From the NCBI GenBank assembly GCA_963667805.1, contig OY764016.1, positions 4,458,998 through 4,522,997 of the forward strand: a stretch of DNA of 64,000 bases. Reading direction: 5' to 3'. How positions within the stretch are numbered: the first letter of the stretch is position 1; each line of letters opens with the position of its first letter. This document shows, one piece after another, positions 1 to 64,000 of the stretch. Both the position numbers and the translations under genes were made by a program. A model generated the notes under the pieces. It was not told the origin of the DNA. It saw only the letters and a list, made by a program, of their open reading frames with translations, and ran no database searches. Source of the DNA: Candidatus Poribacteria bacterium (lineage in GTDB: Bacteria; Poribacteria; WGA-4E; WGA-3G).

Positions 1-238
1 TGTGTTCACCCGTTGGCGACCAAACTGGAGAGATATCGTCTGCGCGATGCTTGGTGAGATTCACCTTCTCGCTACCGTCTGGATTCATAAGGTAAATATC
101 CCGTGTCTTCTGTGCACCGCTTGTTTTGGCAAAGACGATTTTTGCTGTATCTGGTGCCTTTGCGAAAACAGCAGACACTTTCAAACACAACAGAGATACA
201 CCGAGAAAATAAAAGAGAAACTGGACCTTATATTTCAT
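1..238 (-). CDS. TolB-like periplasmic beta-propeller protein, N-terminal part (gene runs off the window start)
   Basis: Reverse-complement ATG at 238..236. Translation MKYKVQFLFYFLGVSLLCLKVSAVFAKAPDTAKIVFAKTSGAQKTRDIYLMNPDGSEKVNLTKH...SPVWSPTGE parallels the N-terminus of the neighbouring TolB-like ORF (signal peptide, FAKAP, DIY.MNPDGS..LT.H...VWSPTGE). The + strand ORF 2..313 is the antisense shadow. Confidence 0.4.
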   Translation of the reverse strand, partial: MKYKVQFLFYFLGVSLLCLKVSAVFAKAPDTAKIVFAKTSGAQKTRDIYLMNPDGSEKVNLTKHRADDISPVWSPTGEH

Positions 239-366
239 GAGAAATACCTCCTTCAAAGCCAACGAGGTGCTAAATATAAAACAATGCTTTACAACATCCC
301 TTTTGAATATTAAAGACACAGTTTTTCTATTGAAGGGTGCCTTATAAGGTAGTTAAATCGAAAAGG

Positions 367-1386
367 TTATTCCTTTTTCATTTTTGCCCATATTGTAGTA
401 AGCAAGTGCGGTTGTGGTGAGACTGGCAACGCATACGCTGGATCAAACCAATCCCCCCCAGCATTCGCTTGGCGACGAGATAAACCGACAATATGCGTCA
501 GTTGTGTCTGGATGCCGTCATTCACGTTAACTTTGAAGACTTGGAACCGACCCTTAATTTCCTGTGTATAGAGAACTTCATCACCATTTGGCGATAACGC
601 TGGATACTGGGCATAGGGACCTGCTTCCTTTATAAGTTGTTTGAGACCGGAGCCGTCTCGATTGACGGTGTAGATCGTCTGCTTTGCCTTCCAAGCGTTG
701 TGCAGATCCGCATCCAAGATGGGGGGTAGCGGATGCTTGTTCCCAGTAAAGGCAAGTCTGTCTCCCGCAGCAGACCAAGAAGGATCGTATTGCCAAATCA
801 GTGCTTTCTTGGGTAGCGGTTTTTCCTGCGCTCGTGTCTGGACGTTGATAAATGTCAGTTGAGACGCGAATGGTTCGTCTACAGAGTAGGCAATTTCAGT
901 GCCATCGGGCGACCATGCGGGATCCCAGCCATACGCAATATATTCATCCTCTTGTTCCCCAAGGCGCGCAATCTGGATATCAGCATTAATACCCACCTGC
1001 CTGTTCACATAAGCGATGTGTTTGCCATCGGGCGACCATGTTGGATGGCTTCTATAAATTCTCGTTTTTCTCTTGAAGACGCGTCGAACGTTTTTTCCAT
1101 CTGGGTCCATCAGGTAAAGGTCTCGCTCCCCCCCGCGATCGGAGATAAAAAGAATCTTTTCGCCTGTAGGTGACCAGACGGCTTGCAGATCATTTCCAGG
1201 ATGTTGTGTGAGTCTCATCTGTTCGCTGCCATCTGGGTTCATGGTGTATATTTCTCTGTTTCCGTCGCGTGCAGAGGTGAACAGGATTTTCGGCGTGTTG
1301 GGTGCTTTTGCGAAAACTGAATAAACATTTGTATTCAGGACCAACACCTTAAGTAGGAAAAAGACTAACAATCTCATCGTTCCCAT
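367..1386 (-). CDS. TolB-like WD40/PD40 beta-propeller periplasmic protein
   Basis: Signal peptide MRLLVFFLLKVLVLNTNVYSVFA. Repeated WSPDG/PD40-like blades (AVWSPTGEKILF, PTWSPDGKHIAY, PAWSPDGTEIAY, ALSPNGDEVLY). Tandem paralogue of the truncated upstream gene. Confidence 0.75.
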   Translation of the reverse strand: MGTMRLLVFFLLKVLVLNTNVYSVFAKAPNTPKILFTSARDGNREIYTMNPDGSEQMRLTQHPGNDLQAVWSPTGEKILFISDRGGERDLYLMDPDGKNVRRVFKRKTRIYRSHPTWSPDGKHIAYVNRQVGINADIQIARLGEQEDEYIAYGWDPAWSPDGTEIAYSVDEPFASQLTFINVQTRAQEKPLPKKALIWQYDPSWSAAGDRLAFTGNKHPLPPILDADLHNAWKAKQTIYTVNRDGSGLKQLIKEAGPYAQYPALSPNGDEVLYTQEIKGRFQVFKVNVNDGIQTQLTHIVGLSRRQANAGGDWFDPAYALPVSPQPHLLTTIWAKMKKE

Positions 1387-1539
1387 AAAGTTTCTCTCCT
1401 AAGATCATCTTATAATTTGAACAATAAACGTAATACGTAAGACCTCTCATAAGTTAAAGACACAATTTTCGGATGAATGGGTGCATAATTTTGCAACATA
1501 GAAGAATCCACCTATTCATTAAATTGTGGATATTTGGCG

Positions 1540-1568
1540 TTGACCGCATCGACCCCATGTGATACAAT
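1540..1568 (+). promoter_or_regulatory. sigma70-like promoter candidate (TTGACC-17 nt-TACAAT) upstream of the AAA-ATPase gene
   Basis: -35 TTGACC at 1540-1545, 17-nt spacer, -10 TACAAT at 1563-1568. The SD AAGGAGAG precedes the ATG at 1602. Confidence 0.4.
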
Positions 1569-1601
1569 CAAGTACCAGGGGTTTAGCGAAAAGGAGAGAA
1601 A

Positions 1602-3230
1602 ATGAGACGTTTTGGAACACAAGGTCCCGTCAATCCTCAAGAGCACTACGTTGTGGCGCGGACCGAGGAGATCGCCGATTTCCTCAAACGCGTTGAAGAA
1701 GGTAAATATGTTGTCTTGTTTGCACCGCGCCAAACAGGCAAAACTACCTTCTTTCAGGCTGCGTTGGAAACGCTCGCGGTCGGTAACGCTGTTTCCTCTC
1801 AAGCTGAATCCGCTTCAAAGTTCACCTACTTCCCTATTCAACTGAATTTTGATGTGTACAAAAACACCGCTGTTGCTGATTTTTATGCCAACCTTTACCA
1901 AGATATATGCGAAGAAATTGAGAACTTGTTCCAACGACGCGGCGGAACACCGCCTGAGGCTTTAATCCAATTTTTAGCGGACACAAAACTAACCGACCAT
2001 CACGCAATGCGGCGGTTTTTTAGAAACCTCGCGCGTTTCCTAACGCCCCAGAAATTCGTCTTAATCATTGACGAGTTTGATGGCATCCCACCCGCTGCCC
2101 TGAGCGATTTTCTTCATACGCTCCGTCATATCTACATTGCTGGGAAGCCCCGGTGTCCGCACAGCGTCGGTATCATCGGGGTTAAAAGTATTGCGCAGCT
2201 CAACTATGACCGGTCTATCTCTCCGTTCAATATCCAAGATGAGTTTCAGCTACCCAACTTTACCCTTGAACAGGTGCAGGAACTGCTTGGGCAATATACT
2301 GAAGAGGTCGGACAACCTTTTGTTCCTGAAGTTATCGCAGCTATTCATAAACAGACTGCTGGGCAACCTGTGCTTGTCAACCGATTCGCACAGATTCTCA
2401 CAGAAGAATTGGAAGTTCCGAAAACCGAGCCGATTACTATGGCACACTTTTCAGAGGCACACACGGAGCTCCTTCATGGACAGAATACTAACATTGAGCA
2501 TCTAACCACTAATATCCGCAGAAACCCGCGCTTTGAAAGCGTTCTGATGCGCATTATGGCACGTGATGAAGGTGTGGACTTCAATATGGACGATGACATT
2601 ATCAGTGAACTCGCCATGTATGGGGTCATCAGGAGAGCTACTGATGGTATGTGTGAAATTCTCAACCCGATCTATCTATATCGTATCATGAGAACCTTTA
2701 AACCGACAGTGAATGGGTTGGAGCATGAGTACCTTTCCAGTGGGAGTAGTGAAGACTTTCTCAAGTATATTACGCCGACCGGACAGATTGATATGGCAGC
2801 GTTGCTTGACAACTTTCGAGATTTCATTGTCCGTGCAGGCTTCAAGATTCTGCAAGTGCCTGATACGCCACAAGAGTCCGTTGGAAGGCATCTCTTACTT
2901 GCATATCTCGACCAGTTTGTTAAACTTATCGGTGGTTTTATGCATATTGAAGTGCAAACCGGCAGGGGCAGGATGGACCTTATCATCACCCACAATCAGC
3001 GAAAGTATATCGTAGAAACAAAAATTTGGAGAGGCGACAATCGTTATCAGGCAGGCAAAAAGCAACTCGCAGCGTATCTCAGCTCTGAAGGTCTAACAGA
3101 AGGATACTACGTTGTCTTTGACCATCGACAGGACCCGGAACCGCAAGTAGAAACAGAAACGGTAGAGGGTTTAACGATTCGGAGTTACATCATTCCTGTG
3201 ATGCAAGAACCGCCTTCAAACGTTCCATAG
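1602..3230 (+). CDS. AAA-ATPase-like domain protein with C-terminal PD-(D/E)XK nuclease-like domain (PF09820+PF08011-type architecture)
   Basis: Walker A APRQTGKTT, Walker B LIIDEFD. C-terminal segment HIEVQTGRGRMDLIITHNQRKYIVETKIW matches the PD-(D/E)XK core (D..E.K) of the DUF1703-like nuclease module. Confidence 0.7.
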   Translation: MRRFGTQGPVNPQEHYVVARTEEIADFLKRVEEGKYVVLFAPRQTGKTTFFQAALETLAVGNAVSSQAESASKFTYFPIQLNFDVYKNTAVADFYANLYQDICEEIENLFQRRGGTPPEALIQFLADTKLTDHHAMRRFFRNLARFLTPQKFVLIIDEFDGIPPAALSDFLHTLRHIYIAGKPRCPHSVGIIGVKSIAQLNYDRSISPFNIQDEFQLPNFTLEQVQELLGQYTEEVGQPFVPEVIAAIHKQTAGQPVLVNRFAQILTEELEVPKTEPITMAHFSEAHTELLHGQNTNIEHLTTNIRRNPRFESVLMRIMARDEGVDFNMDDDIISELAMYGVIRRATDGMCEILNPIYLYRIMRTFKPTVNGLEHEYLSSGSSEDFLKYITPTGQIDMAALLDNFRDFIVRAGFKILQVPDTPQESVGRHLLLAYLDQFVKLIGGFMHIEVQTGRGRMDLIITHNQRKYIVETKIWRGDNRYQAGKKQLAAYLSSEGLTEGYYVVFDHRQDPEPQVETETVEGLTIRSYIIPVMQEPPSNVP

Positions 3231-3287
3231 AGGGGATAAACATTCACTCACCGAATTCTGTTGGCAGAAGTGTAGGGTCATTTTTCC

Positions 3288-3316
3288 TTGATTTAGCTGG
3301 AAATTACCGATATAAT
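3288..3316 (+). promoter_or_regulatory. sigma70-like promoter candidate (TTGATT-17 nt-TATAAT) for hicB-hicA
   Basis: TTGATT at 3288-3293, 17-nt spacer, TATAAT at 3311-3316. SD GGAGG precedes the ATG at 3347. Confidence 0.35.
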
Positions 3317-3346
3317 TGTTGGCAATTATCACAATGGAGGAAAAAG

Positions 3347-3559
3347 ATGCAACAGAACTACACTGCTGTCATCCAACAGAGCGACGGTTGGTGGATCGGA
3401 TGGGTGCAAGAAATCCCCGGTGTCAATTGCCAAGAACGGACCAGAGATGAACTCTTGGTTGCTTTAGAAATTACACTGCGCGAAACGATAGCTTACAATC
3501 GGAAAGAATCTCTCCAGGCAGCAGAAAGTCAACATGAGGAAGTAATCATCCAAATTTAG
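3347..3559 (+). CDS. hicB: HicB-family (UPF0150) type II antitoxin
   Basis: 70 aa. YTAVIQQSDGWWIGWVQEIPGVNCQERTRDELLVALEITL matches the HicB/UPF0150 core (YTAVIE..DG.Y.A.VPELPGC...G.T.EEAL.N..EA). Directly followed by a HicA-like ORF. Confidence 0.7.
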   Translation: MQQNYTAVIQQSDGWWIGWVQEIPGVNCQERTRDELLVALEITLRETIAYNRKESLQAAESQHEEVIIQI

Positions 3560-3596
3560 CTCGTGCTCCGGGAATCGGGCTATTTTGCTTACGTTT

Positions 3597-3788
3597 ATGA
3601 GACGAAGAGCACTCATTAAACATCTCAGAGAACACGGTTGCTATTTTCTTCGGGAAGGCGGTCGACACTCGCGGTGGGGGAATTCCGTGCAGGGTATCAA
3701 AACTTCAACTTCCGTGCCGAGACACAACGAGATTGCCGAGTCGCTTGTCGCGAAAATCTGCAAAGATTTAAAAATCCCAAAACCATAA
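3597..3788 (+). CDS. hicA: HicA-family (YcfA-like) mRNA-interferase toxin
   Basis: MRRRALIKHLREHGCYFLREGGRHSRW....VPRHNEIAESLVAKICKDLKIP is the HicA/YcfA signature (GSH..W ... VP.H.EI...L...I.K.LGI). The track ORF begins at an upstream TTG; the ATG at 3597 is the likelier start. Confidence 0.65.
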   Translation: MRRRALIKHLREHGCYFLREGGRHSRWGNSVQGIKTSTSVPRHNEIAESLVAKICKDLKIPKP

Positions 3789-3815
3789 CTCACGAAATAT
3801 CTCAAGACCGCTTTA

Positions 3816-4464
<649 letters not shown>

Positions 4465-5082
4465 GATAAATTTGCCTGAATATCTTCAAGTATTTCATCG
4501 CGCAGCGGATCCAGTCTACCTGCTTTTATATCCTCGTCAATTTGTCTGTCCCATGCCTCCGAACGGGCCTTTAGGATTTCATGAAGACTGTCTGCTAAAG
4601 CTTCCAAAAGGGCTTGTTGGGTAACGCCTTGACACGTCTTCACTTCAGGCACATCAGGAATCCGTCCACTCCATCCAGTAGATGTTCTTTTTACAGAAGC
4701 CGTATAAGTTTCCTCAAAACGAGGATCGTTCAGCTGGATGGGCCGCGGGTCTCTCTGTTGAACCTGTTGCCCTGGTACGCCTATAGCGAGGATATTCGCG
4801 ACAATGGCTCCCATATCTATTTTCCTCCCGGGACGGTGCCTCTAAACATATCTACATATCTTCTACAACTTGTCTACGATTCTCGTGTCTATGCACAACA
4901 GACAAACCCTCGAGCTCCTGTGGAGTTGTCAGGCATGCTGTATGTTAGTATACCACATTTTTAGATGCGATGCGAATTTATTCTTTATTTTCACTTTTTT
5001 GCAGAATTTTTAGGAATTATGCTATAGTATCGTAAATAAAAAAGTCTTTCAGGTCTACATCTTCCGCCCGCGCGTACCCACT

Positions 5083-5634
5083 ATGAGAAATTATAGCGTC
5101 AGAATGATTCGTGAAAATATGGAGAATATCCCGCAATTCCCGATTCCAGAGGGGTATGCCATCCGGAATTATCGCCGGAATGAGGGGCATATCTGGACAC
5201 GGATTCTCAAAGCAGGCGAACCCTACATGAAAATTGACGACGGGCTTTTTGATCGCGAGTTTAAACACCATCTCTCAGTGATGGAGGATAGAAGTTTTTA
5301 CCTAACAACGGACACAGGCGAGGAAATCGGCACAATCACGGCATGGTGGCAAAATATAAATAAAGAGGTGTGGGGACAGATCCATTGGGTCGTGATTCAT
5401 CCCGACTATCAAGGAAACGGGCTGTCCAAACCGATGATGACCGTGGCGATGGAGCGTCTGAAACAGTCCCATGAACGTTGTTTTCTCGGCACGTCAACCG
5501 GGCGTCCGGCAGCGATCAAAGTTTATCTTGACTTCGGCTTCATGCCCGACCTTTCACATGAGAATAGCAGAGAAGCTTGGACAGAGGTCGCATCCGTTTT
5601 GAAGCATCCCCTTTTGGGGGAGTTTATGAGTTGA
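5083..5634 (+). CDS. GNAT family N-acetyltransferase
   Basis: The acetyl-CoA binding motif HWVVIHPDYQGNGLSKPMM (Q/R-x-x-G-x-G/A) lies in a 183-aa protein. Confidence 0.75.
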   Translation: MRNYSVRMIRENMENIPQFPIPEGYAIRNYRRNEGHIWTRILKAGEPYMKIDDGLFDREFKHHLSVMEDRSFYLTTDTGEEIGTITAWWQNINKEVWGQIHWVVIHPDYQGNGLSKPMMTVAMERLKQSHERCFLGTSTGRPAAIKVYLDFGFMPDLSHENSREAWTEVASVLKHPLLGEFMS

Positions 5635-5667
5635 AACTTACTTGTAAAAAGTGAAGGAGGTTGAATT

Positions 5668-6876
5668 ATGAGCGGGACAGTTACCCCGACGCTCAGCGCG
5701 CAGCAGATCGCCGACTATCATGAGGACGGCTATGTAATTCTGCGGAATCTCTTATCGGCGAAGGAGGCAGATGAACTCCGGCGCGTCGTCCAGAAACAGG
5801 TAAAACGCGATGCCTATCCATCGACGCTCAAATATCCTGAGCCAGCGAAATATACAGTCAGTGGCAATCGTCTTGCCGACCCCGGACTCACCGCAATTGC
5901 CGAACATCCGGGGGTTGTCGGTGCCGTAGAATCCGCACTCGGTCAACCCGCGCACCTCACGGCGTATGTCGCGTATTTGCGGACACCCGGCGATAAAGGG
6001 GGTGGAGCGCACTGTGATTACAAACGCTGGCGACCTGTCGGGTCATCGATGAACTGGGTGTTCGCCATCATCCCACTGACCGATTTCGATACAGAATACG
6101 GTCCGTTTCTCGTGTCACCCAAATCACACAAGTTAACACAGGTGATTGATTCGGACGCACACATCTTAGATCTCGCGCGTCCTGATCCAGAGCAGTTGCC
6201 CGATTTCATTGATCCTGAACTCAAAGCAGGGGACTTACTTGTCGTCAACGAGCATGTGTGGCACGAAGCACCCCCCGGCACCACAACCGAAGATCGGTGC
6301 GGGATTTTCAATAAATATTGTGCGATTGACGCACCACCCGCCGCGGGATATTACCCTTACAATCCCACCGCTTTGGACGCATTGAGCGACGATGGGAAGC
6401 GTCTCATTCCTGTCTGTTTTGACAAGCCGATTACAACGACACGCCTGCTTATTGAGGATTCATCGAGCCAGGAATCGAAATTCCTGCTCCACCGCGATGT
6501 TGAAACAAATTCTTGGGCGTTGCCCGGCGGCGAAGGATGGGAAGAAGAGAAAGGTGTGGGTTGGGATGTCGGTGCGCGGATCGGTTCACTGCAAGATATC
6601 ACCCAAACCCAACTCGGTTTAGAGGTTCCTTGGATGTCCTATATTGAGGATGTTGAAGAGGGAGAGGGTATCTGTCGGATCTACGGTTTTTCTGATGAAA
6701 ACTTAGACATTGATGCACTTGCTAATAATGGTTGTGAATGGTTCACAAAATCTGAGTTAAAACAGCGGCTCGGCGAAAGTGATGCTATTTACGGTGCTGT
6801 TGATACATGGCAGCGATCGGATGTCATCCGGGGTAAAGGGAAGGCGTGTCGTCAAAGCCGACACCAGTTTGCGTAA
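5668..6876 (+). CDS. phytanoyl-CoA dioxygenase (PhyH) family protein with C-terminal NUDIX-like segment
   Basis: N-terminal YHEDGYVILRNLLS and HxD...H context are typical of PhyH-type 2OG-Fe(II) oxygenases. The C-terminal LLHRDVETNSWALPGGEGWEEEKG resembles a degenerate Nudix box. SD GAAGGAGG precedes the ATG. Confidence 0.6.
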   Translation: MSGTVTPTLSAQQIADYHEDGYVILRNLLSAKEADELRRVVQKQVKRDAYPSTLKYPEPAKYTVSGNRLADPGLTAIAEHPGVVGAVESALGQPAHLTAYVAYLRTPGDKGGGAHCDYKRWRPVGSSMNWVFAIIPLTDFDTEYGPFLVSPKSHKLTQVIDSDAHILDLARPDPEQLPDFIDPELKAGDLLVVNEHVWHEAPPGTTTEDRCGIFNKYCAIDAPPAAGYYPYNPTALDALSDDGKRLIPVCFDKPITTTRLLIEDSSSQESKFLLHRDVETNSWALPGGEGWEEEKGVGWDVGARIGSLQDITQTQLGLEVPWMSYIEDVEEGEGICRIYGFSDENLDIDALANNGCEWFTKSELKQRLGESDAIYGAVDTWQRSDVIRGKGKACRQSRHQFA

Positions 6877-6883
6877 ATTTCAT

Positions 6884-6978
6884 CAAACGGGTGTCCCCTC
6901 GCTGGCGAGGTTTCCTAACCTCGCCAAATTACCAAACGGGTGTCCCCTCGCTGGCGGGGTTTCCTAACCTCGCCAAAT
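6884..6978. repeat. two tandem copies of a 46-bp REP-like hairpin element (family A: GCTGGCGRGGTTTCCTAACCTCGCC)
   Basis: aaacgggtgtcccctcgctggcgaggtttcctaacctcgccaaat occurs twice back to back. The core GGCGAGG-TTTCCTAA-CCTCGCC is a perfect stem-loop. The same core recurs four times at 20085-20247. Confidence 0.75.
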
Positions 6979-7007
6979 CACATTTTTTCACAAGTTAGAA
7001 ACCTCGG

Positions 7008-7072
7008 AGGCTTTGAAGATTCTTTTAGGTCTAAACTCTTGTGGGAGGGCTTTGTAAGCCCGATTTTCTGTG
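7008..7072. repeat. approximately 65-bp composite REP-like element (family B core CTTGTGGGAGGGCTTTGTAAGCCCGATTTT)
   Basis: ggctttgaagattcttttaggtctaaactcttgtgggagggctttgtaagcccgattttct is near-identical (inverted) to the copies at 8785-8850 that flank the RAYT gene. It lies in the convergent intergenic space between two PhyH genes. Confidence 0.7.
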
Positions 7073-7074
7073 CC

Positions 7075-7977
7075 TTACGCTCCCATCTCAAGTCGCTTTT
7101 TCTGCTCTTCGAGCATCTTCTGCTGACGCTTGACGCGTTCTGGGACTAAACGTTCCCGCTGTGCCGTCGGTTTGAAATCCGATCTCTCTTTCCCTAATCC
7201 GTGCAGCACGGCTAATTCCACGGGTGAGAAATCGTCTGGATTTTCACGATTGAAATTCATCGGTTCCTTCAGGGAAACTGGCGGGTTCGTGATGAAACGG
7301 GCGCGTCCCGAAGGGTTCTGCGAAGCAGCGTGTAAGATAAACGGATGCAATAGCACAACGTCGCCTGCGTTCCCCGTGATTTCTACAAAGTCTTGGCATT
7401 TGTCAATGAGTTGCCCAAATCCGCCAGGCAACAATCCTTCTGGGTGTTCATACAACCGCTGTGCGACATGTTGGACTGAATCGCACGCCACAAACGTGCC
7501 ACCACTCTGGGGGTAGATATCCGACCAGACGACAATTGTGAGCAAACCCTGCTCCGGGCTATCTAAGAAATGACGGAAGAAATCGCCATCTTTGTGCCAC
7601 CCACCGACTTCTGGAGAAGGCGGTTGCCAGGGGGTGTCCGCGCCTAACCCAAAATTAATAATGAAACCGTCGCCCCATCCCGGTTTTGCGTCGCCCCAAA
7701 AATTGACAATCCTGTCTTCACCGCCAAGGAGATCACAGATGGCATCCCATGCCCTCGGTGCCACATCCTCGATCAAGACCCTATTCATAGAGGGCAGATG
7801 GACTCGGGGTTCTTCCCAAGTCGTCGGATCGTTTGGATCATAACCGAGTCGCTTAAAAGCGAAATCTTGCCATTCTTCTGCCAGTTCGCGCGGAAAGCAG
7901 TCTTTCAGAATAACATGTCCCTTCTCAGTGAAGTGGTTAATATCTTCTTGGGTAAGTGTTCTATAGGTTCTTGCCAT
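7075..7977 (-). CDS. PhyH-like 2OG-Fe(II) oxygenase family protein
   Basis: 300 aa. The N-terminal LTQEDINHFTEKGHVILKDCF resembles the PhyH N-terminal motif. The protein is a paralogue-like neighbour of the PhyH gene at 5668. Confidence 0.45.
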   Translation of the reverse strand: MARTYRTLTQEDINHFTEKGHVILKDCFPRELAEEWQDFAFKRLGYDPNDPTTWEEPRVHLPSMNRVLIEDVAPRAWDAICDLLGGEDRIVNFWGDAKPGWGDGFIINFGLGADTPWQPPSPEVGGWHKDGDFFRHFLDSPEQGLLTIVVWSDIYPQSGGTFVACDSVQHVAQRLYEHPEGLLPGGFGQLIDKCQDFVEITGNAGDVVLLHPFILHAASQNPSGRARFITNPPVSLKEPMNFNRENPDDFSPVELAVLHGLGKERSDFKPTAQRERLVPERVKRQQKMLEEQKKRLEMGA

Positions 7978-8088
7978 TTATAGGTTCCTTGTACTAAAGT
8001 TTGAACGGTTTTAGTTAAGATCAAAAGGAAGAGGCACAGGCTGACAGCCTATGCTACAAAGACAGGGTCATTCAATTGTCCGAAATCT

Positions 8089-8327
8089 CTCTTGTGGGAG
8101 AGGTTTTCAACCTCGATGACTCCATAGAAGATCGGGCTTACAAAGCCCTCCCACAAGAAGTCCATTTTTTCTGTAGGAAAGGTCTCAATCTTGAATCTTT
8201 GTGGGAGGGGTTTCTAACCTCGATACCTCCATCTCAACTTCTTGTGGGAGGGGTTTCCAACCCCGATACCTCCATCTCAACTTCTTGTGGGAGGGGTTTC
8301 CAACCCCGATACCTCCATCTCAAATTT
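8089..8327. repeat. REP array upstream of the RAYT gene: two inverted single copies plus three tandem 44-bp units
   Basis: ctcttgtgggagaggttttcaacctcgat occupies 8089-8117 and the inverted copy gggcttacaaagccctcccacaagaag occupies 8132-8158. Then cttcttgtgggaggggtttccaaccccgatacctccatctcaa is repeated three times across 8196-8327, with the last two units identical. Confidence 0.8.
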
Positions 8328-8789
8328 ACATCGCCAATATGGATAATCCCTTGCCACTTCAACAAGTCCCTTTCTGACAGGGTTCCCATAACAGTAGCGA
8401 ATCATTTCATTCAAAGCGGCCTCCCCTCGAATCCCGGTGTCGTGATACCCATCTTGCCAGAAGGTCCCTTCCTGTTTGAGCAATTTGTTAATCTGCCTTG
8501 CTGTAAAACGCTTGAGCGTATGCATAATGTCAGGTAAAGTATGCTGGGTGCGGAGTTGAATGATGGCGTGCAAATGGTCGGGCATAATCATGATACAGTA
8601 CCACCTGATACGCTCTTTGGTTTCAAGCCATTCAAAAGCATCAAAAATGATTTGGGCGATGCTGTCTTTTGTAAGAATCGGTGTGCGGTTGTGTGTGGTG
8701 GTAGTCAATAGATAGAAGGCTTCTGGCACTGAAGAGCGGCCTTTTCGCAATTGACGATAACCTTTCTTCTGACTATAATGCATTTTCAA
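8277..8789 (-). CDS. REP-associated tyrosine transposase (RAYT; IS200/IS605-like HUH-Y1 transposase)
   Basis: The HUH motif MPDHLHAIIQL and the catalytic-Tyr region GYHDTGIRGEAALNEMIRYCYGNP are present. It is flanked on both sides by REP copies in opposite orientation. The last 13 codons (VSGLETPPTRS) are read from inside a REP unit. Confidence 0.8.
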   Translation of the reverse strand: MKMHYSQKKGYRQLRKGRSSVPEAFYLLTTTTHNRTPILTKDSIAQIIFDAFEWLETKERIRWYCIMIMPDHLHAIIQLRTQHTLPDIMHTLKRFTARQINKLLKQEGTFWQDGYHDTGIRGEAALNEMIRYCYGNPVRKGLVEVARDYPYWRCKFEMEVSGLETPPTRS

Positions 8790-8898
8790 AGCCTTCAGAG
8801 AAAATCGGGCTTACAAAGCCCTCCCACAAGAGATTAGACCTAAAATAATCTTCAAAGCCTTCAGAGAAAATCGGGCTTACAAAGTCTTCCCACAAGAA
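8785..8898. repeat. two direct copies of the family-B REP composite on the other side of the RAYT gene
   Basis: cttcaaagccttcagagaaaatcgggcttacaaagccctcccacaagag occupies 8785-8832 and a second copy with two mismatches occupies 8852-8898, in opposite orientation to the 8089-8327 array. Confidence 0.75.
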
Positions 8899-9004
8899 AC
8901 TATTCTGATTTTTTAGGGGGTTTCTTTAAACAAAAACCCTAAAACTGAATGATCCTGCTGGCGACTTGGGTTATTATAACCTACAAGTATCCAGTTTCTT
9001 CACG

Positions 9005-10213
9005 TTATGTGATGCTATCCAACAGCGTTTTTACGAGTTTTGTTGCGAATTCATCGTCGTTGATGTGAGCGTCCATCTCAATAACCGTTACATTTTCACC
9101 GATGTGTGCCTTCAGATTCTCGGTCCATGCCGTGCGCGCTTCGGGAGAATCAAAGGGTTGTCCTGTTTTGTCAATCGCTGACACGCCTTGCGCCGGAATA
9201 ATAACTGTTGTAGGTCCCTGTGCTTCACTGAGTTTGCGTGCCATGATGCGTCCGAGTTCAGCCGTCTCTTCAGCGGTTGTCCGCATCAGTGTCACAGTCG
9301 GATTGTGCTGGTAGAACAACCGGTCGCTGAACTGCTCTGGCACTGTGTCGGGAGGACCGAAATTCACCATATCCAAGGCACCTGGCGCGACAACTTGCGG
9401 GAGTCCAGATGCGCCCGCGGCTTCCAACCGATCGGGACCGGCACTGAGGACCCCACCGACCAATTCATCAGCAAGTTCGGTTGTTGTCACATCTAACACG
9501 CCAGCGAGGAAACCCCCTTTGACGAGATCCTCCATCGCTTGTCCACCGGTACCGGTTGCGTGAAAAACGAGGACTTCATAACCCGCGGCTTCAAGAATTT
9601 CCATCGCTTTTGTGACACATGGGGTTGTCACACCGAACATCGTCGCCGCGATGAGAGGCTTGTCCGCTGTTGCCTCCGGCATTTCCGCGTTGACCATTCC
9701 AACGATCGCACCAGCGGCGTTGGCGAGAATCTGCCGTGACAATCGGTTAATACCGGCGATGTCCACAACAGAATACATCATAGTTATGTCTTTGGATTGG
9801 ACATACGGACTCGTGTCCCCCGATGCCAAGGTCGACACCATAATTTTCGGGACACCCACGGGGACTGCCTGCATCGCTGTCGTGCCGATGGTAGTGCCTG
9901 CGGAGCCACCGAGTGAGATGATCCCATCGATGTCGCCTGCTGCCTGTTTTTCAGCAACAAGCGCAGCGGCACCTTGTGCCATTACAGCGACACTGTTTCC
10001 TCGGTCGCCTTCATCTCTCAATGCCTGAAGGGATGAACCCCCGGCTTGTGCGACTTCATCCGCGGAAACGTCCGGCGTTAATTGCGGGTCTCCCAATATA
10101 CCCGTATTGATAACACACGTTGAAGTTCCAGTTGCTTCTATCTGCGCTTTGATAAACGCGAATTCCAAACCTTTCGTGTCCATTGTGCCGACAATACAAA
10201 CCGTCTTCGCCAT
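9005..10213 (-). CDS. UPF0261 family protein (Tm-1-like ATP-binding domain protein)
   Basis: MAKTVCIVGTMDTKGLEFAFIKAQIEATG..., approximately 400 aa, is typical of UPF0261. The likelier start is the second ATG (10213), preceded by GGAGG, rather than the track start at 10237. Confidence 0.65.
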   Translation of the reverse strand: MAKTVCIVGTMDTKGLEFAFIKAQIEATGTSTCVINTGILGDPQLTPDVSADEVAQAGGSSLQALRDEGDRGNSVAVMAQGAAALVAEKQAAGDIDGIISLGGSAGTTIGTTAMQAVPVGVPKIMVSTLASGDTSPYVQSKDITMMYSVVDIAGINRLSRQILANAAGAIVGMVNAEMPEATADKPLIAATMFGVTTPCVTKAMEILEAAGYEVLVFHATGTGGQAMEDLVKGGFLAGVLDVTTTELADELVGGVLSAGPDRLEAAGASGLPQVVAPGALDMVNFGPPDTVPEQFSDRLFYQHNPTVTLMRTTAEETAELGRIMARKLSEAQGPTTVIIPAQGVSAIDKTGQPFDSPEARTAWTENLKAHIGENVTVIEMDAHINDDEFATKLVKTLLDSIT

Positions 10214-10258
10214 ACCCGAATTCCTCCACTTGTCCATACATTTCAGACTTACGCTAAT

Positions 10259-10528
10259 TTATTCTCCGTTTGACGCTAAAGCCCTCTGGAAATCCTCTGG
10301 ACTTTCCGCTAAAATTGCGGCGCGATGCAACTGCTTAAGGCGTTGAGAATCCTCAATTGCTTCTAATACCGGCTTGAAAGTGCGTGCCGCATCCGGCTGT
10401 AATCGAAGCTCCAATGCTTCAAGGATATCCTCACGGGCGCGTTCTTTCATGCCTTGTTCAAGTCCCTGTTGGTGTGCTTCTGCCGCTGCTTTCTCTGTCC
10501 AGTATTCGATAATATTAGGTTGCTGCAT
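10259..10528 (-). pseudogene. 3' fragment (DUF4351-like C-terminal domain) of an Rpn/YhgA-like PD-(D/E)XK nuclease gene split by an IS630 insertion
   Basis: NIIEYWTEKAAAEAHQQGLEQGMKE...LKQLHRAAILAESPEDF aligns with the C-terminus of the intact paralogue 21484-22428 (VETAAEERYQQGIEQGTRQ...LKQLNLAASIARSFRAF). Confidence 0.6.
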
Positions 10529-10590
10529 GGTTTCCTCCAGAATAATATTTGAGATCAGTTCCGATTCGTAAACTATAGTAAACTTTAGAA

Positions 10591-11190
10591 TTAAAGATAC
10601 ATGTTTATGACTTCATCAATGGTTATATCGGCATTATACTCTCTGAGACGTTTGATATTCGCAAAGTCGTGTTCAATCGGATTGTAGTCGGGTGAATAAG
10701 GCGGCAAAAACAATACCTCTGCCCCCGATGCTTCTATCAACTCACGGGTTCGACGCGTTTTGTGAATCTTGGCATTATCAAGAACAACGATGTCTGAGGC
10801 AGACAGCCGTGGACATAAATAGGCTTCAATCCAGGCATTGAAACACGCCGCATCGCAGCTTCCATCAAACAAACAGGGGGCCGTAAAAGCCGAACCGATA
10901 CGCGCAGCGACCAACGTTGTTGTTCGTGTCCTTGTGCCTGAGATGAGACCTAAAACACATTCACCTTTCGGAGCATACCCATGCCGTCTAAAACTCTCAG
11001 CACGAAAACCGCACTCATCTACATAAACTATCGTTTTCCCAGTGGCGTGTTTCTCGGTGAGTGTTTGACGATAGACGTGCCGTTTCTCGGCGCACCGCTC
11101 CTTATATCCGAGTGTTTTTTTTTCGCGTGATGCCGAGTTTCCGCAGTCCATATCTGATAGAGGACGCTGAAACACCGAAATGCGAGGCAC
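10591..11190 (-). CDS. IS630-family transposase, DDE catalytic part (orfB)
   Basis: IVYVDECGF, DIVVLDNAKIHK and LFLPPYSPDYNPIEHDFANIK are classic IS630/Tc1-mariner DDE motifs. Confidence 0.75.
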   Translation of the reverse strand: MPRISVFQRPLSDMDCGNSASREKKTLGYKERCAEKRHVYRQTLTEKHATGKTIVYVDECGFRAESFRRHGYAPKGECVLGLISGTRTRTTTLVAARIGSAFTAPCLFDGSCDAACFNAWIEAYLCPRLSASDIVVLDNAKIHKTRRTRELIEASGAEVLFLPPYSPDYNPIEHDFANIKRLREYNADITIDEVINMYL

Positions 11191-11422
11191 GCTCGTTTTG
11201 CGTCAAGTCCGGGAAATCAGCGACATGTTTCTTCAGTGCTGCCTCGTCAAGACACCTCATGTTTTTCGGACCCGGTTTTTGGGGCGCAAATGGGGTTTTA
11301 GCCGATAACCATCTATAAACCGTTGACCGATCCACGGAAAAACGACGCGATGCTTCGGATTTTTTACCACCCGTGTGAATAAAATCTAAGACGCGTTTAC
11401 GTAAATCTGTTGAATATGCCAT
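11102..11422 (-). CDS. IS630-family transposase, N-terminal HTH part (orfA)
   Basis: MAYSTDLRKRVLDFIHTGGKKSEASRRFSVDRSTVYRWL matches the IS630 N-terminal HTH. It overlaps orfB across an A9 run (T9 on + strand at 11115-11123). An A8 run would fuse the two ORFs into ...ITRKKTLGYKER.... Confidence 0.7.
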   Translation of the reverse strand: MAYSTDLRKRVLDFIHTGGKKSEASRRFSVDRSTVYRWLSAKTPFAPQKPGPKNMRCLDEAALKKHVADFPDLTQNERASHFGVSASSIRYGLRKLGITRKKNTRI

Positions 11423-11476
11423 AATAGAAACATTCTATCATAAAACAGAAAAATGTCTCTTTAATTCTAACGGTCA

Positions 11477-12070
11477 CTATAAATTTCCTAAAACCGCAAG
11501 GCTCCCAAGATATGCAGATTTGTTTGGGACATCAACGCTATCTGCGGTTTGGACACAACGGCGTAACCATTCATCAGCCGCTACACCTTCAGGACGTTTC
11601 ATGAGGGGTGTGAATGGAAGCAAACCCGTGGGTTTCGTCTCAAGAATCGGCTCACCTTCCATGTCAATCAGCCGCAGGACTTGATATTCAATGAAGACCT
11701 GATGTCCAACTATATTTTGTTCGTAAACGCCACGATCCCGCCGTCCCGCATTCGGACGCAGATAAATGACACCTGAATACACCGGCAACCGATAGGTCTC
11801 CATCAACCGAACGATGTAGCCTGCCATGCGAAGTGACATCTCAGGATCATAACTGTCTGTCGTCTGAAATTCCAGATGGACCAGGACCTCTTCACCGTTG
11901 CGTTCCACTTTGATAACGATATCTGCTTGGTGCATTTCAACTGTAGGTTGTTCGGGAACGATCAATTCAACAAAAGTAACATCGCCTCCCTCAAAGTTTA
12001 GGCAGTGATTGACGAAGTCCATGGGGTGCGTTTGTGCTTGTGTTTTGCTAACAGTATCAAAAATCGCCAT
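11477..12070 (-). pseudogene. 5' fragment (PD-(D/E)XK nuclease core) of the IS-disrupted Rpn/YhgA-like gene
   Basis: VLVHLEFQTTDSYDPEMSLRMAGYIVRL...VIYLRPNAGRRDRG is collinear with the paralogue VLVHIEFQVSDSAPIDMVRRNVGYLGRC...VIYLRPNAGQRDPG. The stop codon TAG is created by the IS end. Confidence 0.6.
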
Positions 12071-12340
12071 TCTGTTCCCTTTCCCAGTTCAGCACATTAT
12101 ACCATACATTTGCAATGCGAAACAAATTTTTATTATATGGAGTGCCGTGAAGTCTGTCAAGAGAATTTTGCCCAGATTCCTGCCACATCACAGGAATGGA
12201 TTAGGAGAACGGTAGAATTTTGAGGCACCTGCAGGACCCGCAGCAGTCATAAATTTCGCGAACGGGTTATATACCTTAATATATAGAGCAGAAGAAACAA
12301 GGGGTGTTGAAGGTTGAAGCATCGTAAATATCGCGTTTTT

Positions 12341-12460
12341 TGCAAATATCTACAATTTTTTGCAATTTTACGAGAATTTCACGTTTTTTTATTAAATATA
12401 TGCAATTTTTCTGTAATTTTTGAATTTTTTGGCAAATATATGCAATTTTTTGTAATTTTA
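12341..12460. repeat. three approximately 28-bp AT-rich direct repeats (AAATATMTRCAATTTTTYTGYAATTTT), iteron/operator-like
   Basis: Copies lie at 12341-12368, 12393-12420 and 12433-12460. A TATAAT-like box follows at about 12488. They precede a small HTH gene. Confidence 0.5.
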
Positions 12461-12544
12461 ATTTGAAAAATGGCGTTATATAGTGTATAATTAACGTGTA
12501 ATGGGTTGAAACGCGAGATTTTTACACAATTACGCGAGGAATTC

Positions 12545-12757
12545 ATGAGACGCCGCTTGAACACAAAGACGATTTTGACTGCGTGTGAGATGTCTTTCAA
12601 CGGGAAAACAGACAATGAGATAAGTACTCTCTTAGAGACATCTGTCTCCAATGTGTCTCGTTGGCGAAAAAGTGAAGTTTGGAAAGAGTTTGAACAGGAA
12701 CTCATCTCCGAACACAAGCAGTCGCTTTTAGCAGCGCATCGCTCCACAACCCGATAG
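12545..12757 (+). CDS. small helix-turn-helix protein (transposase-OrfA/sigma-region-4-like HTH)
   Basis: DNEISTLLETSVSNVSRWRKSE is a typical HTH. 70 aa from the ATG at 12545 (the track starts at an upstream TTG). Confidence 0.4.
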   Translation: MRRRLNTKTILTACEMSFNGKTDNEISTLLETSVSNVSRWRKSEVWKEFEQELISEHKQSLLAAHRSTTR

Positions 12758-12857
12758 CACACCTTCAGGTGTGCGAAACATAGAAAAGGTATAAAAGGTT
12801 AGGTTCAGATAAGGAATGGATTTATTAATCCCTGGATCCGTTCTTGATTTTGAAAGA

Positions 12858-12947
12858 GTTAGCAGTTAGCCGTTAGCCGTTAGCAGCAACAAAAGAATTT
12901 ATCAACATTCTCTTTAACTGACAACCGACAACTGACAACTGACAACT
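12858..12947. repeat. two heptanucleotide microsatellites: (GTTAGCM)x4 and (TGACAAC)x4 (imperfect), in the 5' region of the LTD surface-protein gene
   Basis: agttagcagttagccgttagccgttagcagc occupies 12858-12888. ctgacaaccgacaactgacaactgacaact occupies 12918-12947. Confidence 0.6.
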
Positions 12948-12965
12948 CTAAAAGGTTTTAGGTTT

Positions 12966-15755
12966 ATGTTTACAATTTTATTCCATAAGAACAAGGAGAT
13001 AGAACGAATGTTGTCAAAGAAAATGGCATTTTCGTTAACAAGTCTAATAACAATACTTGCGCTCGCTTTCGTGGTGACTCCCGCGATGGCTGGAGAGTTT
13101 GGCGTGTCGCTTTACCAGGTCCAAGACGCGGATGGTACCGACGCTACTGATACGTTAATGGATGTCAGTCATGCCGATGGGTTACAAGTATCACCTCCTG
13201 CTACGGACACGGCTATCCGAGTTACTGTTAAGTTTGATAGGGCAGTTGTCTTGGCAGCTACAAGCGTGAGCATCGGTGGTTATGATAAAGACGGAGTTTT
13301 ATTGCCAGCTGTTGCCCTCGCTGCTACAACTCCTATCGCACCCACTACAGCTGCTAAGATGATCACGCTATCGATTACCCTTGGGGCGGGTGGAGATGCC
13401 GCTGCGATGGTCAGAAAAGTCACTCTCAAGATAGCAAAAGGCATTGGTTCTGCTGATCCGTTTAACGATGATACGAGTAAAGAGTTCAAGACGGATATCC
13501 ATTTGCTTCCGGCGGATCGAGCAGGCGGACCTGATGTATGGAAGATCGCGTTAGTCGGTGAACCTTTCTCACCCATCACGACTGCTACCTTCCAAACGCA
13601 CATCCTGCTGAGTGAAGAGCCGATGGGCGGCTTTAATAAAGATCATATTGAAGTCTCTGATGCAGATGTGGCATCCGTTGTTAAGTTAGTTTCACCTATG
13701 ACCGCACCAACCGGACTCATACAGCGTGATACTACTGCAGTGCCAGGAGAGATTACACCCACGGATCGTAGCACTGCGGGTCTTGCGACTTGGCGGGATG
13801 ATAATATCCATCTCTACCTCGTCACGTTCAACACCGTGGAAGGCGAAAAAGACGTCAAGATCAAGATCAAAAACTTCGCCGGGAATGAACGTCCAACAGG
13901 TGCTCTCACACAGCAAACCTATGTCCGTGCGGCTGACAGTCAGCTTACCGAAGGCAGAGATCTTCTGACGGTCAAGACCAAACGTGCCGTTACTACAATC
14001 AAAGCGGCGGGGGTTGCGGAAACCCACTTACCACACGGCGATGCGCCTGAGATTCCTGCGGATGGGTTCTACCTTCTCGTGAGAGATGCCGGGGATTCTG
14101 GGATCATCATCTCTGGTGTAGGTGATGAAAATGACTCGACAAAGCAAACACCTGCACAGTTGAAATATAACGCTCGGGCGGGTGGTTCGGTGAACCTTGA
14201 GCAGTTCCTCGCCAATGGTGGCACGATTGACCTGACGACGACGGAAACTGGTATAGCGATGGGCGATGTTGTCATCAGTGAGATTATGTGGGGTTCAAAC
14301 CTCGCGGTGGCAGATTCATCCCTTAGTCAATGGATAGAGATTCACAATACGACTGCGAGCAAGATCGTCGTCGCTGAGAAAGAGTGGACGCTGAAGTTCT
14401 ATGGTGCGAACGAAGTGCTTCCGACGACGGGTTACATTGACCGTGTCGGGACGCGTGATGAAGCGTCAGGAACGTTCTGGTCACTTGCGGGTAAAGGTCA
14501 AAGCGGTAGGACGGATCTCGATCCGACTGGAGTAGCCGCGGCATCGAGTTTTCCGATTATCTCCATGCAGCGCGCCCGTGCTGCGGATGGCACGTATGCC
14601 GATGGGACAATGGCAAGCAATTGGAGCCAGTCCGTAGGCCCCGCTGTGAACTTCGCAGTCGGTATTGAAGGCTCACGGATCGGCACACCCGGTGCGTCCC
14701 CCGTGACGCTGCCACAACCGACACCGCCTGCTGACCCACCCGTCGTCGTGACCATTCCGGCTGCGGTCCTCGGAGACATCCTGGTTACCGAAATCATGGT
14801 TGACACCGGCAACGGGAGACTCCCGCAGTGGATCGAACTCGCGAACTTCAGTGGCAAAGAAGTCACCCTCGACGGTTGGTCTGTTGAGATCACGAACCAC
14901 GCTGACGATGCCGATGTTGAGCGTAAAGTGAGCATTGACCTCACGGGGCAGACGCTCGATGTCCGTGAAGGTGCTAACGGCACCCGCGGCGAAGCCCTCC
15001 TCTTGGCGGCTTGGGGCGGTCGAAGCTCCGGCAACCTAAGTGATCGGGTTCTCAATGTCTCCAGCCAATTGAACAAAACGGGACGGTATACCCTCCTCAG
15101 TTCGATGGGTTTCATCATCGAACTCCTCCCACCGCTTGATTCGGGCATTGTGGTGGCGAGTGACGAGGCTGGCAACCTCCGTGCCGAGGAAGCATGGGAG
15201 ATCGAGATGGACGAAACCGGTCGGAGTTCACTGATCCGTAAGTTTGCTGCGGGTGTAGCAGCGGACGGAGAGGAAGCCGATGGATGGACTCTCGCCTCCA
15301 GCACATCGCTCCTCCAGGCTCCCGCAAGCTGGTATGGCAGTGATGAAGACGCAGGAACTCCTGGTGTTATCGGTGGTGGTCCGCTACCCGTCGAACTCTC
15401 ACACTTCCGTCCCGCACGCGATAAAGCCACCGGTGCAGTCGTGATTACCTGGGCAACCCAATCTGAGCTGAACAACGCTGGATTCTTTATCAAGCGCAGT
15501 CAGCAACGCAACGGTGAGTTCAAGGTCATCAACGCAACTATGATCGCCGGTGCTGGCACCACTTCGGAGAAGCAGTTCTATACCTACACGGATACAACTG
15601 CTCAACCTAACGTCGTATACTACTACCAAATTGAAGATGTTTCCCTCGATGGGAATCGTCAGACGCTGACCCGTGGTATCCGCCTGAAAGGGCATATCGG
15701 AGCCGCCGGCAAACTTACCTCCACGTGGGGTGAATTGAAGTCGTCCAATGAGTAG
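12966..15755 (+). CDS. large secreted protein with two lamin-tail (LTD) domains and a C-terminal KLTSTWGELKS tag
   Basis: Signal peptide MAFSLTSLITILALAFVVTPAMA (likely start at the ATG at 13008). The LTD signatures are GDVVISEIMWGS...QWIEIHN and GDILVTEIMVDTGNGRLPQWIELANFSGKEVTLDGWSVEITN. A C-terminal module PVELSHFRPARDKATGAVVITWATQSELNNAGFFIKRS precedes the terminal tag. Confidence 0.7.
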   Translation: MFTILFHKNKEIERMLSKKMAFSLTSLITILALAFVVTPAMAGEFGVSLYQVQDADGTDATDTLMDVSHADGLQVSPPATDTAIRVTVKFDRAVVLAATSVSIGGYDKDGVLLPAVALAATTPIAPTTAAKMITLSITLGAGGDAAAMVRKVTLKIAKGIGSADPFNDDTSKEFKTDIHLLPADRAGGPDVWKIALVGEPFSPITTATFQTHILLSEEPMGGFNKDHIEVSDADVASVVKLVSPMTAPTGLIQRDTTAVPGEITPTDRSTAGLATWRDDNIHLYLVTFNTVEGEKDVKIKIKNFAGNERPTGALTQQTYVRAADSQLTEGRDLLTVKTKRAVTTIKAAGVAETHLPHGDAPEIPADGFYLLVRDAGDSGIIISGVGDENDSTKQTPAQLKYNARAGGSVNLEQFLANGGTIDLTTTETGIAMGDVVISEIMWGSNLAVADSSLSQWIEIHNTTASKIVVAEKEWTLKFYGANEVLPTTGYIDRVGTRDEASGTFWSLAGKGQSGRTDLDPTGVAAASSFPIISMQRARAADGTYADGTMASNWSQSVGPAVNFAVGIEGSRIGTPGASPVTLPQPTPPADPPVVVTIPAAVLGDILVTEIMVDTGNGRLPQWIELANFSGKEVTLDGWSVEITNHADDADVERKVSIDLTGQTLDVREGANGTRGEALLLAAWGGRSSGNLSDRVLNVSSQLNKTGRYTLLSSMGFIIELLPPLDSGIVVASDEAGNLRAEEAWEIEMDETGRSSLIRKFAAGVAADGEEADGWTLASSTSLLQAPASWYGSDEDAGTPGVIGGGPLPVELSHFRPARDKATGAVVITWATQSELNNAGFFIKRSQQRNGEFKVINATMIAGAGTTSEKQFYTYTDTTAQPNVVYYYQIEDVSLDGNRQTLTRGIRLKGHIGAAGKLTSTWGELKSSNE

Positions 15756-15822
15756 TAGCAACAAAGAGGTTATTTCAGGGATAAAATTTGTTTGAACTAA
15801 CCTTAACCAAACGAAGCCGGGG

Positions 15823-15860
15823 TGTCTTTGATGCCTCGGCTTTCGTTTTTATGATTACTT
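15823..15860 (+). terminator. rho-independent terminator candidate after the LTD protein gene
   Basis: gaagccggggtgtctttgatgcctcggctttcgttttt forms a GC stem (AAGCCGRGG ... CCTCGGCTT) followed by a T run. Confidence 0.5.
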
Positions 15861-15981
15861 GGCGGATAGGGGTCTCAACGGGGTGCATTCTGTATCCCGT
15901 CCTATCCAACCTTTGAGACAGGTACATGCCAAGTTTGCCAAGTGAGACTTTAAAGGACAAACACGCAAAAGGAGAGAAACC

Positions 15982-18900
15982 TTGAAAAACCAACTTTTTA
16001 CACGAAACGTCTTGCTCGGCATGTTGATGACCCTCGTGCTGGCGTTCAGCGTGCAGGGAAACCTCGCAGACGCTCTGAGTTTCGGAGATACAAGAACAAA
16101 CGATTTACAAACTATACTCCGCGGAGCGGACTTTTCGGTTACATTTGCTGTAACTTTGGTGGATGAAGCCCGAAAGTCTGCCTACACCGCTTACACCAGC
16201 GAGTATACAGATACTAATGGTGTTGTTTATGTTTATGAGGATAAAGATAGTAGTGGTGATTATAATAGCGGTGACCGCAGGGCAACTAAATCCAGTGCTT
16301 TCCATTACAACAATGAAGCGGTTCGTATTAGTGTCAGTGGTGCTGGTGCAAAGATTACAAGTATAGGAAACAATACTATTACACCCGCGTCTTCCATCAC
16401 AGTGAAGGAAGGTGGTAGTGGCGCGGAAGCCCTAACAGCGGGGGATATTGTTGTGAATTGCAGTACTTCCAGTTACGGAGAAGTTACCATAACTGCAAGT
16501 GACGCAACGCCGAGTGAGGACTATCCTTCGGGAGTTCGCAGAGCACCAAACTTTGTTCTTACGACTTATGTCACACAGTACAACCAAGCTGTTGGTACTA
16601 CAAGAACCATCCGTCTCGTTGGCGTGACGAATGGAGTTGCAATCGGGTACGACGATCAAAGGGATCAACCCATTTACAATGGCGACTCCAGTCATTATCC
16701 GGTTACGTATACCGCAGCAGGCGGTGGAATGCTCCGCATACAAGAGGGTAGTCGTGAAGGGGCAGAAGCGGCCTCTCTTTCTACATCAAGTGCCGCTAAG
16801 GTTCTTCTCAACATGGAGGGCGCGACTAATACAGTGACTGCACAGCTTGGGGGTTCATTTGAGACATCTCAGGGTATCTATATCTTTGGAAACCCTCAAT
16901 TAAGCATAACGAGTGGGAACAATCAGAGCGGTAACCCTAATGCTCCACTTACGAATGCCTTACAAGTTACGTTACAGGATAATGCGTCAGCACCCGCAGG
17001 TGTTGTAGGGGTCCCAATCAAGTTTGATGTCACAGATAAAAGCCCGAGTGGTGGCATCTTGAGCCAAGCAGATGAAAGCACCGGAGTCACTATAGTTGAT
17101 GCTTCAAATGAAGTGGTAGATAGTCCGAGTCCTGGAAGCACAATGTACGTCCGAACTGGAACAGATGGTGTCGCTAATATTGACTTCCAACTCGGAACCA
17201 TTCCCGGGGAACAAACGGTTACCGTGAGTGCGCTGAATATAGCACGATTGACGAAGACGATTAAGGCTACAGCGACGGGGACAGCAGCTACAAGACAACT
17301 CTTTGCAGAAGACATTGACCGTCAAGGAACCACGAATATCTATACTTTAGTGGCTCGCGTTGAGAACGGTGGGACCGGAGATCCGGATGAGACAGTGACG
17401 TTCACAACTACTAAAGGGTTCTTGACGAGCGGCGGGACCACGGCTAAGACAGTAACAGCTACAACTAATGCGGCAGGTAAAGCGCGCGTCACTTACAACG
17501 CAGGCGATAGTTCGGGTACCTTAGAAGTCGTCGCGAGTATCTCTGTAGTAGCTCAGAATATAACTACTCAGCTGCAAGAGGTAACTTTTAACGTCAGAGG
17601 TGGAAGTTCCGGTGGTGACGATTCGGCTCCTTCGTCCCCCATAACAAGAGGCAGTCTGAATATTTCCGTTTCAGGCACAGGGAGCACGCGCAATATTACG
17701 GTAGACGCACAGAATGCAGATGGCGATGGCGCACACGGCATCTCTGTCCTCCTGAACGTCACCAATGGGGCAACGCTTTCGCGAACAAGCGGCGGAACTC
17801 CGCTCACCAGCACGCTCACGCTCCCAGCCACTGCGGGGGATTATGTCCTTACCGCGACAACGACTGCAGACTTCACTGGCGATACAGAGACGATTACTGT
17901 AACCTTACCCGGCAACCTTGGACTCGCGCTCATTGGGGACCAAGTGAACGGCTCCCAAACCATTCAAGTAACCGCCCGAAACGCAGCAGGCACGCTTGAA
18001 ACAACCCCTGTGCTGGTATCACTCACGGGAGCTGGGCTCTCCAGAACAGTTACTGTTACAGGTTCCCAGAATGTTCCGATCGTGTTACCGACTGCATCGG
18101 GAACATTGACTGCCAGTGCCACGGGATATAATGAAGGGTCGGTTACATTACCGGCGCGCTCGACAACAACAACGACGACGACCACCACAACGCCAACCAT
18201 ACCAACAGGACCTGCAGGCGGGGTTCCCGATAGCATTGTGATTGACGGGTCACGTACCCTTGACGGCACATTGGCTGAAGCGTCCCGGCTCCGTGTGAGG
18301 GTTCTTGATGCCAACGATAACGGTGTTTCAGGTGTAGGCGTGACGTTCCGGGTTCTGTCCCCTGGACGCGGCACTTTTGCAGGTGCTCGCGGTTCTGGAC
18401 GTGCGATCCGACTCGATACAGATCAAAACGGCTATGCAACGGTGAACTTCACTCCCACAACGGAGGGCGATGTCATCGTTGAGGCAAAAGCCGCGAAGGT
18501 TACAGCGGGTGTCACGTTCATCCTGGATGTCGGTGAATCCGCCACAACAACGACCCCCGACACAACGACTCCAGACACAACAACTCCTGATACAACGACC
18601 CCCGCGCCAGCGGATGTGACGCTAAAAGTCGGTGCCGCGAACCGTCCCGTGATGTATTGGATCACAGGGGGAGCCTTGTATCGTCAGGCGACCGGAGACG
18701 CGACGCAGATCACAGCGAGTGCGAAGGATGTCGTCGTGGATACAGCTGGCGGCAAACTTTACTGGATAGAGCAGACCAGCGAGCGAACGGGTGCGATCCA
18801 TAGTGCAAACCTTGACGGCTCAAACGCCAAAGTCGTAAAGACGCTGACGAGTGCGCCGATGGGATTGGCACTTGACACCGCCAATAAGAAGCTCTACCTC

Positions 18901-20049
18901 ACCAACGGCTGGGGCAAAATCCAGCGGATCAACGTAGATGGTACACGGTTTGAAACCAACTTCATCACGGGTTTGACGGGTCCGATGGATATTGCGGTCT
19001 CTTCGGGTCGCGTCTATTGGACAGACACCGGTGGAAGCATTCATTTTGTGAACCTCAGCGATCCCAAGGACATTCGGACGATTGCGTCAGATTTGGGTGC
19101 GCTGGGTGGTATTGCCGCCGATGCCAAGAACGTCTACTGGACAGAGACGACGGGTCAGAGAAGTGGCAGGATCCGAGCCGCGAATCTCAACGGTTCCGGT
19201 GTCAGGGATATGTATACCATAACAGCTACGGTGCACGGACTCGCAATCGATCCCGCAACGAACCGACCGTATTGGACGAATGGCTGGGGCAAAGTCCAGC
19301 GCGGACTCAGCAACGGCAAGATCCAAGATGTCGCCACTGGACTCAGCACACCGACGGCACTGGCGATCGGCGGTGCGAACGACGCGACCGATGCAACACC
19401 CACAAAGTCCTCTACCCCGAAAACTGCCGCCAACAAGTATGATGTCAATGGCGACGGTTCCGTGGATAGTAAGGATGTGGATACACTCCTCCTCGCCGTC
19501 TTAGCCGAGCTCACGGCTGCGAAGTATGATGTCAACGGCGACGGGACAGTGGATGTCAAGGATGTCAGGGATGTCAACAAGAATCTTGACAACGGCGCAG
19601 CAGGCGCACCGACGCTCCTCGGTATGAAGTTCAGTGTGCTTGAAGTCGGCCGACTCCAAGAACAGATTGATCTGTTAATCGCAACCAACGACCGGTCACC
19701 CGCTGCGATGCGGACGTTGGTGTATCTCCAGCAGCTCATCGTCATGGCGCGTCCAGAGCAGACACAGTTGCTTGCGAACTATCCGAATCCGTTCAACCCA
19801 GAGACGTGGATTCCGTATGCGTTAGCAACCGACACGGACGTGCGACTCACGATCTACAACGCTCAGGGTGTTGTCGTCCGGACGTTGCAGCTCGGGCAGC
19901 AATCTGCTGGCTACTACACGGATCGCGAGCGTGCGGCGTATTGGGACGGTCGGAATGCCCTCGGTGAACAAGTAGCGAGCGGAATTTATTTCTACCAGTT
20001 AGAAACCGACGACCTGTCGTCCCTGCGCAAGATGGTAATTTTGAAGTAG
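15982..20049 (+). CDS. giant multidomain cell-surface protein (Ig-like repeats, Thr/Pro-Thr linkers, YWTD six-bladed beta-propeller, dockerin-like repeats, T9SS-type C-terminal sorting domain)
   Basis: Signal peptide MKNQLFTRNVLLGMLMTLVLAFSVQG. The linkers are a poly-Thr run and TTTPDTTTPDTTTPDTTTPAP. YWTD blades are KLYWIEQT, RVYWTDTG, NVYWTETT and RPYWTNGWG. Dockerin-like pairs are KYDVNGDGSVDSKDVD and KYDVNGDGTVDVKDVRDVN. The C-terminus LANYPNPFNPETWIPYAL...LTIYNAQGVVVRTL...SGIYFYQL matches the Por_Secre_tail/T9SS type A consensus. Confidence 0.75.
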   Translation: MKNQLFTRNVLLGMLMTLVLAFSVQGNLADALSFGDTRTNDLQTILRGADFSVTFAVTLVDEARKSAYTAYTSEYTDTNGVVYVYEDKDSSGDYNSGDRRATKSSAFHYNNEAVRISVSGAGAKITSIGNNTITPASSITVKEGGSGAEALTAGDIVVNCSTSSYGEVTITASDATPSEDYPSGVRRAPNFVLTTYVTQYNQAVGTTRTIRLVGVTNGVAIGYDDQRDQPIYNGDSSHYPVTYTAAGGGMLRIQEGSREGAEAASLSTSSAAKVLLNMEGATNTVTAQLGGSFETSQGIYIFGNPQLSITSGNNQSGNPNAPLTNALQVTLQDNASAPAGVVGVPIKFDVTDKSPSGGILSQADESTGVTIVDASNEVVDSPSPGSTMYVRTGTDGVANIDFQLGTIPGEQTVTVSALNIARLTKTIKATATGTAATRQLFAEDIDRQGTTNIYTLVARVENGGTGDPDETVTFTTTKGFLTSGGTTAKTVTATTNAAGKARVTYNAGDSSGTLEVVASISVVAQNITTQLQEVTFNVRGGSSGGDDSAPSSPITRGSLNISVSGTGSTRNITVDAQNADGDGAHGISVLLNVTNGATLSRTSGGTPLTSTLTLPATAGDYVLTATTTADFTGDTETITVTLPGNLGLALIGDQVNGSQTIQVTARNAAGTLETTPVLVSLTGAGLSRTVTVTGSQNVPIVLPTASGTLTASATGYNEGSVTLPARSTTTTTTTTTTPTIPTGPAGGVPDSIVIDGSRTLDGTLAEASRLRVRVLDANDNGVSGVGVTFRVLSPGRGTFAGARGSGRAIRLDTDQNGYATVNFTPTTEGDVIVEAKAAKVTAGVTFILDVGESATTTTPDTTTPDTTTPDTTTPAPADVTLKVGAANRPVMYWITGGALYRQATGDATQITASAKDVVVDTAGGKLYWIEQTSERTGAIHSANLDGSNAKVVKTLTSAPMGLALDTANKKLYLTNGWGKIQRINVDGTRFETNFITGLTGPMDIAVSSGRVYWTDTGGSIHFVNLSDPKDIRTIASDLGALGGIAADAKNVYWTETTGQRSGRIRAANLNGSGVRDMYTITATVHGLAIDPATNRPYWTNGWGKVQRGLSNGKIQDVATGLSTPTALAIGGANDATDATPTKSSTPKTAANKYDVNGDGSVDSKDVDTLLLAVLAELTAAKYDVNGDGTVDVKDVRDVNKNLDNGAAGAPTLLGMKFSVLEVGRLQEQIDLLIATNDRSPAAMRTLVYLQQLIVMARPEQTQLLANYPNPFNPETWIPYALATDTDVRLTIYNAQGVVVRTLQLGQQSAGYYTDRERAAYWDGRNALGEQVASGIYFYQLETDDLSSLRKMVILK

Positions 20050-20084
20050 GCATAACCCCCATTGAGGACTATGATGCTCCAAGT

Positions 20085-20247
20085 GCTGGCGAGGTTTCCT
20101 AACCTCGCCTTGCTCACCATCTCCGCGCTCCTCTGCTGGCGGGGTTTCCTAATCTCCCCGTTCCCCCTGCTGGCGGGGTTTCCCAACCTCGCCTTTTTTG
20201 TCAGTATCAGGATTTGTCTAACTGCTGGCGGGGTTTCCGAACCTCGC
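20085..20247. repeat. four same-orientation REP family-A hairpins in the intergenic region
   Basis: The copies are GCTGGCGAGGTTTCCTAACCTCGCC at 20085-20109 and variants at 20134-20158, 20168-20192 and 20223-20247. Confidence 0.75.
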
Positions 20248-20313
20248 CATGATATTCTACTTGATAAAAGATAGGGGTTTTGCTAAAATTATCAAAACAA
20301 AGCACATGCCGGC

Positions 20314-21261
20314 ATGGATACGGAGGAGATTATGGAGACCCTAAACGATTTTCAAAGTAAACAACGAAAATATATGCCTGTCTTTCCAAACGCGAGCGGG
20401 AAACCGACCGTTTATATCGAAGGCTACCCTTCCGAGGATGAAGACCCCATGCCAGCAGGTGAATTTCATGGGATGCAGATGCATACCTTATTTGACCAAT
20501 TCTTACGATATTTTCAGGCACACCCGCATATCCATGTGAGTATGGACAACTTTATCTACTACCGTGAAGGCGATCTGAGAAAGGTCGTTTCTCCCGATGT
20601 GTATGTCGTCTTGGGGGCTGCGAGACTTCCCTTGCGAAGGAGTTTTTATACGTGGGCAGAAGGCACTGTGCCAACGGCAGTTTTTGAGTTTCTTTCGGAT
20701 GCGACAGGGGCTCAGGATCGCGATGAAAAGATAGAGGTATATCTACGGGATATAGGGGTTGCGGAGTATTTTATCCATCAACCCGATATGAATCGCCCGA
20801 TAGAATTTCGGGGATGGCGGCGGGATGCGGTAGGCACCATCATTGAGATTGAACCGGATGAAGCGGGTGGTATTTTCAGTGCGTCCTTAAATCTGTATTT
20901 GCGATGGGAACTCCATGAGGCGTGGGAGCTGCGGCTTTTACGTCCGTATCTGCCGGATGGCACCCCGATAACGACTTCTATGGAGGAGGAGCACCTTCGG
21001 CTGGAGGAGCGACGCCTTCGGCAGGAAGAGCAACGCCTTCGGCAGGAAGAGCAACACCTTCGGCTGGAGGAGCAACACCTTCGGCAGGAAGAGCAACGCC
21101 TTCGGCAGGAAGCGGAGACGCGCGCGGCGGAAGAGGCACAACGCAGAAGGGAAGCGGAGACGCGCGCGGCAGAAGAAACACAACGCAGACGCGAAGTAGA
21201 AGCCGAGTTAGAACGGCTCCGGGCACAATTGGTGAACTCCCGAGATAGCGATATGTCCTAA
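20314..21261 (+). CDS. Uma2-family (DUF820) PD-(D/E)XK endonuclease-like protein with C-terminal coiled-coil octad repeats
   Basis: The Uma2 core is GEFHGMQMHTLFDQ...PDVYVVLG...FEFLSDAT...KIEVYLRDIGVAEYFIHQPD. The C-terminus is (EEQRLRQ/EEQHLRL)n followed by ETRAAEEAQRRREAETRAAEETQRRRE. Confidence 0.7.
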   Translation: MDTEEIMETLNDFQSKQRKYMPVFPNASGKPTVYIEGYPSEDEDPMPAGEFHGMQMHTLFDQFLRYFQAHPHIHVSMDNFIYYREGDLRKVVSPDVYVVLGAARLPLRRSFYTWAEGTVPTAVFEFLSDATGAQDRDEKIEVYLRDIGVAEYFIHQPDMNRPIEFRGWRRDAVGTIIEIEPDEAGGIFSASLNLYLRWELHEAWELRLLRPYLPDGTPITTSMEEEHLRLEERRLRQEEQRLRQEEQHLRLEEQHLRQEEQRLRQEAETRAAEEAQRRREAETRAAEETQRRREVEAELERLRAQLVNSRDSDMS

Positions 21262-21362
21262 ATCGCCCGACGACTCCTGTTTCAAGTTTGAACCATAGGT
21301 GTCAATTTAAGGTTTTCGTAGGTTGGGTTGAACGATGTTAAAGTAGGAGTCCGTTAAACACA

Positions 21363-21450
21363 TTAGGGCAGCCACAAGGACTGCCCTTACATCATATTCT
21401 TTTTTCAAACAAACACAGGCGCGGTGCCCAAACCGCGCCCTTTTCCTTTT
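21363..21450. terminator. two hairpin plus T-run terminator candidates between convergent genes
   Basis: gggcagccacaaggactgccc is followed by ttacatcatattctttttt. aggcgcggtgcccaaaccgcgccc is followed by ttttcctttt. Either could serve the flanking gene on the opposite strand. Confidence 0.4.
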
Positions 21451-21483
21451 CCTTACCTAACCTATTTGTTGATAGGTGGGCGG

Positions 21484-22428
21484 TTATGCCTCTAATTGTT
21501 CTCGGAAAGCACGAAAACTTCTCGCGATCGAGGCAGCAAGGTTCAACTGCTTGAGCCGGTTGAGATCCTCAATGGCTTCAAGGAGCGGCTTGACCGCAGG
21601 GACATCCGCATTTGGGAAACGTTCGGTGAGAATCGTCAAGGTGCTTTCAATACTCGTTTGCCGTGTCCCTTGTTCTATACCTTGTTGGTATCGTTCTTCT
21701 GCCGCGGTTTCTACGAGATGTTGGTAGACTGAAGATTCTTGCATAACTGCCTCCGATAAAAATCTCCCAATCGCTTGATGGGGGTGAATCAGACCGCTCA
21801 GAACCCACTGTGATACGAGCAGATTGCTGCGAGTCTCCGTGGGTAAGGAGAGGCTCTTTGTGCGTTGGTTACACGCAATCGCCCATTCGAGGGGTGGCGT
21901 GCCAGGTGGGGGTTGCATCAACGGAGCGAAGGGCAGCAACCCTGTGTTTTCCGCCTCCAGCACAGATTGCCCCTGAAGTTCACTAAGACGGATCACTTTG
22001 TATTCCACGATGAACCGGTAGCCCGGCACTTCTTGCGAGTACCCGCCCGGATCCCGCTGTCCCGCGTTTGGACGGAGATAGATGACGTGGGAAAGGACCG
22101 GCAAACCGTATTTTTCATAACATCTACCGAGATACCCGACATTCCGGCGCACCATGTCTATAGGGGCACTGTCGCTGACCTGAAACTCAATGTGCACTAA
22201 AACGAGGACATCACCGAGCCGGACCTTGATCAGGCTATCGGTTCTCCGAACTTCCACACGCGTCAACTCACTTTCCTCAAATCCGAGGAACTGAAAATTA
22301 CTGTGGCCCAAGACTGTCCGCAAAATATCTTCTGGAAACTGATGCAGCGCATCCTTGGTCACAATATCGTAACGGTCCCGCGGGAGAGACGCAACATCTG
22401 GATCGGGCGACTGACGAATCTGAACCAT
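21484..22428 (-). CDS. Rpn/YhgA-like PD-(D/E)XK nuclease/putative transposase with DUF4351-like C-terminal domain (intact paralogue)
   Basis: The hallmark HIEFQ motif is present, followed by VIYLRPNAGQRDPG and the C-terminal QQGIEQG...LKQLNL domain. It is collinear with the IS-split copy at 10259-12070. Confidence 0.65.
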   Translation of the reverse strand: MVQIRQSPDPDVASLPRDRYDIVTKDALHQFPEDILRTVLGHSNFQFLGFEESELTRVEVRRTDSLIKVRLGDVLVLVHIEFQVSDSAPIDMVRRNVGYLGRCYEKYGLPVLSHVIYLRPNAGQRDPGGYSQEVPGYRFIVEYKVIRLSELQGQSVLEAENTGLLPFAPLMQPPPGTPPLEWAIACNQRTKSLSLPTETRSNLLVSQWVLSGLIHPHQAIGRFLSEAVMQESSVYQHLVETAAEERYQQGIEQGTRQTSIESTLTILTERFPNADVPAVKPLLEAIEDLNRLKQLNLAASIARSFRAFREQLEA

Positions 22429-22497
22429 GGTTACATTCTAACCGATTTTCGCAACGACTGTCAAGCCTTTTTCCGAAACTCAATTTTGCTTAAAAGG

Positions 22498-22532
22498 TTG
22501 ACACAATTCAAAGGCTATGATACACTTAAAAA
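22498..22532 (+). promoter_or_regulatory. sigma70-like promoter candidate (TTGACA-17 nt-TACACT) upstream of the pseudopilin gene
   Basis: ttgacacaattcaaaggctatgatacact. The GGAGG SD precedes the GTG at 22652. Confidence 0.35.
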
Positions 22533-22651
22533 ATGGCTGTCAGCAGTCGGCTGTCGGTTAAGAGGCTTTTTGAAGGGTCTTAAGAGCACCCGCTGATGGA
22601 AACCGAAAGTCGATGGCCAATTTGCTATGTCAGATTAGCGGAGGAAAATGC

Positions 22652-23104
22652 GTGAAATCAATCGATTCTAAACAAGCAGGATTAACGTCCATACAGATCT
22701 TAGTTGTCGTCATCGTTCTGGGAATTGTTGCGGCTGTCCTTTTGGCGCCTCGGTTACTCGGACAAGCCGGTCGGGCTTTACAGGCACAAGCCGCGGAGGA
22801 CATTGAAACATTGGGTATCGCTCTTGATAGATACGCCAAGGATAATGGCGATTATCCCTCGACTGAACAGGGCTTAAAGGCACTTTGGGAGATACCTGAA
22901 GCACCCCCAATACCTATAAACTGGGTAGAACCGTATATTCAAATCCCAATCACCGAAGATCCGTGGGGGAATCCCTATGTCTATGTTCGTCCCGGTAACC
23001 ACGACCGATACGGATACGATCTCATCTCTTTCGGCAGTGATGGTGTTGAAGGCGGGACAGGTGAAGCGGAGGATGTCGTGAGTTGGATCCGGCGTGATGA
23101 GTAA
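22652..23104 (+). CDS. gspG: type II secretion major pseudopilin GspG-like protein (orphan)
   Basis: Prepilin leader VKSIDSKQAG|LTSIQILVVVIVLGIVAAVLL, then ...GDYPSTEQGLKAL...DPWGNPYVYVRPGNHDRYGYDLISFGSDGVEGGTGEAEDV, the GspG signature. Position +5 is Gln instead of the near-invariant Glu. No other T2SS or T4P genes lie nearby. Confidence 0.65.
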   Translation: MKSIDSKQAGLTSIQILVVVIVLGIVAAVLLAPRLLGQAGRALQAQAAEDIETLGIALDRYAKDNGDYPSTEQGLKALWEIPEAPPIPINWVEPYIQIPITEDPWGNPYVYVRPGNHDRYGYDLISFGSDGVEGGTGEAEDVVSWIRRDE

Positions 23105-23130
23105 TTTTAATTTTTCCTTTAAGTAAAAAT

Positions 23131-24135
23131 ATGAAGATCACTCAGATTGACGTTATCAAAGTAAGAGTGCCGTATCATCAAGGCATTTATGAACTCATGA
23201 CCCGTCGTAATCTTTACCAGATTGATTACGTCTACAGGGTACACACCGATGTAGGGCTCGTCGGAATTGGCGATGGCGCACTTCAGGCGGATGAAGTCGT
23301 TCAACGCTATATCGGTAGAAATCCATTTGAGTTTATAAATGGCTGGGCACCGACCCCCCTCCAACAGGCTTTTTACGACATTATGGGGAAGGCTCTTGGC
23401 GTGCCGGTGCATCAACTTTTAGGCGAGAAGGTGCACAGCAAAACGCAATTCGGCTACTGGTCGATTGATATGACCCCAGAAGAATGGGCAGCAGAAGCGC
23501 AGCACGCGTATTCGCTCGGCTACCGGCTCCACAAAATCAAAGCCCGCCCGTGGTTTGAAGTGCTGGAGCAGGTGGAAGCAATCACGTCGGTTGTGCCAGA
23601 TGATTATAGACTCCGCGTCGATGCAAATGACTCGTTTGAAACCCCAGAGCGGACCCTCGAAGTTGTGCGTCAACTGCAAGATTACAATATAGAATCATTT
23701 GAGACCCCGATTCCACAAGCCGATATTGCCGGATACAAAGAGATCAAACGACACACCGATATGCCGATAACTATTCACTTCGGCAACCCCGATCCAATCG
23801 AAGCGATACGGGCACATATGAACGATTCGTTTATTATCGCTTACCCGGACTCACGCGCTGCCAATGCTATACAGGAGGCGGTCATTTCAAATGCCGCACA
23901 TCTCCCAGTCTGGATACAGATTGTCGGGCTCGGTATTACGACCTGTTACGTTATGCATCTCGCCGCAGTGATGCCGAATGCAACCATGCCTGCGATTACG
24001 CTGAATGCGTTGCGGGCTTTTGACCTTGTTACGCCGTCAACGATTCCGCTTGTTGATGGATACGCAACTGTTCCAGATAAACCCGGATTAGGCGTTGAGT
24101 TGGATGAGAACGCCCTTGATAATTGCCGAGTCTGA
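23131..24135 (+). CDS. mandelate racemase/muconate lactonizing enzyme (enolase superfamily) family protein
   Basis: The KIKARPWFEV lysine motif and RLRVDANDSFE are present, with metal-ligand Asp/Glu spacing typical of MR/MLE (sugar-acid dehydratase or cycloisomerase-like). Confidence 0.65.
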   Translation: MKITQIDVIKVRVPYHQGIYELMTRRNLYQIDYVYRVHTDVGLVGIGDGALQADEVVQRYIGRNPFEFINGWAPTPLQQAFYDIMGKALGVPVHQLLGEKVHSKTQFGYWSIDMTPEEWAAEAQHAYSLGYRLHKIKARPWFEVLEQVEAITSVVPDDYRLRVDANDSFETPERTLEVVRQLQDYNIESFETPIPQADIAGYKEIKRHTDMPITIHFGNPDPIEAIRAHMNDSFIIAYPDSRAANAIQEAVISNAAHLPVWIQIVGLGITTCYVMHLAAVMPNATMPAITLNALRAFDLVTPSTIPLVDGYATVPDKPGLGVELDENALDNCRV

Positions 24136-24169
24136 GGAGAAGGTATAATTAAAAAGGAGAAAATGCATT

Positions 24170-25588
24170 ATGCAAATGCACGTAGGTGGAGAATGGATTG
24201 ATAAATCCGATAAAATTGACGTCCTGAGTCCTTTCGACGGTTCAGTTGTTGACACTGTTCCCAGAGGGGACGCAGCCGACGTTGAAACCGCTATTCAAAC
24301 CGCGGAACGTGGCGCGAAGGTCATGGCGGGGATGACCGGCTATGAACGCTACGAGATTCTGCGTAAAGTTGCGGACTTGATGGTGGAACGGGCAGGCGAA
24401 CTCGCTGAGGTTATCACTCGCGAAGAGGGAAAAATCCTCGCCGAGGCGACAATTGAAGCAACACGCGCCTCCGAGATTATCGCCCTGTCTGCCGAGGAGG
24501 CGAAACGGTTAACGGGTGAAACGATCCCCCTTGAAGGCGCGCCTGGTGTCAAAGACAAACTCGGCTTTACAGTCCGCATGCCGTGTGGTATCGTCGCCGG
24601 TATTAGTCCTTTCAACTTCCCACTGCACCTTGTTTGCCACAAAGCGGGTCCCGCAATCGCGGGTGGAAACGCTATTATCATCAAACCCGCCACGGACACA
24701 CCGCTCTCCGCCCTGAAACTGGTGGAACTCTTTTTAGAAGCGGGGACACCCCCTGAGGCGATTCAGTGTGTCACAGGTCCCGGTGGCGAAATCGGGGATA
24801 CGCTCTGTGCGGATCAGCGCGTCCGAAAGATTACCTTTACGGGGAGCCGTGATGTCGGCGAGCATATCTGTAAGGTCGCAGGATTAAAGCGTGTCACAAT
24901 GGAACTCGGCTCGAATTCACCGCTCATTGTCATGCCCGACGCGGATCCCGAGAAAGTCGCGAAGGCAGCGGCGGCATCCGGTTATTCTAATGCAGGGCAG
25001 GTCTGTATCTCAACGCAGCGCGTCATCGCGCATGAAAAAATCTACGGTGATTTCTTAGATGCATTCCAGTCAGAGGTCGCTCAAATCAGCACTGGCGACC
25101 CCCTCGTAGAAGGAACACGGATGGGACCGATGATTCGAGAAGGCGATGCCACGCGTGTTGCAGAATGGATTCAGGAGGCAGTCACAGATGGGGCAGAACT
25201 CCTTACCGGTGGCGATAAGCAGGATCAATTTGTTACGCCTGCCATCCTTGCCAACGTCAAACCGGAGATGAAGATCTCCTGTGATGAGGTCTTCGGACCG
25301 GCTGTCGGTGTGACGCGCGTCAACGACATCGACGAAGCGATCGCCCTCGCCAACGATACGAACTACGGACTCAGTGCCGCGATCTTCACGCAGAACGTCG
25401 ATTGGGCAATGAAGTTCGTCCGTGAAGTCGAATCTGGCAACCTGATGGTGAACTGGGGGACGCAGTGGCGTGCGGATCTAATGCCGTATGGCGGTGTCAA
25501 AGAGAGCGGTATGGGCAAAGAGGGTCCGAAATATGCCATAGAAGAGATGACCGAATTGAAGATGGCAATCTTCCATTTGGATAGCTAA
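24170..25588 (+). CDS. NAD(P)-dependent aldehyde dehydrogenase family protein
   Basis: MELGSNSPLIVMPDAD is the Glu active-site motif and GQVCISTQR carries the catalytic Cys. 472 aa. Confidence 0.8.
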   Translation: MQMHVGGEWIDKSDKIDVLSPFDGSVVDTVPRGDAADVETAIQTAERGAKVMAGMTGYERYEILRKVADLMVERAGELAEVITREEGKILAEATIEATRASEIIALSAEEAKRLTGETIPLEGAPGVKDKLGFTVRMPCGIVAGISPFNFPLHLVCHKAGPAIAGGNAIIIKPATDTPLSALKLVELFLEAGTPPEAIQCVTGPGGEIGDTLCADQRVRKITFTGSRDVGEHICKVAGLKRVTMELGSNSPLIVMPDADPEKVAKAAAASGYSNAGQVCISTQRVIAHEKIYGDFLDAFQSEVAQISTGDPLVEGTRMGPMIREGDATRVAEWIQEAVTDGAELLTGGDKQDQFVTPAILANVKPEMKISCDEVFGPAVGVTRVNDIDEAIALANDTNYGLSAAIFTQNVDWAMKFVREVESGNLMVNWGTQWRADLMPYGGVKESGMGKEGPKYAIEEMTELKMAIFHLDS

Positions 25589-25707
25589 TCGCGAGCATTG
25601 AATTTAAACGCAAACCCGCTGTTGATTTGTATCAGCAGCGGGTTTATCTTTTGTCTGTATATACGCTCTGGAAGGAAGCGGAAACCGACGATGCGATTTC
25701 CGGTCGT

Positions 25708-27780
25708 CTATTCTTCCTCTTCGGTTTTCGATGCAGTGATGACCTTCTGCGCAACGTCATCGGGTGTGATCTCGTAATGCGAGAACTCCATGATGAAGGT
25801 GCCACGCGCACTCGTCATCGACTTGAGATCGATCGAATACCGGAGCATCTCCGAAAGCGGGACGTTTGCTTGAATGACCTGCTTCTTTCCCATCTGTTCA
25901 ACACCCATTACCTGTCCACGCCGTCCGTTCAAATCGCCGATAATGCTGCCCATAAACTGTTCAGGCACCGTAATCGCGACGCTCATGACCGGTTCAAGCA
26001 AACATGGATCGGCTTCTTCGGCGGCAGCAGAAAAGGCGATAGAACCAGCGATCTGGAACGCCATATCCGAAGAATCGACTGGGTGATACTTTCCATCATA
26101 GAGGTCAATTTGGATATCGACGATTGGGAAGCCTGCCATCAAACCTCTGTCCATTCTCTCACGGATGCCTTTTTCGACAGCCGGAATATAGTTGCGCGGG
26201 ATCGCGCCGCCGACGATATTGTTAACAAACTCAAAACCATCACCGCGTTGCAAAGGGGCAAGATTAATCGTGACATCGCCGAACTGCCCTCTGCCACCGG
26301 ATTGACGTTTATGTCTACCTTGGATGCCTTGGACTCGCCTACGAATTGTTTCCCGATACGGCACTTTTGGCGGTGAGAGTTCCGTTTCGACGCCGAATTT
26401 ATCTGCCATTCGTTCCCGATTAATGTTAATGTGCAGGTCTCCAAGCCCGGAGATGAGAAGTTGTTTCGTAACTTCGTTCCGCTCAATCCTAAACGTCGGA
26501 TCTTCTTCGGACATCCGAGTGAGTGAGGTCATCAACTTTTCGTCGTCGCCTTCGCGCGTCGGGTGGATGGCGTAGGAGATAACGGAGTTTGGGAAATCAA
26601 CACCTGAAAGTTGAAAGGAGGCATCTCTGTCGCAGAGCGTGTCCCCGGTCTGGGTCGCAGCGAGTTTCGTGAGTGCGCCAATGTCGCCTGCTTCTACCTG
26701 TGGTGTGCTGATCGCCTCGTTACCGTTCATAAACGCTGTTTTTCCGAGGCGTTCAATTTGTCCTCGCGTTGAATTACTGACCTGAGTATCCCCTTGTAAT
26801 GTGCCGGAGTAGACCCGGAAGAAGCTCAATTGTCCTGCAAACGGGTCGGCAATCGTTTTGAAGACAAGAGCGGACATCGGGGCATCCAATGATGGTTCGC
26901 GACTGTCCTCTTCATTCTCTGCAGATGTAACTGCGCCTACGTCGACCGGAGATGGACAGCCAGTTAACAGTGCATCCATCAATTGTTGCACGCCGATATT
27001 GTTCAAGGCAGCACCGCAAAGCACAGGGGTAAACTGGTTCTCGAAAATCCCAAGTTGCAAACCATTCTGAATCTCTTCGTCCGATAGCTCACCTTCAAAA
27101 AACTTCTCAATGAGTTCATCGTCGCTTTCTGCGGCGACTTCGACCAGTGCTTCGCGAGTTTCTTCAACCTCTGTCTCCAAGTCTGCGGGTATTTCGGCTT
27201 TTGCAGCGCGCTTGCTTCCATCGGGTTGCAAATAAGCCGCCATCTGTATGACGTCGACGACACCGGCAAACTGGTCCTCTTTACCGATTGGGAGTTGAAT
27301 AGAGACCGCCCGAGTCTCTAAAATTTCTTCAACACTTGCGAGTGCATCTTCAAAACTGGCGTTCTCTTTATCCATTTTATTGATAAAGATGAGGCGTGGC
27401 AATTCGTATTTGTCCGCGACCTCCCACACCTTTTCGGTTCCACCTTCGACACCGGTTGTTGCATCCACGACGACGACAACAGCGTCAACGACTCGGAGGA
27501 CACTATGCAGGTCGCCATAAAAATCTTCTGCACCCGGGGTATCAATCAGATTTAGTTTATGTCCTTCCCATTCTGCGATACAGACTGAACAGTTGAGAGT
27601 CGTTTTGCGTTCAATCTCGTCAGCGGCATAGTCAGCTACAGAATTTCCGCTATCGACAGCCCCCATTCGCTCAATGGCACCCCCGTTGTAAAGCATGGCT
27701 TCAACGAGTGATGTTTTGCCGGCTCCTGAATGCGCGATAATTGCAATGTTTCGGATCTGGTCTGTTCTGTATTGTTTCAT
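25708..27780 (-). CDS. elongation factor G family GTPase (EF-G paralogue, not in a str-operon context)
   Basis: The G-domain is IAIIAHSGAGKTSLVEAML, DTPGAEDF, NKMD. Full-length five-domain EF-G. The start is at the ATG at 27780 (MKQYRTDQIRN), preceded by AAGGAG. Confidence 0.85.
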   Translation of the reverse strand: MKQYRTDQIRNIAIIAHSGAGKTSLVEAMLYNGGAIERMGAVDSGNSVADYAADEIERKTTLNCSVCIAEWEGHKLNLIDTPGAEDFYGDLHSVLRVVDAVVVVVDATTGVEGGTEKVWEVADKYELPRLIFINKMDKENASFEDALASVEEILETRAVSIQLPIGKEDQFAGVVDVIQMAAYLQPDGSKRAAKAEIPADLETEVEETREALVEVAAESDDELIEKFFEGELSDEEIQNGLQLGIFENQFTPVLCGAALNNIGVQQLMDALLTGCPSPVDVGAVTSAENEEDSREPSLDAPMSALVFKTIADPFAGQLSFFRVYSGTLQGDTQVSNSTRGQIERLGKTAFMNGNEAISTPQVEAGDIGALTKLAATQTGDTLCDRDASFQLSGVDFPNSVISYAIHPTREGDDEKLMTSLTRMSEEDPTFRIERNEVTKQLLISGLGDLHININRERMADKFGVETELSPPKVPYRETIRRRVQGIQGRHKRQSGGRGQFGDVTINLAPLQRGDGFEFVNNIVGGAIPRNYIPAVEKGIRERMDRGLMAGFPIVDIQIDLYDGKYHPVDSSDMAFQIAGSIAFSAAAEEADPCLLEPVMSVAITVPEQFMGSIIGDLNGRRGQVMGVEQMGKKQVIQANVPLSEMLRYSIDLKSMTSARGTFIMEFSHYEITPDDVAQKVITASKTEEEE

Positions 27781-28095
27781 ACGTCCAAAATTTTCTCCTT
27801 TTACTATTAGCCACACGGAATAGAGCGAGCTACGCCGTTTAAAACTAAATCCTAACACAATATGGCAAAAATGTCAAGAAATTTTTTAATTTTCCTTGCG
27901 GAGGAACAATGAGCGTTAAGACTATAACGTGCGTTCCTTAGATCCGCCTGCGTGTTTTTGATAGGGTATTTCTGTGTATTGTTGCAGGCTCACATTTTTG
28001 ACACTATGTCTGATCAAGCAATGGATGCTTCCAAACTACCTCAAGCAAAAACGCCTAACATAACGTGTCGGATTTAAGGTATAATTAATTCAATT

Positions 28096-28131
28096 GTCAA
28101 AATCTCTGTTGTGGGAGGGGTTTGTAACCCC
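28096..28131. repeat. solitary REP family-B copy
   Basis: ctgttgtgggaggggtttgtaaccccgatttatgc. Confidence 0.7.
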
Positions 28132-28235
28132 GATTTATGCGGCCAGAGGCATTCAATTATCACAAATCTCGGCTCTGGAGAAATGAACTGCAAAGTTCAA
28201 ACTTCCGTGCCTTATCCGCAAGGTAAATTAAAAAT

Positions 28236-28604
28236 ATGCAAAATCTTTTCTTCGCATTGGGTTCAGGTTTAAGTCTGTTGGGTGTCGTTTTTGGAGCGTT
28301 TGGAGCACATGCGTTGCGATCAAAACTCTCACCAGAGATGCTTGAGACGTTTGAAGTCGCAGTTCGCTATCAGATGTATCACAGTCTCGGACTGATTGCT
28401 GCGGCGTGGGCGGTATCACAGTGGCAGAACCAACTCACGGCTGCATCGGGATGGTGTTTTTTGGCAGGTATCCTGATTTTTTCGGGAAGCCTTTATGTGC
28501 TGAGTCTCACAGGCATTCGGTGGCTCGGCGCAATTACACCCATCGGTGGGTTGGCATTTATCGTGGGGTGGGGATGTCTGACACTCGCTGCGATTCGCGC
28601 GTAA
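28236..28604 (+). CDS. DUF423 family membrane protein
   Basis: GAFGAHAL and a four-TM 122-aa architecture are typical of DUF423/YgdD. Confidence 0.6.
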   Translation: MQNLFFALGSGLSLLGVVFGAFGAHALRSKLSPEMLETFEVAVRYQMYHSLGLIAAAWAVSQWQNQLTAASGWCFLAGILIFSGSLYVLSLTGIRWLGAITPIGGLAFIVGWGCLTLAAIRA

Positions 28605-28770
28605 AGCGTCTGTGTTTTAGTCTGTTTGGGGTTGACAGTTGTGACATATTGGTGTAAAATAAAGGGAACGAAAAGAGCGTGACCGATCCACTTTGTGACG
28701 ACCGCGAGCGTCCTTAACTCGAAAAATGAAATATTCGATGCTCCGGCTATAAATCTAAGGAGAATCTTTC

Positions 28771-29445
28771 ATGAGAAAGCTGAATATCCAATGGGTTTAC
28801 GCGTGCATTTGCTTGTGCCTGATGCTGATTGGGCACACCGCACAGGCGATTCGTTATGAGTTTGATAGTGACAAAGAGATTGCGGATTGGGAATTGGGAC
28901 CGCAGGCAACCGCGGAGGTGAAAGACGGTATGCTTGAGCTTACCGTTGCCGGTGGACAGAATTCAGGTATCTACTTTGGGGAAGAAAACTGGACGGATTA
29001 CCGAATGGAAGTCAAGGCACGAAAAATTAATGGACCCTATTTCCATCTGTTCGTTCGGACGCAGGAACCCGCTGTAGATTTCTATTTCATGGAAATCAGT
29101 TACAACTCGCATACAACTTCGGTTTTCATGTTTAGCGGTGGAGCCGCGAATGAGATTACCGGTGGTCCGCGCCCACAACGTCCCGATTCAAAGGATACAA
29201 AAGGCGGCGATGCGTATACCATCGTCTTTGAAGTAGAAGGGCTAACCCTCAGGACCTACATTGATGGAAAACTGATGGTTGAAACCGAGGATAAAACCTA
29301 CGATAAAGGGCGTCCCGGTTTAGGTGGCAGGGATTCAACCGTTGCGTATGAATATGTTGAGATTAATGGTGAGGGCGTCCCGCCAACGGCAGTTGAACCT
29401 GCGGACAAATTAGCTACGTTGTGGGGTGAATTAAAAAGTAAATAA
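28771..29445 (+). CDS. secreted DUF1080/LamG-like jelly-roll domain protein with C-terminal KLATLWGELKSK tag
   Basis: Signal peptide MRKLNIQWVYACICLCLMLIGHTAQA. DGMLELT..GGQNSGIYFGEENWTDYRMEVKARK fits the DUF1080 (3-keto-disaccharide-hydrolase-like) pattern. Confidence 0.5.
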   Translation: MRKLNIQWVYACICLCLMLIGHTAQAIRYEFDSDKEIADWELGPQATAEVKDGMLELTVAGGQNSGIYFGEENWTDYRMEVKARKINGPYFHLFVRTQEPAVDFYFMEISYNSHTTSVFMFSGGAANEITGGPRPQRPDSKDTKGGDAYTIVFEVEGLTLRTYIDGKLMVETEDKTYDKGRPGLGGRDSTVAYEYVEINGEGVPPTAVEPADKLATLWGELKSK

Positions 29446-29493
29446 ACGTGAGGCGGGTCGGCGTGCCCGCCTACAATATATAGGAGGACAACA

Positions 29494-30342
29494 GTGAAAA
29501 GACTGGCTATTCTTTTTCTCACGGTTTTAATTTCTACGCAGGTTGAAGCCAATTACAATTTTGCGCTTCACACCGATTCACACCCTTGGGCGCGTGAAGA
29601 CCCAAAAGGGGCTCAAGAGGAAATTGATGCCTTGATTAAGATTATTGATAACAAGGTAAACCTGACGGCTTTTGATCCCAAGGATATTAACGGATTAGGA
29701 GAGTGGGTCAAGGCACACACAGCAGGGGGTGGGAATACCCTGATTCTGACCGGTATCACGCCTTCAACGATTTATCCGATCAATAACGGAAAACCTGATG
29801 GCTCGCCGCTTGAAGAGTTCCTTGATGCTGGCAACACGATTTTCAATACGGGTGAATACACCTTTTACACATCGGAAGGCCCCGATGAAACGAACGGACA
29901 AGCTGCACTACCCAATGTCATTGACGTTCCAAAAGCGTTCGTGTGGATGAATAGAGGTCCAGACGCTTGGGCAGCCAATCCCGTTGAAATGACCCCGACA
30001 CAGGAAGGTAAAGACCTTATACCGAGCCTGAAAAAGTATAATACGTCTTATCCGTTCCATCTTGATGATTACGACAGAAGCCCCTGGGAGTTAGAGATCG
30101 CGCTTGCTGAGAATGATGATGCAGATCCGCGGGTTGACCCGGCTGTGCTATATAACAAAGACACCGGTGGCCGCCTCGGGATCTTCGTCCAGACCTATGT
30201 GGGGGATGTGCCGCATCCGGGTGTCTCATGGGGCAATATTATGGGTGAATTCATCGTTAACTATTACCTACCAGAGGTTTTATCGGTTGAACCGATCGAT
30301 AAATTAACGACAACTTGGGGAAAACTGAAATCCTCAAAATAG
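29494..30342 (+). CDS. secreted hypothetical protein with C-terminal KLTTTWGKLKSSK tag
   Basis: Signal peptide MKRLAILFLTVLISTQVEA. No recognisable catalytic domain. Confidence 0.5.
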   Translation: MKRLAILFLTVLISTQVEANYNFALHTDSHPWAREDPKGAQEEIDALIKIIDNKVNLTAFDPKDINGLGEWVKAHTAGGGNTLILTGITPSTIYPINNGKPDGSPLEEFLDAGNTIFNTGEYTFYTSEGPDETNGQAALPNVIDVPKAFVWMNRGPDAWAANPVEMTPTQEGKDLIPSLKKYNTSYPFHLDDYDRSPWELEIALAENDDADPRVDPAVLYNKDTGGRLGIFVQTYVGDVPHPGVSWGNIMGEFIVNYYLPEVLSVEPIDKLTTTWGKLKSSK

Positions 30343-30422
30343 CCATTAGATAATTGGAGGAAAAGTGTGAGGGTGGCACTACAGATGCGCATGTCTGTGT
30401 GCCGCTTTCACACGCAATAAGG

Positions 30423-31193
30423 ATGAAAAAATTAACATATCTTTTAGCGGTTGTGGCGTTCCTAATGAGTTGTGTACTCGCGCATGCAGTCGATCCAGAT
30501 AAGGATTTACTTATCTATCTACCTTTTGATGAAGGTCAAGGTAACAAAGCGGAAGATGTTGGGCCGAATGGATTCGTGGGTGATATAAAGAACGCAAAAT
30601 GGGTAGAGGGTGTCTCAGGTCAGGCACTCCAATTTAAGGGGGGGAGTGTCAACTTCGACCCACTCAAAATTGATCAACCCAAGGAAATGACGATCGAATT
30701 CTGGTTTAAACCGGACGAGAAAATTGACAGTGGTGCCCGAATTGATCTGCTCTATCGTTTGCAAGGTGGTGGACGACCTCATGTTACGTTCAACCGTGGT
30801 GGCATTTTATTCGGGTACTACTTTGCGACGCAAGGTGTGGAATTACCGATACACACGACTTATGATGCGTTTGAATCGGAATGGTATTACTTCGTTGGGA
30901 CACAGAGCAAACAGACGGGATGGATGTATATTAACGGGGAGCTTGATGCTGAGACGGATGCCGGTGGTGATGCCCGCATGGATTTCGGTACCCAAGGGAT
31001 GTGCATCGCAGCGAGTCAGGGCAACGCTAACTTCTTCAACGGCATGATTGACGAATTTAAGATGTGGAGTGTCGCCTTCACTGCTGATGATGTTAAAGAT
31101 AGTATGGAAAAAACCCTTGCTGTGCAAGCGGAGGGTAAGTTGACCACGACGTGGGGTAAAATTAAGTCTGGTTCTGATGGAATCAGGTTTTAA
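30423..31193 (+). CDS. secreted concanavalin-A-like lectin/LamG_3 domain protein with C-terminal KLTTTWGKIKSGSDGIRF tag
   Basis: Start at the ATG at 30423 (MKKLTYLLAVVAFLMSCVLAHA, AAGGA SD) rather than the track start. GQALQFKGGSVNFDPL...TIEFWFKP...WYYFVGTQ...MYINGEL...IDEFKMWSVAFTADDV matches the LamG_3 pattern. Confidence 0.55.
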   Translation: MKKLTYLLAVVAFLMSCVLAHAVDPDKDLLIYLPFDEGQGNKAEDVGPNGFVGDIKNAKWVEGVSGQALQFKGGSVNFDPLKIDQPKEMTIEFWFKPDEKIDSGARIDLLYRLQGGGRPHVTFNRGGILFGYYFATQGVELPIHTTYDAFESEWYYFVGTQSKQTGWMYINGELDAETDAGGDARMDFGTQGMCIAASQGNANFFNGMIDEFKMWSVAFTADDVKDSMEKTLAVQAEGKLTTTWGKIKSGSDGIRF

Positions 31194-31211
31194 GCGTCTT
31201 ACCTAACACGC

Positions 31212-33770
31212 CTACCGAATCACTGAAATATGGAGCGGACGGGTTGCTGAGCGACCCTCCGCATCCACGCACGTTAGCACATGTTTTCCCCTGGCAGGCG
31301 TAAGCCAGTATTGCTCTCCCGCATTTCCTTGAAAAATTAACTCACCATCCAAAAACCAGAACAGTTCCTGCGTCCGACTGGAAGCCGAGGCGGTCAACCG
31401 AATCTTTTGGTTTTCCAGTGGCACCCCCTCCCGAATGTAATAGGTAGTGTCTTCTGCTGGGGATAAAATAATCGGGACGTTCCCTGCAATTGTGCCGGTA
31501 CACAAGGGATTATGCGCCGGTAGGACAGACACAGCAAAACCATTCTCTGCCAACCACGTCGCCGCATCGGCGGGCCACTCCTCAAATATTTTTTTATAGG
31601 GTCCAGTTGACCCATCATTATTTCCCCAACAATGGGAACAGAGACTGTATCCTGTCGATTCGTCAACATAGATAGGTTTATGAATCGCGCAAACCGCTAC
31701 AGACGAAACACCGGGTATATACACGTCCTCCTTATGGGTGGGACAGTGCGGCGAAACCGGTGCGCCACTCAGGGTACACACTTGTCGTGTTTTCAATTGT
31801 TCTGGTTTGGTAAACCAGTGGTGTGTGTCTTGTCCTGTCAAGGCAGTGAAGAGCGCGAATAGGATCGGAGTTGCTGCATCTGTGCCGCTCAGCATGGGTG
31901 TCCCCTTTCCATCGAAATTACCGAGCCATACACCGATTGTGAAAGTCGGGGAGTACCCGATGCACCATGCATCTCGGTGTCCATAAGACGTCCCAGTCTT
32001 CCACGCAATCTTTGGTAGGTTCATTGTCCTTTCAAACGCTTCTGGATTTTTAACCGTGTTGGTAGGGAGTTGTGAGTTTGTTAACATCTCGGTTATGATG
32101 AAGCTGGTCTCTTGTCGGAGTAAACGTTTGGAATAGTTTTCAGTTTTCGGTTGATGAGGCTTTGTCAATTGATAAGGTCCAAATTCTCCCATATTTGCCA
32201 GTCCAGCGTAAAGTGTTGTCAATTCGAGTAGATTCACTTCGCATCCGCCGAGAACCATAGAGAGTCCGTATTTCTGGGCAGGCGCGAGTGTAGAGATACC
32301 GGCTTTTTTGAGGAAGGCGTGTAGTGTCCTATTTTTCAAGCGTGCATTAAGATTAACGGCGGGGACATTGAGAGAACGTGCGAGGGCTTGACGGGCAGTG
32401 ACATAACCGTTATATTTCCCATCATAGTTCACCGGTGTATAGTCAGCATAGGTAACGGGGACATCGAATAACAGTGTTTCGGGTGTAATCAAGCCCTCTT
32501 CCATTGCCAGGGCATAGACGAAGGGTTTGAGTGCAGAACCCGGAGAACGCGGGGCGAGCGTCCCATTTATTTGTCCTAATGCCTTCCGGTCGAAAAAGTC
32601 GTGGGAACCTACCATTGCTAAGATATGGCGGTTTTGGGTATCCATGACGATGATTGCGCCTGTGCTGGTGCTATGAGACCCGCGCAAACTCGGCTTACGC
32701 GCTGCGTCCACCAGATATTCGTTAAGGATGCGTGTCGCGATATCCTGAACCTTGGCGTCTATTGTCGTGTGTATCCTGCCATTTGTTATCCGTGAGTGGG
32801 AGGGGTTTCTAACCCCGGATTTCTTCCGGTTTTCTTTAATCAATAGGCGTGAGAGGTGTGGTGCTTTAAATGGAAGTGAATAGCGTTTATGCGGAATCGG
32901 TTCTTGGACTGCCTCCTGCCACTGCTGTTCGGAAATTTGTCGGCGTGCCAGGAGACGATTCAGGACTTTTTCGCGTGCCTTTCGGGCGTTTTCTGGGAAC
33001 CTGTCAGGGCGTAAACGTTCTGGAGCGTTCGGAATGGCGGCGAGAAGTGCGGCTTCCCCAAGACTAAGCGTATGCTGGGGTTTGTTGAAGTAGAACCGCG
33101 AGGCTGCCGCTGTTCCGACTATATTCCCACCATACGGGAGCATGTTAAAATAAAACGTTAAAATCTCTGATTTGGAATAAGCGTGTTCAAGTTGAAAGGC
33201 ACGGAACATCTCAATGAATTTGTTCGGAATGTTACGCGCCTTAGGTTCCATCAATCGGGCGAGTTGCATGGTGATGGTTGAACCCCCGCGGACAACTTCA
33301 CCCGCTTTCAAATTGTCATAGATGGCTGTTGCAATCGATACAGGATTGATACCGTAATGATAGTAGAACCACCTATCTTCTGATGTGAGTATTGCTTGGT
33401 GGAGTAAGGGGGAATAGGTATCGGGTGTTCCGTTTGTCTCGTGGTGAGAATCTTGGGTTAAGGAGGGGACTGATTTATTGAAGATCTGTTGTGATTGATG
33501 ACTAAATCGCCACATGCCATCGTCGGCTAAAAATGCTCGAAGCCACTCGCCGTTTCTGTCCAACACAATCTGAGATACAGGGGGATGGAGACGTGCTTTG
33601 GGTAGCGGGAAACACCAGTTTGCGAGCATAAAGAGGATGACAATCAACAAGAAAGATAGCATTACAGTCATCAGTCCTCCGAAGAGGGGGTGTCGGTTAT
33701 AAGAGGGGCTTGTTAGACGAAGACCTCTTAACTGAAAATTGAAAACTGAAAACTGAAAACTATTCATCAT
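31212..33770 (-). CDS. pbpC: penicillin-binding protein 1C (PbpC-type bifunctional transglycosylase/transpeptidase)
   Basis: GT51 motifs are EDRWFYYHYGINP, GGSTITMQLARL and KSEILTFYFNMLPYGGNIVG. A transpeptidase domain and the PBP1C C-terminal domain follow. Its start overlaps the upstream A2M gene stop by 4 nt (ATGA). Confidence 0.8.
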   Translation of the reverse strand: MMNSFQFSVFNFQLRGLRLTSPSYNRHPLFGGLMTVMLSFLLIVILFMLANWCFPLPKARLHPPVSQIVLDRNGEWLRAFLADDGMWRFSHQSQQIFNKSVPSLTQDSHHETNGTPDTYSPLLHQAILTSEDRWFYYHYGINPVSIATAIYDNLKAGEVVRGGSTITMQLARLMEPKARNIPNKFIEMFRAFQLEHAYSKSEILTFYFNMLPYGGNIVGTAAASRFYFNKPQHTLSLGEAALLAAIPNAPERLRPDRFPENARKAREKVLNRLLARRQISEQQWQEAVQEPIPHKRYSLPFKAPHLSRLLIKENRKKSGVRNPSHSRITNGRIHTTIDAKVQDIATRILNEYLVDAARKPSLRGSHSTSTGAIIVMDTQNRHILAMVGSHDFFDRKALGQINGTLAPRSPGSALKPFVYALAMEEGLITPETLLFDVPVTYADYTPVNYDGKYNGYVTARQALARSLNVPAVNLNARLKNRTLHAFLKKAGISTLAPAQKYGLSMVLGGCEVNLLELTTLYAGLANMGEFGPYQLTKPHQPKTENYSKRLLRQETSFIITEMLTNSQLPTNTVKNPEAFERTMNLPKIAWKTGTSYGHRDAWCIGYSPTFTIGVWLGNFDGKGTPMLSGTDAATPILFALFTALTGQDTHHWFTKPEQLKTRQVCTLSGAPVSPHCPTHKEDVYIPGVSSVAVCAIHKPIYVDESTGYSLCSHCWGNNDGSTGPYKKIFEEWPADAATWLAENGFAVSVLPAHNPLCTGTIAGNVPIILSPAEDTTYYIREGVPLENQKIRLTASASSRTQELFWFLDGELIFQGNAGEQYWLTPARGKHVLTCVDAEGRSATRPLHISVIR
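32795..32828. repeat. REP family-B copy embedded in frame inside pbpC (encodes KSGVRNPSH)
   Basis: gtgggaggggtttctaaccccggatttcttcc lies within the open reading frame, in the TG-TP linker region. Confidence 0.6.
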
Positions 33771-36700
33771 TCTGGGACCACTGTAATGCGCATGCTACCC
33801 GTTACAGCGGATTTTGTTGTATCGTACATCGCCTCGGCGGCAATGGGAGGTAAGGTAAATTCGCCTTGTGTGACGGCGCGTAGCGCGTAATAGAATTTAC
33901 GTTCGCGTTGGCGGGGAAACGTGCCGAAGAAGATTAGCCTGTCATCGCGAATATCAATATAATCCGGTTTGAAATCTTGTGTTTTCAACCATGAAATACC
34001 TGCTCGGGATTCTAATCTCGGATTCTCAATTTCGAATCCCGTAGGCAGCATATCTACGACGACAACATTTTCAAGGTTGGCGGTGAGAGCTTTAACGTTT
34101 ATCTCAGCGATGATGAGTTCTCCGTGTGCGAAGGGGCCTGTCCGTTCTTCACCGTCTTTGTTAAAATAGCGTCTGCGGACCTGTAATTCGTGCTCGTATT
34201 CTTCGATGAAGGAATCGCGTTGGATGCCAAACGCGCTCCAATAATAGTAGCAACTGCCCTCACCTTTAACAGAAAGTTGGACACGCATCCCATCCCATAT
34301 TTTATCGGTATAACGGGTCTCCGTTGCGTCGAAGTCGGCGAAATGTTCGCCATTAAGCGTTAGGGTACCCGTGTAATTTCTATCCATCTGTTTCTTCAGA
34401 ATCTTGCCGAGTGCCAGAAACGCAAAGGCGTTTTCTTGTGTTGTTGCCCATCGGTTCCCTTCAGCTGCTGCAGCACTTAGGTTTTGGACGAGCATTGGGA
34501 TTGACGGGTGGTTTTTGTTAACTTCAGCAAGAACGTCTAACATGATGGCTTGGGCTCGAATAGGGGAATCAAGCGTTCCGCCTGTCTCGCGATGTCCGTT
34601 GCCTTTATTAAAATTGGGTGATACTGACACGGGTAGCATTGACAGGGCGGTTTCCAGTTCGCCGCTGAGAGCGAACGCACCTGCGAGTTGGAAATGGCTA
34701 TAATCGCTGAGTCCGCTCAAACCTCTGTTTTTCAGATAGTGCATCGTGCCTCGGTCGGGATGTCCAGCAGCAGCTAAGACGTAAGCGGCATAGGTTGCTA
34801 ATGAAATCTTCTTTCTTATCTCTTGGGCTTCGTTTTCTGTGTTTGGCGAGAATTTCGCTTCCGTTCTTAGACCTTCCAGCATTGCGTCATAAACCCGGTC
34901 TGAGACCTCGTAGCCTGCCTTTCGTGCCTCGACGAGGAAGTGAGACGCATAGATACTGCTCCATGGGTTCACGTAAGTGCCGCCGGGCCAATAAGCGAAA
35001 CGATCGTCTGACTTCAACATACTTTCGATTTTTGTGATACCCGATGTGATGTAGTGATCCACCGAGTCTTCTGCTGCCAGCATCGGTTCAACACTTCGTG
35101 CCAAACCGCTGAAGTAAAGCAGCGGAAAAACCTTGCTCGTTGTTTGTTCGAGACAGCCGTGCGGGTAACGTATAAGGTAACGGAGACTGTCCGCAAACCT
35201 AATATTGGGGAACGGAGATAACGTGAGGCTAAACTCTGACGAATCGGGTATTAAATTTGACGGGAAAATAAAATCAGCAGGTTCACCTGCGCGGACCACG
35301 CCCTGTCCGGTTTGTGTAACAGGTGGAGCCACGGAACGCAGTGGGATTTTAACGTCTAATTGTGTTGTTTGTGTCTTACCGTGCGCCGAAAGATTGAAGT
35401 TGGCTTCCCCGATTGCGTCCTGAACGAGAAGATCGAAAAAAACTTGTGCTTCTGCGCCTGCGTCGACCTTCTGGTTTATACTGAGTTTGTCTGCTGTATA
35501 TTGGCTATCGGAAACCATCGGAGACTGTTGGTTTTCAGCAGAGCGGTGCTCTTGTTGATCACTGGCTATTGATGGATCGTTATTGGCAGCCATTGCTGAA
35601 AGGAGTTGCACGTCGCCTGATGCTTGCAATTCGACCGTAAATTCCTCTTCCGCGCCCGTGCCGTTAAAGAGGGTAACCGGGACCCGAACCTTATCACCAC
35701 CCGCAAGGAATCGTGGAAATGTCGGGGTTAAGACAATAGGTTCGCGGACAGTCAGATGTGCTTCTGTGCCACCGTAATCGCCACCCGCGAATGCGACTGC
35801 CATCAACCTGAGTGTCCCATTGAACTGCGGGATTTTGAATTGAACAGTACCGCGACCATTTCCATCGGTTTTCACGAATCCTGACCAGAGTGAAATCGGT
35901 TTTACGCGCCGGATGCTGCCTGTGCTCAATCGCTTCCGCAGTTCCGCCTGTCGTGTCGTGGCTGCATCTCCCCCCGTACTTGAGTTGTCGATAACATTTG
36001 CGATTTCGGGGAGGATCCCACTATACACGTCGAAGGAGCGCGTCTTAAGCCCACGCTGTCTATAGAAGTAAGCGTGTGGGTTGGGTGTTTTGAAATCGGT
36101 TAACACGAGGATCCCTTCATCAACGGCTGCAATACAGACATCATATTTTTGCCAAGAACGTCTACCGTGAACTTGGAACGCTATAGTCACCTCGCTATTC
36201 GGTAGGACTGTCGCTGCGCTTTCTATATTCTTTTCTGGACTGGCGAGTGGAATCTTCTCCATATCACCAGCATCGTTTCTCTGATTGAGCGACATTTCTA
36301 TCGAAAGTTGTCTCCGTGTTTCATCTATTTTGAGTGGAATTACCCCAAACGCGCGCGCCGGGAGCGGCGACTTCTTAGCAGTTGTAGGAGGGGTTTGTAA
36401 CCCCGATTCCATCGGGATGGCGCGCGTCAACGTCGCAGAGAGATACACATTCGGTCTATAGGCATAACGGATTGGGATTGATAAAGTTGTGGTGTTATTT
36501 TTCATCACGACTGTCCGGTAACTCAACACCTTTTCCCGTTCGATCGTCAGCAGGAGTGTGCCCGGAAACGGTGCCTTAACATATAGTTTTGCTGTTTGTC
36601 CGGGACGGTAAGCAGGCTTATTAAGCGTCAGTTCCAGTCGAGTGGGATGTTCCATAGAAACTGGAATGTTTCCCCATCCGCTGACATAAAATCCGAGTTC

Positions 36701-39466
36701 TGCTGTCGCTGTCGAGGCGATGTCCTCAAGACGGACGCGGTATTCACCATAATCTGAGGGCGTTAAGGTCACTGTCTGGACTGTTTCTGCTGAAGTTAGT
36801 GTGACCGTTTCCACTTCTGTTGTTTGAGGTTCCGAGACGTACGCATAGCGCCCGGCACCGTTCTGACGGAGTATCGTGTTCCAGTGGACTTTGTGGAGAC
36901 TGAGTTTGAGGTCTCTTCCGGGGGCAACTGCCATTGTATCGTTAACAGCAATGTAATCGAATCGGAGCGGTTGGTTGATTTTTACATCCCCGGTCTTTGT
37001 GCGTCGGAGTCCAACGTAATGCGAATAGGGATGGATCACAACGCTGTGAGAAGCGGTGACGGCTCTGCCGCCGACTTCGCTAACGGTCGCTGTCAGCGTG
37101 CCGTTTAGCAGAGAAGGTGCTTTCAGCGTTTCAGGGATCGTGAATTGATAGGACGCTTTACCCGCTGCATCGGTTTTAACTTCTCCCAATCCAATTCTTT
37201 GTTTTTCAAAATTGGAACGCGCATTCCCGAAGACAAACGAGTTCCACTGTGTTGCACTTGCGTTGGCTGCTGAATTTACAAACGAGACTGCTTCCAATTC
37301 GCAGGAAGCTTCCACCGTGCGCCCTACTGCTGGGGGACCGAATAGATTGATAGCGGACACTTCAATACCGAGTTCCTCTCCAAGTTTATAAGTGGATTTA
37401 TCCGCTGTTACAGCGACTTTTATCCGATCAGGCATAAATTCTTCGACCTGAAATTGGACTCTTCCAACGACCCGATCAGCGATCCGCATCTTGGCAATAT
37501 AATTACCAGTCAAGGCGTAGGTAGGGATAGGAATTTCTACATCGCAGGCACCGCTTTTGTTTGTTTGTAGTCTTAACTCCCGCATAATTCTGCCGTTTGG
37601 GGAGAGCACTTCAATCTTGGCAGGGAGCGGTTGTGGTGTTACCTGCTTTGGTCCTCGAACAATTCCAGCAAGTTGGACGGTTTCACCCGGACGATAGACC
37701 CCTCTGCTTGTGTAGAGGAACGCTTCATAACCTTTTTGCAGGTAGGCAGAACCGGCAATGTTGAAATCTGCTGTTGCGATTTCGTGTCGGTCGAGTTGAA
37801 CGAAAGCGAGATCGTCCCGTTTCGCGGCGGTGATCATAAACGGTGTGAAGTCTTCAGTCTTCTCCACAACGTCTGTGAACTGGATGTATCCTGCCCAGTT
37901 GGTTGTCCCATCGAGGAGTGTTTGGTTATTATCGCTGATGAGTTTAACGCGCGCCGCTGGGACTGCCGAACCCGTCGCGAGTGATTTCACCCAAACGTAT
38001 AGGTTATCTCCTAAGCGTTTGGCAGTGATACCCAAGTCTGTGATGAGCACCCATTGATGCGCACTATCCCACTCCCGCTCTGCGTTTCGCGCCACGACCT
38101 TAAAGATGCCGACATGTTCGTCTGAGAGATATTCTTCCAAGGAGATAGGTGTTGTTACCTCTTCGTTCAATTGGGACGGAATATCGAGTTCTTCTGTCCG
38201 AATCGGTTTACCTAAGTTTCTGCTCCAGCGACTCCATCGTTCTAATTTTGATATGTAGATAAGGTTGTTCGCGAAAACTTTTTCGATATTGAGTTTCACG
38301 CTTTTAACATTGATTGTTGCGAGACCTAAATTCAGATGCCCCTTTCTCGCGAGGAAGAAACCGTCGCCAAGGAATCGAAGTTGGGGTCGGATATCTGGGA
38401 TTCTGAGGCGCGTCCTGTAATCTTGTTTTAAAACGGCATCGTTTCGGGCTGTGAGACCGCGTCGGATCTTTAGCGTGTAGGTCGTGCGCCGTTTGAAGTT
38501 GCCGTGAATCTGCACGTTTCGATAGTCGGATGTCACTTGATGTGCTACTGCGGGGGTCAGTTCTATATACGGCTTGATGGCATCGCTGAGTACCGGCGCG
38601 CTGAAGCTCACCGAGATATACGGCGTTCCATCACTTTCCCAAACGTCAGCGTATGTCACACCGAGTGTGCCTCTCCCGCGGAGTATGACCGGTGTAACAC
38701 TCGCTTTTTCTAAACCAATTTTCCCACCCGTACATTTGAACCCTTTTTCAATCTTAATCTTTATCTCTTGATCTGCGTTGCCGCGTTTTATACGCTGCGT
38801 CTCGAATGTTACTGTCCGCGCTGTTGCTGTGTTGGTTTGAATCTGGTATGGAATTTCTGTTTCGTCGTCCAGTTCAATAGAGAGGTGTGCCTTTAAATCG
38901 ACAATGGTTACAGGATAATTAAATGCTATCGTCCCAAAACCTGTTGCGTGTTCGCGGGCATCATTGGCGGTAAATTCCATACGTGCCTGCTGCACTGCAA
39001 AAGGATCCGTAGCAAATTTAAACTCTTTTTGTCCAGTGAGTAGAAATGTCTCAGATGGGTTGAGTTCTGGGGTGAGTTGAACAGTATATTGTGCGGAGGG
39101 TGCTAAGGGTGCGTCTAAAAAGAAACCGACTCTGTCCCGCGCGATCCAACGGGCAGCGCCTTGGACAGCTGGTGTGAACCGAAGTGCCTCTGCTGGAACT
39201 TCGGTCCCGACACGCGACTTATCAATAACCGCTTCCGAGAACGTAATCGACAAATCAACCCATTGTGGAACCTCACCTTGTGGGCTGAAGGTCTTGACAC
39301 TGTATCGTGTCCGAGCACGCATGGGCCCCTGTACAATATAGACGATACAGGCAGCAAGGAGTAAGGACATGAGTCCGATCACACCGATTAAGCTTTTTAA
39401 GAGCAAATTTCGACTTCCGGGTTTCGCCGAAAGATTTGTGGAGAGTTTGGCTGCCATCAGACGCAC
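33767..39466 (-). CDS. bacterial alpha-2-macroglobulin family protein with intact thioester motif (YfhM-like)
   Basis: 1899 aa, N-terminal membrane anchor, MG-domain repeats. The thioester CLEQ lies in YLIRYPHGCLEQTTSKVF. It is cotranscribed with pbpC as in the classic yfhM-pbpC pair. Confidence 0.85.
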   Translation of the reverse strand: MRLMAAKLSTNLSAKPGSRNLLLKSLIGVIGLMSLLLAACIVYIVQGPMRARTRYSVKTFSPQGEVPQWVDLSITFSEAVIDKSRVGTEVPAEALRFTPAVQGAARWIARDRVGFFLDAPLAPSAQYTVQLTPELNPSETFLLTGQKEFKFATDPFAVQQARMEFTANDAREHATGFGTIAFNYPVTIVDLKAHLSIELDDETEIPYQIQTNTATARTVTFETQRIKRGNADQEIKIKIEKGFKCTGGKIGLEKASVTPVILRGRGTLGVTYADVWESDGTPYISVSFSAPVLSDAIKPYIELTPAVAHQVTSDYRNVQIHGNFKRRTTYTLKIRRGLTARNDAVLKQDYRTRLRIPDIRPQLRFLGDGFFLARKGHLNLGLATINVKSVKLNIEKVFANNLIYISKLERWSRWSRNLGKPIRTEELDIPSQLNEEVTTPISLEEYLSDEHVGIFKVVARNAEREWDSAHQWVLITDLGITAKRLGDNLYVWVKSLATGSAVPAARVKLISDNNQTLLDGTTNWAGYIQFTDVVEKTEDFTPFMITAAKRDDLAFVQLDRHEIATADFNIAGSAYLQKGYEAFLYTSRGVYRPGETVQLAGIVRGPKQVTPQPLPAKIEVLSPNGRIMRELRLQTNKSGACDVEIPIPTYALTGNYIAKMRIADRVVGRVQFQVEEFMPDRIKVAVTADKSTYKLGEELGIEVSAINLFGPPAVGRTVEASCELEAVSFVNSAANASATQWNSFVFGNARSNFEKQRIGLGEVKTDAAGKASYQFTIPETLKAPSLLNGTLTATVSEVGGRAVTASHSVVIHPYSHYVGLRRTKTGDVKINQPLRFDYIAVNDTMAVAPGRDLKLSLHKVHWNTILRQNGAGRYAYVSEPQTTEVETVTLTSAETVQTVTLTPSDYGEYRVRLEDIASTATAELGFYVSGWGNIPVSMEHPTRLELTLNKPAYRPGQTAKLYVKAPFPGTLLLTIEREKVLSYRTVVMKNNTTTLSIPIRYAYRPNVYLSATLTRAIPMESGLQTPPTTAKKSPLPARAFGVIPLKIDETRRQLSIEMSLNQRNDAGDMEKIPLASPEKNIESAATVLPNSEVTIAFQVHGRRSWQKYDVCIAAVDEGILVLTDFKTPNPHAYFYRQRGLKTRSFDVYSGILPEIANVIDNSSTGGDAATTRQAELRKRLSTGSIRRVKPISLWSGFVKTDGNGRGTVQFKIPQFNGTLRLMAVAFAGGDYGGTEAHLTVREPIVLTPTFPRFLAGGDKVRVPVTLFNGTGAEEEFTVELQASGDVQLLSAMAANNDPSIASDQQEHRSAENQQSPMVSDSQYTADKLSINQKVDAGAEAQVFFDLLVQDAIGEANFNLSAHGKTQTTQLDVKIPLRSVAPPVTQTGQGVVRAGEPADFIFPSNLIPDSSEFSLTLSPFPNIRFADSLRYLIRYPHGCLEQTTSKVFPLLYFSGLARSVEPMLAAEDSVDHYITSGITKIESMLKSDDRFAYWPGGTYVNPWSSIYASHFLVEARKAGYEVSDRVYDAMLEGLRTEAKFSPNTENEAQEIRKKISLATYAAYVLAAAGHPDRGTMHYLKNRGLSGLSDYSHFQLAGAFALSGELETALSMLPVSVSPNFNKGNGHRETGGTLDSPIRAQAIMLDVLAEVNKNHPSIPMLVQNLSAAAAEGNRWATTQENAFAFLALGKILKKQMDRNYTGTLTLNGEHFADFDATETRYTDKIWDGMRVQLSVKGEGSCYYYWSAFGIQRDSFIEEYEHELQVRRRYFNKDGEERTGPFAHGELIIAEINVKALTANLENVVVVDMLPTGFEIENPRLESRAGISWLKTQDFKPDYIDIRDDRLIFFGTFPRQRERKFYYALRAVTQGEFTLPPIAAEAMYDTTKSAVTGSMRITVVPE
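36384..36411. repeat. REP family-B copy embedded in frame inside the A2M gene (encodes ESGLQTPPT)
   Basis: gtaggaggggtttgtaaccccgattcc. The protein reads ...IPMESGLQTPPTTAKK.... Confidence 0.55.
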
Positions 39467-39620
39467 CTCCTGTGCTTCTGAAGATTCTGTATTTAACTAA
39501 CACGCATAATAGGGCAAAAGAGACTTAAGTTCCAAGGATTTTATAAGAGCAATTTTTATGCCAACTGTCTATTGTTATTATCTTAAACGTTTAAGGTGTA
39601 GTGGTCAAGTTTGACGGTCC

Positions 39621-39650
39621 CTGAAAAGGGTGAAAAGGGTGAAAAGGGTG
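39621..39650. repeat. (GAAAAGGGT)x3 tandem nonamer
   Basis: ctgaaaagggtgaaaagggtgaaaagggtg in the 3' region of the cytochrome-porin gene. Nearby hairpins gggacggatgtggagatccgtccc and cggcacctgggtgccg are terminator candidates. Confidence 0.5.
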
Positions 39651-39763
39651 TCTTTAAGTGACGTTATGTGTAAATATAAACACATTAGGGACGGATGTGG
39701 AGATCCGTCCCTATGTAAAGCAGTTTAAATGGAATCGGCACCTGGGTGCCGATGCAAAAGTCT

Positions 39764-40999
39764 TTAGAACCAGAATCGTGACATCAAAATAATCTGGTCT
39801 GTCCCCTGAAGTTGGCGGAGTGTGCCTTTGTCTTTAATAGCGTCATCGGCATTGCGGTCAGCATTGGCGAGGTTCGCCCAGTAAAAGAGAGAAATTGCCC
39901 CGTTTTCGATAAAATTGTACTGGGCACTGAGTGTAACCCGTTGGCTTGCATCTCCCTTAACCGTTCGATCTGGGTCAAACAAACCGTATCGACCCGCGAC
40001 GGTGAATTGGGGAAGAATGCGATATTTTGCCCCAACGTAATACCCCTTTGAATCAACAGCATCCGGTGTGAAAGCGGCGACCTCTCCGCTATTTCCAAAA
40101 TTGAATTCACCCTCAATACTCACCCCTGCGTAGGAAGCGGTGAGAAATGCACCGATGAGTCGTTCCCAGTCTTCGGTTGATTTTTCAAGGATTGCGGACG
40201 CCCCTGCTCGAATCGGTCCGAGTTGTGCACCAAAGGTCCCGAGTCCACCTTTCGCTGCGCTGGTGTTGGCATTAAAAAAAGCTGCGTTATAGAAAATCTT
40301 CCCCGCACTTCCACCGATTTCAACCCCGACATCCCGTTTATTAGAACCGAGTCCATACCCTTCCCGAACAAGAATGTTATGATCTTTCTGTTTGATAGCG
40401 AAGGGCAGTCGAAATTGTCCGACTTTGACATAGAGATGCTTTGGAATCGCGTCTACCGTTGCAAACGCATTCATCGTTGTCCCAGCGTTGTTGGAAAGGG
40501 TAAGCCGGACGTGTTCAGAGGCTTCTGCGTTGAACGTTACTTCCGCTTGCATGAGCAGAAATCTGTCGACGGAAGAGTGGCATGAATTACATCCAGCGAT
40601 CGCATTCTCGGCTTCGTCGACATGTGTTGTTTTGATAAAAGCCGTCTGGAAATCCAGGGAGGTTGTGAGTCGCTTAACGACCTCCTTGACTTCTTCCGTC
40701 ACGGCTTCCGCGTCGAAATCTTCGGGGAATTCGAAATAGTTCTCTTCAAAAATTTCGCCGACCCGATTTCGGGGTCCACCGCCAGCCGGGTCAAGATGAC
40801 AGAAGCTGCACTCTTTATCAAGTTCGGTTGCAAACTCAGGTCGTGCCTCTACAGTGGTCGGGAAAAAAAGACTGAGCGAGACACTCGCTATAAACGCGAG
40901 CCATAAAAACAGTGATATACCTCTGGATATATCCGACGATTTTGGGAGTAGAGTGATATTACTCAGGTATCTCGTCCAGTCGTTAGCGTATGAATTCAA
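39764..40999 (-). CDS. putative outer-membrane cytochrome c-porin fusion (Cyc2-like), two CXXCH motifs plus beta-barrel
   Basis: Signal peptide ...GISLFLWLAFIASVSLSLFFPTTVEA. CSFCH sits 12 residues into the mature protein and a second GCNSCH lies about 70 residues later. The C-terminal 270 aa show alternating-hydrophobic beta strands and end in ...LMSRFWF (terminal Phe, an OMP signature). TTG start. Confidence 0.45.
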   Translation of the reverse strand: MNSYANDWTRYLSNITLLPKSSDISRGISLFLWLAFIASVSLSLFFPTTVEARPEFATELDKECSFCHLDPAGGGPRNRVGEIFEENYFEFPEDFDAEAVTEEVKEVVKRLTTSLDFQTAFIKTTHVDEAENAIAGCNSCHSSVDRFLLMQAEVTFNAEASEHVRLTLSNNAGTTMNAFATVDAIPKHLYVKVGQFRLPFAIKQKDHNILVREGYGLGSNKRDVGVEIGGSAGKIFYNAAFFNANTSAAKGGLGTFGAQLGPIRAGASAILEKSTEDWERLIGAFLTASYAGVSIEGEFNFGNSGEVAAFTPDAVDSKGYYVGAKYRILPQFTVAGRYGLFDPDRTVKGDASQRVTLSAQYNFIENGAISLFYWANLANADRNADDAIKDKGTLRQLQGTDQIILMSRFWF

Positions 41000-41016
41000 A
41001 AGATGCTCCTTATCTT

Positions 41017-41577
41017 TTAATCAAGTTCCGTAAAAACGTAATCAATATCTTCGACTCGGGCATGACATCCCCAGCAGATCCGGTCTTGTGCTATGACGCT
41101 GAATTCAGCATCTGGCGCGTTTCGGACATATTCAATAAACTGCCAATCGTTGTGATCGGGGTCGGTGCCTGCTTTTTTCCGCATAATCGCGATAAGCCCG
41201 ATATAATCCTTACCCGGACGAATCGCATCTTTTACGACGATACTTCCATCCGGATATGGGAACTGCTGGGTCCCGTTCGGTGCGATGGTGTCCCGTGTTT
41301 GATTGACGTAAACGTTTTTTGTCCCGTTGTGTGGGTCGCCACCGGGCGCAGGTGGGATAGGTTCTGCGTTTAATTTGAGCCATTGTGTGTAACCTGCCAC
41401 ATCATCGGGTAAGCCGGGGAGTGCGACTACCGGTTCTGTAGGTTGAACGGGTTCTTCTATGGTCATGGTTTCTTCTTCAGATTTTTCAATGATTTCTTCC
41501 AATTGTTCGCTGGCACAGGCAGTGAAAAGCAGCGCTATTGCCAGGATAGCCAGCAAGTTTCGTGTGTACGTTTTCAT
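41017..41577 (-). CDS. cytochrome P460-like haem lipoprotein
   Basis: Lipobox LLFTAC. Single CWGCH near the C-terminus followed by DIDYVF. Size of about 170 aa mature. The AIMRKK...DWQFIEYV context resembles the P460/cytochrome c'-beta fold family. It lies 17 bp upstream of the cytochrome-porin gene on the same strand. Confidence 0.5.
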   Translation of the reverse strand: MKTYTRNLLAILAIALLFTACASEQLEEIIEKSEEETMTIEEPVQPTEPVVALPGLPDDVAGYTQWLKLNAEPIPPAPGGDPHNGTKNVYVNQTRDTIAPNGTQQFPYPDGSIVVKDAIRPGKDYIGLIAIMRKKAGTDPDHNDWQFIEYVRNAPDAEFSVIAQDRICWGCHARVEDIDYVFTELD

Positions 41578-41723
41578 GATAAATACCTCATTTTATAAAG
41601 AATAGATGCGTTTTTATTTTTCTGGTGAGATTTCTTGGGAAACATCCCAGCAAAACACTTCATCCTTTTCCAATCTAATTTTACAAAATAATATTTTACT
41701 GGTTCAATATGTAATGTAAAGGA

Positions 41724-41748
41724 AAATTGTATCTTAATGATACAATTT
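41724..41748. promoter_or_regulatory. perfect 10-5-10 palindrome AAATTGTATC-TTAAT-GATACAATTT, operator candidate about 150 bp upstream of the P460 gene
   Basis: Seen directly in the sequence, in an AT-rich 470-bp divergent intergenic region between the P460 operon and ftsY. Confidence 0.3.
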
Positions 41749-42047
41749 AGTATACAACAAAATAGTGAAGGTTTCAAGGGAATCTACATGCCTCTATTAT
41801 CACAGATCCCTTATATTGAAGCAGATGTTGTGAAGAAACTAAATTTGTGAGATTTTTTGAAGTCTTTGGGGTTGCGAATCGTTTCCAAGAGGTGTGATTC
41901 TAATGTATACCATTTATTTCCGTCATTATGGTTATCTATACCATTTTCGTTTGCCTTTTTGCTTGTTATTGTTGTATTATATGACAGGAATAGGCAAGGT
42001 TTCTGCTGAAAGTTAAAGACAGAAAATAAGGAAAAAAAGGAAAGATA

Positions 42048-43058
42048 ATGCTCAGAAATTTATTCAAAGGTGGTGATAAAAGCCACGATGAATCCGAGGG
42101 TGTAGATGAACAGAGGAGTTGGTTTGATCGGCTCAAGTCCGGTTTGACGAAAACCCGGGACCAGTTCCTATCCCAATTATCGGGACTCCTACGGGTTGGA
42201 AGAAGAATCGACGAGGATTTGATGGAAGAAATCGAGGAGATTTTGATCCAGTCAGATGTGGGGGTTGATACAACCCTGACCCTAATGGATAACGTTAGGG
42301 AGCGGGTGAAGTCGGAAGGCTTAAGCGATTCTTCAGAGTTGGCATCCGTCCTAAAATCGGAAATTCTCAATTTGCTTGGAGCGGATGTGCCGTTGCAAAT
42401 TAAAGATGAAAAGCCGTATACGATTTTAGTGTTGGGTGTGAATGGTGCGGGCAAAACGACAACTATCGGCAAGCTCGCCAGTCGCTTTATCGCGGACGGA
42501 CACCGCGTGCTTGTTGCCGCGGGGGATACGTTCCGTGCAGCAGCCGAGGATCAGCTCGGTATTTGGTGTGAACGTGCTGGAGCAGAACTCATCCGGGGCG
42601 GCGAAAATGCTGAACCCGCCTCTGTCGTCTTCGATGCGATTCACGCCGCGAAACATCGCGATGCCGATGTACTCATCGTAGACACTGCCGGTAGACTGCA
42701 TACCAAAAAACCGCTGATGGATGAATTGTCGAAGATTGGACGTGTGATGGGACGCGCGCATACCGGGGCACCCCATGAGGTACTCTTGGTCGTTGATGGG
42801 ACGGTTGGTCAAAATGCGCTGATGCAGGCGAAGATTTTCAATGATGCAGTGCCGATTACAGGGGTAGTCGTTACAAAGCTTGATGGCACTGCCAAAGGAG
42901 GGATTGTCATCGCCGTGAATGCGGAAATCGGCGCGCCCGTCAAACTCATCGGCATTGGTGAGAAGCTCGACGATTTGCGAGATTTCGCGGGGGCGGATTT
43001 CGTTGAAGCCCTCTTTGCAGAGGAAACAGCAGGCACAACGGAAAGTTTGCAAGTGTAA
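42048..43058 (+). CDS. ftsY: signal recognition particle receptor FtsY
   Basis: NG domain with GVNGAGKTTTIGKLA, DTAGRLH and TKLDGTAKGG motifs. A short acidic N-terminal region is present. Confidence 0.85.
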   Translation: MLRNLFKGGDKSHDESEGVDEQRSWFDRLKSGLTKTRDQFLSQLSGLLRVGRRIDEDLMEEIEEILIQSDVGVDTTLTLMDNVRERVKSEGLSDSSELASVLKSEILNLLGADVPLQIKDEKPYTILVLGVNGAGKTTTIGKLASRFIADGHRVLVAAGDTFRAAAEDQLGIWCERAGAELIRGGENAEPASVVFDAIHAAKHRDADVLIVDTAGRLHTKKPLMDELSKIGRVMGRAHTGAPHEVLLVVDGTVGQNALMQAKIFNDAVPITGVVVTKLDGTAKGGIVIAVNAEIGAPVKLIGIGEKLDDLRDFAGADFVEALFAEETAGTTESLQV

Positions 43059-43131
43059 CTAAAATTGCGAAGTCCGTAAAGTTGCTAAGAACTTCCTAAC
43101 TTTACGGACTTTAGAACACTTTCTAACTGTC

Positions 43132-43743
43132 TCAATCTGTTTCTCGTAGATAGGGGCGGAGATGTTTGCGAAGGTTACGATGCGCGTGGAGCAGATGGGC
43201 TTTGACTGTTCCATCGGATCGTCCAACGGTCGCTGCAATATCTTTAAGTGATAACCCGTCCCAGTGCCGTAAAATGAAGATTTGCCGCTGTTTTGGCGGA
43301 AGCCGACGGACGGCTTTCCGGATATGAGCCCTCAACTCCTTATTTTCCATTGCTTTTGCGGGTGATTCTGAGCGGGGATCCGGGATATTGGACATCGGCA
43401 GTTCCTCGGAATCCTCGGAGTCGTATAGGAGGACTTCCGATCTTGCTTTTTTCCGTAGGAAATCGATACAGAGATTCACCGTGATTCGGTAAAGCCAACT
43501 GTAAAACTGACACTGACTCTTGAAGTCGCCTAATCCTTGATATGCGCGTATGAAAGCGTCTTGTGTCAGGTCCGATGCGTCTTCTGGGTTTGGGACGAAG
43601 CGTTGCACCAAACGATAGGTGCGTTTTTGGTAGCGGGTAAAGAGCATGTCAAATGCGGCGGTGTCGCCTTGTTGAAATCGCTCAATTAGTTCAACATCCT
43701 CGTTACATTCTGGAGGGATGCTTTCTGGGCTTTGGGACTGCAT
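43132..43743 (-). CDS. ECF-type RNA polymerase sigma-70 family factor
   Basis: Region 2 is DLTQDAFIRAYQGL and SWLYRITVNLCIDFLRKK. Region 4 is LSLKDIAATVGRSDGTVKAHLLHAHRNLRKHL. Confidence 0.8.
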   Translation of the reverse strand: MQSQSPESIPPECNEDVELIERFQQGDTAAFDMLFTRYQKRTYRLVQRFVPNPEDASDLTQDAFIRAYQGLGDFKSQCQFYSWLYRITVNLCIDFLRKKARSEVLLYDSEDSEELPMSNIPDPRSESPAKAMENKELRAHIRKAVRRLPPKQRQIFILRHWDGLSLKDIAATVGRSDGTVKAHLLHAHRNLRKHLRPYLRETD

Positions 43744-43881
43744 GTTCTCCTCTTAAGCGTCATTGACCGGGAAAGGGGTTTCTGACTTTGTTAGGTGCTG
43801 GCAGCGAAGTTTGCTATACGAACATCGCTAAACCCCATTATTGGAAGTCAGAAACGCAAGTGGTCATTGACAAAATCGAAG

Positions 43882-44760
43882 TCACTGATTCGTTTGTTTG
43901 TGGATACTGCGAAACCAACGTTTATATCTCTGGCTATCTTGAACCATCTGTTGTAGGACAATTAATTCTTCGTCTTCTTCGACATGTGGATTTGTCTCGA
44001 GCAACGATAACAATTCCTCATAGACCAGGGCATCTTCGTGGGTGAGTGATGAGAGCAGTCTCTCAAAATTCTCACCATGCCCGAGCATTGCCAACAGTTG
44101 GTTCGTATGACGTATCTCCTCAGAAGCAGCTTGGTTCAGGTACGCTGCAAGTTCATGTTCGTTGCGTTTTTCGGCGATCTGTGCGAGAATCAATCGCATC
44201 CCGACAAGTTTGAGTTTTGCTTGTGCCAGTTCGTCCAAATCCGCTTCAAACCGTTTTTGGAGATGGTCTGCATCCCGTGGATGTAACTGGGCATAACTTG
44301 GCCACACTGGCTTTGCCATCACCTGTTTCAACCGTTGTAGGCTGTCAATCAGGGTTTCCTGCTCTTGTGGGGATAATTGTCCGAAAGTGCTTTCCCAGAA
44401 GTTTGTCTCGTGGACGACGCGTTCTCGGAAAAGTTTTTCAGACTGCGGGGTGAGTTGAATCCGTGCACGTCTCCGATCCTTATCACATTTACGACGGACG
44501 ACCCAACCGTGCCGTTCAAGACGACTCGCTAAGGCGGATGTTGTATTATGGGCAAGACCCAAATGCTCACCGAGTTCACTCACTGACATACCCGCCTCAC
44601 GCCCATACCAATGAAGATGTTGGAGAGCGTTGAATTGGACAATCGTCAGGCGATTGGGGACGACTTCCTGAATAAACCTGGATTTGACAGCCGCTTGCGC
44701 ATGACGCATCACACGCATCACGACATCAATTTCATTATGGAATTCCTGGTCTTTAGACAT
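43882..44760 (-). CDS. MarR-family winged-helix regulator with extended C-terminal domain of unknown function
   Basis: LTIVQFNALQHLHWYG...MSVSELGEHLGLAHNTTSALASRLERHGWVVR is a MarR wHTH. It lies adjacent to an ECF sigma gene and is not a classic anti-sigma factor. Confidence 0.5.
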   Translation of the reverse strand: MSKDQEFHNEIDVVMRVMRHAQAAVKSRFIQEVVPNRLTIVQFNALQHLHWYGREAGMSVSELGEHLGLAHNTTSALASRLERHGWVVRRKCDKDRRRARIQLTPQSEKLFRERVVHETNFWESTFGQLSPQEQETLIDSLQRLKQVMAKPVWPSYAQLHPRDADHLQKRFEADLDELAQAKLKLVGMRLILAQIAEKRNEHELAAYLNQAASEEIRHTNQLLAMLGHGENFERLLSSLTHEDALVYEELLSLLETNPHVEEDEELIVLQQMVQDSQRYKRWFRSIHKQTNQ

Positions 44761-45024
44761 ATTTTGGCGATACTTTTAAGCCAAACTTACTGTTGAGTGA
44801 AAGTCGGCGGTGTAGAGGGGTGCTTTCAAACTCCTGTTAAATCACAAAAAGTTATTATATCCTATATTGGATACATTTTCCGTCGTATGCGATAGAATAA
44901 TTATACACCGACTTTATCCAGATGTCAAATTAAACTGCAAAAAAATGGTAATTTTCGAGGATTTTTCGTCCAAACTCGGTGTTTGACTAAGAATTATCTG
45001 CATTTTTTCCGAAATTGGCGGTTT

Positions 45025-46758
45025 TTAATTGCTGCCAACGAGGCGTTGTGCCTTCATTTTTCGCTTTCTCTTCGATTTTGACTTAGGTTTCGATGCGTTC
45101 GTTTGACTGTGCTGCGCTTCTTGGTTATTTGTGGTCGGTTGATTCACCTGAAGGACTTGTTGCTGCTGTGCCACATACTCGGCGTAGTTGCCTTTAAAAA
45201 GTTCCGCAGTCCCTCCGGGTTTACCGTCAAAAATTAACAGTTTTGTGGCGAGATTGTTCAGCAGGTACCGATCGTGAGAAATAATAAAGAGCGTTGCTGG
45301 ATATTCCGCCAGTGCTGCTTCCAATGCCTCGCGTGCCGGGATGTCGAGATGGTTCGTTGGTTCATCAAGGAGGAGGACATTCGCATTCGCTAATAGTAAC
45401 TTCGCGAGTAGCACGCGGCTCTGTTCTCCGCCGCTTAGATTTCCAATCCTTTTGAACACGTCATCACTGGAAAATAGAAACTTACCCAAGAAGTTACGTA
45501 TTTCGCCTTGTGTATGTTTCGGTCGAAGTGCCCAGATTTCGTCAATAATTTCGTTGTCTGGGTTGAGTCCCTCCAATTCCTGCCCATAGTACCCAAGCTT
45601 AAGTGTGGGACCTATCCACATTTCTCCCTCGGTTGGTACTTCATCGCCTAAGATCATTCGGAAGAACGTTGTTTTTCCTGTGCCGTTCGCCCCAATAATT
45701 CCGATAACATCGCGGCGGTATACCTCAAAATTCAAGTCCGTAAAAATGAGCTTATCGCCGAATGATTTGCCAACCTTTTGGCATCGGAGGATGTCGTTTC
45801 CACCGCGGGTTTCGGGCGTGAAACTGAGACTGAGGGTCGGCGCATCAGATTTCGGTTTTTCGACTCTTTCCAAGCGGTTCAGTTTTTTCTGTCTACCTTG
45901 TGCCTCTCGTGTGCGTTGCCCCGCCATGTTACGGCGGATAAAGTCCTCTTCGTGTTCAATGAACGCCTGCTGTTTTTTGAATGCTCGTTCTGCGACTAAT
46001 TGTTCAACCCTTTTCGTTTCGACGTACTTGGAGTAGTTTCCACGATAAATTTTTATCTGGTGTTCTTCGAGTTCCCAAACCTTGCGGACGACCTTATCTA
46101 AGAAGTACCGATCGTGAGAAACAACGAGGACTGCGCCGTTGTATTCAACGTTGAGATAGTTTTCGAGCCACTCAATTGCGTTGATGTCGAGGTGATTTGT
46201 GGGCTCATCAAAAAGCAGGAGATCTGGCTTTTCAAGGAGCAGCTTTGCGAGTGTCGCTCGGCTTTTCTGTCCACCACTGAGGACACGAATCGGGAGATTG
46301 AAGTCGAGTTCACTAAAACCCAAGCCACCGAGGATACGATTGATCTCGTATTCATAATCGTAACCCCCGAGTTGTTCGTGCTGTTCTTGAATCCGAGCGT
46401 ATGCTGCTAAAAGGTCGGGTGCCTCTTCTGTTTCCATCTCCTCTGCGAGCAAGAGCATCTTGTCTTCAAGTGTCCGCCGTTTTTCAAAAACCTTGAGCAT
46501 CTCTTGCCTGAGGGTGCAATCATGTGCGAGATCCGGTTCTTGACTGAGGTAACCGATACGTAAGCCCTTCGCTGAGACAACTTTCCCTTTAAAATTAGCA
46601 AGCAGACCGTTTATAATCTTAAGTAACGTTGTTTTTCCTGTTCCGTTACGGCCAATTAATCCGATTCGGTCTCCATGCTCAATTGAAACCGAAATATCGT
46701 CGAGAATCAGGTCTGGATCGTACAATTTGGTGATGTGTTCTAATCGTATTAAGGACAT
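45025..46758 (-). CDS. ABC-F family ATPase (tandem ABC domains, no TMD; translation-factor type)
   Basis: Two Walker A sites (GRNGTGKTTLL, GANGTGKTTFF). Two LSGG signatures (LSGGQKSRATLA, LSGGEQSRVLLA). Confidence 0.8.
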   Translation of the reverse strand: MSLIRLEHITKLYDPDLILDDISVSIEHGDRIGLIGRNGTGKTTLLKIINGLLANFKGKVVSAKGLRIGYLSQEPDLAHDCTLRQEMLKVFEKRRTLEDKMLLLAEEMETEEAPDLLAAYARIQEQHEQLGGYDYEYEINRILGGLGFSELDFNLPIRVLSGGQKSRATLAKLLLEKPDLLLFDEPTNHLDINAIEWLENYLNVEYNGAVLVVSHDRYFLDKVVRKVWELEEHQIKIYRGNYSKYVETKRVEQLVAERAFKKQQAFIEHEEDFIRRNMAGQRTREAQGRQKKLNRLERVEKPKSDAPTLSLSFTPETRGGNDILRCQKVGKSFGDKLIFTDLNFEVYRRDVIGIIGANGTGKTTFFRMILGDEVPTEGEMWIGPTLKLGYYGQELEGLNPDNEIIDEIWALRPKHTQGEIRNFLGKFLFSSDDVFKRIGNLSGGEQSRVLLAKLLLANANVLLLDEPTNHLDIPAREALEAALAEYPATLFIISHDRYLLNNLATKLLIFDGKPGGTAELFKGNYAEYVAQQQQVLQVNQPTTNNQEAQHSQTNASKPKSKSKRKRKMKAQRLVGSN

Positions 46759-46774
46759 TTTTTTTCACTGACCG

Positions 46775-47739
46775 CTAATTGCTATTTCTGTGACGGGTTT
46801 CTGTCAACAGAGCGTTTTTATGCAGTGTAAATTGAGCACTGCGGGTAATCATTTCCTGATATGTGTTGGCGCGGTCTGCGTCTGGACGACGGATGTTAAA
46901 TTGCCTGAATCGCCAGAACGCTATGGAGAGGGCGGCATACTCAACAAAGCAGTCTAAGGACTGCCACTCACTTTCTGTCAAAGGACGCACTGCGTTGTAA
47001 GCGTCTAAAAACCGCTGTGCAGCCCCAAGATTTAGCCGATCCTCCGGTGTATAACAACAACCGATAAGCGTCATTCCAACATCGATTAACAATGTATCAT
47101 AACAGCCCTCCTCGAAGTCGAGGATCGCGACCATCTGATTGCCGTCGAAAAGGGTATTATCCAAAAAAAGGTCTCCGTGGAGAAGTCCCATCGGAAGTCG
47201 CGCATTGAGTTGGGATTCCATTGACGCCAATTGCGATTTCAACGATTCAACGAAGGGGTGCGTGGCGAAGGGTGTGCCTTGGACCTCCTCGAAAAAAGGG
47301 ATCATTTGTGAGATTCCCATTGCGAATCGGGGCAATTTCGCAATCGGTGGAATACAATGCAGCTGCGCCAACGCTTCACCGAGGTGTGCCAGCGTATTCG
47401 GTGAGGAGCGTGGTTGTTCCCCTTGCAGGAAAGGATAGAGCATTACGCTGCCGAATGTCTCGTGGATGAGGTATTTCCGGTCTTTCGTTGGGATAGGGTA
47501 TACCGTCGGATAAGCGTATTGTGGTGGAGATGTTGCAACAGTTCGATTTGCATGTTAAGTTCTGCTGGATCTTTTTCATCGCAAATTTTAAGCAGAAACG
47601 CCCCCGCTGTGGTTGTTAGTTTAAAGTTGCTGTTCCCGAATCCACCGGGGATCTCTTCAAGTTTCAGCGGTGTGCCAATCGAATATTGTGAGACAATACG
47701 CGCGAGTTCTGTAGGTGAAAGGGTTGTGTAGCGTGCCAT
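46775..47739 (-). pseudogene. homoserine kinase type II/aminoglycoside phosphotransferase (APH) family gene with two frameshifts
   Basis: The N-terminus MARYTTLSPTELARIVSQYSIGTPLKLEEIPGGFGNSNFKLTTTAGAFLLK is ThrB2/APH-like. The C-terminal part carries LLHGDLFLDNTLFDG. The reading frame changes twice within about 100 nt (frame A ...HLHHNTLIRR, frame B DGIPYPNERPE..., frame C LYPFLQGEQP...). Confidence 0.5.
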
Positions 47740-47759
47740 ATCTTCCGGCTGTGGTCTTG

Positions 47760-48296
47760 CTAATTCGATTCAGTGTTTTTCTCTAATTCTCGAAATTCTG
47801 GAGAGTTACGAATGTTATCAAAGGCAGGTTCCGTTTTCGCTGCGGAAAGTGCTGCCTTGTCCACGCGAATTGCCTCACGCAACGAAGCGATTGAGAGTCC
47901 TTTTTCTGCCTTGTGTGAATAGGCGACCGCGAGGTTGTAGTGTGCCTTCGCGAAGTCAACATCTAACTGCGTGGCGCGTTCCCATGCTTGAATCGCTTTG
48001 TCGAGTTCGCCCAAATTTCCATAGACAACACCTAATGTGAAAAACGGCATGACCCACCCGGGTTCATTCTCGATTGCCAAGCTGAGTTCCATGATGGCTT
48101 GTCCAAAGTCGCCATCATTGGCATACGCCATGCCCCAATTATAGTGTGCGACGGCAACGGGGTTCGGTTCAGGGACGTCTGTGCTTTGTGAATAAGGGAT
48201 CGCTTTCGGACCGCATGCAATGAAACAAAGCATCGAGCCTACAATTAACATTAACCCACCAAAGCGTAATTTGTTCAGTCCGTATAGAAAAGTCAT
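47760..48296 (-). CDS. tetratricopeptide-repeat lipoprotein
   Basis: Signal/lipobox ...MLCFIAC. TPR units are AHYNWGMAYANDGDFGQAI, FFTLGVVYGNLGELDKAIQAW and AHYNLAVAYSHKAE. Confidence 0.6.
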   Translation of the reverse strand: MTFLYGLNKLRFGGLMLIVGSMLCFIACGPKAIPYSQSTDVPEPNPVAVAHYNWGMAYANDGDFGQAIMELSLAIENEPGWVMPFFTLGVVYGNLGELDKAIQAWERATQLDVDFAKAHYNLAVAYSHKAEKGLSIASLREAIRVDKAALSAAKTEPAFDNIRNSPEFRELEKNTESN

Positions 48297-48346
48297 AGTT
48301 TTCCCTCCATCACTTCGTTAAATATTAGCAAAAGATGGGATTGGAA

Positions 48347-49804
48347 TCAAGGTGTCTCCGATTTTTCCACGTAAATGGCATAGACTTTCGGGTCTTCTGG
48401 GCGGATTCCGGTGTAATTCAGTCTGATTCGGATTGTTCCATTTCTCCCGTCAATCCGTTTCCCTTTTTTCCATGCCACCGTCTGCTGAAACCCCGATGTG
48501 AGAGGCAGACAGTCGTCTCTGGTGTACCCTTCGATGGGTTGAAAACGCTCGTCTAAGATGTCAAGTGTAACCTGACCGTATTCCGACAAACCATCAACAT
48601 TCAGTGCCACCGTGCAAGACTGTCCTTCAAGGTCAATGGGTGTCGAAATTACGTGGTGCGGTTGTTCTGTTTGTCGACGCATATCCGTCGCCTGAAAATA
48701 GCCGAGTCGATCCCGCTGCCACGTTGCGATCCGAACCCCGTTACTCAGTTGCTCCGGCCACGGGGCATACCAAAAAAGTGTTTCATCACCAACGTTCTCA
48801 AAACCTTGTCCCTGCATAAGTGAGGCATGTTTGAAATTCATCGGTGTTGGCAAGTGTTCAAAATCGTCTTCCGCCGCTTCTACCATCTGAAAATCTGGAA
48901 TCGGTTCACGATAATGCAGCGCGTCGTTGCTGACAACCAAACCGAGATCCATCGTCACGTGCCGACGATCGTTGTTCTCCGGTCCGTGCCACTGTCCATA
49001 AAAACCGAGAATCACATTCCCACGGTTCCATAGTGCCGCACCGAGATGGACCTGTTCCCCTTGGTGTGCCCCGTAGACTACAGGTCTTGGTGGGATATTG
49101 CCGCGTCTGAACCCCAAGCACGATGCCTCGCTCCAATGTTCAAAATCGTAGGACGCATACATCACCATCTGCCGTGTAGGACCGATGTGGCTTCCACCGT
49201 GGGCACTCAGATAGTAGCATCCGTTGAATTTCGTAACACCGGACATCTCACAGGAGGGGGGATTGGGGTGCCGTTCAGCTTCTCGCCATCGGAGTCCGTC
49301 TTCACTGAACATGACTGCGAATTTTGGGGAATATTTTGAAGTCTCAATAATGGCTTTGAACCGGCGTGCGGGATCGGGGTCGTCTGGCTCATAGTAGACA
49401 ACGCAGGCCTGGATGTGATATTGTCCGCCTTGTATATCGACGAGATTGTTTCGGGTAGATCCGTTATATGCTACCAGTCCGAGTTCCGGTTTTTCCCAGT
49501 TGTATCCATCACGGCTTTTTGCGAAACACACCCGTTGGTGCCAACTCTCGTCGTCTCCGTGTCCGAGATACCACATCCAGAGTTCGTCGCCAACGCGATG
49601 GACCGACCCGTAATAGATGACGCAGGCACTGTCTGGCGCGCCGGATGGACCGGGACGCACCACAATTTGCGTCCGATCAACCCCGGCTCTGTAAGGCACG
49701 AGTTGTAGACGGACACAGTGTTGAAACGGGATGCTGTAGTCATCGAAAGGGAAAAGCACTATCTGATCTGTACTGACGTGTTCGGGATTGTTTTTGATAA
49801 TCAT
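48347..49804 (-). CDS. putative beta-propeller glycoside-hydrolase-like protein (GH43/GH32/GH130-clan-like)
   Basis: LWMWYLGHGDDESWHQRVCFAKSRDGYNWEKP and a repeated W..DG pattern suggest a 5-bladed propeller hydrolase. The family was not identified. Confidence 0.3.
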   Translation of the reverse strand: MIIKNNPEHVSTDQIVLFPFDDYSIPFQHCVRLQLVPYRAGVDRTQIVVRPGPSGAPDSACVIYYGSVHRVGDELWMWYLGHGDDESWHQRVCFAKSRDGYNWEKPELGLVAYNGSTRNNLVDIQGGQYHIQACVVYYEPDDPDPARRFKAIIETSKYSPKFAVMFSEDGLRWREAERHPNPPSCEMSGVTKFNGCYYLSAHGGSHIGPTRQMVMYASYDFEHWSEASCLGFRRGNIPPRPVVYGAHQGEQVHLGAALWNRGNVILGFYGQWHGPENNDRRHVTMDLGLVVSNDALHYREPIPDFQMVEAAEDDFEHLPTPMNFKHASLMQGQGFENVGDETLFWYAPWPEQLSNGVRIATWQRDRLGYFQATDMRRQTEQPHHVISTPIDLEGQSCTVALNVDGLSEYGQVTLDILDERFQPIEGYTRDDCLPLTSGFQQTVAWKKGKRIDGRNGTIRIRLNYTGIRPEDPKVYAIYVEKSETP

Positions 49805-49850
49805 GTTGTAGTTGTCGGTTATCAGTCTTCAGTTTGCCTCGCAGTGAGAG

Positions 49851-51206
49851 TTAAAGAGGTTTCTGGTGTACATCAGGCGTTTCTTTTAAAATTGCGGCGT
49901 AGATGAGCGGTTTTAGGGTCTGGCTCAATTCGGAAAATGGGATATGTTGTGCAAGGGTGATTGCCACCAATTCATCTCGCGGTGAAATCCAGAATTCGGT
50001 GCTTGTCCCGCCAATCCAGCCGTATTCATCCACTTGGGAAGCGGGTATCCAGTCCGTCTGCTGGACGCGAACCGAGACACCGAGTCCGAAACCGAGTCCG
50101 GCGTAACGTTCATCCGGTTTTTTATCCAACGGTATCAAATGCGCTGGTAAATGATTGCGCGTCATCAATTCGACGGATTCAGACTTCAGGAATTGTTTTC
50201 CCTCAAGTGTGCCTCTACCTGAGAGCATCAGACACAATCGGGTAAAATCAGCAGCGGTAGAGACCAAGCCACCACCGGCAGATAGGAATTTCGGTTTCTG
50301 TCTAAAACTATTTTTGGATACATGACCCGTTCCGCCCTCCGGAGCATCAATCGTTTGCAGACCTCCGCCCGGTTTTGGACCGTACATATTTGCAAACCGA
50401 TCTATCTTCTCCTTTGGTACGTAAAATCCGGTATCGGGCATACCTAACGGTTGGAAGATCCGATCGGCTAAAAACACATCAAAGGGGTGACCGGAAACCA
50501 CCTCAATCAATCTACCCAAGACATCTGCGGCGATGCTATAGTGCCATTTCGTTCCGGGTGGGTACAACAACGGAATCCCGCCGAGCCTCTCAACCATCTC
50601 CTGTAGGTCGCACGCATGCAGACGGTGCAGACCTGCCTCGCGATAACGTTTGTCGACCGCGGTTTGTCCTGCCATATATCGTGCGGCACCCGGCAATCCA
50701 GCCGTATGACGCATCAGATCTCGGACGGTCATATCCCGATCTGCTTCAACCAACCTGAGTGATTCTCCATCTGCATCCACTGCTACTTTCAATCCATCTA
50801 ATTCGGGTAGGTAGGTCGAAGTCGGAGCATCCAGTTGTAGTTTTCCTTCCTCACAGAGCATCATCACTGCCACTGCAGCGATCGGTTTGGTCATTGAATA
50901 GATACGGAAGATCGTATCTTTTTGCATCGGCTTATTCGCTGCAATGTCCATCATACCGGATGCCTTAAAGTATGCCACTTTACCACACCGTGCCACAACT
51001 GTGACCGCACCGGCGAGTCGCTCTTTGTCGATGAACTCTTGCGAAATCGTGGAAATACACGCAAGTCGTTTTGCTGAGAGCCCCACCTCGTGCGGTGCCG
51101 CGGTTAGATTGGGATTTAATTTTACGGTGTCCATGATAGCGCACTTCTTTTTCTGGAAAGTTTCGAGTGCTAAGGATTTATGGATTTCTCCCGTTAAGGA
51201 TACCAC
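49851..51206 (-). CDS. serine hydrolase of the beta-lactamase/DD-peptidase (class C-related) family
   Basis: S-x-x-K motif IYSMTKPI. The length and context are typical of the esterase/beta-lactamase family. The start may be the GTG at 51206 or the ATG at 51134. Confidence 0.65.
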   Translation of the reverse strand: MVSLTGEIHKSLALETFQKKKCAIMDTVKLNPNLTAAPHEVGLSAKRLACISTISQEFIDKERLAGAVTVVARCGKVAYFKASGMMDIAANKPMQKDTIFRIYSMTKPIAAVAVMMLCEEGKLQLDAPTSTYLPELDGLKVAVDADGESLRLVEADRDMTVRDLMRHTAGLPGAARYMAGQTAVDKRYREAGLHRLHACDLQEMVERLGGIPLLYPPGTKWHYSIAADVLGRLIEVVSGHPFDVFLADRIFQPLGMPDTGFYVPKEKIDRFANMYGPKPGGGLQTIDAPEGGTGHVSKNSFRQKPKFLSAGGGLVSTAADFTRLCLMLSGRGTLEGKQFLKSESVELMTRNHLPAHLIPLDKKPDERYAGLGFGLGVSVRVQQTDWIPASQVDEYGWIGGTSTEFWISPRDELVAITLAQHIPFSELSQTLKPLIYAAILKETPDVHQKPL

Positions 51207-51252
51207 ATCAGCGATAGAATGTCACATTTTTTGAGCAATATGTCTTCTGAGG

Positions 51253-52491
51253 CTACACAAGTGCATTCAGGATTGGGAGTAAGGTGCGTATGGTTGGGAC
51301 CTCTCGAAATATGAAGCCAAACTGTGAGAAATACGCAGAGGCCGCGAGTGCATCAGCGATAAGCGGCTTTTTTTCCAACGCCTTTGAGACACCGAGAATA
51401 AGGGACACATGCGTCTGTTCAGCGAGTGTATTGAGTCGCGCGATGAGATGTCCTTGATGCCACGGATGAAATAACTCAATAGCAGTCTCTACACCACTTT
51501 TGTGAACGAGTTGATAGTCTGGGAAGCAGTAGAGCTCGCCCGGTAAAGGGAGGAACTGACTGCCGGGACGGATCTGCCAGTCATCGGTTTTGTTACCCAG
51601 CATTGTCTGAAAGAGTTGAATGTCTTCAGGGATATACGCGAGGAACTGTTGCGAAATCGGCTTAATCCCGCACGATTCATCGAGAGATAACCGCCAGCCA
51701 GTATTTTTGGACTGCGTATTTCGGAACTGGATCTCCGCAGTGAGTTCCCATTTGGGTTGATGCAGCACGGCGACGAAGAAATTCGCTAAATTCATGCCGT
51801 ATCGTTTTGTTTTGTAAAAGAGGTTGAGCGGTCCGTCTACCGTAATCTGATAGCGTTCTTCTTCTTTCCGAATCGTGGAGAGGAGTTGGTTGAATCTGAG
51901 ATACTTGAACAGTTGACGGAGTTCGGCTGTCATGGCGTCGGCGAGTTTTAACGTGAGACTGTTGCTGTGGAGAAGTAACCCTTGGACCTGTGCGGTGTTA
52001 TAGCGGTGGAGCAAGTGTTCAGCAGAAAGCGTCTTGAATGTCAAGACCTGTTGATGACTCGGTAGATCTGCGTAAAGTTTGGCAGTTAGGTCCGCTCCGT
52101 TTGTCGGAGCAATTTCTGGTTGCGATTCCGCCAACACTTTACCCTGGTAATCGGCGTAATTCTCGAACGTTTCTTGTGAAAGTAAGCGGCTTGTCTCCGT
52201 GAAAAGTTTTTGTCGAAATGCGATCAATGCTTCGTTGGGCGTCGTATCAAACTCTGTCCGATCTAACAGGAGTTTTTCGAGTCCGCGCTTGACAATAGGT
52301 GTTCCCGGTGTGCTGTCAATAATGTGCTTGCTGCTTTCCAAGAGCGTCGCGCGTGGCTTGTCTCGCGATTCTTCAAAAACAGCGATTAATTGCTCGGCGA
52401 TTCCCAATAACCGATTATCTGCTGGATTCACAAACTGTGGTAAAATCTGCCCGTTCTGGGTTCTGTAACGGAGTAGATCTTTGGTAAGCAT
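51253..52491 (-). CDS. DUF790/Bax1-like nuclease partner of XPB helicase
   Basis: N-terminus MLTKDLLRYRTQNGQILPQF (DUF790-like LL..R..G.I.P.F). About 410 aa. Immediately downstream of, and co-oriented with, an XPB-like helicase gene. Confidence 0.5.
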   Translation of the reverse strand: MLTKDLLRYRTQNGQILPQFVNPADNRLLGIAEQLIAVFEESRDKPRATLLESSKHIIDSTPGTPIVKRGLEKLLLDRTEFDTTPNEALIAFRQKLFTETSRLLSQETFENYADYQGKVLAESQPEIAPTNGADLTAKLYADLPSHQQVLTFKTLSAEHLLHRYNTAQVQGLLLHSNSLTLKLADAMTAELRQLFKYLRFNQLLSTIRKEEERYQITVDGPLNLFYKTKRYGMNLANFFVAVLHQPKWELTAEIQFRNTQSKNTGWRLSLDESCGIKPISQQFLAYIPEDIQLFQTMLGNKTDDWQIRPGSQFLPLPGELYCFPDYQLVHKSGVETAIELFHPWHQGHLIARLNTLAEQTHVSLILGVSKALEKKPLIADALAASAYFSQFGFIFREVPTIRTLLPILNALV

Positions 52492-52690
52492 CTTTTAATT
52501 GTACCTTGCGGTTAAATGGTATGATTTTGGACTTTAGCATTGTTTTCTCGAATCCGCTCTCCAAATGTAAAGCAAAGACAAATTATGCCATTTAAGGCAT
52601 AATTTCATTACGAGCTACGCAATTTTAGGCTATACGAATTTTTTAATTATACCTTTTGCCCGTCCGGGACGATGTGCTGAAGTCGATTAT

Positions 52691-54070
52691 TTACGAAAGT
52701 TGGTAGGCGTGGTGTTGTCTGCGCCGCTTGTTGACATAGTGTTCGCCGGTCTGTTTGGAGATGAGTTCGTAGAGCACGGCTTGTTTGCCTTCTCGCTTGC
52801 GGAGGATGCGTCCTAACCGTTGGACGTGTTCTCGGACACTGCCACTGCCAGAGACAATGATGCCGACATTCGCTTCCGGAACATCTACGCCTTCGTTGAG
52901 GACTTTAGAAGTGACGAGGATGGAATAGGTGCCATCGCGAAACCTGTTCAAAAAATCATTCCGTTCCTTGAGTTTCGTCTGATGCGTTAGCACTGGCAGA
53001 AAGAAACGCGTGCCGAGTTGATACGCCGTATTGTTGTCCTGTGTAAAGATGAGGATCCGATCCCCGCGGTGCCGCTGAATGAGTTTCCACACCCATTCCT
53101 GCTTTGTCGTTGAGGCAAAACTGAGCTGCTTCTGAGCGAGATACGCTTTAAAGACGGCGCGCCCTTCTTCCGTTAGAGAGGCTTTCCAGAGAAAAGTGTG
53201 CCAGCCGCGCGGTGTCCCCATATTAATGCGCTCCTGTTTAAGGAAGTTTAAATAGGTGCGCCGGGCTTCTTCGTACCGAACCCGCTCCGTGTCTTCCATC
53301 TCAACCGCAATCGTGACAACTCGGTACTCGGAGAGCGTTTTCCCAGAGAGTTCTTGCACCTTCGCCTCATAACACGGTTCACCGATAAGTGTATAGAGCC
53401 GACTTTCTTTTCCATCGGTCCGTTCTGGTGTCGCTGTCAATCCGAGGCGAAAAGGAGCGATGCTGCTGATAGCGGCATATTGATACTGATCGCTCGGTAG
53501 GTGATGGCATTCATCGAAAATAGCAAAGCCGAACCGATTTCCGTAATAGGGTGCATGCATGACAGCGGATTGATACGTCGTCACAGTGAGATCTTTCAGT
53601 TCATGATAACCACCGCCATAAAGTCCTACCTCTTGTCCGAAGTGTTCTTTCAACACGGTATACCATTGCTGCATTAGGTCGATTGTCGGCACGTGCACGA
53701 GTGTGGGACGTTGCGTGTCGGCGATGAGCAGAATCGCGATAAAGGTTTTACCCGCACCCGTAGGGAGGCTCACTACACCCCGTTTGCCGTTGGCGTGCCA
53801 CGCGTCTATTGCCTCGGTCTGATAAGGGTAGGGGGCCATCGTGTGTTGGTGCGTGAAGGTTTCGACTGTAAACTGCCGCGCTGTGTCCTGATACGCGATG
53901 TCGTGTGCGCGCAACTGTGAAACGATATGCCGGTAGCGATAGGCGGGCGCACGAAAGGTGAGGGTGCGTTCATCCCAGCGGAGGTCTGGCAATCGGGTTT
54001 CGAGTGTCTCTGGAACGTTCTGTAAGATGAGAGTGCCTTTGTCGAAGTTGATTTTTAACGGTGTTTCCAT
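52691..54070 (-). CDS. XPB/Rad25-like superfamily-2 DNA helicase
   Basis: N-terminal damage-recognition-like domain. Helicase motifs are LPTGAGKT, FDECHHLPS and LGLTATPER. RED-like FLNRFRDG. Motif VI QRLGRILR. Confidence 0.7.
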   Translation of the reverse strand: METPLKINFDKGTLILQNVPETLETRLPDLRWDERTLTFRAPAYRYRHIVSQLRAHDIAYQDTARQFTVETFTHQHTMAPYPYQTEAIDAWHANGKRGVVSLPTGAGKTFIAILLIADTQRPTLVHVPTIDLMQQWYTVLKEHFGQEVGLYGGGYHELKDLTVTTYQSAVMHAPYYGNRFGFAIFDECHHLPSDQYQYAAISSIAPFRLGLTATPERTDGKESRLYTLIGEPCYEAKVQELSGKTLSEYRVVTIAVEMEDTERVRYEEARRTYLNFLKQERINMGTPRGWHTFLWKASLTEEGRAVFKAYLAQKQLSFASTTKQEWVWKLIQRHRGDRILIFTQDNNTAYQLGTRFFLPVLTHQTKLKERNDFLNRFRDGTYSILVTSKVLNEGVDVPEANVGIIVSGSGSVREHVQRLGRILRKREGKQAVLYELISKQTGEHYVNKRRRQHHAYQLS

Positions 54071-54176
54071 AAATCACACCTTTACTTCAGGAGGGCGGTG
54101 CGTGAGATAATCGGCGTATCTAAGCGTTTAGAGAGTAGGGCGTGCGGTTCTTGAAATATTGTTTTTTATTTTTTAC

Positions 54177-54224
54177 CTTTTCGCAGAATTTGTCAAGGAG
54201 GAATTTGACATTTCTGCGGAAAAG
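54177..54224. promoter_or_regulatory. imperfect 20-bp-arm palindrome (TTTTCGCAGAATTTGTCAA ... TTGACATTTCTGCGGAAAA) upstream of a small ORF
   Basis: It is centred on GGAGG and contains TTGACA. Operator/promoter candidate for the 81-aa ORF at 54269. Confidence 0.3.
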
Positions 54225-54268
54225 TGTTAAAATTCTGAAAAGATTCGTTTTAGCCTTTTAATAGAGAG

Positions 54269-54514
54269 GTGTTAAGCATGGACAATCAAGAATTCCAAAG
54301 ACACGTCTTAAATTGGATGGAACGCGTGGATGCTCGCCTCGAACGCGTGAATGCTCGCCTTGGTTCACTTGAACAGGATGTAAGTTGGATAAAGGGAAAA
54401 ATGGAAGGTCGCTCTGAGTCATCATCAACGCACCGAGCGAACCTTGCTATCGGTATTAGTATTGTTGTTGGTATTGGCAGTCTCCTCGGACTCATTGTTA
54501 GTTGGATGAAGTAA
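54269..54514 (+). CDS. small hypothetical protein with C-terminal transmembrane helix
   Basis: 81 aa. It has a coiled-coil-like N-terminus (ERVDARLERVNARLGSLEQDV) and a C-terminal TM helix (LAIGISIVVGIGSLLGLIVSW). Confidence 0.3.
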   Translation: MLSMDNQEFQRHVLNWMERVDARLERVNARLGSLEQDVSWIKGKMEGRSESSSTHRANLAIGISIVVGIGSLLGLIVSWMK

Positions 54515-54663
54515 AAAACAGATGAGTTCCCTGTCAAAAATGAATGTATCTCATCCTATTCCATTTCTCTCCAATAAACTGCCGGTGGTTTGAAAATGAG
54601 GCCACTTTCCCTGCTAAAATGGACGTATCTTTGACATAAAATCTACAGAGAGGAACAGAACCC

Positions 54664-55629
54664 ATGCCGAAACTCATAATCATGCCGCCACAGGACGCGG
54701 AATCACACGAATGGGCTGAACGTCTCCAGAACGAATTGCCCGCATACACCGTCGTCTTACCAGAGACAGATGAAGCGGTGAACGAACACCTCCCCGATGC
54801 AGATGCTGTCTACGGTTGGGTGTCCCCGGAACAACTGCCGTTAGCGAAAAATCTGAAGTGGCTACAGAACCCCGCTGCGGGTCCCTTCCCCGGCTACTAT
54901 TATCCAGCGTTGATCGAACATCCCGTCGTCGCCTGCAACCCGCGTGGTATTTACAACGACCATATTTCGCAACATATCATGATGTTCGTGCTTGCCCTTT
55001 CTCGTGGGCTGCCTTACTATATGGATGCACAACGTGAAGGTGTTTGGGAGAAAGATGCCCGTAAAAGTGGATACATCGACCTCGCACAAGCAACAGCGTT
55101 AATCGTTGGTGTTGGCGGTATCGGGCATGAAACCGCACGCCTCTGCGATCAATTCGGGATGAAAGTGATCGGTGTGGATCCGAGGTGGGAGTATGAAGTG
55201 CCTTTTGTAGAGAAGCACGAACCCGCGGAACTTGACGCACTCCTCCCGCTCGCCGATTTTGTGATAACGACGACACCACACACACCTGAAACAGAAGGAA
55301 TGTGGGGCAAAGACCGTTTCACCCTGATGAAACGGACGGCTTACTTCATTAACATCGGGCGCGGCAAGACGACAAAACTCGCCGACCTTATTGACGCACT
55401 CGAGCAGGGAAGTATTGCGGGCTGCGGCTTAGATGTGTTTGAGGTTGAACCTTTACCGGCTGAAAGTCCATTGTGGCATCTGCCCAATGTGTTAATAACA
55501 CCACATATCGCTGTGAAAGATGCGGAAAACCTTCTGGGACGGCGGTTTGAGATTCTCTTGGAAAACGCACGTAGGTTTGCCGAAGGGGTGCCGTTGCAGA
55601 ACGTCGTCAATAAGGCGGCATGGTATTAA
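54664..55629 (+). CDS. D-isomer-specific 2-hydroxyacid dehydrogenase family protein
   Basis: NAD-binding GVGGIGHETARLCDQFGMKVIGVD. Catalytic R/E/H region ...FINIGRG...LITPHIA. Confidence 0.8.
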   Translation: MPKLIIMPPQDAESHEWAERLQNELPAYTVVLPETDEAVNEHLPDADAVYGWVSPEQLPLAKNLKWLQNPAAGPFPGYYYPALIEHPVVACNPRGIYNDHISQHIMMFVLALSRGLPYYMDAQREGVWEKDARKSGYIDLAQATALIVGVGGIGHETARLCDQFGMKVIGVDPRWEYEVPFVEKHEPAELDALLPLADFVITTTPHTPETEGMWGKDRFTLMKRTAYFINIGRGKTTKLADLIDALEQGSIAGCGLDVFEVEPLPAESPLWHLPNVLITPHIAVKDAENLLGRRFEILLENARRFAEGVPLQNVVNKAAWY

Positions 55630-55681
55630 AGCATTTCAGAAGGTCGTAGGCACACGCCGTTGTGCCGTGAGAAAAAGAGGT

Positions 55682-57625
55682 ATGAAATTGACAAACAGCA
55701 CCGTTACATCTCAATATTTGCTTGGAGATGAACAGATTCGCCATTTTATTGTGAATGGGTATGTCAACGTCACCGCCGACATCCCGACGCACATCCACGA
55801 AACCATCTACGACAAAACCGACGAACTCTTTGAGGATTCGACGGATTTCCGAGGTGATAGACAACACAACCCACTCAATAACATTTTACCGTTAGTGCCG
55901 GAACTGCAGGTAGTTTTAGAATCGCCAGAGGTGCGCGGCGCACTCACCAGCATTTTGGGGAACGGATACGTCATGCACCCGCATCGGCATTGCCATCCCA
56001 ATTTTGCCGGAAGTACACCGAGCGGAAAGGAAGATGAAGAACGGTTGATGATGCCGCTTCATAAAGATGGGCACGCCGGTGGAAAACGACCGCGGCACCG
56101 AACGCCTCGGTGGGCAATTCTTTTCTATTATCCGCAACCGTGTCTTGCCGAGCAGGGACCGACCTGTATCATCCCCGGAACGCAATACCTCCGAGAATTT
56201 ATGCTCGGAGGCGAGCGTCAACGGCACGAGATACATGCGGCGGGTGGAAACGGGACACGACGCCTTTCCGAAGATTTCCTGAATCGCAATCTTGTCCCGA
56301 TGTCCGGTGAACTCGGCACGGTGTGGATTATGCACTTTGATATGGTGCATTCGTTCCTGCAGAACTATGTGCCTCTGAATCGCTACGGCATGAAATTCGT
56401 CTTTATGCGGACCGAGCAGCCGACAGCACCTTCGTGGAACAGTGAAACCTCTCTGTGGCAACCGCCTGAAGTCAACCACGTTCCTTACGATGCGGAGATC
56501 CTCTGGACGTATATCTGGAATTGGATGTCCGGCAAGACGGATTTGTATGAAACCGCTCGTCCAGATACCACGATAGATACAGCATCAGCGATTGCAGCAT
56601 TGAAAGCAGACGATCCGAACGAGCGTATGAAAGCCGCCAACGAATTGGGTTTTTGGCGTAGCTTGCAAGCCGAAACTTGCTCTAAAAATATGGGAACAGA
56701 TGCCGCGGCGGTTGTCTCAGCACTCGTAGATGCCCTCGAAGATAGTTATGAACCCGTCCGTCGGAACGCCATCTATGCCCTTGGTGCGATCGGTGAACCT
56801 GCTGTTAAACCCCTCGCTGACGCACTGGATTCAGAAAAGGAGGCGTTTGATATGGAACCGATTCTCCATATCTGTGATGCCGCACACGGACTCGCGGCAA
56901 CAGGAGCACCCGCTGTGTCCGAACTCATAACAGCTCTACAGGACGAACGCGAAAACGTGCGTGCCTCAGCAGCGTATGCATTAGGCGAGATGGGTCCCGT
57001 CGCAGCAGAGGCGGTTGATACCCTTATTGCGTTGTTAAGGGATGAATCGGCGGAAGTGCGGCGACATGCCACCTCCGCATTGGGCATGATTAAGGTGCCA
57101 GTATCAAAGACAGTCCCGGCGTTGGTTGCGGTTCTGGAAGATCGTGAAGACACGGATTTAGCGTTTTTTGCGGCGCAGGCGTTAACCCGTATTGGACCGG
57201 ATGCAACGGAGGCTATCCCGGCGTTACGAGAAGCGTTGACGAGTGAGTCGGCGTATGTGCGTGGCTTCTCTTCGGAGGCATTGGGTCGGATTGGCACTGC
57301 TGAAGCATTGCAGGCGCTCGTGCCGTTCCTACGGACCGCGCGTTGGTTTAACTACGTCAAGAAGACCATGCCGGCTTTCAGTATTGCGTTGAAGGACGCA
57401 AAATCTGCACCGAGTGATGCCGATTCCCTCACGAAATTGATTCAAGAGTGGGCGAAACAGAAAGACATCCCGTTGCCGGAGACGGAGGCGGTCTCAAAGG
57501 ACTCAGATACACAATTTCAGGTGACCTTCAGCGATGGCAGGCAGGTGAGTGCACGGGTTGAAGGGAACGTGCTAAACCTCTACCGTAAAACGCGTGTGGA
57601 AGCTGGATTTAAGACGTATCGTTAG
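55682..57625 (+). CDS. PhyH-like dioxygenase domain fused to a C-terminal HEAT-repeat (PBS-lyase-type) domain
   Basis: Start at the ATG at 55682 (MKLTNS...). The track's 55520 start overlaps the upstream gene. N-terminal IRHFIVNGYVNV...HPHRHCH resembles PhyH. The C-terminus has at least five HEAT units (VRRNAIYALGAIGEPA, VRASAAYALGEMGPVA, VRRHATSALGMI, FFAAQALTRIGPDA, VRGFSSEALGRIGTAEA). Confidence 0.55.
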   Translation: MKLTNSTVTSQYLLGDEQIRHFIVNGYVNVTADIPTHIHETIYDKTDELFEDSTDFRGDRQHNPLNNILPLVPELQVVLESPEVRGALTSILGNGYVMHPHRHCHPNFAGSTPSGKEDEERLMMPLHKDGHAGGKRPRHRTPRWAILFYYPQPCLAEQGPTCIIPGTQYLREFMLGGERQRHEIHAAGGNGTRRLSEDFLNRNLVPMSGELGTVWIMHFDMVHSFLQNYVPLNRYGMKFVFMRTEQPTAPSWNSETSLWQPPEVNHVPYDAEILWTYIWNWMSGKTDLYETARPDTTIDTASAIAALKADDPNERMKAANELGFWRSLQAETCSKNMGTDAAAVVSALVDALEDSYEPVRRNAIYALGAIGEPAVKPLADALDSEKEAFDMEPILHICDAAHGLAATGAPAVSELITALQDERENVRASAAYALGEMGPVAAEAVDTLIALLRDESAEVRRHATSALGMIKVPVSKTVPALVAVLEDREDTDLAFFAAQALTRIGPDATEAIPALREALTSESAYVRGFSSEALGRIGTAEALQALVPFLRTARWFNYVKKTMPAFSIALKDAKSAPSDADSLTKLIQEWAKQKDIPLPETEAVSKDSDTQFQVTFSDGRQVSARVEGNVLNLYRKTRVEAGFKTYR

Positions 57626-57756
57626 AGCAAGGGAGCACGCCGAACTCGTGAGCGTTAAACAACATAGTGATGGAACGAGAGGCCAGGCATGAGCGGTAGC
57701 AGCACGTGAAAGACGTGCGAATTGACGACGCGAAGAAGACTGGGATTCGTGTCGTT

Positions 57757-57783
57757 TAACCGCAAGGAAAAGTAAAAAAATGG
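57757..57783 (+). promoter_or_regulatory. short copy of the conserved CCGCAAGGAAAAGTAAAAAAATG leader/RBS element
   Basis: taaccgcaaggaaaagtaaaaaaatgg immediately 5' of the HIT gene ATG. Confidence 0.45.
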
Positions 57784-58187
57784 ATTGTATATTTTGTTCC
57801 ATAGTTGCTGGTGACATTCCAGCGACCACAGTGTATGAGGATGAAGATGTCTTGGCTTTTATGGATATTGCTCCCGCGAACCCGGGACATACTCTCATTA
57901 TACCGAAGCAACACTATCGAAATATCTATGATATGCCTGCAGAAGTAGGCGGTAAAATTATGCAAGCTGCGGTTTCACTCGCAAACGCGATCCGAACCGC
58001 ATTGAATCCTGATGGGCTTAACCTCTTTCAATCGAATGAAGCCGCAGGATTCCAGACCGTTTTCCATTTCCATCTCCACCTAATCCCGCGATGGGAAGGC
58101 GACCCGATCCGGTTGCCGTGGCGACCGAGCGAAGGGGACATGGAGGAAATCGGCAACATTGCAGCAAAAATTCGAGAAGCCTTGTAG
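57780..58187 (+). CDS. HIT-family (histidine triad) nucleotide hydrolase
   Basis: Histidine triad HFHLHLIPR. 135 aa. Confidence 0.8.
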   Translation: MDCIFCSIVAGDIPATTVYEDEDVLAFMDIAPANPGHTLIIPKQHYRNIYDMPAEVGGKIMQAAVSLANAIRTALNPDGLNLFQSNEAAGFQTVFHFHLHLIPRWEGDPIRLPWRPSEGDMEEIGNIAAKIREAL

Positions 58188-58296
58188 AACTGGTCTACAG
58201 GAATACTACTCCTACGGAACTTCGTCGAAAGGACATAATTCGTTGGTTGGGTAGGTCTAAGGAAACCGTAGCCTGCAACACCGGCGCAGGCGGATA

Positions 58297-58360
58297 TACG
58301 TAAAGGAACTTCAAATCTGAAATCCACCTGACCGAACCGCAAGGAATAATTAAAATTATG
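58297..58360 (+). promoter_or_regulatory. long copy (about 60 nt) of the conserved leader element ending in GAACCGCAAGGAATAATTAAAATTATG
   Basis: acgtaaaggaacttcaaatctgaaatccacctgaccgaaccgcaaggaataattaaaattatg. Confidence 0.45.
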
Positions 58361-59059
58361 AATATCTTGATTACCTCCGCTGGTTCTGAACTGGCGCGCA
58401 ACGTAACGGGAGCATTAGCGGGGGAACACACACTCCGCTTGACGGAGCTGTATCCTGTTGACACTGTTGAAGGGACGTTCGTGCAAAGCGAACTTGGGCA
58501 CGACGAGTCAACCAATGAACTGGTGCGGGGCATAGATATTATTATCCACATCGCTGAAACACCGCCTAATCTTCTTGCTGAAGCCGACCAACCCGACAAT
58601 TACGCTATCGATTATCAGACGCGCTGCACTTATAACCTCCTGATGGCAGCAGCGGAAGAAGGCGTGAAACATGCCATTTATGCAAGCACGCTCCGCCTCT
58701 TTGAGCAACACGGTGAAGACTGGACGGTTACAGAGAGTTGGCGACCTCGTCCTTCTGTGGATAGTTTCGTGCTTTCAAAGCATCTGGGTGAGTTCACATG
58801 TAGAGAATTCGGGCGTGAAGGCAAACTCAACGTGACGTGCCTTCGTCTCGGTAACCTCGTTACTGCTGATGCCGCGGCAACCGCCGAACCAGATTCAATG
58901 TGGCTTGAGATGAAGGACGCAGTCACCGCGTTTCAGGGAGCACTTGAATCGTCCTCGCCGTGGCGGATCTTTCACATCCAGTCAGAGTTCCCCGGTTCTC
59001 GTTTTTCGATCGGGAAAGCCAAGGGGCATCTAAAGTTCGAGCCGCAATTCGTACCGTAG
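58358..59059 (+). CDS. atypical NAD(P)-binding Rossmann/SDR-like (NmrA/epimerase-like) protein
   Basis: MNILITSAGSELARNVTGAL is a degenerate glycine-rich loop. It is a paralogue-like neighbour of the next gene and has the same architecture. Confidence 0.5.
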   Translation: MNILITSAGSELARNVTGALAGEHTLRLTELYPVDTVEGTFVQSELGHDESTNELVRGIDIIIHIAETPPNLLAEADQPDNYAIDYQTRCTYNLLMAAAEEGVKHAIYASTLRLFEQHGEDWTVTESWRPRPSVDSFVLSKHLGEFTCREFGREGKLNVTCLRLGNLVTADAAATAEPDSMWLEMKDAVTAFQGALESSSPWRIFHIQSEFPGSRFSIGKAKGHLKFEPQFVP

Positions 59060-59149
59060 CCGATAGGTAGCCATCCCTGCCGTTCCTGAACCAAAATTGT
59101 AGCCCGTAATGTAATGGAGGGGTTTTTGCTTGGGCGTTTCCTCTGGATA

Positions 59150-59232
59150 TACGCAAAGGAACATCAATACCAAGTCCTACCTGACCGAACCGCAAGGAAA
59201 AATTAAAAGACCGCAAGGAAAGTTAAAAGATG
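59150..59232 (+). promoter_or_regulatory. long copy of the conserved leader element with duplicated CCGCAAGGAAA core
   Basis: acgcaaaggaacatcaataccaagtcctacctgaccgaaccgcaaggaaaaattaaaagaccgcaaggaaagttaaaagatg. Confidence 0.45.
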
Positions 59233-59955
59233 AAAGTTCTTATTTTAGGGGGTAATGGGTATCTCGGACCGCATGTCGTCAAGGCGTTGGAACCTTACTA
59301 TACGTTGCGCGTCACAGACATCAACGAGATTGAAACGAAACATGAGTCGATGCACATTGATGTCGGTTCACTGGATCAGGTGATGCGAGCGACTGAGGGA
59401 ATGGACGCGATTCTCAATTGCTCCGTCCTACGACACGATCGGCAACTCGCTTTTGATGTGAGCACGCGTGGATGTTACAATATGATGCGCGCCGCTGTCG
59501 AACACGGTATCCGTCGCGTTATCAACACAGGACCCCATTTCACCATCCAAGGGGACGACTATACCACCTACGATTACGAGATTAACCCGGATGTTCCACC
59601 GCACACCAGCACTGGACTCTATCCGTTAACCAAGGGGTTAGGACAGGAAATCTGTAAAGTCTTCACTGAACATTATGACCTCTATGTTCTCTGTTATCTG
59701 TTCCTGAGTTTCCGAGAGCAGGACGATCCTGCAGAAGGCACCGATCTCAATCCCTTTTCTGTCAGTTGGCGGGACGCAGGTGAAGCCTTCCGACTGGGTT
59801 TGGAGATCGATTTGGAAGACCTGCCATCACGCTGTGAGATTTTCAATATTTTCGCAGATTTACCGCATCAGCAATTCTCGAACGTCAAAACGAAACGGAT
59901 TTTAGGTTTCGCGCCTCAGGATAACTTTGAGCGGATGTGGCATAAAACGGAGTAG
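59230..59955 (+). CDS. NAD-dependent epimerase/dehydratase (SDR/NmrA-like) family protein
   Basis: MKVLILGGNGYLGPHVVKAL is the Rossmann GxxGxxG motif. 241 aa. Confidence 0.65.
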   Translation: MKVLILGGNGYLGPHVVKALEPYYTLRVTDINEIETKHESMHIDVGSLDQVMRATEGMDAILNCSVLRHDRQLAFDVSTRGCYNMMRAAVEHGIRRVINTGPHFTIQGDDYTTYDYEINPDVPPHTSTGLYPLTKGLGQEICKVFTEHYDLYVLCYLFLSFREQDDPAEGTDLNPFSVSWRDAGEAFRLGLEIDLEDLPSRCEIFNIFADLPHQQFSNVKTKRILGFAPQDNFERMWHKTE

Positions 59956-60009
59956 AACATCAATACCGCAAGGAAAAGTTAAAAAGCCGCAAGGAATAAT
60001 TAAAAAATG
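59956..60009 (+). promoter_or_regulatory. copy of the conserved leader element with duplicated core
   Basis: gaacatcaataccgcaaggaaaagttaaaaagccgcaaggaataattaaaaaatgg. Confidence 0.45.
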
Positions 60010-60777
60010 GAGATTAAACTCTTGGCACATCGAGGCGGCATGGGGCGTGCCCCCGAAAATACCCTTGCTTCCTTCAGACAGGCGTTGGTGGACGGTGCCG
60101 ATGGATATGAGTGTGATGTCTGTCTCACCCAAGATAAACAACCCGTCCTAATTCACGTTGGCTTCAACCGATACAGTATTCAGAAAGCGACGGGATGCTC
60201 AAGATCCCTCAGTGAACTTACGTGGGAAGAGGTCCAACAACTCACGATGGAGGCATCTGATGAACCTGTTGCCCACCTTAACGATGCCCTTCATTTCGCA
60301 CGAGAAAACCAAATGCCGTGCTTCATTGAACCGAAGACGGACACGCCAGAATTACTCCCCATCATCGTAGAACAAATCCGCCATTTTGAAGTCGTTCATC
60401 TTGTCAATATTCTCACGTTTTACTTTCGCAAGCATTTGCTTGTGGAGGCTAAGCGTTTAGAACCAAAGTTGCAGACGAGTGCGATTCTCATTAATCCGGC
60501 GGCGAACTTCCTCAAGGCAGCGGCGGCTATTGATGCAGACCGCATCATCTTAGGCTGGAGTGGGATTAATCACTTTGGGCTTTATAACGCTTTCACGCAG
60601 ACTGTTACACGCCAGGTTAAGCAGCTCCAGGCAAACGGGATTGTTGTAGATGCCGGGTTCATTCAGACGGCGAAAGATGTCGATTGGGCGGTCTCACCGC
60701 GGAAAGCTGGGGGTGTTGATGGCTTATGGGTGGACGATGTGCCTTATATCAGACGTTGTCTCCGAGAGATGTTTTAA
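60007..60777 (+). CDS. glycerophosphodiester phosphodiesterase (GDPD) family protein
   Basis: HRGGMGRAPENTLASF...DGYECDVCLTQD...FIEPK matches the GDPD motifs. Confidence 0.7.
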   Translation: MEIKLLAHRGGMGRAPENTLASFRQALVDGADGYECDVCLTQDKQPVLIHVGFNRYSIQKATGCSRSLSELTWEEVQQLTMEASDEPVAHLNDALHFARENQMPCFIEPKTDTPELLPIIVEQIRHFEVVHLVNILTFYFRKHLLVEAKRLEPKLQTSAILINPAANFLKAAAAIDADRIILGWSGINHFGLYNAFTQTVTRQVKQLQANGIVVDAGFIQTAKDVDWAVSPRKAGGVDGLWVDDVPYIRRCLREMF

Positions 60778-60787
60778 ACTATTAACT

Positions 60788-61417
60788 TCAAGTTTCCGTG
60801 TACCATGCAATAGGTTCGTTTTGTAAGTAGGGAAGCAGCATTCTCCGAAGTTTCCGACGGGCGTGATGTAAGTACGTTTTAACCGTGCTCTCCGACTTGC
60901 CCAAGCGTGATGCAATCTCTTTTATTGGGAGTCCTTCCCGGTGCCGTAGGTAAAAAACACTGCGTTGGGTAAGAGGGAGCTGGTGGGCGGCTTTACGGAT
61001 AATCTCTTCGAGTTCTTTCCTTTCGAGAAGTGCACACGGTGAAGGTTGCACCTCGGCCATTTGAAGTGTATCGTCTGCGTTCTGCGGTAATTCCTCGAAT
61101 CCTATAACATCGTGTCTATTGCGCTTACGGAGAAAGTCAATGCTACGATTGACAGCAATTTGGTAAAGCCAACTGTAAAATACGGATTGCCCCTTGAAAT
61201 TTGGCAATGCCTGCCACGCCTTCAAAAACACCTCTTGGCAGAGGTCTTTCGCTGTCTCACGATCACAAACCTTGCGATAAATCAGATTATAGATTTTTTG
61301 TTGATATTTGTACACGAGTGGATTAAACGCCTCTGTATCACCATTTTGGGCGCGTGCGACAAGTTCCTGCTCATCGAAATGGTTGAGTTCAGTATGTGTT
61401 GTTAAAGCATTTCTCAT
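60788..61417 (-). CDS. ECF-type sigma-70 family factor
   Basis: Start at the ATG at 61417 (AAGGAG SD). The track's extension overlaps tolC. Region 2 is DLCQEVFLKAWQAL and SWLYQIAVNRSIDFLRKR. Region 4 is LPIKEIASRLGKSESTVKTYLHHARRKLRRML. Confidence 0.75.
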   Translation of the reverse strand: MRNALTTHTELNHFDEQELVARAQNGDTEAFNPLVYKYQQKIYNLIYRKVCDRETAKDLCQEVFLKAWQALPNFKGQSVFYSWLYQIAVNRSIDFLRKRNRHDVIGFEELPQNADDTLQMAEVQPSPCALLERKELEEIIRKAAHQLPLTQRSVFYLRHREGLPIKEIASRLGKSESTVKTYLHHARRKLRRMLLPYLQNEPIAWYTET

Positions 61418-61451
61418 ATTTTTCTCCTTGCAAATATCTTTAGTGCGTACC

Positions 61452-62855
61452 CTATTCGATCCATTGCATTGTTTCTCGGAGCTGTTCCTTTGCTTTGGCG
61501 TAATCTCGACGTGCCTGATAAAAAACACGTTGCGCCTCTGTAAATTGTGCTTGTGTTTGAAACGCATCGTTATAAGTCATATTTTGATACCCGGGTATTT
61601 CAACCGTGACTTCATCAAGCACACGTTCTATTGTGCGTAACCTTTGCTCAAAAATTCTCACGCGTGTTTCTTCGATCTCCGCCCGTTCTTTGGCATTCGC
61701 CACGGCACGGTAAGCCCGTCGCACCTCTACACGGATTGACTTTGTTGTTTCGACGTATTCCAACTGAAGTCGTTCGAGTTCTGCGAGTTCTACGGCGCGA
61801 AGATGCTTCGTTTTGTTCCCATCGTATAACGGAATATTGAAGTTAAAACGCACTTCCCACCCATCTTGTGTCCGCGGACGGGTTTGAAAGATACTGGATG
61901 TATCTCGTTCCCGATCGAGTATCACTGGATCGTAGAGTGCCTTTGCATCCCACGTTTGCCCCCTGGCACCTACACTGGGTTCGTGTTGTTCCAGCAGCAC
62001 ATGAAGGTCTTTGTAACGTGCTTCAGCAGAGAGTTCGGGAAATCGGTTCCAGATTGTCTCTGCGGCGAGACGTTCTTGACGCACGATATTGCCTTGTAAG
62101 TCGCGTAAATCGAGATTGTTTGCGAGTGCGAGTTCAACTGCATTCTCTAATGTCAGGTCGTCCTCAGGGAGTGGGTGTGACAGCGTAACTTGCGCCAGCG
62201 GATCAAGTCCGGTAAGGCGGATGAGTTCCGCGGTGTCTACATCCAGTCTGCGCTGCAGCTCATTGAGGGCAAGCTGCTGCTCGGAGAGTTCAAGTTCCGT
62301 ATTGAGGCGGCTAAGGAAAGGGATCCGTTTTTCTGCGTGTTTGATTTGTGTGCCTTTCAGTTTTTTATTCAGTTCGACCTCGATCGCACGACGTTCCTGA
62401 ATCTCTTCCTGTGTCAGGACGATGTTGTTCCAAAGATTGCGGACATCGTGAACGCTCTGCTTTTTCGAGCGTTCATATTCAATCTCTGCCTTACGGACAT
62501 CTTCCTGTGCGGCGTCAAGACCTTCGGGGATTTCGCCAAATTGGACAAGGAGCATACTCGCTTGTGCGCGGGTGAGATAGTCTCTGTCATCAATATCGCC
62601 ATCTTTTTGGCGTTGATATTCACCGGTGACCCCCACCTGTGGTAGGTAAATGGCTTTGGACACTCGGAGGTTCGCTTTGGCGCGTTCCACCACTTTTTCT
62701 GCCTTTTTCACGGCTTCATTGTTCTGTAGCGCGAGTTCGATGGCGCGTGCTGGCTGAAGTATGACCAGCCGCTGCCCTGAGACGACGCTCCCAATGGTAA
62801 AGAATAGGCAGATCGCTAATATTTTTGTTAACCTCTTGTTCACTACTATCTCCAT
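61452..62855 (-). CDS. TolC-family outer-membrane efflux protein
   Basis: Signal peptide. The two-repeat OEP architecture is present (ALELALANNLDLR..., ...VELAELERLQLEYVETTKSIRVEVRRAYRA). Confidence 0.75.
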   Translation of the reverse strand: MEIVVNKRLTKILAICLFFTIGSVVSGQRLVILQPARAIELALQNNEAVKKAEKVVERAKANLRVSKAIYLPQVGVTGEYQRQKDGDIDDRDYLTRAQASMLLVQFGEIPEGLDAAQEDVRKAEIEYERSKKQSVHDVRNLWNNIVLTQEEIQERRAIEVELNKKLKGTQIKHAEKRIPFLSRLNTELELSEQQLALNELQRRLDVDTAELIRLTGLDPLAQVTLSHPLPEDDLTLENAVELALANNLDLRDLQGNIVRQERLAAETIWNRFPELSAEARYKDLHVLLEQHEPSVGARGQTWDAKALYDPVILDRERDTSSIFQTRPRTQDGWEVRFNFNIPLYDGNKTKHLRAVELAELERLQLEYVETTKSIRVEVRRAYRAVANAKERAEIEETRVRIFEQRLRTIERVLDEVTVEIPGYQNMTYNDAFQTQAQFTEAQRVFYQARRDYAKAKEQLRETMQWIE

Positions 62856-62985
62856 TTTAATAGTTATCAGTTAACAGTTATCAGTTAAAGCGGGTGTTTC
62901 CCTGCGATAGTTCTAACGCCTCTTGGAACTGATAACCGACCACTGAGAGGAAAACCCGAAGGGTTTCCGGACTGACGGTTATTCT

Positions 62986-64000
62986 TCAACGCCGACTAAT
63001 ACGGACTGTGACAATAACAATCCCAATCATCAAGAGTATCAAGGCACCGAACAGGAGCGTCGTCACCGACATTTGCGTCTGAGACTCGACTTGCACCGTT
63101 ATTGAACGGTCGCGTGCCTCAAACTTACGGTTGTCGACAGTGACTTCTGCGTTCAACTTCGCTTGGTATTCACCCACGCCGATGTCCACAGGTGGACTCA
63201 GCGTCAGTTGAATGTCTGTCTCCTCGTTTCGTTCCAATGCGCCGACAACTTCAGGGATAACGGTGTATTTCCAATCCGTGTTGACATCGACAAGCATACG
63301 AATGTCCACGAGGTCGCGAGTGCCTATGTTCTTTAGCGTCGCTGTCATGTTGACTTCTTCGCCTATCTTGATCGTCTGGAAGGCGTTCGGCACGAATACC
63401 TCAATCTCCGGCACACCCTTTGGAATCAATTCAAACCGCTCGACACCGCCCTGTATACTCGCAATCCTATCGGCAGGTAAATCCAAGCGATTGTTGACAC
63501 CCCCGAGTTCATTTGCCTCCGCCTCATCAATCACAGCTACATAGAACTCAAGCGTGTTATCGAGGTAGGACGCATCCAGTTCCTCCGGGAGATAGACAAT
63601 CAATGACAGATTCCGCTTTGACTGTTCCTGCGTAAATTTCACCTGAGACTGCCGAGATGTCGTCTCTGGGTCTTGGAATTCAAAGGAGAGACGGTTGAGG
63701 AGGTTAATGACGCGGAGTTGGAAGGTGTTCTCCGTTTCTGCCAACCGATCGAGCGTCAAATCGTAGGTGACACTGCTTCCCAAGTTCCCTTCCTGTGAAA
63801 AGCGGAGCGAGCTGACGTTTACCACATCCAACGCAGATTCTTTTTGCAGATAGATGAGTCGCGTTTCGGGTTCGTCAAGTTCGGGGTAATCTAACGATAC
63901 CTTCAAACTCTCGACATCTTTCTGGAGTTGGAACGTCAATTCTGCGGTTTCATTGTAGCCAAGAACCGGGATCTTCTCTTCATACGGTTTAACGATGTTC
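62986..64000 (-). CDS. membrane-anchored protein with CARDB/DUF11-like beta-sandwich domain, 5'-truncated by the window end
   Basis: The reading frame stays open upstream of the track's TTG start to position 64000 (NIVKPYEEKIPVLGYNETAEL...). VNMTATLKNIGTRDLVDIRMLVDV is CARDB-like. A C-terminal TM helix TLLFGALILLMIGIVIVTV is present. Confidence 0.3.
   Translation of the reverse strand, partial: NIVKPYEEKIPVLGYNETAELTFQLQKDVESLKVSLDYPELDEPETRLIYLQKESALDVVNVSSLRFSQEGNLGSSVTYDLTLDRLAETENTFQLRVINLLNRLSFEFQDPETTSRQSQVKFTQEQSKRNLSLIVYLPEELDASYLDNTLEFYVAVIDEAEANELGGVNNRLDLPADRIASIQGGVERFELIPKGVPEIEVFVPNAFQTIKIGEEVNMTATLKNIGTRDLVDIRMLVDVNTDWKYTVIPEVVGALERNEETDIQLTLSPPVDIGVGEYQAKLNAEVTVDNRKFEARDRSITVQVESQTQMSVTTLLFGALILLMIGIVIVTVRISRR

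Follow-up and report, generated by a model that had tools for sequence, protein, structure and literature searches.

The pbpC gene of a Candidatus Poribacteria bacterium carries, inside its coding sequence, a REP (repetitive extragenic palindrome) from a family whose own RAYT (REP-associated tyrosine transposase) is encoded in the same 64-kb stretch of DNA (the window, meaning the whole stretch that was analysed). We consider it probable, at roughly 85%, that this REP was inserted antisense into the DNA of a loop of penicillin-binding protein 1C (PBP1C) and was kept as a tolerated passenger that is old and unstable in length. REPs are usually treated as extragenic; here one is found in a conserved cell-wall enzyme, without evident harm. 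The features are listed in Table 1.

Table 1. Positions of the host gene, the REP copies and the RAYT gene in the 64-kb window
Feature	Position	Strand	Details
pbpC (penicillin-binding protein 1C), 852 aa	31212..33770	-	host gene
REP copy in pbpC	32796..32823	+ (repeat's own orientation), antisense to pbpC	encodes K317-H325, KSGVRNPSH
GTGG head of the pbpC copy	32796-32799		
Stem arms of the pbpC copy	32802-32807 / 32811-32816		
Loop of the pbpC copy	32808-32810		
36-nt (12-codon) segment	32794..32829	-	missing in L039; consists of the REP with 11 nt and 2 nt of flanking DNA (DNA alignment)
Alpha-2-macroglobulin (A2M, yfhM-like) gene, 1899 aa	33767..39466	-	Pfam bMG3, MG2, bMG5, bMG6, A2M_BRD, A2M, bMG10
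Second in-frame REP, in the A2M gene	36384..36407	+	GTAG head; different frame, ESGLQTPPTT
REP copies, plus-strand starts	7041, 8094, 8201, 8244, 8287, 28111, 32796, 36384	+	≤3 mismatches
REP copies, minus-strand starts	8131, 8804	-	≤3 mismatches
RAYT gene, 170 aa	8277..8789	-	PF01797 Y1_Tnp, 51 bits; NF047646 REP_Tyr_transpos, 134 bits (cut-off 80)
Five-REP cluster, 3' side of RAYT	8094..8310		8094+, 8131-, 8201+, 8244+, 8287+
REPs, 5' side of RAYT	8804..8897	-	copy 8804-8827; more diverged copy within 8862-8897
Intergenic REP, same family	7041..7064	+	
Intergenic REP, same family	28111..28134	+	between EF-G-like and DUF423-like genes

A REP copy is read in frame within pbpC

The sequence GTGGGAGGGGTTTCTAACCCCGGATTTC occurred once in an exact search of the 64-kb window. 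It is 28 nt long and not 30 nt, as the initial annotation had given for the same string. The copy lies entirely within the intact, uninterrupted pbpC ORF and matches the REP family core exactly, at 21 core positions, which bears out the earlier claim of a REP in frame inside this gene. On the coding strand it is read as AAA TCC GGG GTT AGA AAC CCC TCC CAC, corresponding to K317-S-G-V-R-N-P-S-H325. The hairpin has a stem of 6 bp and a loop of 3 nt. Compared with the family consensus CCCCGATT, the pbpC copy has one additional base (CCCCGGATT), and GA, not TT, precedes the GTGG head. The core had also been described as free of stop codons in all forward frames; this was wrong, since frame 3 of the plus strand contains TAA. 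TAG occurs in frame 1 of the minus strand, and the remaining two frames are open on either strand. The significance of a hairpin in the pbpC RNA was tested against shuffles, from which z scores of -1.09 and -1.39 were indistinguishable.

The host gene scored 713 bits against TIGR02073, which has a cut-off of 494, and its product has the Pfam domains Transgly, Transpeptidase and BiPBP_C. The catalytic motifs EDRWF, GGSTITMQ, SALK, SLN and KTGT are intact, and dN/dS values of 0.09-0.20 indicated purifying selection. The start of pbpC overlaps the stop of the upstream A2M gene, its operon partner, at 33767-33770, and the same gene order was found in all Poribacteria loci with examined gene calls.

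The REP family has its own RAYT in the window

The family unit of about 27 nt, TTGTGGGAGGGGTTTnnAACCCCGATT, consists of a GT(G/A)G head, a G+C-rich stem of 6 bp and a loop of 3 nt. In the 64-kb window the motif (TT)GTGGGAGGGGTTTnnAACCCCGAT(T) recurred in 10 copies at ≤3 mismatches, and GGGGTTNNNAACCCC gave 6 matches at ≤1 mismatch, compared with 0.10 expected from shuffles. Among the copies the stem covaried (GGGGTT/AACCCC, GGGCTT/AAGCCC, GAGGTT/AACCTC). The A2M copy has a GTAG head; all other window copies at ≤3 mismatches, that of pbpC included, have GTGG. At least 120 metagenome stretches contained exact matches to the REP, and the edges of the unit were sharp, the flanks of 122 copies among the matches listed being without conservation.

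Three REPs of the cluster on the 3' side of the RAYT gene form a 43-nt tandem unit. The REPs on its 5' side are inverted with respect to this downstream cluster, which is the REPtron arrangement. The repeat in pbpC is a genuine REP, with its own RAYT in the same window and with inverted copies flanking that gene. The pbpC and A2M copies do not have the extragenic location by which REPs are recognised, both being inside long conserved ORFs; this concerns their location and leaves the identity of the sequence family unaffected.

The REP peptide is an insertion in PBP1C

The REP peptide was found in 22 of the 121 Poribacteria PbpC proteins and was absent from the rest. At least 20 independently assembled PbpC proteins (NCBI, ENA, JGI, Logan) contain the insert. 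The nearest allele without the REP (L039/P0014, 95-98% nucleotide identity) has LTKEKQTTNG at this place, and in about 60 further Poribacteria orthologues the loop is short as well, for example LVKHAKSTTDG. In the DNA alignment the REP stands exactly where the short pbpC alleles have nothing. Deep Poribacteria and the Chitinophagales outgroups are 7-15 aa shorter at the insert site. The peptide was also seen in none of 141 diverse PBP1C representatives (0/141), in which the loop had a mode of 10-11 residues, compared with 24 here. The inserts explain part of the length variation of the Poribacteria PbpC proteins, which have 805-992 aa versus about 770 aa elsewhere.

Since the peptide is missing where orthologues have no REP, it is an insertion. 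The initial annotation had proposed this alignment and had named the same peptide in REP-less orthologues as the observation that would speak against an insertion. Such a peptide was not seen in the REP-less alleles of the alignment, the closest of which is exactly 36 nt (12 aa) shorter, and the insertion reading passed. The annotation was right about the peptide KSGVRNPSH and about the linker between the two domains, and it had estimated about 9-11 added residues; the alignment gives 12 (36 nt).

The insert is predicted to form a loop in the interdomain linker

An AF2 model of PBP1C, computed from 140 aligned sequences that included diverse PBP1C representatives, had a mean pLDDT of 90.5, and in fold it agrees with E. 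coli PBP1b and S. aureus PBP2. An AlphaFold run with 50 Poribacteria-only sequences was discarded, its mean pLDDT being 36.6. In the AF2 model the REP peptide is placed between the linker helix 304-318 and the strand 332-335, in the transglycosylase-transpeptidase (TG-TP) linker. The block 321-330 had an average pLDDT of 67, the adjoining blocks 98 and 96. The mapping on a structure that had been suggested at the outset put the peptide in a predicted, low-confidence loop of the TG-TP linker, as anticipated. The insertion site is probably a surface loop, a placement that rests on the low confidence, the coil assignment and the tolerance of indels. From the retained fold and catalytic motifs and the purifying selection we therefore infer that the insert persists as a tolerated and essentially neutral passenger. 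The linker loop of PBP1C is marked as tolerant of insertions, and this could be used for protein engineering.

Loss, duplication and apparent transfer of the insert among relatives

The insert is common to lineages up to dS ~0.6 apart. All REP-containing orthologue alleles examined have the junction AAGAAATTCGGGG, with one T more than the canonical AAATCGGGG; the window's own pbpC junction is AAGAAATCCGGGG (T>C, F318S). In a simple NJ tree, REP-containing pbpC alleles fell into at least two separated clades. These were not taken as multiple gains because the junction is common to them and because one allele, L041, is a mosaic. On both sides of the REP region L041 is about 96% identical to L019, which has no REP, and for about 300 nt around the REP it is 94-97% identical to the clade of the window. 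The common extra base favours, rather than proves, a strictly single origin of the REP in pbpC with subsequent recombination, as judged from the alignments.

The allele L039 lacks the 36 nt and is 95-98% identical to three REP-containing alleles, that of the window (WIN), L008 and L001, and it has kept the clade-specific flanks. The near-identity and the flanks of the REP-containing clade therefore indicate a loss. In relatives, stretches of 51 nt and 21 nt in the pbpC insert were duplicated in tandem and in frame; L008 and L001 carry tandem duplications. L040 has decayed stems (AAATCCC), and the peptides of P0030, P0040 and P0004 suggest that their stems are broken too. Substitutions in the REP peptide were observed as S318, D322, A324, W319 and L323. 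The core peptide FGVRNPSH is less variable than its immediate flanks in the REP-containing orthologues. Of the third-codon positions in the pbpC REP, 1/10 differs between lineages with dS ~0.6, which is weakly fewer than expected and not significant (rough binomial P ~0.16).

No clean target duplication was definable at the pbpC REP when filled and empty alleles were compared, and the DNA alignment showed no TA duplication at its junctions. Possible short direct repeats are ATGGAA in L002 and AAAT(T)CG in L040, which are confounded by the divergence of the flanks and by identity to the REP ends.

Other genes and other hairpins

A second REP of the family is read in frame in the A2M gene. The A2M orthologues without this REP have PMEGTVTDKKSP and are 15 nt shorter. 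The A2M copy is placed in a loop and aligns to a gap in the E. coli YfhM structures at about residue 795, in the stretch before one that ends at about residue 897, and the family was found at two further A2M sites in other lineages. In the metagenomes, 17/99 evaluable REP copies among the matches listed lay within open frames that had 250 aa or more, and Pfam domains were detected in 9/10 of the REP-bearing frames that were tested. The reading frames were used unequally, with SGLxTPP, GVxNPSH and GGVxNP prevailing among the matches listed. The Trp/Phe frame (WEGF) and the RGxKPLP frame were not seen among these matches, and the Cys frame (GRGx) was seen among them in one case only. Judging from these copies, intragenic insertion is a general trait of the family. 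Peptides derived from the REP, such as SGLxTPPT, GVRNPSH and GGVSNPD, are to be expected again in Poribacteria proteins that are unrelated, where one may take them for motifs or for signs of homology between these proteins.

In other lineages the pbpC loop has taken up four further palindromic inserts. Those of L164, L162 and L163 have 14-mers in common with other places; for the hairpin of L003, no further copies were found in the loci examined. Three of the hairpin inserts in pbpC, the REP being counted among them, have their starts no more than about 2 nt from a common AAA(T/C)C position, a hint that Y1-type transposases may recognise a target there.

Tentatively, Poribacteria could be a second case, after Rickettsia, of pervasive colonisation of coding genes by several unrelated palindromic families, with the pbpC loop as a recurrent landing site of the REP and of at least four more hairpin inserts; we hold this to be possible but doubtful. 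If true, Poribacteria genomes would provide a natural and densely sampled map of insertion-tolerant loops and a tractable system for REP insertion itself. Our literature search returned no paper that ties Poribacteria to REP, RAYT or MITE elements, the matches being CRISPR-related or unrelated.

Origin of the insert and alternative explanations

We propose that a single RAYT-associated REP unit of about 27 nt was inserted antisense into pbpC, in the DNA for the loop that joins the interdomain linker helix to the RIHTTID strand. The RAYT, with a single-strand chemistry like that of IS200/IS605, would have mobilised it. The frame it occupies is free of stop codons and codes for a peptide rich in Gly, Pro, Ser and Asn, (K)F/SGVRNPSH, and together with a few flanking bases the REP makes the loop longer by 12 residues. 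Selection may filter REP insertions for permissive loops and for loop-friendly reading frames. The insertion is old and has since evolved as coding sequence, with duplications, one clean deletion of 36 nt and one apparent gain by homologous recombination.

The loop DNA, GC(A/G)AAA(T/C)C, might instead be a preferred target of hairpin elements that are moved by Y1 (IS200/IS605-like) transposases. Loop tolerance would then not be the sole reason for the insertion, and the REP-containing alleles of different clades could be independent insertions. IS200/IS605 elements insert 3' of a short specific sequence, and in pbpC the REP (L002, L040), a 54-nt hairpin (L164) and a 51-nt hairpin (L003) start within about 2 nt, at a common point just after AAATTC, AAAATC or GAAACC. 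The empty allele GCAAAATCGACAAC has AAATCG, the terminal bases of the REP itself, and in L040 AAATTCG and AAATCG stand on either side of the REP. However, the flanks of the 122 REP copies among the matches listed have no conserved motif beyond the unit, the empty A2M alleles lack the AAATC context and the inserts of L162 and L163 start elsewhere in the pbpC loop. The same 1-nt extra base is found at the junction of all REP-containing alleles, recombination was directly seen in L041, and the diverged flanks make the junctions ambiguous. A preferred target is rather unlikely on this evidence. Co-option of the peptide, selected for a function or interaction of PBP1C such as interdomain flexibility or partner binding, appears improbable. 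It would be in line with the retention of a fairly conserved core across lineages dS ~0.6 apart and with the further lengthening of the loop by duplication in some lineages, but a very close relative (L039) lost the insert with no decay of the gene, and the insert is missing in most Poribacteria and in all sampled outgroups. Moreover, four unrelated sequences occupy the same loop in other lineages, the same REP is scattered in unrelated proteins, and the peptide has substitutions and is modelled with low confidence.

The hairpin might also have been kept as a regulatory structure in RNA or DNA, for interdomain translational pausing, as an RNase or gyrase site or for continued RAYT binding. The window copy, L008, L001, L041 and L002 all have a perfect stem, and intergenic REPs act as RNA or DNA elements (PMC3733652). 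The folding energy around the pbpC copy was nevertheless ordinary (-13.1 kcal/mol, z = -1.09), the stems are broken in L040 and the element was lost in L039, which makes such a role highly improbable. A coincidental match, an ancestral segment, a pseudogene or an assembly artefact has a next to negligible probability. Metagenome-assembled genomes carry a generic risk of artefacts, but independent assemblies contain the insert; the match to a many-copy family is exact over the 21 core positions, the outgroups are without the insert, and an intact ORF, purifying selection and a confidently predicted fold do not fit a pseudogene. We therefore prefer the antisense insertion of a RAYT-associated REP that was tolerated as a passenger.

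Comparison with known systems

The RPEs of Rickettsia were reportedly described by Ogata and colleagues in 2000 as selfish palindromes that are in frame in functional genes at fold-compatible positions. The Poribacteria REP is similar in being in frame in a functional gene, in a structurally permissive and indel-tolerant loop. RPEs have about 105-146 bp and contribute 30-50 residues, whereas the REP has about 27 nt and contributes 9 residues, with no sequence relationship between the two. To our knowledge RPEs have no dedicated transposase, whereas the Poribacteria family is accompanied by a RAYT within the window. The comparison with RPEs drawn in the initial annotation holds as a functional analogy and does not extend to membership, the unit being about 27 nt and the organism Candidatus Poribacteria.

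REPIN/RAYT systems, in which REPs are tied to a single-copy Y1 transposase, are said to have been described by Bertels and Rainey in 2011 and by Nunvar and colleagues in 2010. The Poribacteria family resembles them in having a RAYT with inverted flanking REPs, and inverted doublets with a 16-nt spacer were found in metagenome contigs (e.g. L043, L052, L057, L092, L094, L103 and L146). REPIN populations normally avoid genes, whereas the pbpC and A2M copies are singlets inside genes. Correia/NEMIS elements are 100-155 bp long, have terminal inverted repeats, duplicate a TA at the target and act mostly at gene ends or as transcript elements. Like the Poribacteria REP, Correia/NEMIS elements and MITEs are small non-autonomous palindromes that are able to overlap or extend coding regions; the REP shows none of the distinguishing traits of Correia/NEMIS, being different in size and structure and having no TA duplication at its junctions.

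A close likeness is also seen to the GTAG-type REPs, which have already been catalogued inside genes of several species (Di Nocera, De Gregorio and Rocco 2013, BMC Genomics 14:522, PMC3733652). The initial statement that REPs are normally confined to intergenic DNA was too strong in view of these in-frame copies, which are most numerous in Opitutus terrae, and the authors propose that they sit in flexible linkers or loops (PMC3733652). Both the GTAG REPs and the Poribacteria REP have 20-40 nt, a GTAG-type head and a RAYT with flanking REPs, and both are mainly intergenic, with some copies in frame wholly inside ORFs of known proteins. The published families include GTRG variants and GTGG (PMC3733652), and most O. 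terrae GTAG-20 heads have degenerated to GTGG, as here, GTAG-20 being compared by its description only. Because intragenic GTAG REPs are published, the pbpC case is another example of a known phenomenon and leaves the concepts unchanged. It differs in the phylum, Candidatus Poribacteria, and in the host gene, pbpC, the DNA repair and replication genes having been emphasised there. The intragenic fraction also appears high here (17/99 among the matches listed). In contrast to the GTAG REPs, the Poribacteria orthologues show polarity, clean loss, duplications and transfer by recombination, and with its empty, filled, duplicated, deleted and recombinant alleles pbpC is an unusually complete case of a REP absorbed by a functional protein.

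The pbpC gene carries a REP copy in frame

The 852-residue reading frame was identified as penicillin-binding protein 1C (PBP1C; TIGR02073, 713 bits with a cut-off of 494) with the Pfam domains Transgly (108-273), Transpeptidase (371-608) and BiPBP_C (763-843). The gene follows that of a 1899-residue bacterial alpha-2-macroglobulin (A2M) with an overlap of 4 nt, and the two neighbours represent the known yfhM-pbpC pairing. The REP core string of pbpC occurs once in the window, on the + strand at 32796-32823. The initial annotation had placed it wholly inside the uninterrupted PBP1C frame, which was confirmed, and had given its length as 30 nt, which is corrected here to 28 nt. On the coding strand it is read as AAA TCC GGG GTT AGA AAC CCC TCC CAC, corresponding to K317-S-G-V-R-N-P-S-H325. 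The proposal that no forward frame contains a stop codon did not hold, as TAA is found in frame 3 of the + strand; with TAG in frame 1 of the - strand, two frames are open per strand. At the 5' end of the pbpC frame (about 33680-33770, MMNSFQFSVFNFQL), the first residues look as if a (CTGAAAA)n-type repeat of short period had been translated, and the true start codon may be further downstream.

When up to 3 mismatches were allowed, the motif (TT)GTGGGAGGGGTTTnnAACCCCGAT(T) was found in 10 copies in the window, and the hairpin core gave 6 matches compared with 0.1 expected. The 6-bp stem covaries among the copies (GGGGTT/AACCCC, GGGCTT/AAGCCC, GAGGTT/AACCTC). Conservation ended sharply two bases beyond GTGG...CGA in 122 non-identical copies among the matches listed, which gives a unit of about 27 nt. 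GTGG forms the head of the unit, with GTAG in its place in the A2M copy, and exactly such variants occur among published GTAG families. Clusters of the same REP in opposite orientations, including three 43-nt tandem units (8184-8326), stand on both sides of the gene for the REP-associated tyrosine transposase (RAYT), which is the REPtron arrangement (8070-8900); the 3' end of the RAYT frame runs into a REP (...EMEVSGLETPPTRS). The repeat in pbpC is a real REP.

Features of the REP family and of the inserts (window coordinates unless a locus is named)
Feature	Position	Strand	Remarks
pbpC	31212..33770	-	uninterrupted ORF, 852 aa, contains REP copy
RAYT	8277-8789	-	170 aa; NF047646 134 bits (cut-off 80); PF01797 51 bits
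REP copies	7041, 8094, 8201, 8244, 8287, 28111, 32796, 36384	+	<=3 mismatches
REP copies	8131, 8804	-	<=3 mismatches
More diverged REP copy	within 8862-8897
Second in-frame REP copy	36384-36407	+	in A2M ORF 33767-39466 (-)
A2M REP near residue 1320	L004 8040-8063; L006 2417-2440; L009/L011/L020 8240-8263; L023 8108-8131		six loci
A2M REP near residue 202	L015 4221-4244
Other pbpC loop inserts	L003 10901-11044; L164 10976-11110; L162 11006-11185; L163 9539-9727
Further PbpC indel hotspots	past window residues 480 (RTSNSTPIQHSKARVGG), 542, 721 (SAVSSRRGEVTSPLQGFRKPK; APLHSAVVSGEVRPAPGTQRVLTSPDTLVKR); N-terminus

Several other repeats were observed in the window. A 65-nt stretch (7008-7072) has a 95% complementary counterpart at 8796-8860. 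A second, distinct hairpin family (CTGGCGAGGTTTCCTAACCTCGCC, 9-bp stem) is clustered at two intergenic places, 6884-6981 and 20068-20255, with 2 and 4 copies. About 9 tandem copies of a 21-nt coding unit (20961-21170, inside ORF 20314-21261 on the + strand) give a coiled-coil-like segment of the (EEQRLRQ)n type, an A+T-rich box TTTTTTGCAAATATaTGCAATTTTT occurs in 4-5 copies within 130 nt (12335-12460), and the motif ACCGCAAGGAAAAaTTAAAA is repeated upstream of several ORFs (57759-60017, plus 28212 and 52488).

Orthologues without the REP are mostly short at the insertion site

The Candidatus Poribacteria protein was compared with 120 close homologues. The REP peptide (consensus ENRKKFGVRNPSHSR) was present in 22 members of this set, query included, and in the remaining homologues the loop was short (for example LVKHAKSTTDGRIY or LVKENRWRAKSTKDG) or contained other inserts. 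When the DNA was aligned, the REP of the window and of five other loci (L001, L002, L008, L040, L041) was located exactly where the short alleles have nothing. The nearest REP-less allele, L039 (protein P0014), is 95-98% identical in nucleotides and exactly 36 nt shorter, corresponding to 32794-32829. Deeper Poribacteria (53-67% identity) and the PBP1C of Chitinophagales were 7-15 residues shorter at the site. In a wide alignment with 141 full-length PBP1C representatives of 36-48% identity, none of the 141 had the REP peptide, and the stretch L309-I333, which is 24 residues long in the protein of the window, comprised 10-11 residues in 105 of the 145 aligned sequences. The initial annotation had taken the repeat for an insertion into the linker, a view to be given up if orthologues from genomes without this REP family had the same peptide. 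The peptide was instead absent from the short alleles, the outgroups and the 141 representatives. The observation of a REP in pbpC is thus confirmed and its interpretation as an insertion is supported.

The junction AAGAAATTCGGGG, with one T more than the canonical AAATCGGGG, was found in every REP-bearing orthologue allele examined, which argues for a single origin of the insert; in the window copy a T>C exchange at this junction gives F318S. The carriers include lineages at a dS of about 0.6 from the window, and the insert is therefore old; the stem of the L040 copy has decayed (AAATCCC). L039 has kept the clade-specific flanks, is nested among REP-bearing genomes and is 98.2% identical to L008 downstream; its missing 36 nt are most plausibly explained by a secondary deletion that preserved the frame. 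L041 (contig PANK22-1 scaffold_3270, 7600-8300) is about 96% identical to the REP-less L019 on either side of the REP, and about 300 nt around the REP are 94-97% identical to the clade of the window. This mosaic points to homologous recombination, although the assembly may instead be chimeric. In L008 a 51-nt stretch that includes the REP is duplicated in tandem, and additional 21-nt partial copies occur in L001, L008 and P0013, all in frame.

The insert is located in a predicted tolerant interdomain loop

The structure was predicted with AlphaFold2 on a diverse alignment (mean pLDDT 90.5, pTM 0.88), and the fold agreed with E. coli PBP1b and S. aureus PBP2. The REP site is in the interdomain linker past the transglycosylase domain and ahead of the transpeptidase core. 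A helix (304-318) is followed by coil with a short turn (319-331) and a strand (332-335), and the pLDDT averages over 10 residues were 98 (301-310), 88 (311-320), 67 (321-330) and 96 (331-340). The suggested loop was thus found in the model as low-confidence coil; from these features and the tolerance of indels we infer that it is a surface loop. The catalytic motifs are present, and the pairwise dN/dS of pbpC was 0.09-0.20, including pairs in which both alleles carry the REP.

Four further inserts, in frame and strongly palindromic, were found in the same loop in other lineages (folding energy -34 to -42 kcal/mol), and three of them had 14-mers common to other loci. The L163 linker insert was also seen to have 14-mers in common with the counterpart, in several other loci, of the repeat-like region near the pbpC start. 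The recurrent inserts may reflect an insertion hotspot or simply a tolerant loop. A target-site preference, a minority hypothesis, is favoured by the start points of the REP, the L164 insert and the L003 insert, which are within about 2 nt of one common position, but the REP flanks have no conserved motif, the junctions are ambiguous and tolerance of the loop accounts for the pattern as well. Among the Poribacteria homologues PbpC varied from 805 to 992 residues, a range caused by a number of additional indel hotspots with repeat-like peptides; the typical PBP1C length elsewhere is about 770.

REP copies occur in frame in further genes

The A2M copy is read in another frame than that of pbpC, as ESGLQTPPTT, and aligns to a gap in the E. 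coli YfhM structures. It was present at this site in the window, L008, L039 and L040; L041, L002 and 17 other Poribacteria loci have PMEGTVTDKKSP instead, which is 15 nt shorter. The family was also found in frame at two further A2M positions in other lineages. The site near residue 1320 falls within a hypervariable stretch, which differs in the window protein and is long there.

Exact REP matches were then sampled from metagenomes irrespective of gene. Among the matches listed, 17 of 99 evaluable copies were inside open frames of at least 250 residues, with at least 60 on each side, and Pfam domains were recognised in nine of ten such frames (AIR-synthase-type, sulfatase, TPR, DUF255, FG-GAP, SDR, peptidase C25, AAA_15 and sugar transferase). 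The G+C content of the contigs ranged from 41% to 64%, and the sampled contigs may therefore not all derive from Poribacteria, nor may the REP family be restricted to them. The frames read among the matches listed were SGLxTPP at about 13 sites, GVxNPSH at 3 and GGVxNP at 3-4; the Cys frame (GRGx) was seen just once, and the Trp/Phe frame (WEGF) and the RGxKPLP frame were not seen. This skewed usage fits a filter for loop-compatible peptides. REPIN-like inverted doublets with a 16-nt spacer were noted in the metagenome loci L043, L052, L057, L092, L094, L103 and L146.

Comparison with known intragenic repeats

Our literature search found no paper tying Poribacteria to REP, RAYT or MITE elements. 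That one loop and neighbouring genes have been colonised repeatedly merits a whole-genome census. A catalogue of in-frame intragenic REPs of the GTAG type was compiled by Di Nocera et al. (2013; PMC3733652), with the highest numbers in Opitutus terrae; one family of that species likewise has a GTGG head, and the authors suggested that intragenic copies are in flexible linkers or loops. The RPEs of Rickettsia are the classic counterpart in function to the Poribacteria element, but they have no sequence relationship with it and are 4-5 times longer. The phenomenon is thus already described in other bacteria, and pbpC is an unusually well resolved case of it.

Follow-up and report, generated by a model that had tools for sequence, protein, structure and literature searches.

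The alpha-2-macroglobulin (A2M) gene studied here contains, in frame, a copy of a REP repeat, which raises the question of how the repeat entered a protein-coding gene and whether the peptide it encodes is used by the protein or carried as a passenger. The gene lies in a 64,000-nucleotide stretch of a Candidatus Poribacteria genome, the whole of which we call the window; positions are those of the window (Table 1).

The repeat in the A2M gene and its family in the window

The host gene encodes a bacterial A2M of the YfhM/ECAM type. Its Pfam matches are bMG3, MG2, bMG5, bMG6, A2M_BRD, A2M and bMG10, with all domains present, it matches the Salmonella and E. coli A2M structures (4U48/4RTD) with E=2e-104, and its translation shows a CLEQ thioester motif and, at the N terminus, an LAAC lipobox. 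The MG domains, bait domain, CxEQ thioester, lipoprotein signal and adjacent pbpC that mark the type were thus all found. Because the start of pbpC overlaps the A2M stop by 4 nt, the two genes form one operon. The A2M gene is under purifying selection, with dN/dS about 0.09 (0.084 between two carriers of the repeat, 0.088-0.122 in other pairs).

An earlier note on this DNA had reported a REP core at 36384-36411, inside the 1899-aa A2M ORF and translated as ESGLQTPPT. The sequence, the start and the in-frame reading stand (aa 1020-1028, within ...TRAIPMESGLQTPPTTAKKSPLPARAFG...), and the exact 27-mer ends at 36410, one base earlier than given. With its GTAG head on the forward strand, the element runs antisense to the A2M gene. 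Folded as DNA, the copy gives a hairpin with a centroid energy of -5.4 kcal/mol, and the same hairpin is formed by all six REP copies folded, the A2M copy from both strands and the other five from the + strand only. An Rfam scan of 30000-40000 matched no family. The tryptic A2M peptide expected from the REP-derived codons would be AIPMESGLQTPPTTAK. In the window, when up to 3 mismatches are allowed, the 27-mer matches twice where 0.00 matches are expected, and the 15-nt core, with up to 2 allowed, matches 12 times where 0.08 are expected; the counts so far exceed expectation that the match is not due to chance.

Table 1 Positions of the A2M repeat, its host operon and the related repeats and RAYT gene in the window
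Feature	Position	Strand	Remarks
Intergenic REP copy	7041..7064	+	Compensatory stem GGGCTT/AAGCCC
Intergenic REP copies beside RAYT	8094..8267		8094-8117(+), 8131-8154(-), 8201-8224(+), 8244-8267(+)
RAYT gene (REP-associated tyrosine transposase), 170 aa	8277..8789	-	NF047646 134 bits, cutoff 80; Pfam Y1_Tnp
REP copy overlapped by 3' end of RAYT ORF	8287..8310	+	Gives tail ...VSGLETPPTRS
Intergenic REP copies, opposite side of RAYT	8804..8893	-	8804-8827, 8870-8893
Intergenic REP copy	28111..28134	+	Of the window copies, the one most like the A2M copy
pbpC, penicillin-binding protein 1C, 852 aa	31212..33770	-	Start overlaps A2M stop by 4 nt
Second in-frame REP copy, within pbpC	32796..32819	+	Encodes SGVRNPSH, aa 318-325
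Alpha-2-macroglobulin gene, 1899 aa	33767..39466	-	YfhM/ECAM type; lipobox, CLEQ thioester, MG domains
30-nt segment, sense TCGGGGTTACAAACCCCTCCTACAACTGCT	36377..36406	-	Replaces 15 nt (GGAACTGTGACCGAT in L036) of REP-less orthologues
ESGLQTPPT codons, A2M aa 1020-1028	36383..36409	-	ORF translation
REP copy within A2M gene	36384..36410	+	GTAGGAGGGGTTTGTAACCCCGATTCC
Hairpin of the A2M REP copy	36390..36404	+	Stem GGGGTT 36390-36395, loop TGT 36396-36398, stem AACCCC 36399-36404

A looser search found 11 members of the family in the window, which bears out the note's assignment of the element to a REP family. Headed by GT[A/G]G, the family has a unit of ~25-28 nt whose stem is 6 bp and whose loop is 3 nt; compensatory stem variants occur among the window copies (GGGGTT/AACCCC, GGGCTT/AAGCCC and GAGGTT/AACCTC). 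The A2M copy has the attributes by which REPs are recognised: a short (20-40-nt) imperfect palindrome forming a stem-loop, a GTAG-like tetranucleotide at one end (GTAG itself in this copy), high copy number (11 in 64 kb, and at least 120 stretches in an exact-pattern scan of metagenomes) and a cognate RAYT flanked by repeats. It lacks an extragenic location, the A2M and pbpC copies being inside ORFs; this does not exclude membership, because some members of the family are known to be intragenic (PMC3733652). Two other classes were considered. A MITE is ruled out, since apart from the hairpin the element has no terminal inverted repeats and its junctions are not duplicated, and the size of an RPE (100-150 nt, 30-50 aa) is not that of a ~25-28-nt unit with a gain of 5 aa.

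The RAYT gene lies between REP arrays of opposite orientation, the layout of a REPtron, and the copies at 8201, 8244 and 8287 sit in 43-nt tandem units. The 3' end of the RAYT ORF runs into a REP copy, and the resulting tail lies past residue 152, where the family model stops. This tail and the A2M insert use the same reading frame of the repeat, in agreement with the proposed kinship of ESGLQTPPT with VSGLETPPT. The earlier note also counted two in-frame REPs in neighbouring genes of one operon. The RAYT gene cannot be one of them, as it is 28 kb from A2M and outside the operon, and the count is instead made good by pbpC, in which a REP copy encodes a peptide in the transglycosylase-transpeptidase linker. 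The pbpC copy is read in a different frame of the repeat than the A2M copy, and relatives have an empty site at its position. The intergenic copy at 28111 was compared with relatives for a native insertion footprint, and its spacer was too diverged to align.

Filled and empty sites among A2M orthologues

Orthologues of A2M were compared across 120 clusters of 78-97% identity. ESGLQT[PS]PT is present at the aa ~1020 site in only 2 of them (P0001 and P0006), and in the closest REP-less orthologues, which are shorter by 5 aa, the invariant flanks enclose EGTV-----TDKK. The alignment that the earlier note had proposed therefore places an indel at the exact site, where 30 nt stand for 15 nt, a net lengthening by 15 nt or 5 aa. 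By DNA comparison the insertion is carried by the window and by the loci L003, L004, L005 and L001. The flanks of L036 are nearly identical to those of L001 and hold an empty site, and for this reason the A2M REP is a recent filled/empty polymorphism. The more distant Salmonella A2M (4U48) has an 11-residue gap at the position.

A coincidence of sequence or an assembly artefact, with no insertion at all, might be suspected from the shortness of the element and from the many metagenome copies that lie, among the matches listed, at contig ends, as if repeats break assemblies. This reading has a practically negligible probability and is already contradicted by the data: besides the counts of the 27-mer and its core and the empty site in L036, the same insertion is present in five independent assemblies, one of them a 5.18-Mb contig, and the gene is collinear with its orthologues on either side of the repeat.

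The receiving site is a hypervariable, indel-rich loop whose length and sequence vary in all lineages. It lies between two conserved beta-strands of the bait-bearing MG domain (Pfam A2M_BRD), a placement that comes from sequence alignment to 4U48 and a poor AlphaFold model. That model, made with AlphaFold2 for aa 930-1135 of the MG domain from an alignment of 16 sequences, had a mean pLDDT of 48, too poor to place the loop, and its secondary-structure pattern alone was used, as weak support. The loop is probably surface-exposed. Insertion within the bait region itself was considered and rejected, as the loop is about 130-165 residues before the segment aligned to the Salmonella bait.

The junctions are ambiguous over 3-4-nt microhomologies, GGAA and AAC, and no target-site duplication is visible. 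Because the net gain is only 15 nt, the event is not a clean cut-and-paste, and at least one extra mutation, such as a small deletion, or an imprecise mechanism is needed. Simple vertical inheritance of the REP allele was rejected. The junctions of L001 are identical to those of the window's group, yet its flanks resemble those of L036, on the upstream side to within 10 nt, and L002 is nearer to the window than L001 is across the A2M gene, yet lacks both REPs. Judged from these alleles, spread of the REP into L001 by a conversion tract of roughly 30-60 nt, or else a deterministic parallel event, would have to be assumed.

It is conceivable that RAYT had no part in the insertion, and that the repeat was copied from another REP by ectopic gene conversion or replication template switching through the microhomologies, with subsequent short-patch recombination between lineages. 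This would fit with the sharing of GGAA and AAC by the target and the REP flanks, with a substitution of 30 nt for 15 nt rather than an addition, with the absent target duplication, with the REP segment of L001 on L036-like flanks, with the pbpC copy, which is also mosaic at the scale of tens of nucleotides, and with the character of the region overall, which is a recombination mosaic. We nevertheless regard this route as unlikely. Across about 2.5 Mb of related sequence, the flanks GCAGTTGT... and ...CGATTCCAT expected of a donor REP copy occurred only in the A2M alleles themselves, and a RAYT gene with the classic REPtron layout is present. Enzymes of the IS200/IS605 type insert without target duplication, and the missing duplication is therefore uninformative. 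RAYT probably moved the A2M element, and the one indirect indication of such mobilisation is the filled/empty polymorphism.

The heptamer CCGATGG adjoins the insertion in both the A2M and the pbpC targets and, together with the REP end, makes up a further short inverted repeat. Its sharing could be due to chance, roughly estimated at a few percent from two sites only, and we claim no target preference.

Recurrence of the repeat and the fate of its peptide

Elsewhere in A2M, at aa ~1315-1328, 17 other clusters have the same element, and there the copies carry stem-breaking changes together with P-to-A or T-to-I changes. A member of the same family is in frame at codon ~175 of the A2M of L047, so that three A2M sites have been hit, in different lineages. 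An in-frame copy in rpoB adds 5 aa relative to orthologues, another is present at a different site in the rpoB of P0122, and up to three rpoB sites carry the family. It was also found in sulfatases, peptidases, TPR proteins and many unrelated proteins. Most metagenome contigs with the repeat have a GC content of 42-52%, like the window. In one metagenome contig the repeat is in a loop of uvrA; the uvrA contigs are not taken to be from Poribacteria, because their GC content is 61% and Gammaproteobacteria are the relatives that bear names.

Among the matches listed, 30 of the 93 exact metagenome copies are in stop-free frames of at least 150 codons, compared with 75% of random positions, and the share of the exact copies in long open frames is 24-32%. 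In-frame REP insertion seems unusually common in Poribacteria. The three antisense frames are used 13, 4 and 2 times among the matches listed, a bias toward SGLxTPPT (p=0.004).

This bias raises the possibility that the loop was recruited, either as a Thr/Pro-rich segment of A2M accessible to proteases or modified, or through an mRNA hairpin that tunes the expression or stability of A2M-pbpC. That ESGLQTPPT occurs at two A2M sites in different lineages could, with the bias, mean that the peptide is useful; the REP allele is moreover found in two diverged backgrounds, and both genes of the operon hold a copy. Purging of less loop-friendly peptides would explain the bias equally well, and the remaining evidence makes recruitment very unlikely. 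So few clusters carry the peptide at the site, the site is so far upstream of the bait-aligned segment, and the insertions are found in so many unrelated proteins, that a role in A2M is hard to reconcile with them; older copies accumulate non-synonymous and stem-breaking changes, and at -5.4 kcal/mol the hairpin is weak and has no U-run 3' of it.

Carriage of the repeat fits tolerance, not use, because the loop is hypervariable, the carriers are few and the older copy has decayed. The earlier note had argued that REP-derived codons are tolerated or even recruited; the former half agrees with these observations and the latter does not. It is highly probable that the A2M element is a copy of the GT[A/G]G REP that was inserted in a variable loop and has been kept as a tolerated passenger, and the peptide, judged by its sequence context, is probably functionless.

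In the model that we propose for this tolerated passenger, a REP copy would have entered the A2M coding sequence of Poribacteria in antisense, within a short hypervariable loop. Read in antisense, the element is free of stop codons; a small accompanying deletion would have left the net change of +15 nt, by which the reading frame is kept and the loop SGLQTPPTTA takes the place of GTVTD. Selection would purge insertions that break genes, so that those in frame, free of stops and in loops or linkers survive, and would also favour the frame whose peptide is small, polar and rich in proline.

The case is useful for its resolution, with filled and empty alleles on near-identical flanks in a gene under strong purifying selection, for its context, with a transposase gene in the same window, and for the independent recurrence of the same element in other A2M loops of sister lineages. 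A broader proposal is that the family is a coding-compatible mobile module that colonises the protein genes of sponge-symbiont Poribacteria at large scale, with a quarter to a third of its young copies inside genes and one frame (SGLxTPPT) favoured. We put it forward tentatively, as a possibility that falls a little short of an even chance. If true, the family would be a main source of loop-length polymorphism in Poribacteria genomes and an RPE-like system that retains its transposase; in its strongest version the proposal would have the Thr/Pro-rich peptide itself put to use, for instance as a loop of A2M that is exposed or protease-sensitive. The A2M case and the metagenome counts together suggest that Poribacteria could suit the study of protein length variation arising from selfish hairpin DNA and tolerated peptides, and the many complete Poribacteria chromosomes available make both length variation and peptide tolerance directly testable.

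Comparison with known repeat systems

The single A2M insertion is ordinary in kind and has already been described for other bacteria. The earlier note's view that such codons are rarely documented outside Rickettsia does not agree with the literature: intragenic GTAG and CGTC REPs are listed for several species, for example in Opitutus terrae and in uvrA/uvrB, and were argued to occupy flexible linkers or loops (Di Nocera 2013, PMC3733652), and other in-frame small repeats have been reviewed (Delihas 2011, PMC3184786). We found no literature report of such REPs in Candidatus Poribacteria.

Like the GTAG-type REPs and RAYTs (Nunvar 2010, PMC2817692; Bertels and Rainey 2011, PMC3116915; PMC3733652), the family has a GC-rich short hairpin with a GT[A/G]G head, occurs many times, whether singly, in inverted doublets or in tandem arrays, and flanks a RAYT gene. 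Unlike them, its hairpin is very small, and about half of the copies are headed by GTGG (among the matches listed, 49 of 91 distinct metagenome copies, with 42 headed by GTAG). The share of copies in long open frames, 24-32% among the matches listed, looks high for repeats that are extragenic by name.

MITEs fused to ORFs (Delihas 2007, 2011, PMC3184786) resemble the A2M REP in being small and non-autonomous, with an open frame, and in extending or interrupting proteins in frame. They differ from it in being 70-300 nt long and bounded by terminal inverted repeats, and in usually duplicating their target; none of these features was seen in the A2M REP.

The likeness to the RPEs of Rickettsia is in behaviour. 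Classical RPEs (Ogata et al. 2000, cited after PMC3733652 and PMC3184786) have a length of about 105-146 nt and extend proteins by 30-50 aa, and in the accounts given there they too are palindromic selfish DNA in frame in functional protein genes, recurrent in many unrelated genes and thought to be placed in surface loops where function is spared. The A2M element differs in size, at about 25-30 nt with 5-9 aa added, and in host phylum; it works like an RPE but belongs to another class. RPE-4 and RPE-6 are intragenic CGTC-type repeats said to be without a dedicated transposase (Di Nocera 2013, PMC3733652), in contrast to the Poribacteria window with its RAYT.

Close precedents are the intragenic REPs of Opitutus terrae and, in several species, of uvrA, uvrB and dnaE2 (PMC3733652), which match the A2M copy in both the kind of element and the kind of place it occupies. 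The Poribacteria cases are distinguished from these by their hosts, a periplasmic protease trap, PBP1C and rpoB, and by the very close range at which filled and empty alleles can be compared in a protein that has been hit at three sites.

The REP family of the window and its copy in the A2M gene

The segment GTAGGAGGGGTTTGTAACCCCGATTCC inside the alpha-2-macroglobulin (A2M) gene is a member of a family of short hairpin repeats (REPs), as the earlier note had claimed. Its matches in the window are far above chance, with two occurrences of the 27-mer at up to three mismatches versus 0.00 expected, and 12 matches to the 15-nt core at up to two mismatches versus 0.08 expected. A search with GTGGGAGGGGTTTCTAACCCCGAT, allowing up to 6 substitutions, found 11 copies, which are listed in the table together with the other features of the window. 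The start that the earlier note gave for the A2M copy stands; the end it gave, 36411, is one base too far. The copies carry compensatory stem variants (GGGGTT/AACCCC, GGGCTT/AAGCCC and GAGGTT/AACCTC), and all six that were folded form an identical hairpin with a 6-bp stem and a 3-nt loop (about -5.4 kcal/mol as DNA). Among the matches listed, 91 distinct metagenome copies define a conserved unit of approximately T-GT[A/G]GGAGGGGTTT[SY]AACCCCGAT-T, 25-28 nt long, with GTAG and GTGG heads about equally frequent.

REP clusters at 8094-8310 and 8804-8893 lie on both sides of an ORF that scores 134 bits (cutoff 80) against the NCBIfam model NF047646, "REP-associated tyrosine transposase" (RAYT), and matches Pfam Y1_Tnp; this is the REPtron layout. 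The ORF reads into the adjacent REP and ends in ...VSGLETPPTRS. The NF047646 model stops at residue 152, before this tail, and the tail is therefore REP-derived, in agreement with the earlier note.

The A2M copy lies in frame, as proposed, and the translation around it reads ...LTRAIPMESGLQTPPTTAKKSPLPARAFGVIPL..., with ESGLQTPPT at aa 1020-1028. The host ORF encodes a bacterial A2M of the YfhM/ECAM type. It has Pfam matches to bMG3, MG2, bMG5, bMG6, A2M_BRD, A2M and bMG10, the Salmonella and E. coli A2M structures match it at E=2e-104, and an LAAC lipobox and a CLEQ thioester motif are visible in the translation. The nearest named homologues are from Candidatus Poribacteria. The A2M stop overlaps by 4 nt the start of pbpC (713 bits to TIGR02073, penicillin-binding protein 1C).

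REP copies and other features of the window
Feature	Position	Strand	Remark
REP copy	7041	+	
REP copy	8094	+	
REP copy	8131	-	
REP copy	8201	+	
REP copy	8244	+	
REP copy	8287	+	RAYT ORF runs into 8287-8310
REP copy	8804	-	
REP copy	8870	-	
REP copy	28111	+	
REP copy	32796-32819	+	inside pbpC
REP copy	36384-36410	+	inside A2M gene
RAYT ORF	8277-8789	-	170 aa
pbpC ORF	31212-33770		
A2M ORF	33767-39466	-	1899 codons
Second hairpin repeat family	6896-6977, 20080-20251		CTGCTGGCG[A/G]GGTTTCC[Y]AACCTCGCC, six copies, all intergenic: two before 7000, four between ORF end 20049 and ORF start 20314
Tandem 21-nt units	20961-21170		at least six, in ORF 20314-21261 (315 aa); heptad repeat EEQRLRQ / EEQHLRL near C-terminus
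Repeated motif	57759-60017, 28171-28234		ACCGCAAGGAA(A/T)AATTAAAA, just upstream of start codons, e.g. ATG at 28236; may be a shared leader or ribosome-binding context
AT-rich direct repeat cluster	12335-12460		TTTTTTGCAAATATATGCAATTTTT, spacing 10-50 nt

Filled and empty sites in A2M and pbpC

We aligned the window A2M protein with 120 orthologue clusters of 78-97% identity. The loop flanks PNVYLSATL.R and LPARAFGVIPLK are nearly invariant, and the loop itself varies in sequence and length. ESGLQT[PS]PTTAKK is confined to two of the 120 clusters (97% and 89% identity), while the closest REP-less orthologues have, with 5 aa fewer, EGTV-----TDKK or similar; the gap that Salmonella A2M shows there spans 11 residues. 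The alignment, which the earlier note had proposed as the check on its claim, contains an indel at the REP site; the outcome that would have refuted an insertion, no indel, was thus not obtained, and the insertion is confirmed.

At the DNA level, the REP is carried by the window, by loci L003, L004 and L005 (95-98% identity to the window) and by L001 (87%). The sense strand of the carriers reads ATGGAA-TCGGGGTTACAAACCCCTCCTACAACTGCT-AAGAAG and the empty allele of L036 reads ATGGAA-GGAACTGTGACCGAT-AAGAAG, so that 15 nt of the empty allele correspond to 30 nt in the carriers. The junction positions are ambiguous over GGAA and AAC, which are also part of common REP flanks, ...CCCCGATTCC being found in a dozen other copies; the copy at 28111 has the same GTTGT 5' flank. 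Because of this overlap, insertion of a plain unit would need an additional 6-nt deletion, or the event would have been imprecise. At 36405-36417, TCC separates the REP end CCCCGAT from ATCGGG, a part of the ancestral coding sequence, and together they form a small extra inverted repeat. CCGATGG also occurs in the pbpC target and is a possible target motif, from two sites only. In a distant A2M orthologue (L047, 13001-13090; 70% identity), another GTAG-like palindrome, GGAACCGGCACAAGACCGGCCCCTACAACTGCG, occupies the same loop and encodes GGTGTRPAPTTA, followed by ACAACTGC as in the window copy; it may represent the independent arrival of a different REP variant.

The claim of a second in-frame REP in a neighbouring gene of the operon also holds, for pbpC. 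The copy encodes SGVRNPSH (aa 318-325), is read in a different frame from the A2M copy, and is located in the linker that joins the domains matched as Transgly (108-273) and Transpeptidase (371-608). It is present in the window, L001 and L003, has its fullest form in L036 (KENRW-KKFGVTNPSHKW-KTDGR, +8 aa), and is part of a tandemly duplicated segment in L004 (6854-6928; LIKENRKKFGVRNPSH twice); L002 and other relatives have the empty site. In other lineages the same linker contains unrelated palindromic inserts, a 54-nt one with a 16-bp perfect inverted repeat in L012 (16675-16795; TTACCCATCCACTCGT) and a GGGGTCCCC-containing one, the element also being given as GGGGTCCCCACCCGTTAC, in L013, L014, L015 and L042.

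The history of the A2M allele is not a simple one. The flanks of L036 and L001 are near-identical, with one mismatch in 87 nt upstream; three derived T's that lie no more than 16 nt from the REP are present in both and absent from all other lineages. The two differ at the site itself: in L036 it is empty and has a private synonymous variant, and in L001 it holds the REP allele, whose junctions are precisely those of the window's group. Across the entire 9.4-kb region L001 agrees with L036 at most informative sites, and only the REP segment forms a run of window-like states. L002 lacks both the A2M and the pbpC REP. Its identity to the window is 93% over A2M as a whole, with 96-97% for the 5' part and 82-89% around the REP; outside A2M it is no nearer to the window than L001. 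This mixed similarity makes the A2M-pbpC locus a recombination mosaic. For the REP allele it leaves either a transfer between backgrounds on a very short tract, about 30-60 nt long, or two separate origins by a deterministic route.

REP codons, probably tolerated, and the metagenome census

The earlier note had suggested that REP-derived codons are tolerated or even recruited. The A2M gene is under strong purifying selection (dN/dS 0.084 between two carriers, 0.088-0.122 in other pairs). Aligned to the Salmonella structure 4U48, the REP site is about 130-165 residues upstream of the bait-matching segment; the ECAM bait is Arg923-Leu942, within MG8 (PMC4498604), and the REP site would be a loop of the same MG domain. 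An AlphaFold model puts it between two strands, with a mean pLDDT of only 48. Seventeen other orthologue clusters have the same element in the same frame at aa ~1315-1328, (DSEK)ESGLQTPPTNI, and L047 has it at codon ~175, HSEFETPPTRE. At the older aa ~1315-1328 site several lineages have a broken stem (GTAGGCGCGG, GTAGGAGCGG), and besides synonymous changes there are P-to-A and T-to-I replacements. The exact peptide is not being kept, nor is the hairpin. The hairpin is weak, no U-run follows it in A2M, and Rfam gave no family match. The pattern fits a tolerated passenger. Tolerance is supported and recruitment is not; nothing that we found points to the latter. In L001 and L036 a different GTAG-headed hairpin, GTAGGGGCTGGGTAACCCAGCCC, lies antisense and in frame in a second variable loop of A2M, some 250 nt downstream of the REP (alignment columns 3490-3540); the window gene lacks this hairpin. 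Several orthologue clusters have G(T)GLPSPY-type peptides in that loop, and these appear to be the same element.

Metagenome contigs scanned for the exact pattern contained, among the matches listed, 93 copies at least 200 nt from a locus end. Judged by crude open frames instead of gene calls, and for exact-consensus copies only, 30 of these (32%) fall 20 or more codons within stop-free frames of at least 150 codons, versus 75% of random positions in the same loci, and 22 (24%) lie inside frames of at least 300 codons, versus 57%. A Pfam scan of ten of the longest host frames among the matches listed assigned nine to recognisable genes, including rpoB, uvrA, a C25 peptidase, altronate dehydratase, a sulfatase, a heparinase-like protein and TPR proteins. 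After removal of duplicates, the antisense frames gave 13 SGLxTPPT, 4 IGVxNPSH and 2 RGYKPLP and the sense frames 6 VGGVSNPD and 1 WEGFPTP, again among the matches listed; the sixth frame contains a stop. The bias within the antisense frames is significant among these matches (p=0.004).

The rpoB copy makes the protein 5 aa longer than in orthologues of 75% identity. One of these has another copy at a different site, and an older upstream SGL[KQ]TPPT is common to them. This rpoB (L135, 1449-6719) and proteins P0121-P0123 have a lineage-specific insert region with up to three REP-derived SGLxTPPT segments, whose positions differ between relatives. The host taxonomy of the census contigs is not assured; most have 42-52% GC, like the window, and the uvrA contigs, at 61% GC, have their named relatives among the Gammaproteobacteria. 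Bacteria of different phyla in one habitat may share the REP family. Two uvrA loci (L155 and L182, 61% GC) have the same 24-nt REP in a uvrA loop, and in an 82%-identical orthologue (P0128) the repeat is read in another frame, as RGYKPLA.

Comparison with known systems

For Poribacteria, we found no paper that deals with REPs, RAYTs or A2M. Two superfamilies of REPs, GTAG and CGTC, were distinguished by Di Nocera et al. 2013 (PMC3733652), who tied the GTAG REPs to RAYTs and reported intragenic REPs in several species, most in Opitutus terrae and Rickettsia conorii and many in uvrA, uvrB and dnaE2. They argued for the neutrality of these insertions on the ground that they occupy flexible linkers or loops. 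Delihas 2011 (PMC3184786) reviewed further small repeats that are fused in frame. The view that this route is rarely documented outside Rickettsia is thus outdated, and since intragenic and in-frame repeats have already been published, the A2M case is a known type of event. The element works like a Rickettsia palindromic element (RPE) but differs from it in length; it agrees with the REP definition in the testable features except extragenic location, to which exceptions are documented. What the present locus adds is a filled/empty polymorphism at close range and the repeated colonisation of the same protein, together with a hint, from the sequences compared, of a high intragenic REP share with a frame preference in these symbionts.

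Follow-up and report, generated by a model that had tools for sequence, protein, structure and literature searches.

Cyc2 is the main marker gene for inferring microbial iron oxidation, and it is defined as a one-heme protein. The described members (A. ferrooxidans Cyc2, Mariprofundus PV-1 Cyc2, and Leptospirillum Cyt572) are about 400 amino acids (aa) long and consist of a signal peptide, a small cytochrome module, and a 16-strand OprO/OprP-like barrel. Their genes have cyc1, rusticyanin, or cytochrome oxidase genes as neighbors. How a protein with one heme transfers electrons across a membrane that is 3 to 4 nm thick is a standing puzzle of the Cyc2 field. OprP and OprO themselves are porins that have neither a cytochrome module nor a CXXCH heme site. 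In the MtrAB(C), MtoAB, and PioAB systems, a chain of c-type hemes lies in or along an outer-membrane barrel with a partner at one end, and the hemes belong to a separate decaheme protein that passes through a 26-strand barrel. The characterized members of the P460/cytochrome c′-β family are soluble periplasmic proteins, and we know of no in vivo electron partner of any P460. No physiological role has been determined for any cytochrome c′, and lipoproteins go unmentioned in a review of the P460 and c′ proteins (PMC11928373).

We analyzed a locus of a sponge-associated Candidatus Poribacteria genome in which a P460-type gene and a Cyc2-like gene are adjacent, and the window is the whole 64-kb stretch of DNA that we examined around them. 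The two open reading frames (ORFs), which we call g1 and g2, were present on the minus strand where the preliminary description had placed them, with the g2 start 17 nucleotides (nt) after the g1 stop (Table 1). Poribacteria are a phylum of heterotrophic sponge symbionts and are not known iron oxidizers; in the sponge, NH2OH and NO are abundant where ammonia oxidizers live. We propose that g1 and g2 form one transcription unit, based on the short spacer with its ribosome-binding site, the promoter-like site upstream, the hairpin downstream, and the synteny described below. Besides g1 and g2, no ORF of the window carries a CXXCH motif, and the same ORF scan for CXXCH found no multiheme gene near g2 within the 64 kb. 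An Rfam search in and around the unit gave no match.

Table 1. Positions of the g1-g2 genes, their heme sites and other key residues, and nearby regulatory elements, in window coordinates
Feature	Coordinates	Strand	Basis
g1, P460/c′-β lipoprotein gene, 186 aa	41017..41577	-	Sequence, Pfam, PDB
g2, fused two-heme cytochrome c-porin gene, 411 aa	39764..40999	-	Sequence, AlphaFold2, hhalign
g1-g2 spacer, 17 nt; its AGGAG ribosome-binding site lies 6 nt ahead of the g2 start codon, TTG	41000..41016	-	Sequence
Promoter-like TTGAAA, 17-nt spacer, TATACT (10/12 consensus positions)	41749..41777	-	Consensus match only
Perfect palindrome AAATTGTATC-N5-GATACAATTT, candidate operator, abutting the -10 element downstream	41724..41748	.	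Sequence
Terminator-like hairpin, 11-bp stem, about 50 nt past the g2 stop, weak T tract	39686..39713	-	Sequence
g1 Cys21, lipobox cysteine, LFTA/C21 (family pattern [LF][TSA]A/C)	41515..41517	-	Cys in 120/121 members
g1 His83, distal capping position	41329..41331	-	Invariant, 121/121
g1 Lys116, heme-lysine cross-link position	41230..41232	-	Invariant, 121/121
g1 heme motif CWGCH, residues 168-172 of 186	41062..41076	-	Invariant in family
g2 signal peptide, residues 1-52, inferred cleavage VEA/RPEF	40844..40999	-	Sequence; AlphaFold2 helix 24-45
g2 ARPEFATEL, in register with the Cyc2 signature AxPxFAR[Q/K][T/Y] and matching it in part	40820..40846	-	Definition in PMC8406198
g2 heme 1 motif CSFCH, C64-H68 (mature residues 12-16)	40796..40810	-	Invariant in 175/175 aligned family members
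g2 16-strand β-barrel, residues 111-411, C-terminal signal ...MSRFWF	39767..40669	-	
g2 heme 2 motif CNSCH, C137-H141, in an insertion of the strand 1-strand 2 loop (L1)	40577..40591	-	Conservation and AlphaFold2 strand map
g2 Met150, start of strand 2, candidate axial heme ligand	40550..40552	-	Kept in 100% of two-heme and 75% of one-heme relatives
g2 Asp206-His207 in loop L3; His207 candidate axial ligand or metal site	40379..40384	-	Conservation

The g1 protein matched the Pfam profile PF16694 (Cytochrome_P460) at 48.3 bits (cutoff, 27) over profile positions 2 to 125 of 125. A PDB search returned the solved c′-β/P460 structures 7ead and 6hih (E values of 1e-6 to 2e-5), with weaker matches to solved P460s (E values of 0.2 to 0.8) than to c′-β structures (1e-6), and relatives of g1 carry the NCBI name “cytochrome P460 family protein [Candidatus Poribacteria].” The score above the gathering threshold and the structure matches bear out the P460/c′-β fold that had been read from the sequence. 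Like the P460s and the c′-βs of M. capsulatus and T. thermophilus, g1 has the full-profile Pfam domain and a CXXCH motif near its C terminus. The CWGCH motif lies 18 residues from the end, in front of a tail ending in EDIDYVFTELD, and the lipobox Cys21 is followed by a 40-residue acidic, proline-rich tether; the lipoprotein with a CWGCH near the C terminus and a DIDYVF tail, as originally proposed, is thus what the gene encodes.

Three positions around the heme further characterize g1. A lysine at the heme cross-link position defines the P460s and sets them apart from c′-β (PMC11928373). Lys116 of g1 aligns with Phe61 of McCP-β and TtCP-β, a position that is Lys70, Lys78, or Lys106 in the solved P460s (PMC11928373), and g1 shares this lysine with the P460s of N. 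europaea, M. capsulatus, and Nitrosomonas sp. AL212. By this residue g1 is a P460-type protein, and the cross-link itself is predicted. All solved P460/c′-β members have Phe or Arg as the capping residue (PMC11928373), and g1 has at this position the unusual and invariant His83, which aligns with Phe32 of McCP-β and Phe29 of TtCP-β. A distal carboxylate (Glu96 Ne, Asp102 Mc) is required for NH2OH oxidation in the characterized P460s, and the inactive P460 of Nitrosomonas sp. AL212 has Ala131 in its place (PMC11928373). Here g1 resembles the inactive protein, with an alanine (Ala130) that is invariant or nearly so, and this lack of the carboxylate makes NH2OH an uncertain substrate for g1. Unlike the characterized P460/c′-β proteins, g1 is lipid anchored on a 40-residue acidic tether, has a His cap, and has a gene for an outer-membrane cytochrome-porin beside its own.

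A profile of the Poribacteria g2 proteins retrieved 458 family representatives, of which the full-length ones are fusions of 360 to 430 aa with an N-terminal CXXCH. When the two-heme Poribacteria family was compared with the one-heme family by hhalign, the two aligned with a probability of 100% and an E value of 1.5e-45 over 353 columns, from the signal peptide through the C-terminal Phe. At the sequence level, the whole length of g2 is therefore homologous to one-heme cytochrome-porin fusions, which form a large and uncurated family. Pairwise identity between g2 and its one-heme relatives is 18 to 25%; identity between Cyc2 clusters is 17 to 30% (PMC8406198, Fig. S7). Searches of g2 and the family profiles against Pfam, NCBIfam, and PDB sequences found no curated family and gave weak porin matches only, namely, to Pfam Porin_4 in some relatives and to the NCBIfam LbtU siderophore porin in some one-heme relatives. 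The PDB search gave no sequence-level match of g2 to a solved porin, a tblastn search of plasmids for a Cyc2 sequence gave no match, and cluster look-ups returned only entries called “hypothetical protein” from uncultured bacteria. A short N-terminal match of g2 to the multiheme cytochrome 6qvm was taken as signal peptide plus CXXCH and set aside.

We compared g2 with the published definition of Cyc2 (PMC8406198). The protein exceeds the minimum length (411 aa; the definition asks for at least 365 aa) and has the signal peptide, the N-terminal CXXCH, and the C-terminal 16-strand OprO/OprP-like porin. It departs from the definition in having a second CXXCH at residues 137 to 141, where Cyc2 has a single heme site, and in lacking the PxL element, since its CH is followed by LDPAGGG with the Pro at +3. 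It also fails the PxFAR[Q/K][T/Y] filter, because A, P, F, and A match in register and R, [Q/K], and [T/Y] do not. The published screening filter accordingly rejects g2, and none of the cytochrome-porin relatives that we retrieved satisfies the strict PxFAR[Q/K][T/Y] form. The earlier label “Cyc2-like” is therefore apt for the architecture, the position of the first heme, and the A-x-P-x-F-A in register, and it does not extend to the strict signature. We regard g2 as a new two-heme variant of the Cyc2-type architecture, with homology shown to uncurated one-heme fusions only. Motif-based Cyc2 screens overlook this sizeable family, and we found no description of a P460 lipoprotein laid out with a two-heme Cyc2-like cytochrome-porin in the literature that we searched.

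Given the predicted cleavage site, the CSFCH motif begins at mature residue 12, as claimed for it, which makes the heme 1 histidine mature residue 16; the corresponding residue of the published A. ferrooxidans Cyc2 model is likewise H16. Residues R53 to A57 at the mature N terminus are invariant in close Poribacteria relatives, and P54 and A57 are kept in the wider family. The family motif LDPAGGGPRN comes right after CSFCH, and the flanking motif CH[ILV]DPAGGG.RN is invariant across 58 two-heme relatives.

We modeled g2 with AlphaFold2 using a 69-sequence alignment; an alignment of the 19 close homologues alone gave a pLDDT of 32. The model has a 16-strand barrel similar to those of phosphate and general porins, at 14% sequence identity to OprP/OprO, and the C terminus (...ILMSRFWF) is a β-signal with a terminal aromatic residue. 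The outer-membrane β-barrel ending in Phe that the preliminary description had recognized is thus retained. Connections T1 to T7 are 2 to 4 residues long, and L1, L3, L4, L6, L7, and L8 are 8 to 26 residues long. Short turns and long loops in this arrangement are the usual pattern of outer-membrane proteins, and they put L1 on the outside.

The second CXXCH, noted earlier as a GCNSCH some 70 residues after the first, lies 73 residues beyond it and is invariant in the same 58 two-heme relatives, at identities of 29 to 97%. More than 90% of 116 one-heme relatives have gaps at residues 133 to 137, and compared with Cyc2, only g2 has a second invariant CXXCH on an L1 insertion. The loop that carries heme 2 is predicted by the model to be extracellular, with a pLDDT of about 50 to 65 in L1. 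All three CXXCH motifs of the locus (one in g1 and two in g2) are invariant in relatives, which argues that they are not chance occurrences. Conservation also points to Met150 as a candidate heme ligand and to His207 as a candidate ligand or metal site. His207 is kept in 100% of the two-heme and 76% of the one-heme relatives, and it lies in L3, to which the model gives 26 residues and a short helix; L3 is the loop that narrows the channel in classical porins.

We lean toward reading g1 and g2 as an outer-membrane redox module in which a two-heme conduit works with a P460 periplasmic partner and outward electron flow is the likelier direction. The g2 protein, probably an outer-membrane electron conduit, would be exported by Sec and then receive its hemes. 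The small helical module with heme 1 would sit in or at the periplasmic opening of the 16-strand OprP-like barrel, and heme 2, attached to the extracellular L1, would come to lie at the outer mouth, possibly folded into the channel beside Met150 and His207 of L3. The two hemes, which we infer to be present at both sites, would make an electron relay across the outer membrane, so that no dissolved substrate would have to pass through the pore itself, the route that has been proposed for one-heme Cyc2. It would be unusual for a loop destined for the outside of the barrel to receive its heme in the periplasm, and that counts against this model of heme 2. The principle would be that of MtrAB(C), MtoAB, and PioAB, with two hemes covalently bound to a 16-strand barrel in place of a separate decaheme protein. 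Respiratory gene neighbors of two two-heme relatives, Rieske and cytochrome b-c genes in one and genes for a CXXCH membrane protein and a flavodiiron protein in another, also speak for the conduit reading.

The g1 protein would be held on the periplasmic side of the outer membrane by its lipid anchor and 40-residue flexible tether and would serve as the periplasmic redox partner of g2; functional and physical coupling of the two is plausible. As a tethered P460 with a His cap that is encoded 17 nt from an outer-membrane cytochrome, g1 is a concrete candidate for the partnership. The P460 site would bind or oxidize a small nitrogen species (for example, NH2OH or NO), and electrons would leave it through g2 for an acceptor outside the cell. 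Measured heme potentials of P460 and c′-β proteins range from -205 to about -430 mV (PMC11928373), and the very low potentials of the cross-linked P460s make outward flow likelier and the entry of Fe(II)-derived electrons into the P460 less likely.

With each GTDB species represented by one genome, our scan located g2 relatives in 231 places, and we counted the pairing with P460 in the best 80 of these, all of which are Poribacteria. The P460 gene is directly upstream of the porin gene on the same strand in 73 of these 80 species genomes, and the spacer is at most 150 nt in 56 of the 73. The pairing was not present in 5 informative Poribacteria loci or around any of the 7 more distant two-heme relatives that we examined, and it does not extend beyond a single Poribacteria clade. 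The synteny that had been predicted for relatives thus holds in most of the Poribacteria counted and is lost in the more distant two-heme relatives. The syntenic neighborhood in Poribacteria comprises ftsY, P460, porin, A2M, and PBP1C, and since all of it is conserved, adjacency of g1 and g2 is weak evidence of coupling.

These data bear on the first alternative, which we consider possible but somewhat unlikely: that g2 acts alone, supplying soluble carriers in the periplasm either as a Cyc2-type oxidase of Fe(II) or another metal or in electron uptake, and that g1 is an unrelated periplasmic heme protein that binds or detoxifies NO or NH2OH and shares only a promoter or a conserved neighborhood with g2. 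The conserved neighborhood as a whole and the distant two-heme relatives with no P460 neighbor are consistent with this explanation. So are one genome in which an insertion sequence (IS) element between the P460 and porin genes is tolerated, with both genes still intact, and one distant two-heme relative with Rieske and cytochrome b-c genes directly after the porin. With the low potentials of P460s, g1 would accept electrons from Fe(II) poorly, and NO-defense roles have been proposed for the P460/c′-β family to which g1 belongs (PMC11928373). The 17-nt spacing with its ribosome-binding site and the same-strand adjacency in 73 of 80 species (the best 80 of 231 places) argue for a link between the two genes. 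The long tether that anchors g1 in the membrane, unlike the soluble characterized members, argues the same way, as does the porin of another clade, which also has an anchored single-CXXCH protein encoded directly upstream. In this clade, represented by the distant two-heme relative L091, the porin gene is preceded by genes for a protein with four transmembrane (4-TM) segments and a C-terminal CXXCH and for a flavodiiron protein. We considered the 203-aa gene upstream of the L091 porin as a divergent P460 and rejected it, as it encodes the 4-TM protein. That the upstream gene of this clade also specifies a membrane-anchored protein with a single CXXCH suggests that the porin generally has an anchored heme partner.

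A second alternative retains the coupling of g1 and g2 and reverses the direction of flow to that of classical Cyc2. The surface heme of g2 would oxidize Fe(II) or a different reductant outside the cell, and g1 would replace rusticyanin or Cyc1 as an ordinary six-coordinate carrier with His83 as the sixth ligand. We hold this to be improbable, because conservation of Lys116 speaks for a catalytic, cross-linked heme and against a simple carrier, and to our knowledge no Fe(II)-oxidizing physiology has been reported for sponge Poribacteria. The potentials of P460 and c′-β proteins also lie far below those of Fe(II)-oxidizing cytochromes (PMC11928373). In favor of inward flow, g2 is built like the Fe(II)-oxidizing Cyc2, an invariant residue (His83) sits directly over the heme iron position, the Rieske and cytochrome b genes after the porin in one relative are expected of an electron-uptake chain, and a vent Poribacteria genome is listed with FeGenie “cyc2” hits (PMC12482716). 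That g2 is a plain solute porin with nonheme or vestigial CXXCH motifs is very hard to credit: its barrel is like those of phosphate and general porins, and some relatives give the weak Porin_4 and LbtU matches, but both CXXCH motifs and CH[ILV]DPAGGG.RN are invariant in 58 two-heme relatives down to 29% identity, the first CXXCH is kept without exception in the 175 family members aligned, and no ORF in the 64 kb besides g1 and g2 has a CXXCH.

For the outer-membrane redox module, a more specific version is speculative and rather unlikely, namely, that g2 and its relatives make up an as yet undescribed class of self-contained two-heme conduit, with one heme on a surface loop and the other at the periplasmic mouth, and that in sponge Poribacteria this conduit is the long-sought physiological redox partner of a P460, coupling periplasmic NH2OH or NO oxidation to an extracellular acceptor. 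The locus hints that a dominant sponge symbiont group carries out redox chemistry outside the cell that has gone unrecognized, and the two-heme g2 family is a natural experiment on the puzzle of one-heme electron transfer in Cyc2.

The palindrome upstream of g1, put forward earlier as an operator, is perfect, with 10-nt arms and a 5-nt spacer. Its sequence is kept with 1 to 4 mismatches in 6 close relatives, one of which still has a 7-nt dyad, and it was not found in the remaining 70 of 76 related loci. The palindrome itself thus stands and conservation as an operator does not; with its partial, noncompensated conservation, it is a weak candidate. The GC content of both genes (0.48 to 0.50) equals that of the flanks, and we rejected recent horizontal transfer on this ground.

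The preliminary description had read this locus as a two-gene unit, with a gene for a P460-like haem lipoprotein (g1) followed by a gene for a Cyc2-like cytochrome c-porin (g2). This observation was confirmed, since both open reading frames (ORFs) are present with 17 nt between them, and the interpretation is supported. The gap contains an AGGAG ribosome-binding site, and promoter-like and hairpin elements bracket the pair. The two genes have the GC content of their flanks and are the only CXXCH-bearing ORFs in the 64-kb window (stop-to-stop ORFs of at least 120 aa); Rfam gave no match in the region. Their nearest homologues are in Poribacteria assemblies, with identities of up to 97% for g2 and 93% for g1. 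By computation, g2 represents a conserved branch of the Cyc2-type cytochrome-porin architecture with two haems, and in sponge Poribacteria its partner gene encodes an unusual lipoprotein P460. We consider the protein identities and the two-haem Cyc2-type architecture highly probable from these computational results, and the pair is clearly relevant to work on P460 chemistry, microbial iron oxidation, and electron transfer to or from the cell exterior.

Features of the P460-porin locus and its flanks
Feature	Position	Strand	Description
PBP1C-type penicillin-binding protein	31212-33770	minus	Transgly, Transpeptidase, and BiPBP_C domains
Alpha-2-macroglobulin, bacterial	33767-39466	minus	1899 aa; directly downstream of g2
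Hairpin	after g2		11-bp stem
g2, cytochrome c-porin	39764-40999	minus	ORF, 411 aa
g1, P460-type lipoprotein	41017-41577	minus	ORF, 186 aa
Palindrome	41724-41748		AAATTGTATC-N5-GATACAATTT; perfect arms; directly after the -10 element
Promoter-like site, sigma-70-like	~170 nt upstream of g1		TTGAAA, 17-nt spacer, TATACT; 10/12 consensus positions
ECF sigma factor, MarR-family protein, ABC-F ATPase	43132-46758	minus	MarR-family protein of 292 aa with a long C-terminal extension; syntenic with the P460-porin pair in Poribacteria

Sequence searches with g2 gave no match in Pfam, NCBIfam, or the PDB. We built a profile from 19 Poribacteria homologues, and it retrieved 458 relatives from a set of 1.8 billion representative proteins. 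The full-length relatives are 360 to 430 aa long with an aromatic C-terminal residue, and nearly all have one CXXCH at about residue 30 to 45; in these one-haem proteins, A-x-P-[RYE]-[FY]-A-x-[RQ]-x-G-x-x stands before the motif and [VI][ND]P[ST]GGG after it. When the Poribacteria family was compared profile to profile with 26 one-haem proteins, the match ran over 353 columns, beginning in the signal peptide and reaching the final residue (probability 100%, E 1.5e-45). This layout, down to the structural template, is the one published for Cyc2, in which a signal peptide precedes a single CXXCH and an OprO/OprP-like porin of 16 strands (PMC8406198). Given the predicted cleavage between VEA and RPEF, the histidine of haem 1 (CSFCH of the N-terminal module) is mature residue 16, likewise H16 in the published A. 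ferrooxidans Cyc2 model.

As published, the Cyc2 signature combines AxPxFAR[Q/K][T/Y] ahead of the haem motif with PxL behind it; sequences without PxFAR[Q/K][T/Y] were dropped from that data set (PMC8406198). The g2 protein reads ARPEFATEL-DKE-CSFCH-LDPAGGG, with the A, P, F, and A in register, the remaining positions different, and PxL absent; none of the retrieved porin-type relatives contains the motif of the strict filter. Its identity to one-haem relatives (18 to 25%) falls inside the 17 to 30% that separates recognised Cyc2 clusters (PMC8406198). Because the strict motif is lacking and the comparison was made through the published description of Cyc2, we call g2 Cyc2-type in architecture and place it in a wider, uncurated superfamily of cytochrome-porins; on its sequence, we would not classify it as Cyc2 proper. 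The earlier Cyc2-like label thus survives for architecture, haem-1 position, and the A/P/F/A register and fails for the strict signature and PxL. FeGenie "cyc2" hits are listed without comment for a vent Poribacteria genome (PMC12482716) and may or may not be g2-type proteins. Proteins P0488 to P0490 carry this small N-terminal cytochrome module joined to CopD-like membrane proteins in place of a porin; P0488, which also has a cytochrome b5 domain, was the sole sequence seen to fit the strict published motif (ATPEYARQT...CIYCH).

The second haem motif of g2 (haem 2, CNSCH, residues 137 to 141) proved to be real, being invariant in the 19 close homologues and in 58 two-haem relatives down to 29% identity. 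In an alignment of g2 with these 58 and 116 one-haem relatives, residues 133 to 137 were gapped in >90% of the one-haem proteins, so the second site arose as an insertion. An AlphaFold2 model, which bore out the proposed beta-barrel with a 16-strand pattern, places the insertion in loop L1 between strand 1 (111 to 124) and strand 2 (146 to 159). Seven putative periplasmic turns are 2 to 4 residues long; among the connections that alternate with them are loops of 21 (L1), 26 (L3), 8, 11, 9, and 24 residues. Since this asymmetry is standard in outer-membrane barrels, L1, and hence haem 2, probably lies on the cell outside, with L1 itself modelled at low confidence; the loop may be surface exposed or folded into the channel. 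Two residues are conserved in 100% of the two-haem and ~75% of the one-haem relatives and are candidate axial ligands: Met150, where strand 2 begins, and His207 in L3, the loop that constricts the channel in classical porins. In our searches of the open-access literature, we found neither a two-haem Cyc2-like protein nor a P460 gene beside a cytochrome-porin gene described. Three other relatives (P0267, P0295, and P0354) have a second CXXCH only ~26 residues after the first, in the N-terminal module and not in L1.

The g1 protein, proposed earlier to be a P460-like haem lipoprotein, scored 48.3 bits against Pfam Cytochrome_P460 (cut-off, 27) over the whole profile. It matched the solved cytochromes c'-beta of Thermus thermophilus (7ead) and Methylococcus capsulatus (6hih) with E values of 1e-6 to 2e-5 and the solved P460s with E values of only 0.2 to 0.8. 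Around three pocket positions, whose meaning was defined in a 2025 review (PMC11928373), the alignments leave no ambiguity. Both c'-beta proteins have Phe61 opposite Lys116 of g1, and the three solved P460s carry their cross-linking lysines there (Lys70, Lys78, and Lys106) (PMC11928373). Ala130 occupies the position of Glu96/Asp102 in active enzymes, and the inactive P460 of Nitrosomonas sp. AL212 has Ala131 there. His83 fills the "capping" position, where all family members of solved structure have Phe or Arg (PMC11928373). All three residues and the CWGCH motif are invariant in 121 family sequences, 120 of which have the lipobox cysteine; in g1, a 40-residue acidic tether is present. With Lys116 at the cross-link position and the conserved pocket residues, g1 is P460-type, not c'-beta, by the family's own definition, and its pocket is unlike those characterised so far.

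With one genome scanned per GTDB species, relatives were encoded at 231 places, and the best 80 were all in Poribacteria. Of these 80 loci, 73 have a P460 gene immediately upstream in the same orientation (g1 identity, 61 to 95%; g2 identity, 68 to 96%). The estimated spacer is ≤150 nt in 56 loci and >1.3 kb in three, one of which holds an IS605 TnpB-like ORF (374 aa; locus L071, 3541-4665); locus L060 has a 1.4-kb insert with no clear gene (3588-4928), and the genes flanking both inserts are intact. In a clade with ~74% g2 identity (L003, L057 to L065, and others), the spacer is ORF free and 200 to 600 nt long versus 17 to 80 nt elsewhere, a length that suggests a separate porin promoter. Of the seven loci lacking a P460 match, two are cut at contig ends; the other five, with the most divergent g2 homologues (67 to 72%), genuinely have none within the 2.6 to 5 kb covered upstream. 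The pairing thus holds in most of the Poribacteria loci; seven more distant two-haem relatives had no P460 neighbour in the neighbourhoods examined. Downstream of P0251 (30% identity to g2; L004/L005, 6001-9163), at 62 nt, come a Rieske protein and a cytochrome b-c fusion, an arrangement that looks like an operon joining an outer-membrane cytochrome to a bc-type complex. P0456 (L091, 1-3164) has a flavodiiron protein (ODP and flavodoxin domains) upstream and, at 75 nt upstream, a 203-aa protein with four transmembrane helices and a C-terminal CSKCH motif; other distant two-haem relatives have unrelated neighbours. Thus, links to respiratory or NO/O2-reducing haem proteins recur, with a partner that differs between relatives.

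The order ABC-F, MarR, ECF sigma, ftsY, g1-g2, alpha-2-macroglobulin, PBP1C is itself syntenic, so adjacency alone argues weakly for functional coupling of g1 and g2, which we regard as possible but slightly doubtful. The alpha-2-macroglobulin and PBP1C genes overlap by 4 nt and are syntenic as a pair in Poribacteria; they form the well-known A2M-Pbp1C pair.

On the reading with the most support, g2 would be an outer-membrane redox protein with two covalent haems, an outer station in L1 and an inner station in the N-terminal module. One-haem Cyc2 is currently modelled with Fe(II) having to reach its haem through a negatively charged tunnel, a step that a surface-side haem 2 would spare g2. The tether would place g1 at the inner face of the outer membrane, making it a plausible periplasmic partner. 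Reported P460/c'-beta haem potentials are -205 mV (McCP-beta), -340 mV (McP460), and about -380 to -430 mV (AL212 variants) (PMC11928373). With such low P460 potentials, electrons would pass more easily from a P460 haem to ordinary c-haems than the reverse. We therefore favour electrons moving outward from a substrate bound at P460 rather than inward from Fe(II), with low confidence in any one direction or substrate. Oxidation of NH2OH by g1 is uncertain because the distal carboxylate is missing (Ala130), and His83 could be a base or a sixth ligand.

The 390 nt upstream of g1 (41578-41965) are markedly AT rich (GC, 0.36 versus ~0.48 in the flanks), with several overlapping promoter-like sites and no Rfam match. 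The palindrome noted earlier as an operator candidate is perfect but poorly conserved: of 76 related loci, 70 lack it, and the six that keep the sequence, all in close relatives, have 1 to 4 mismatches, with even a 7-nt dyad left in only one. It is a weak operator candidate, and the product of the syntenic MarR-family gene is an obvious candidate to bind it.
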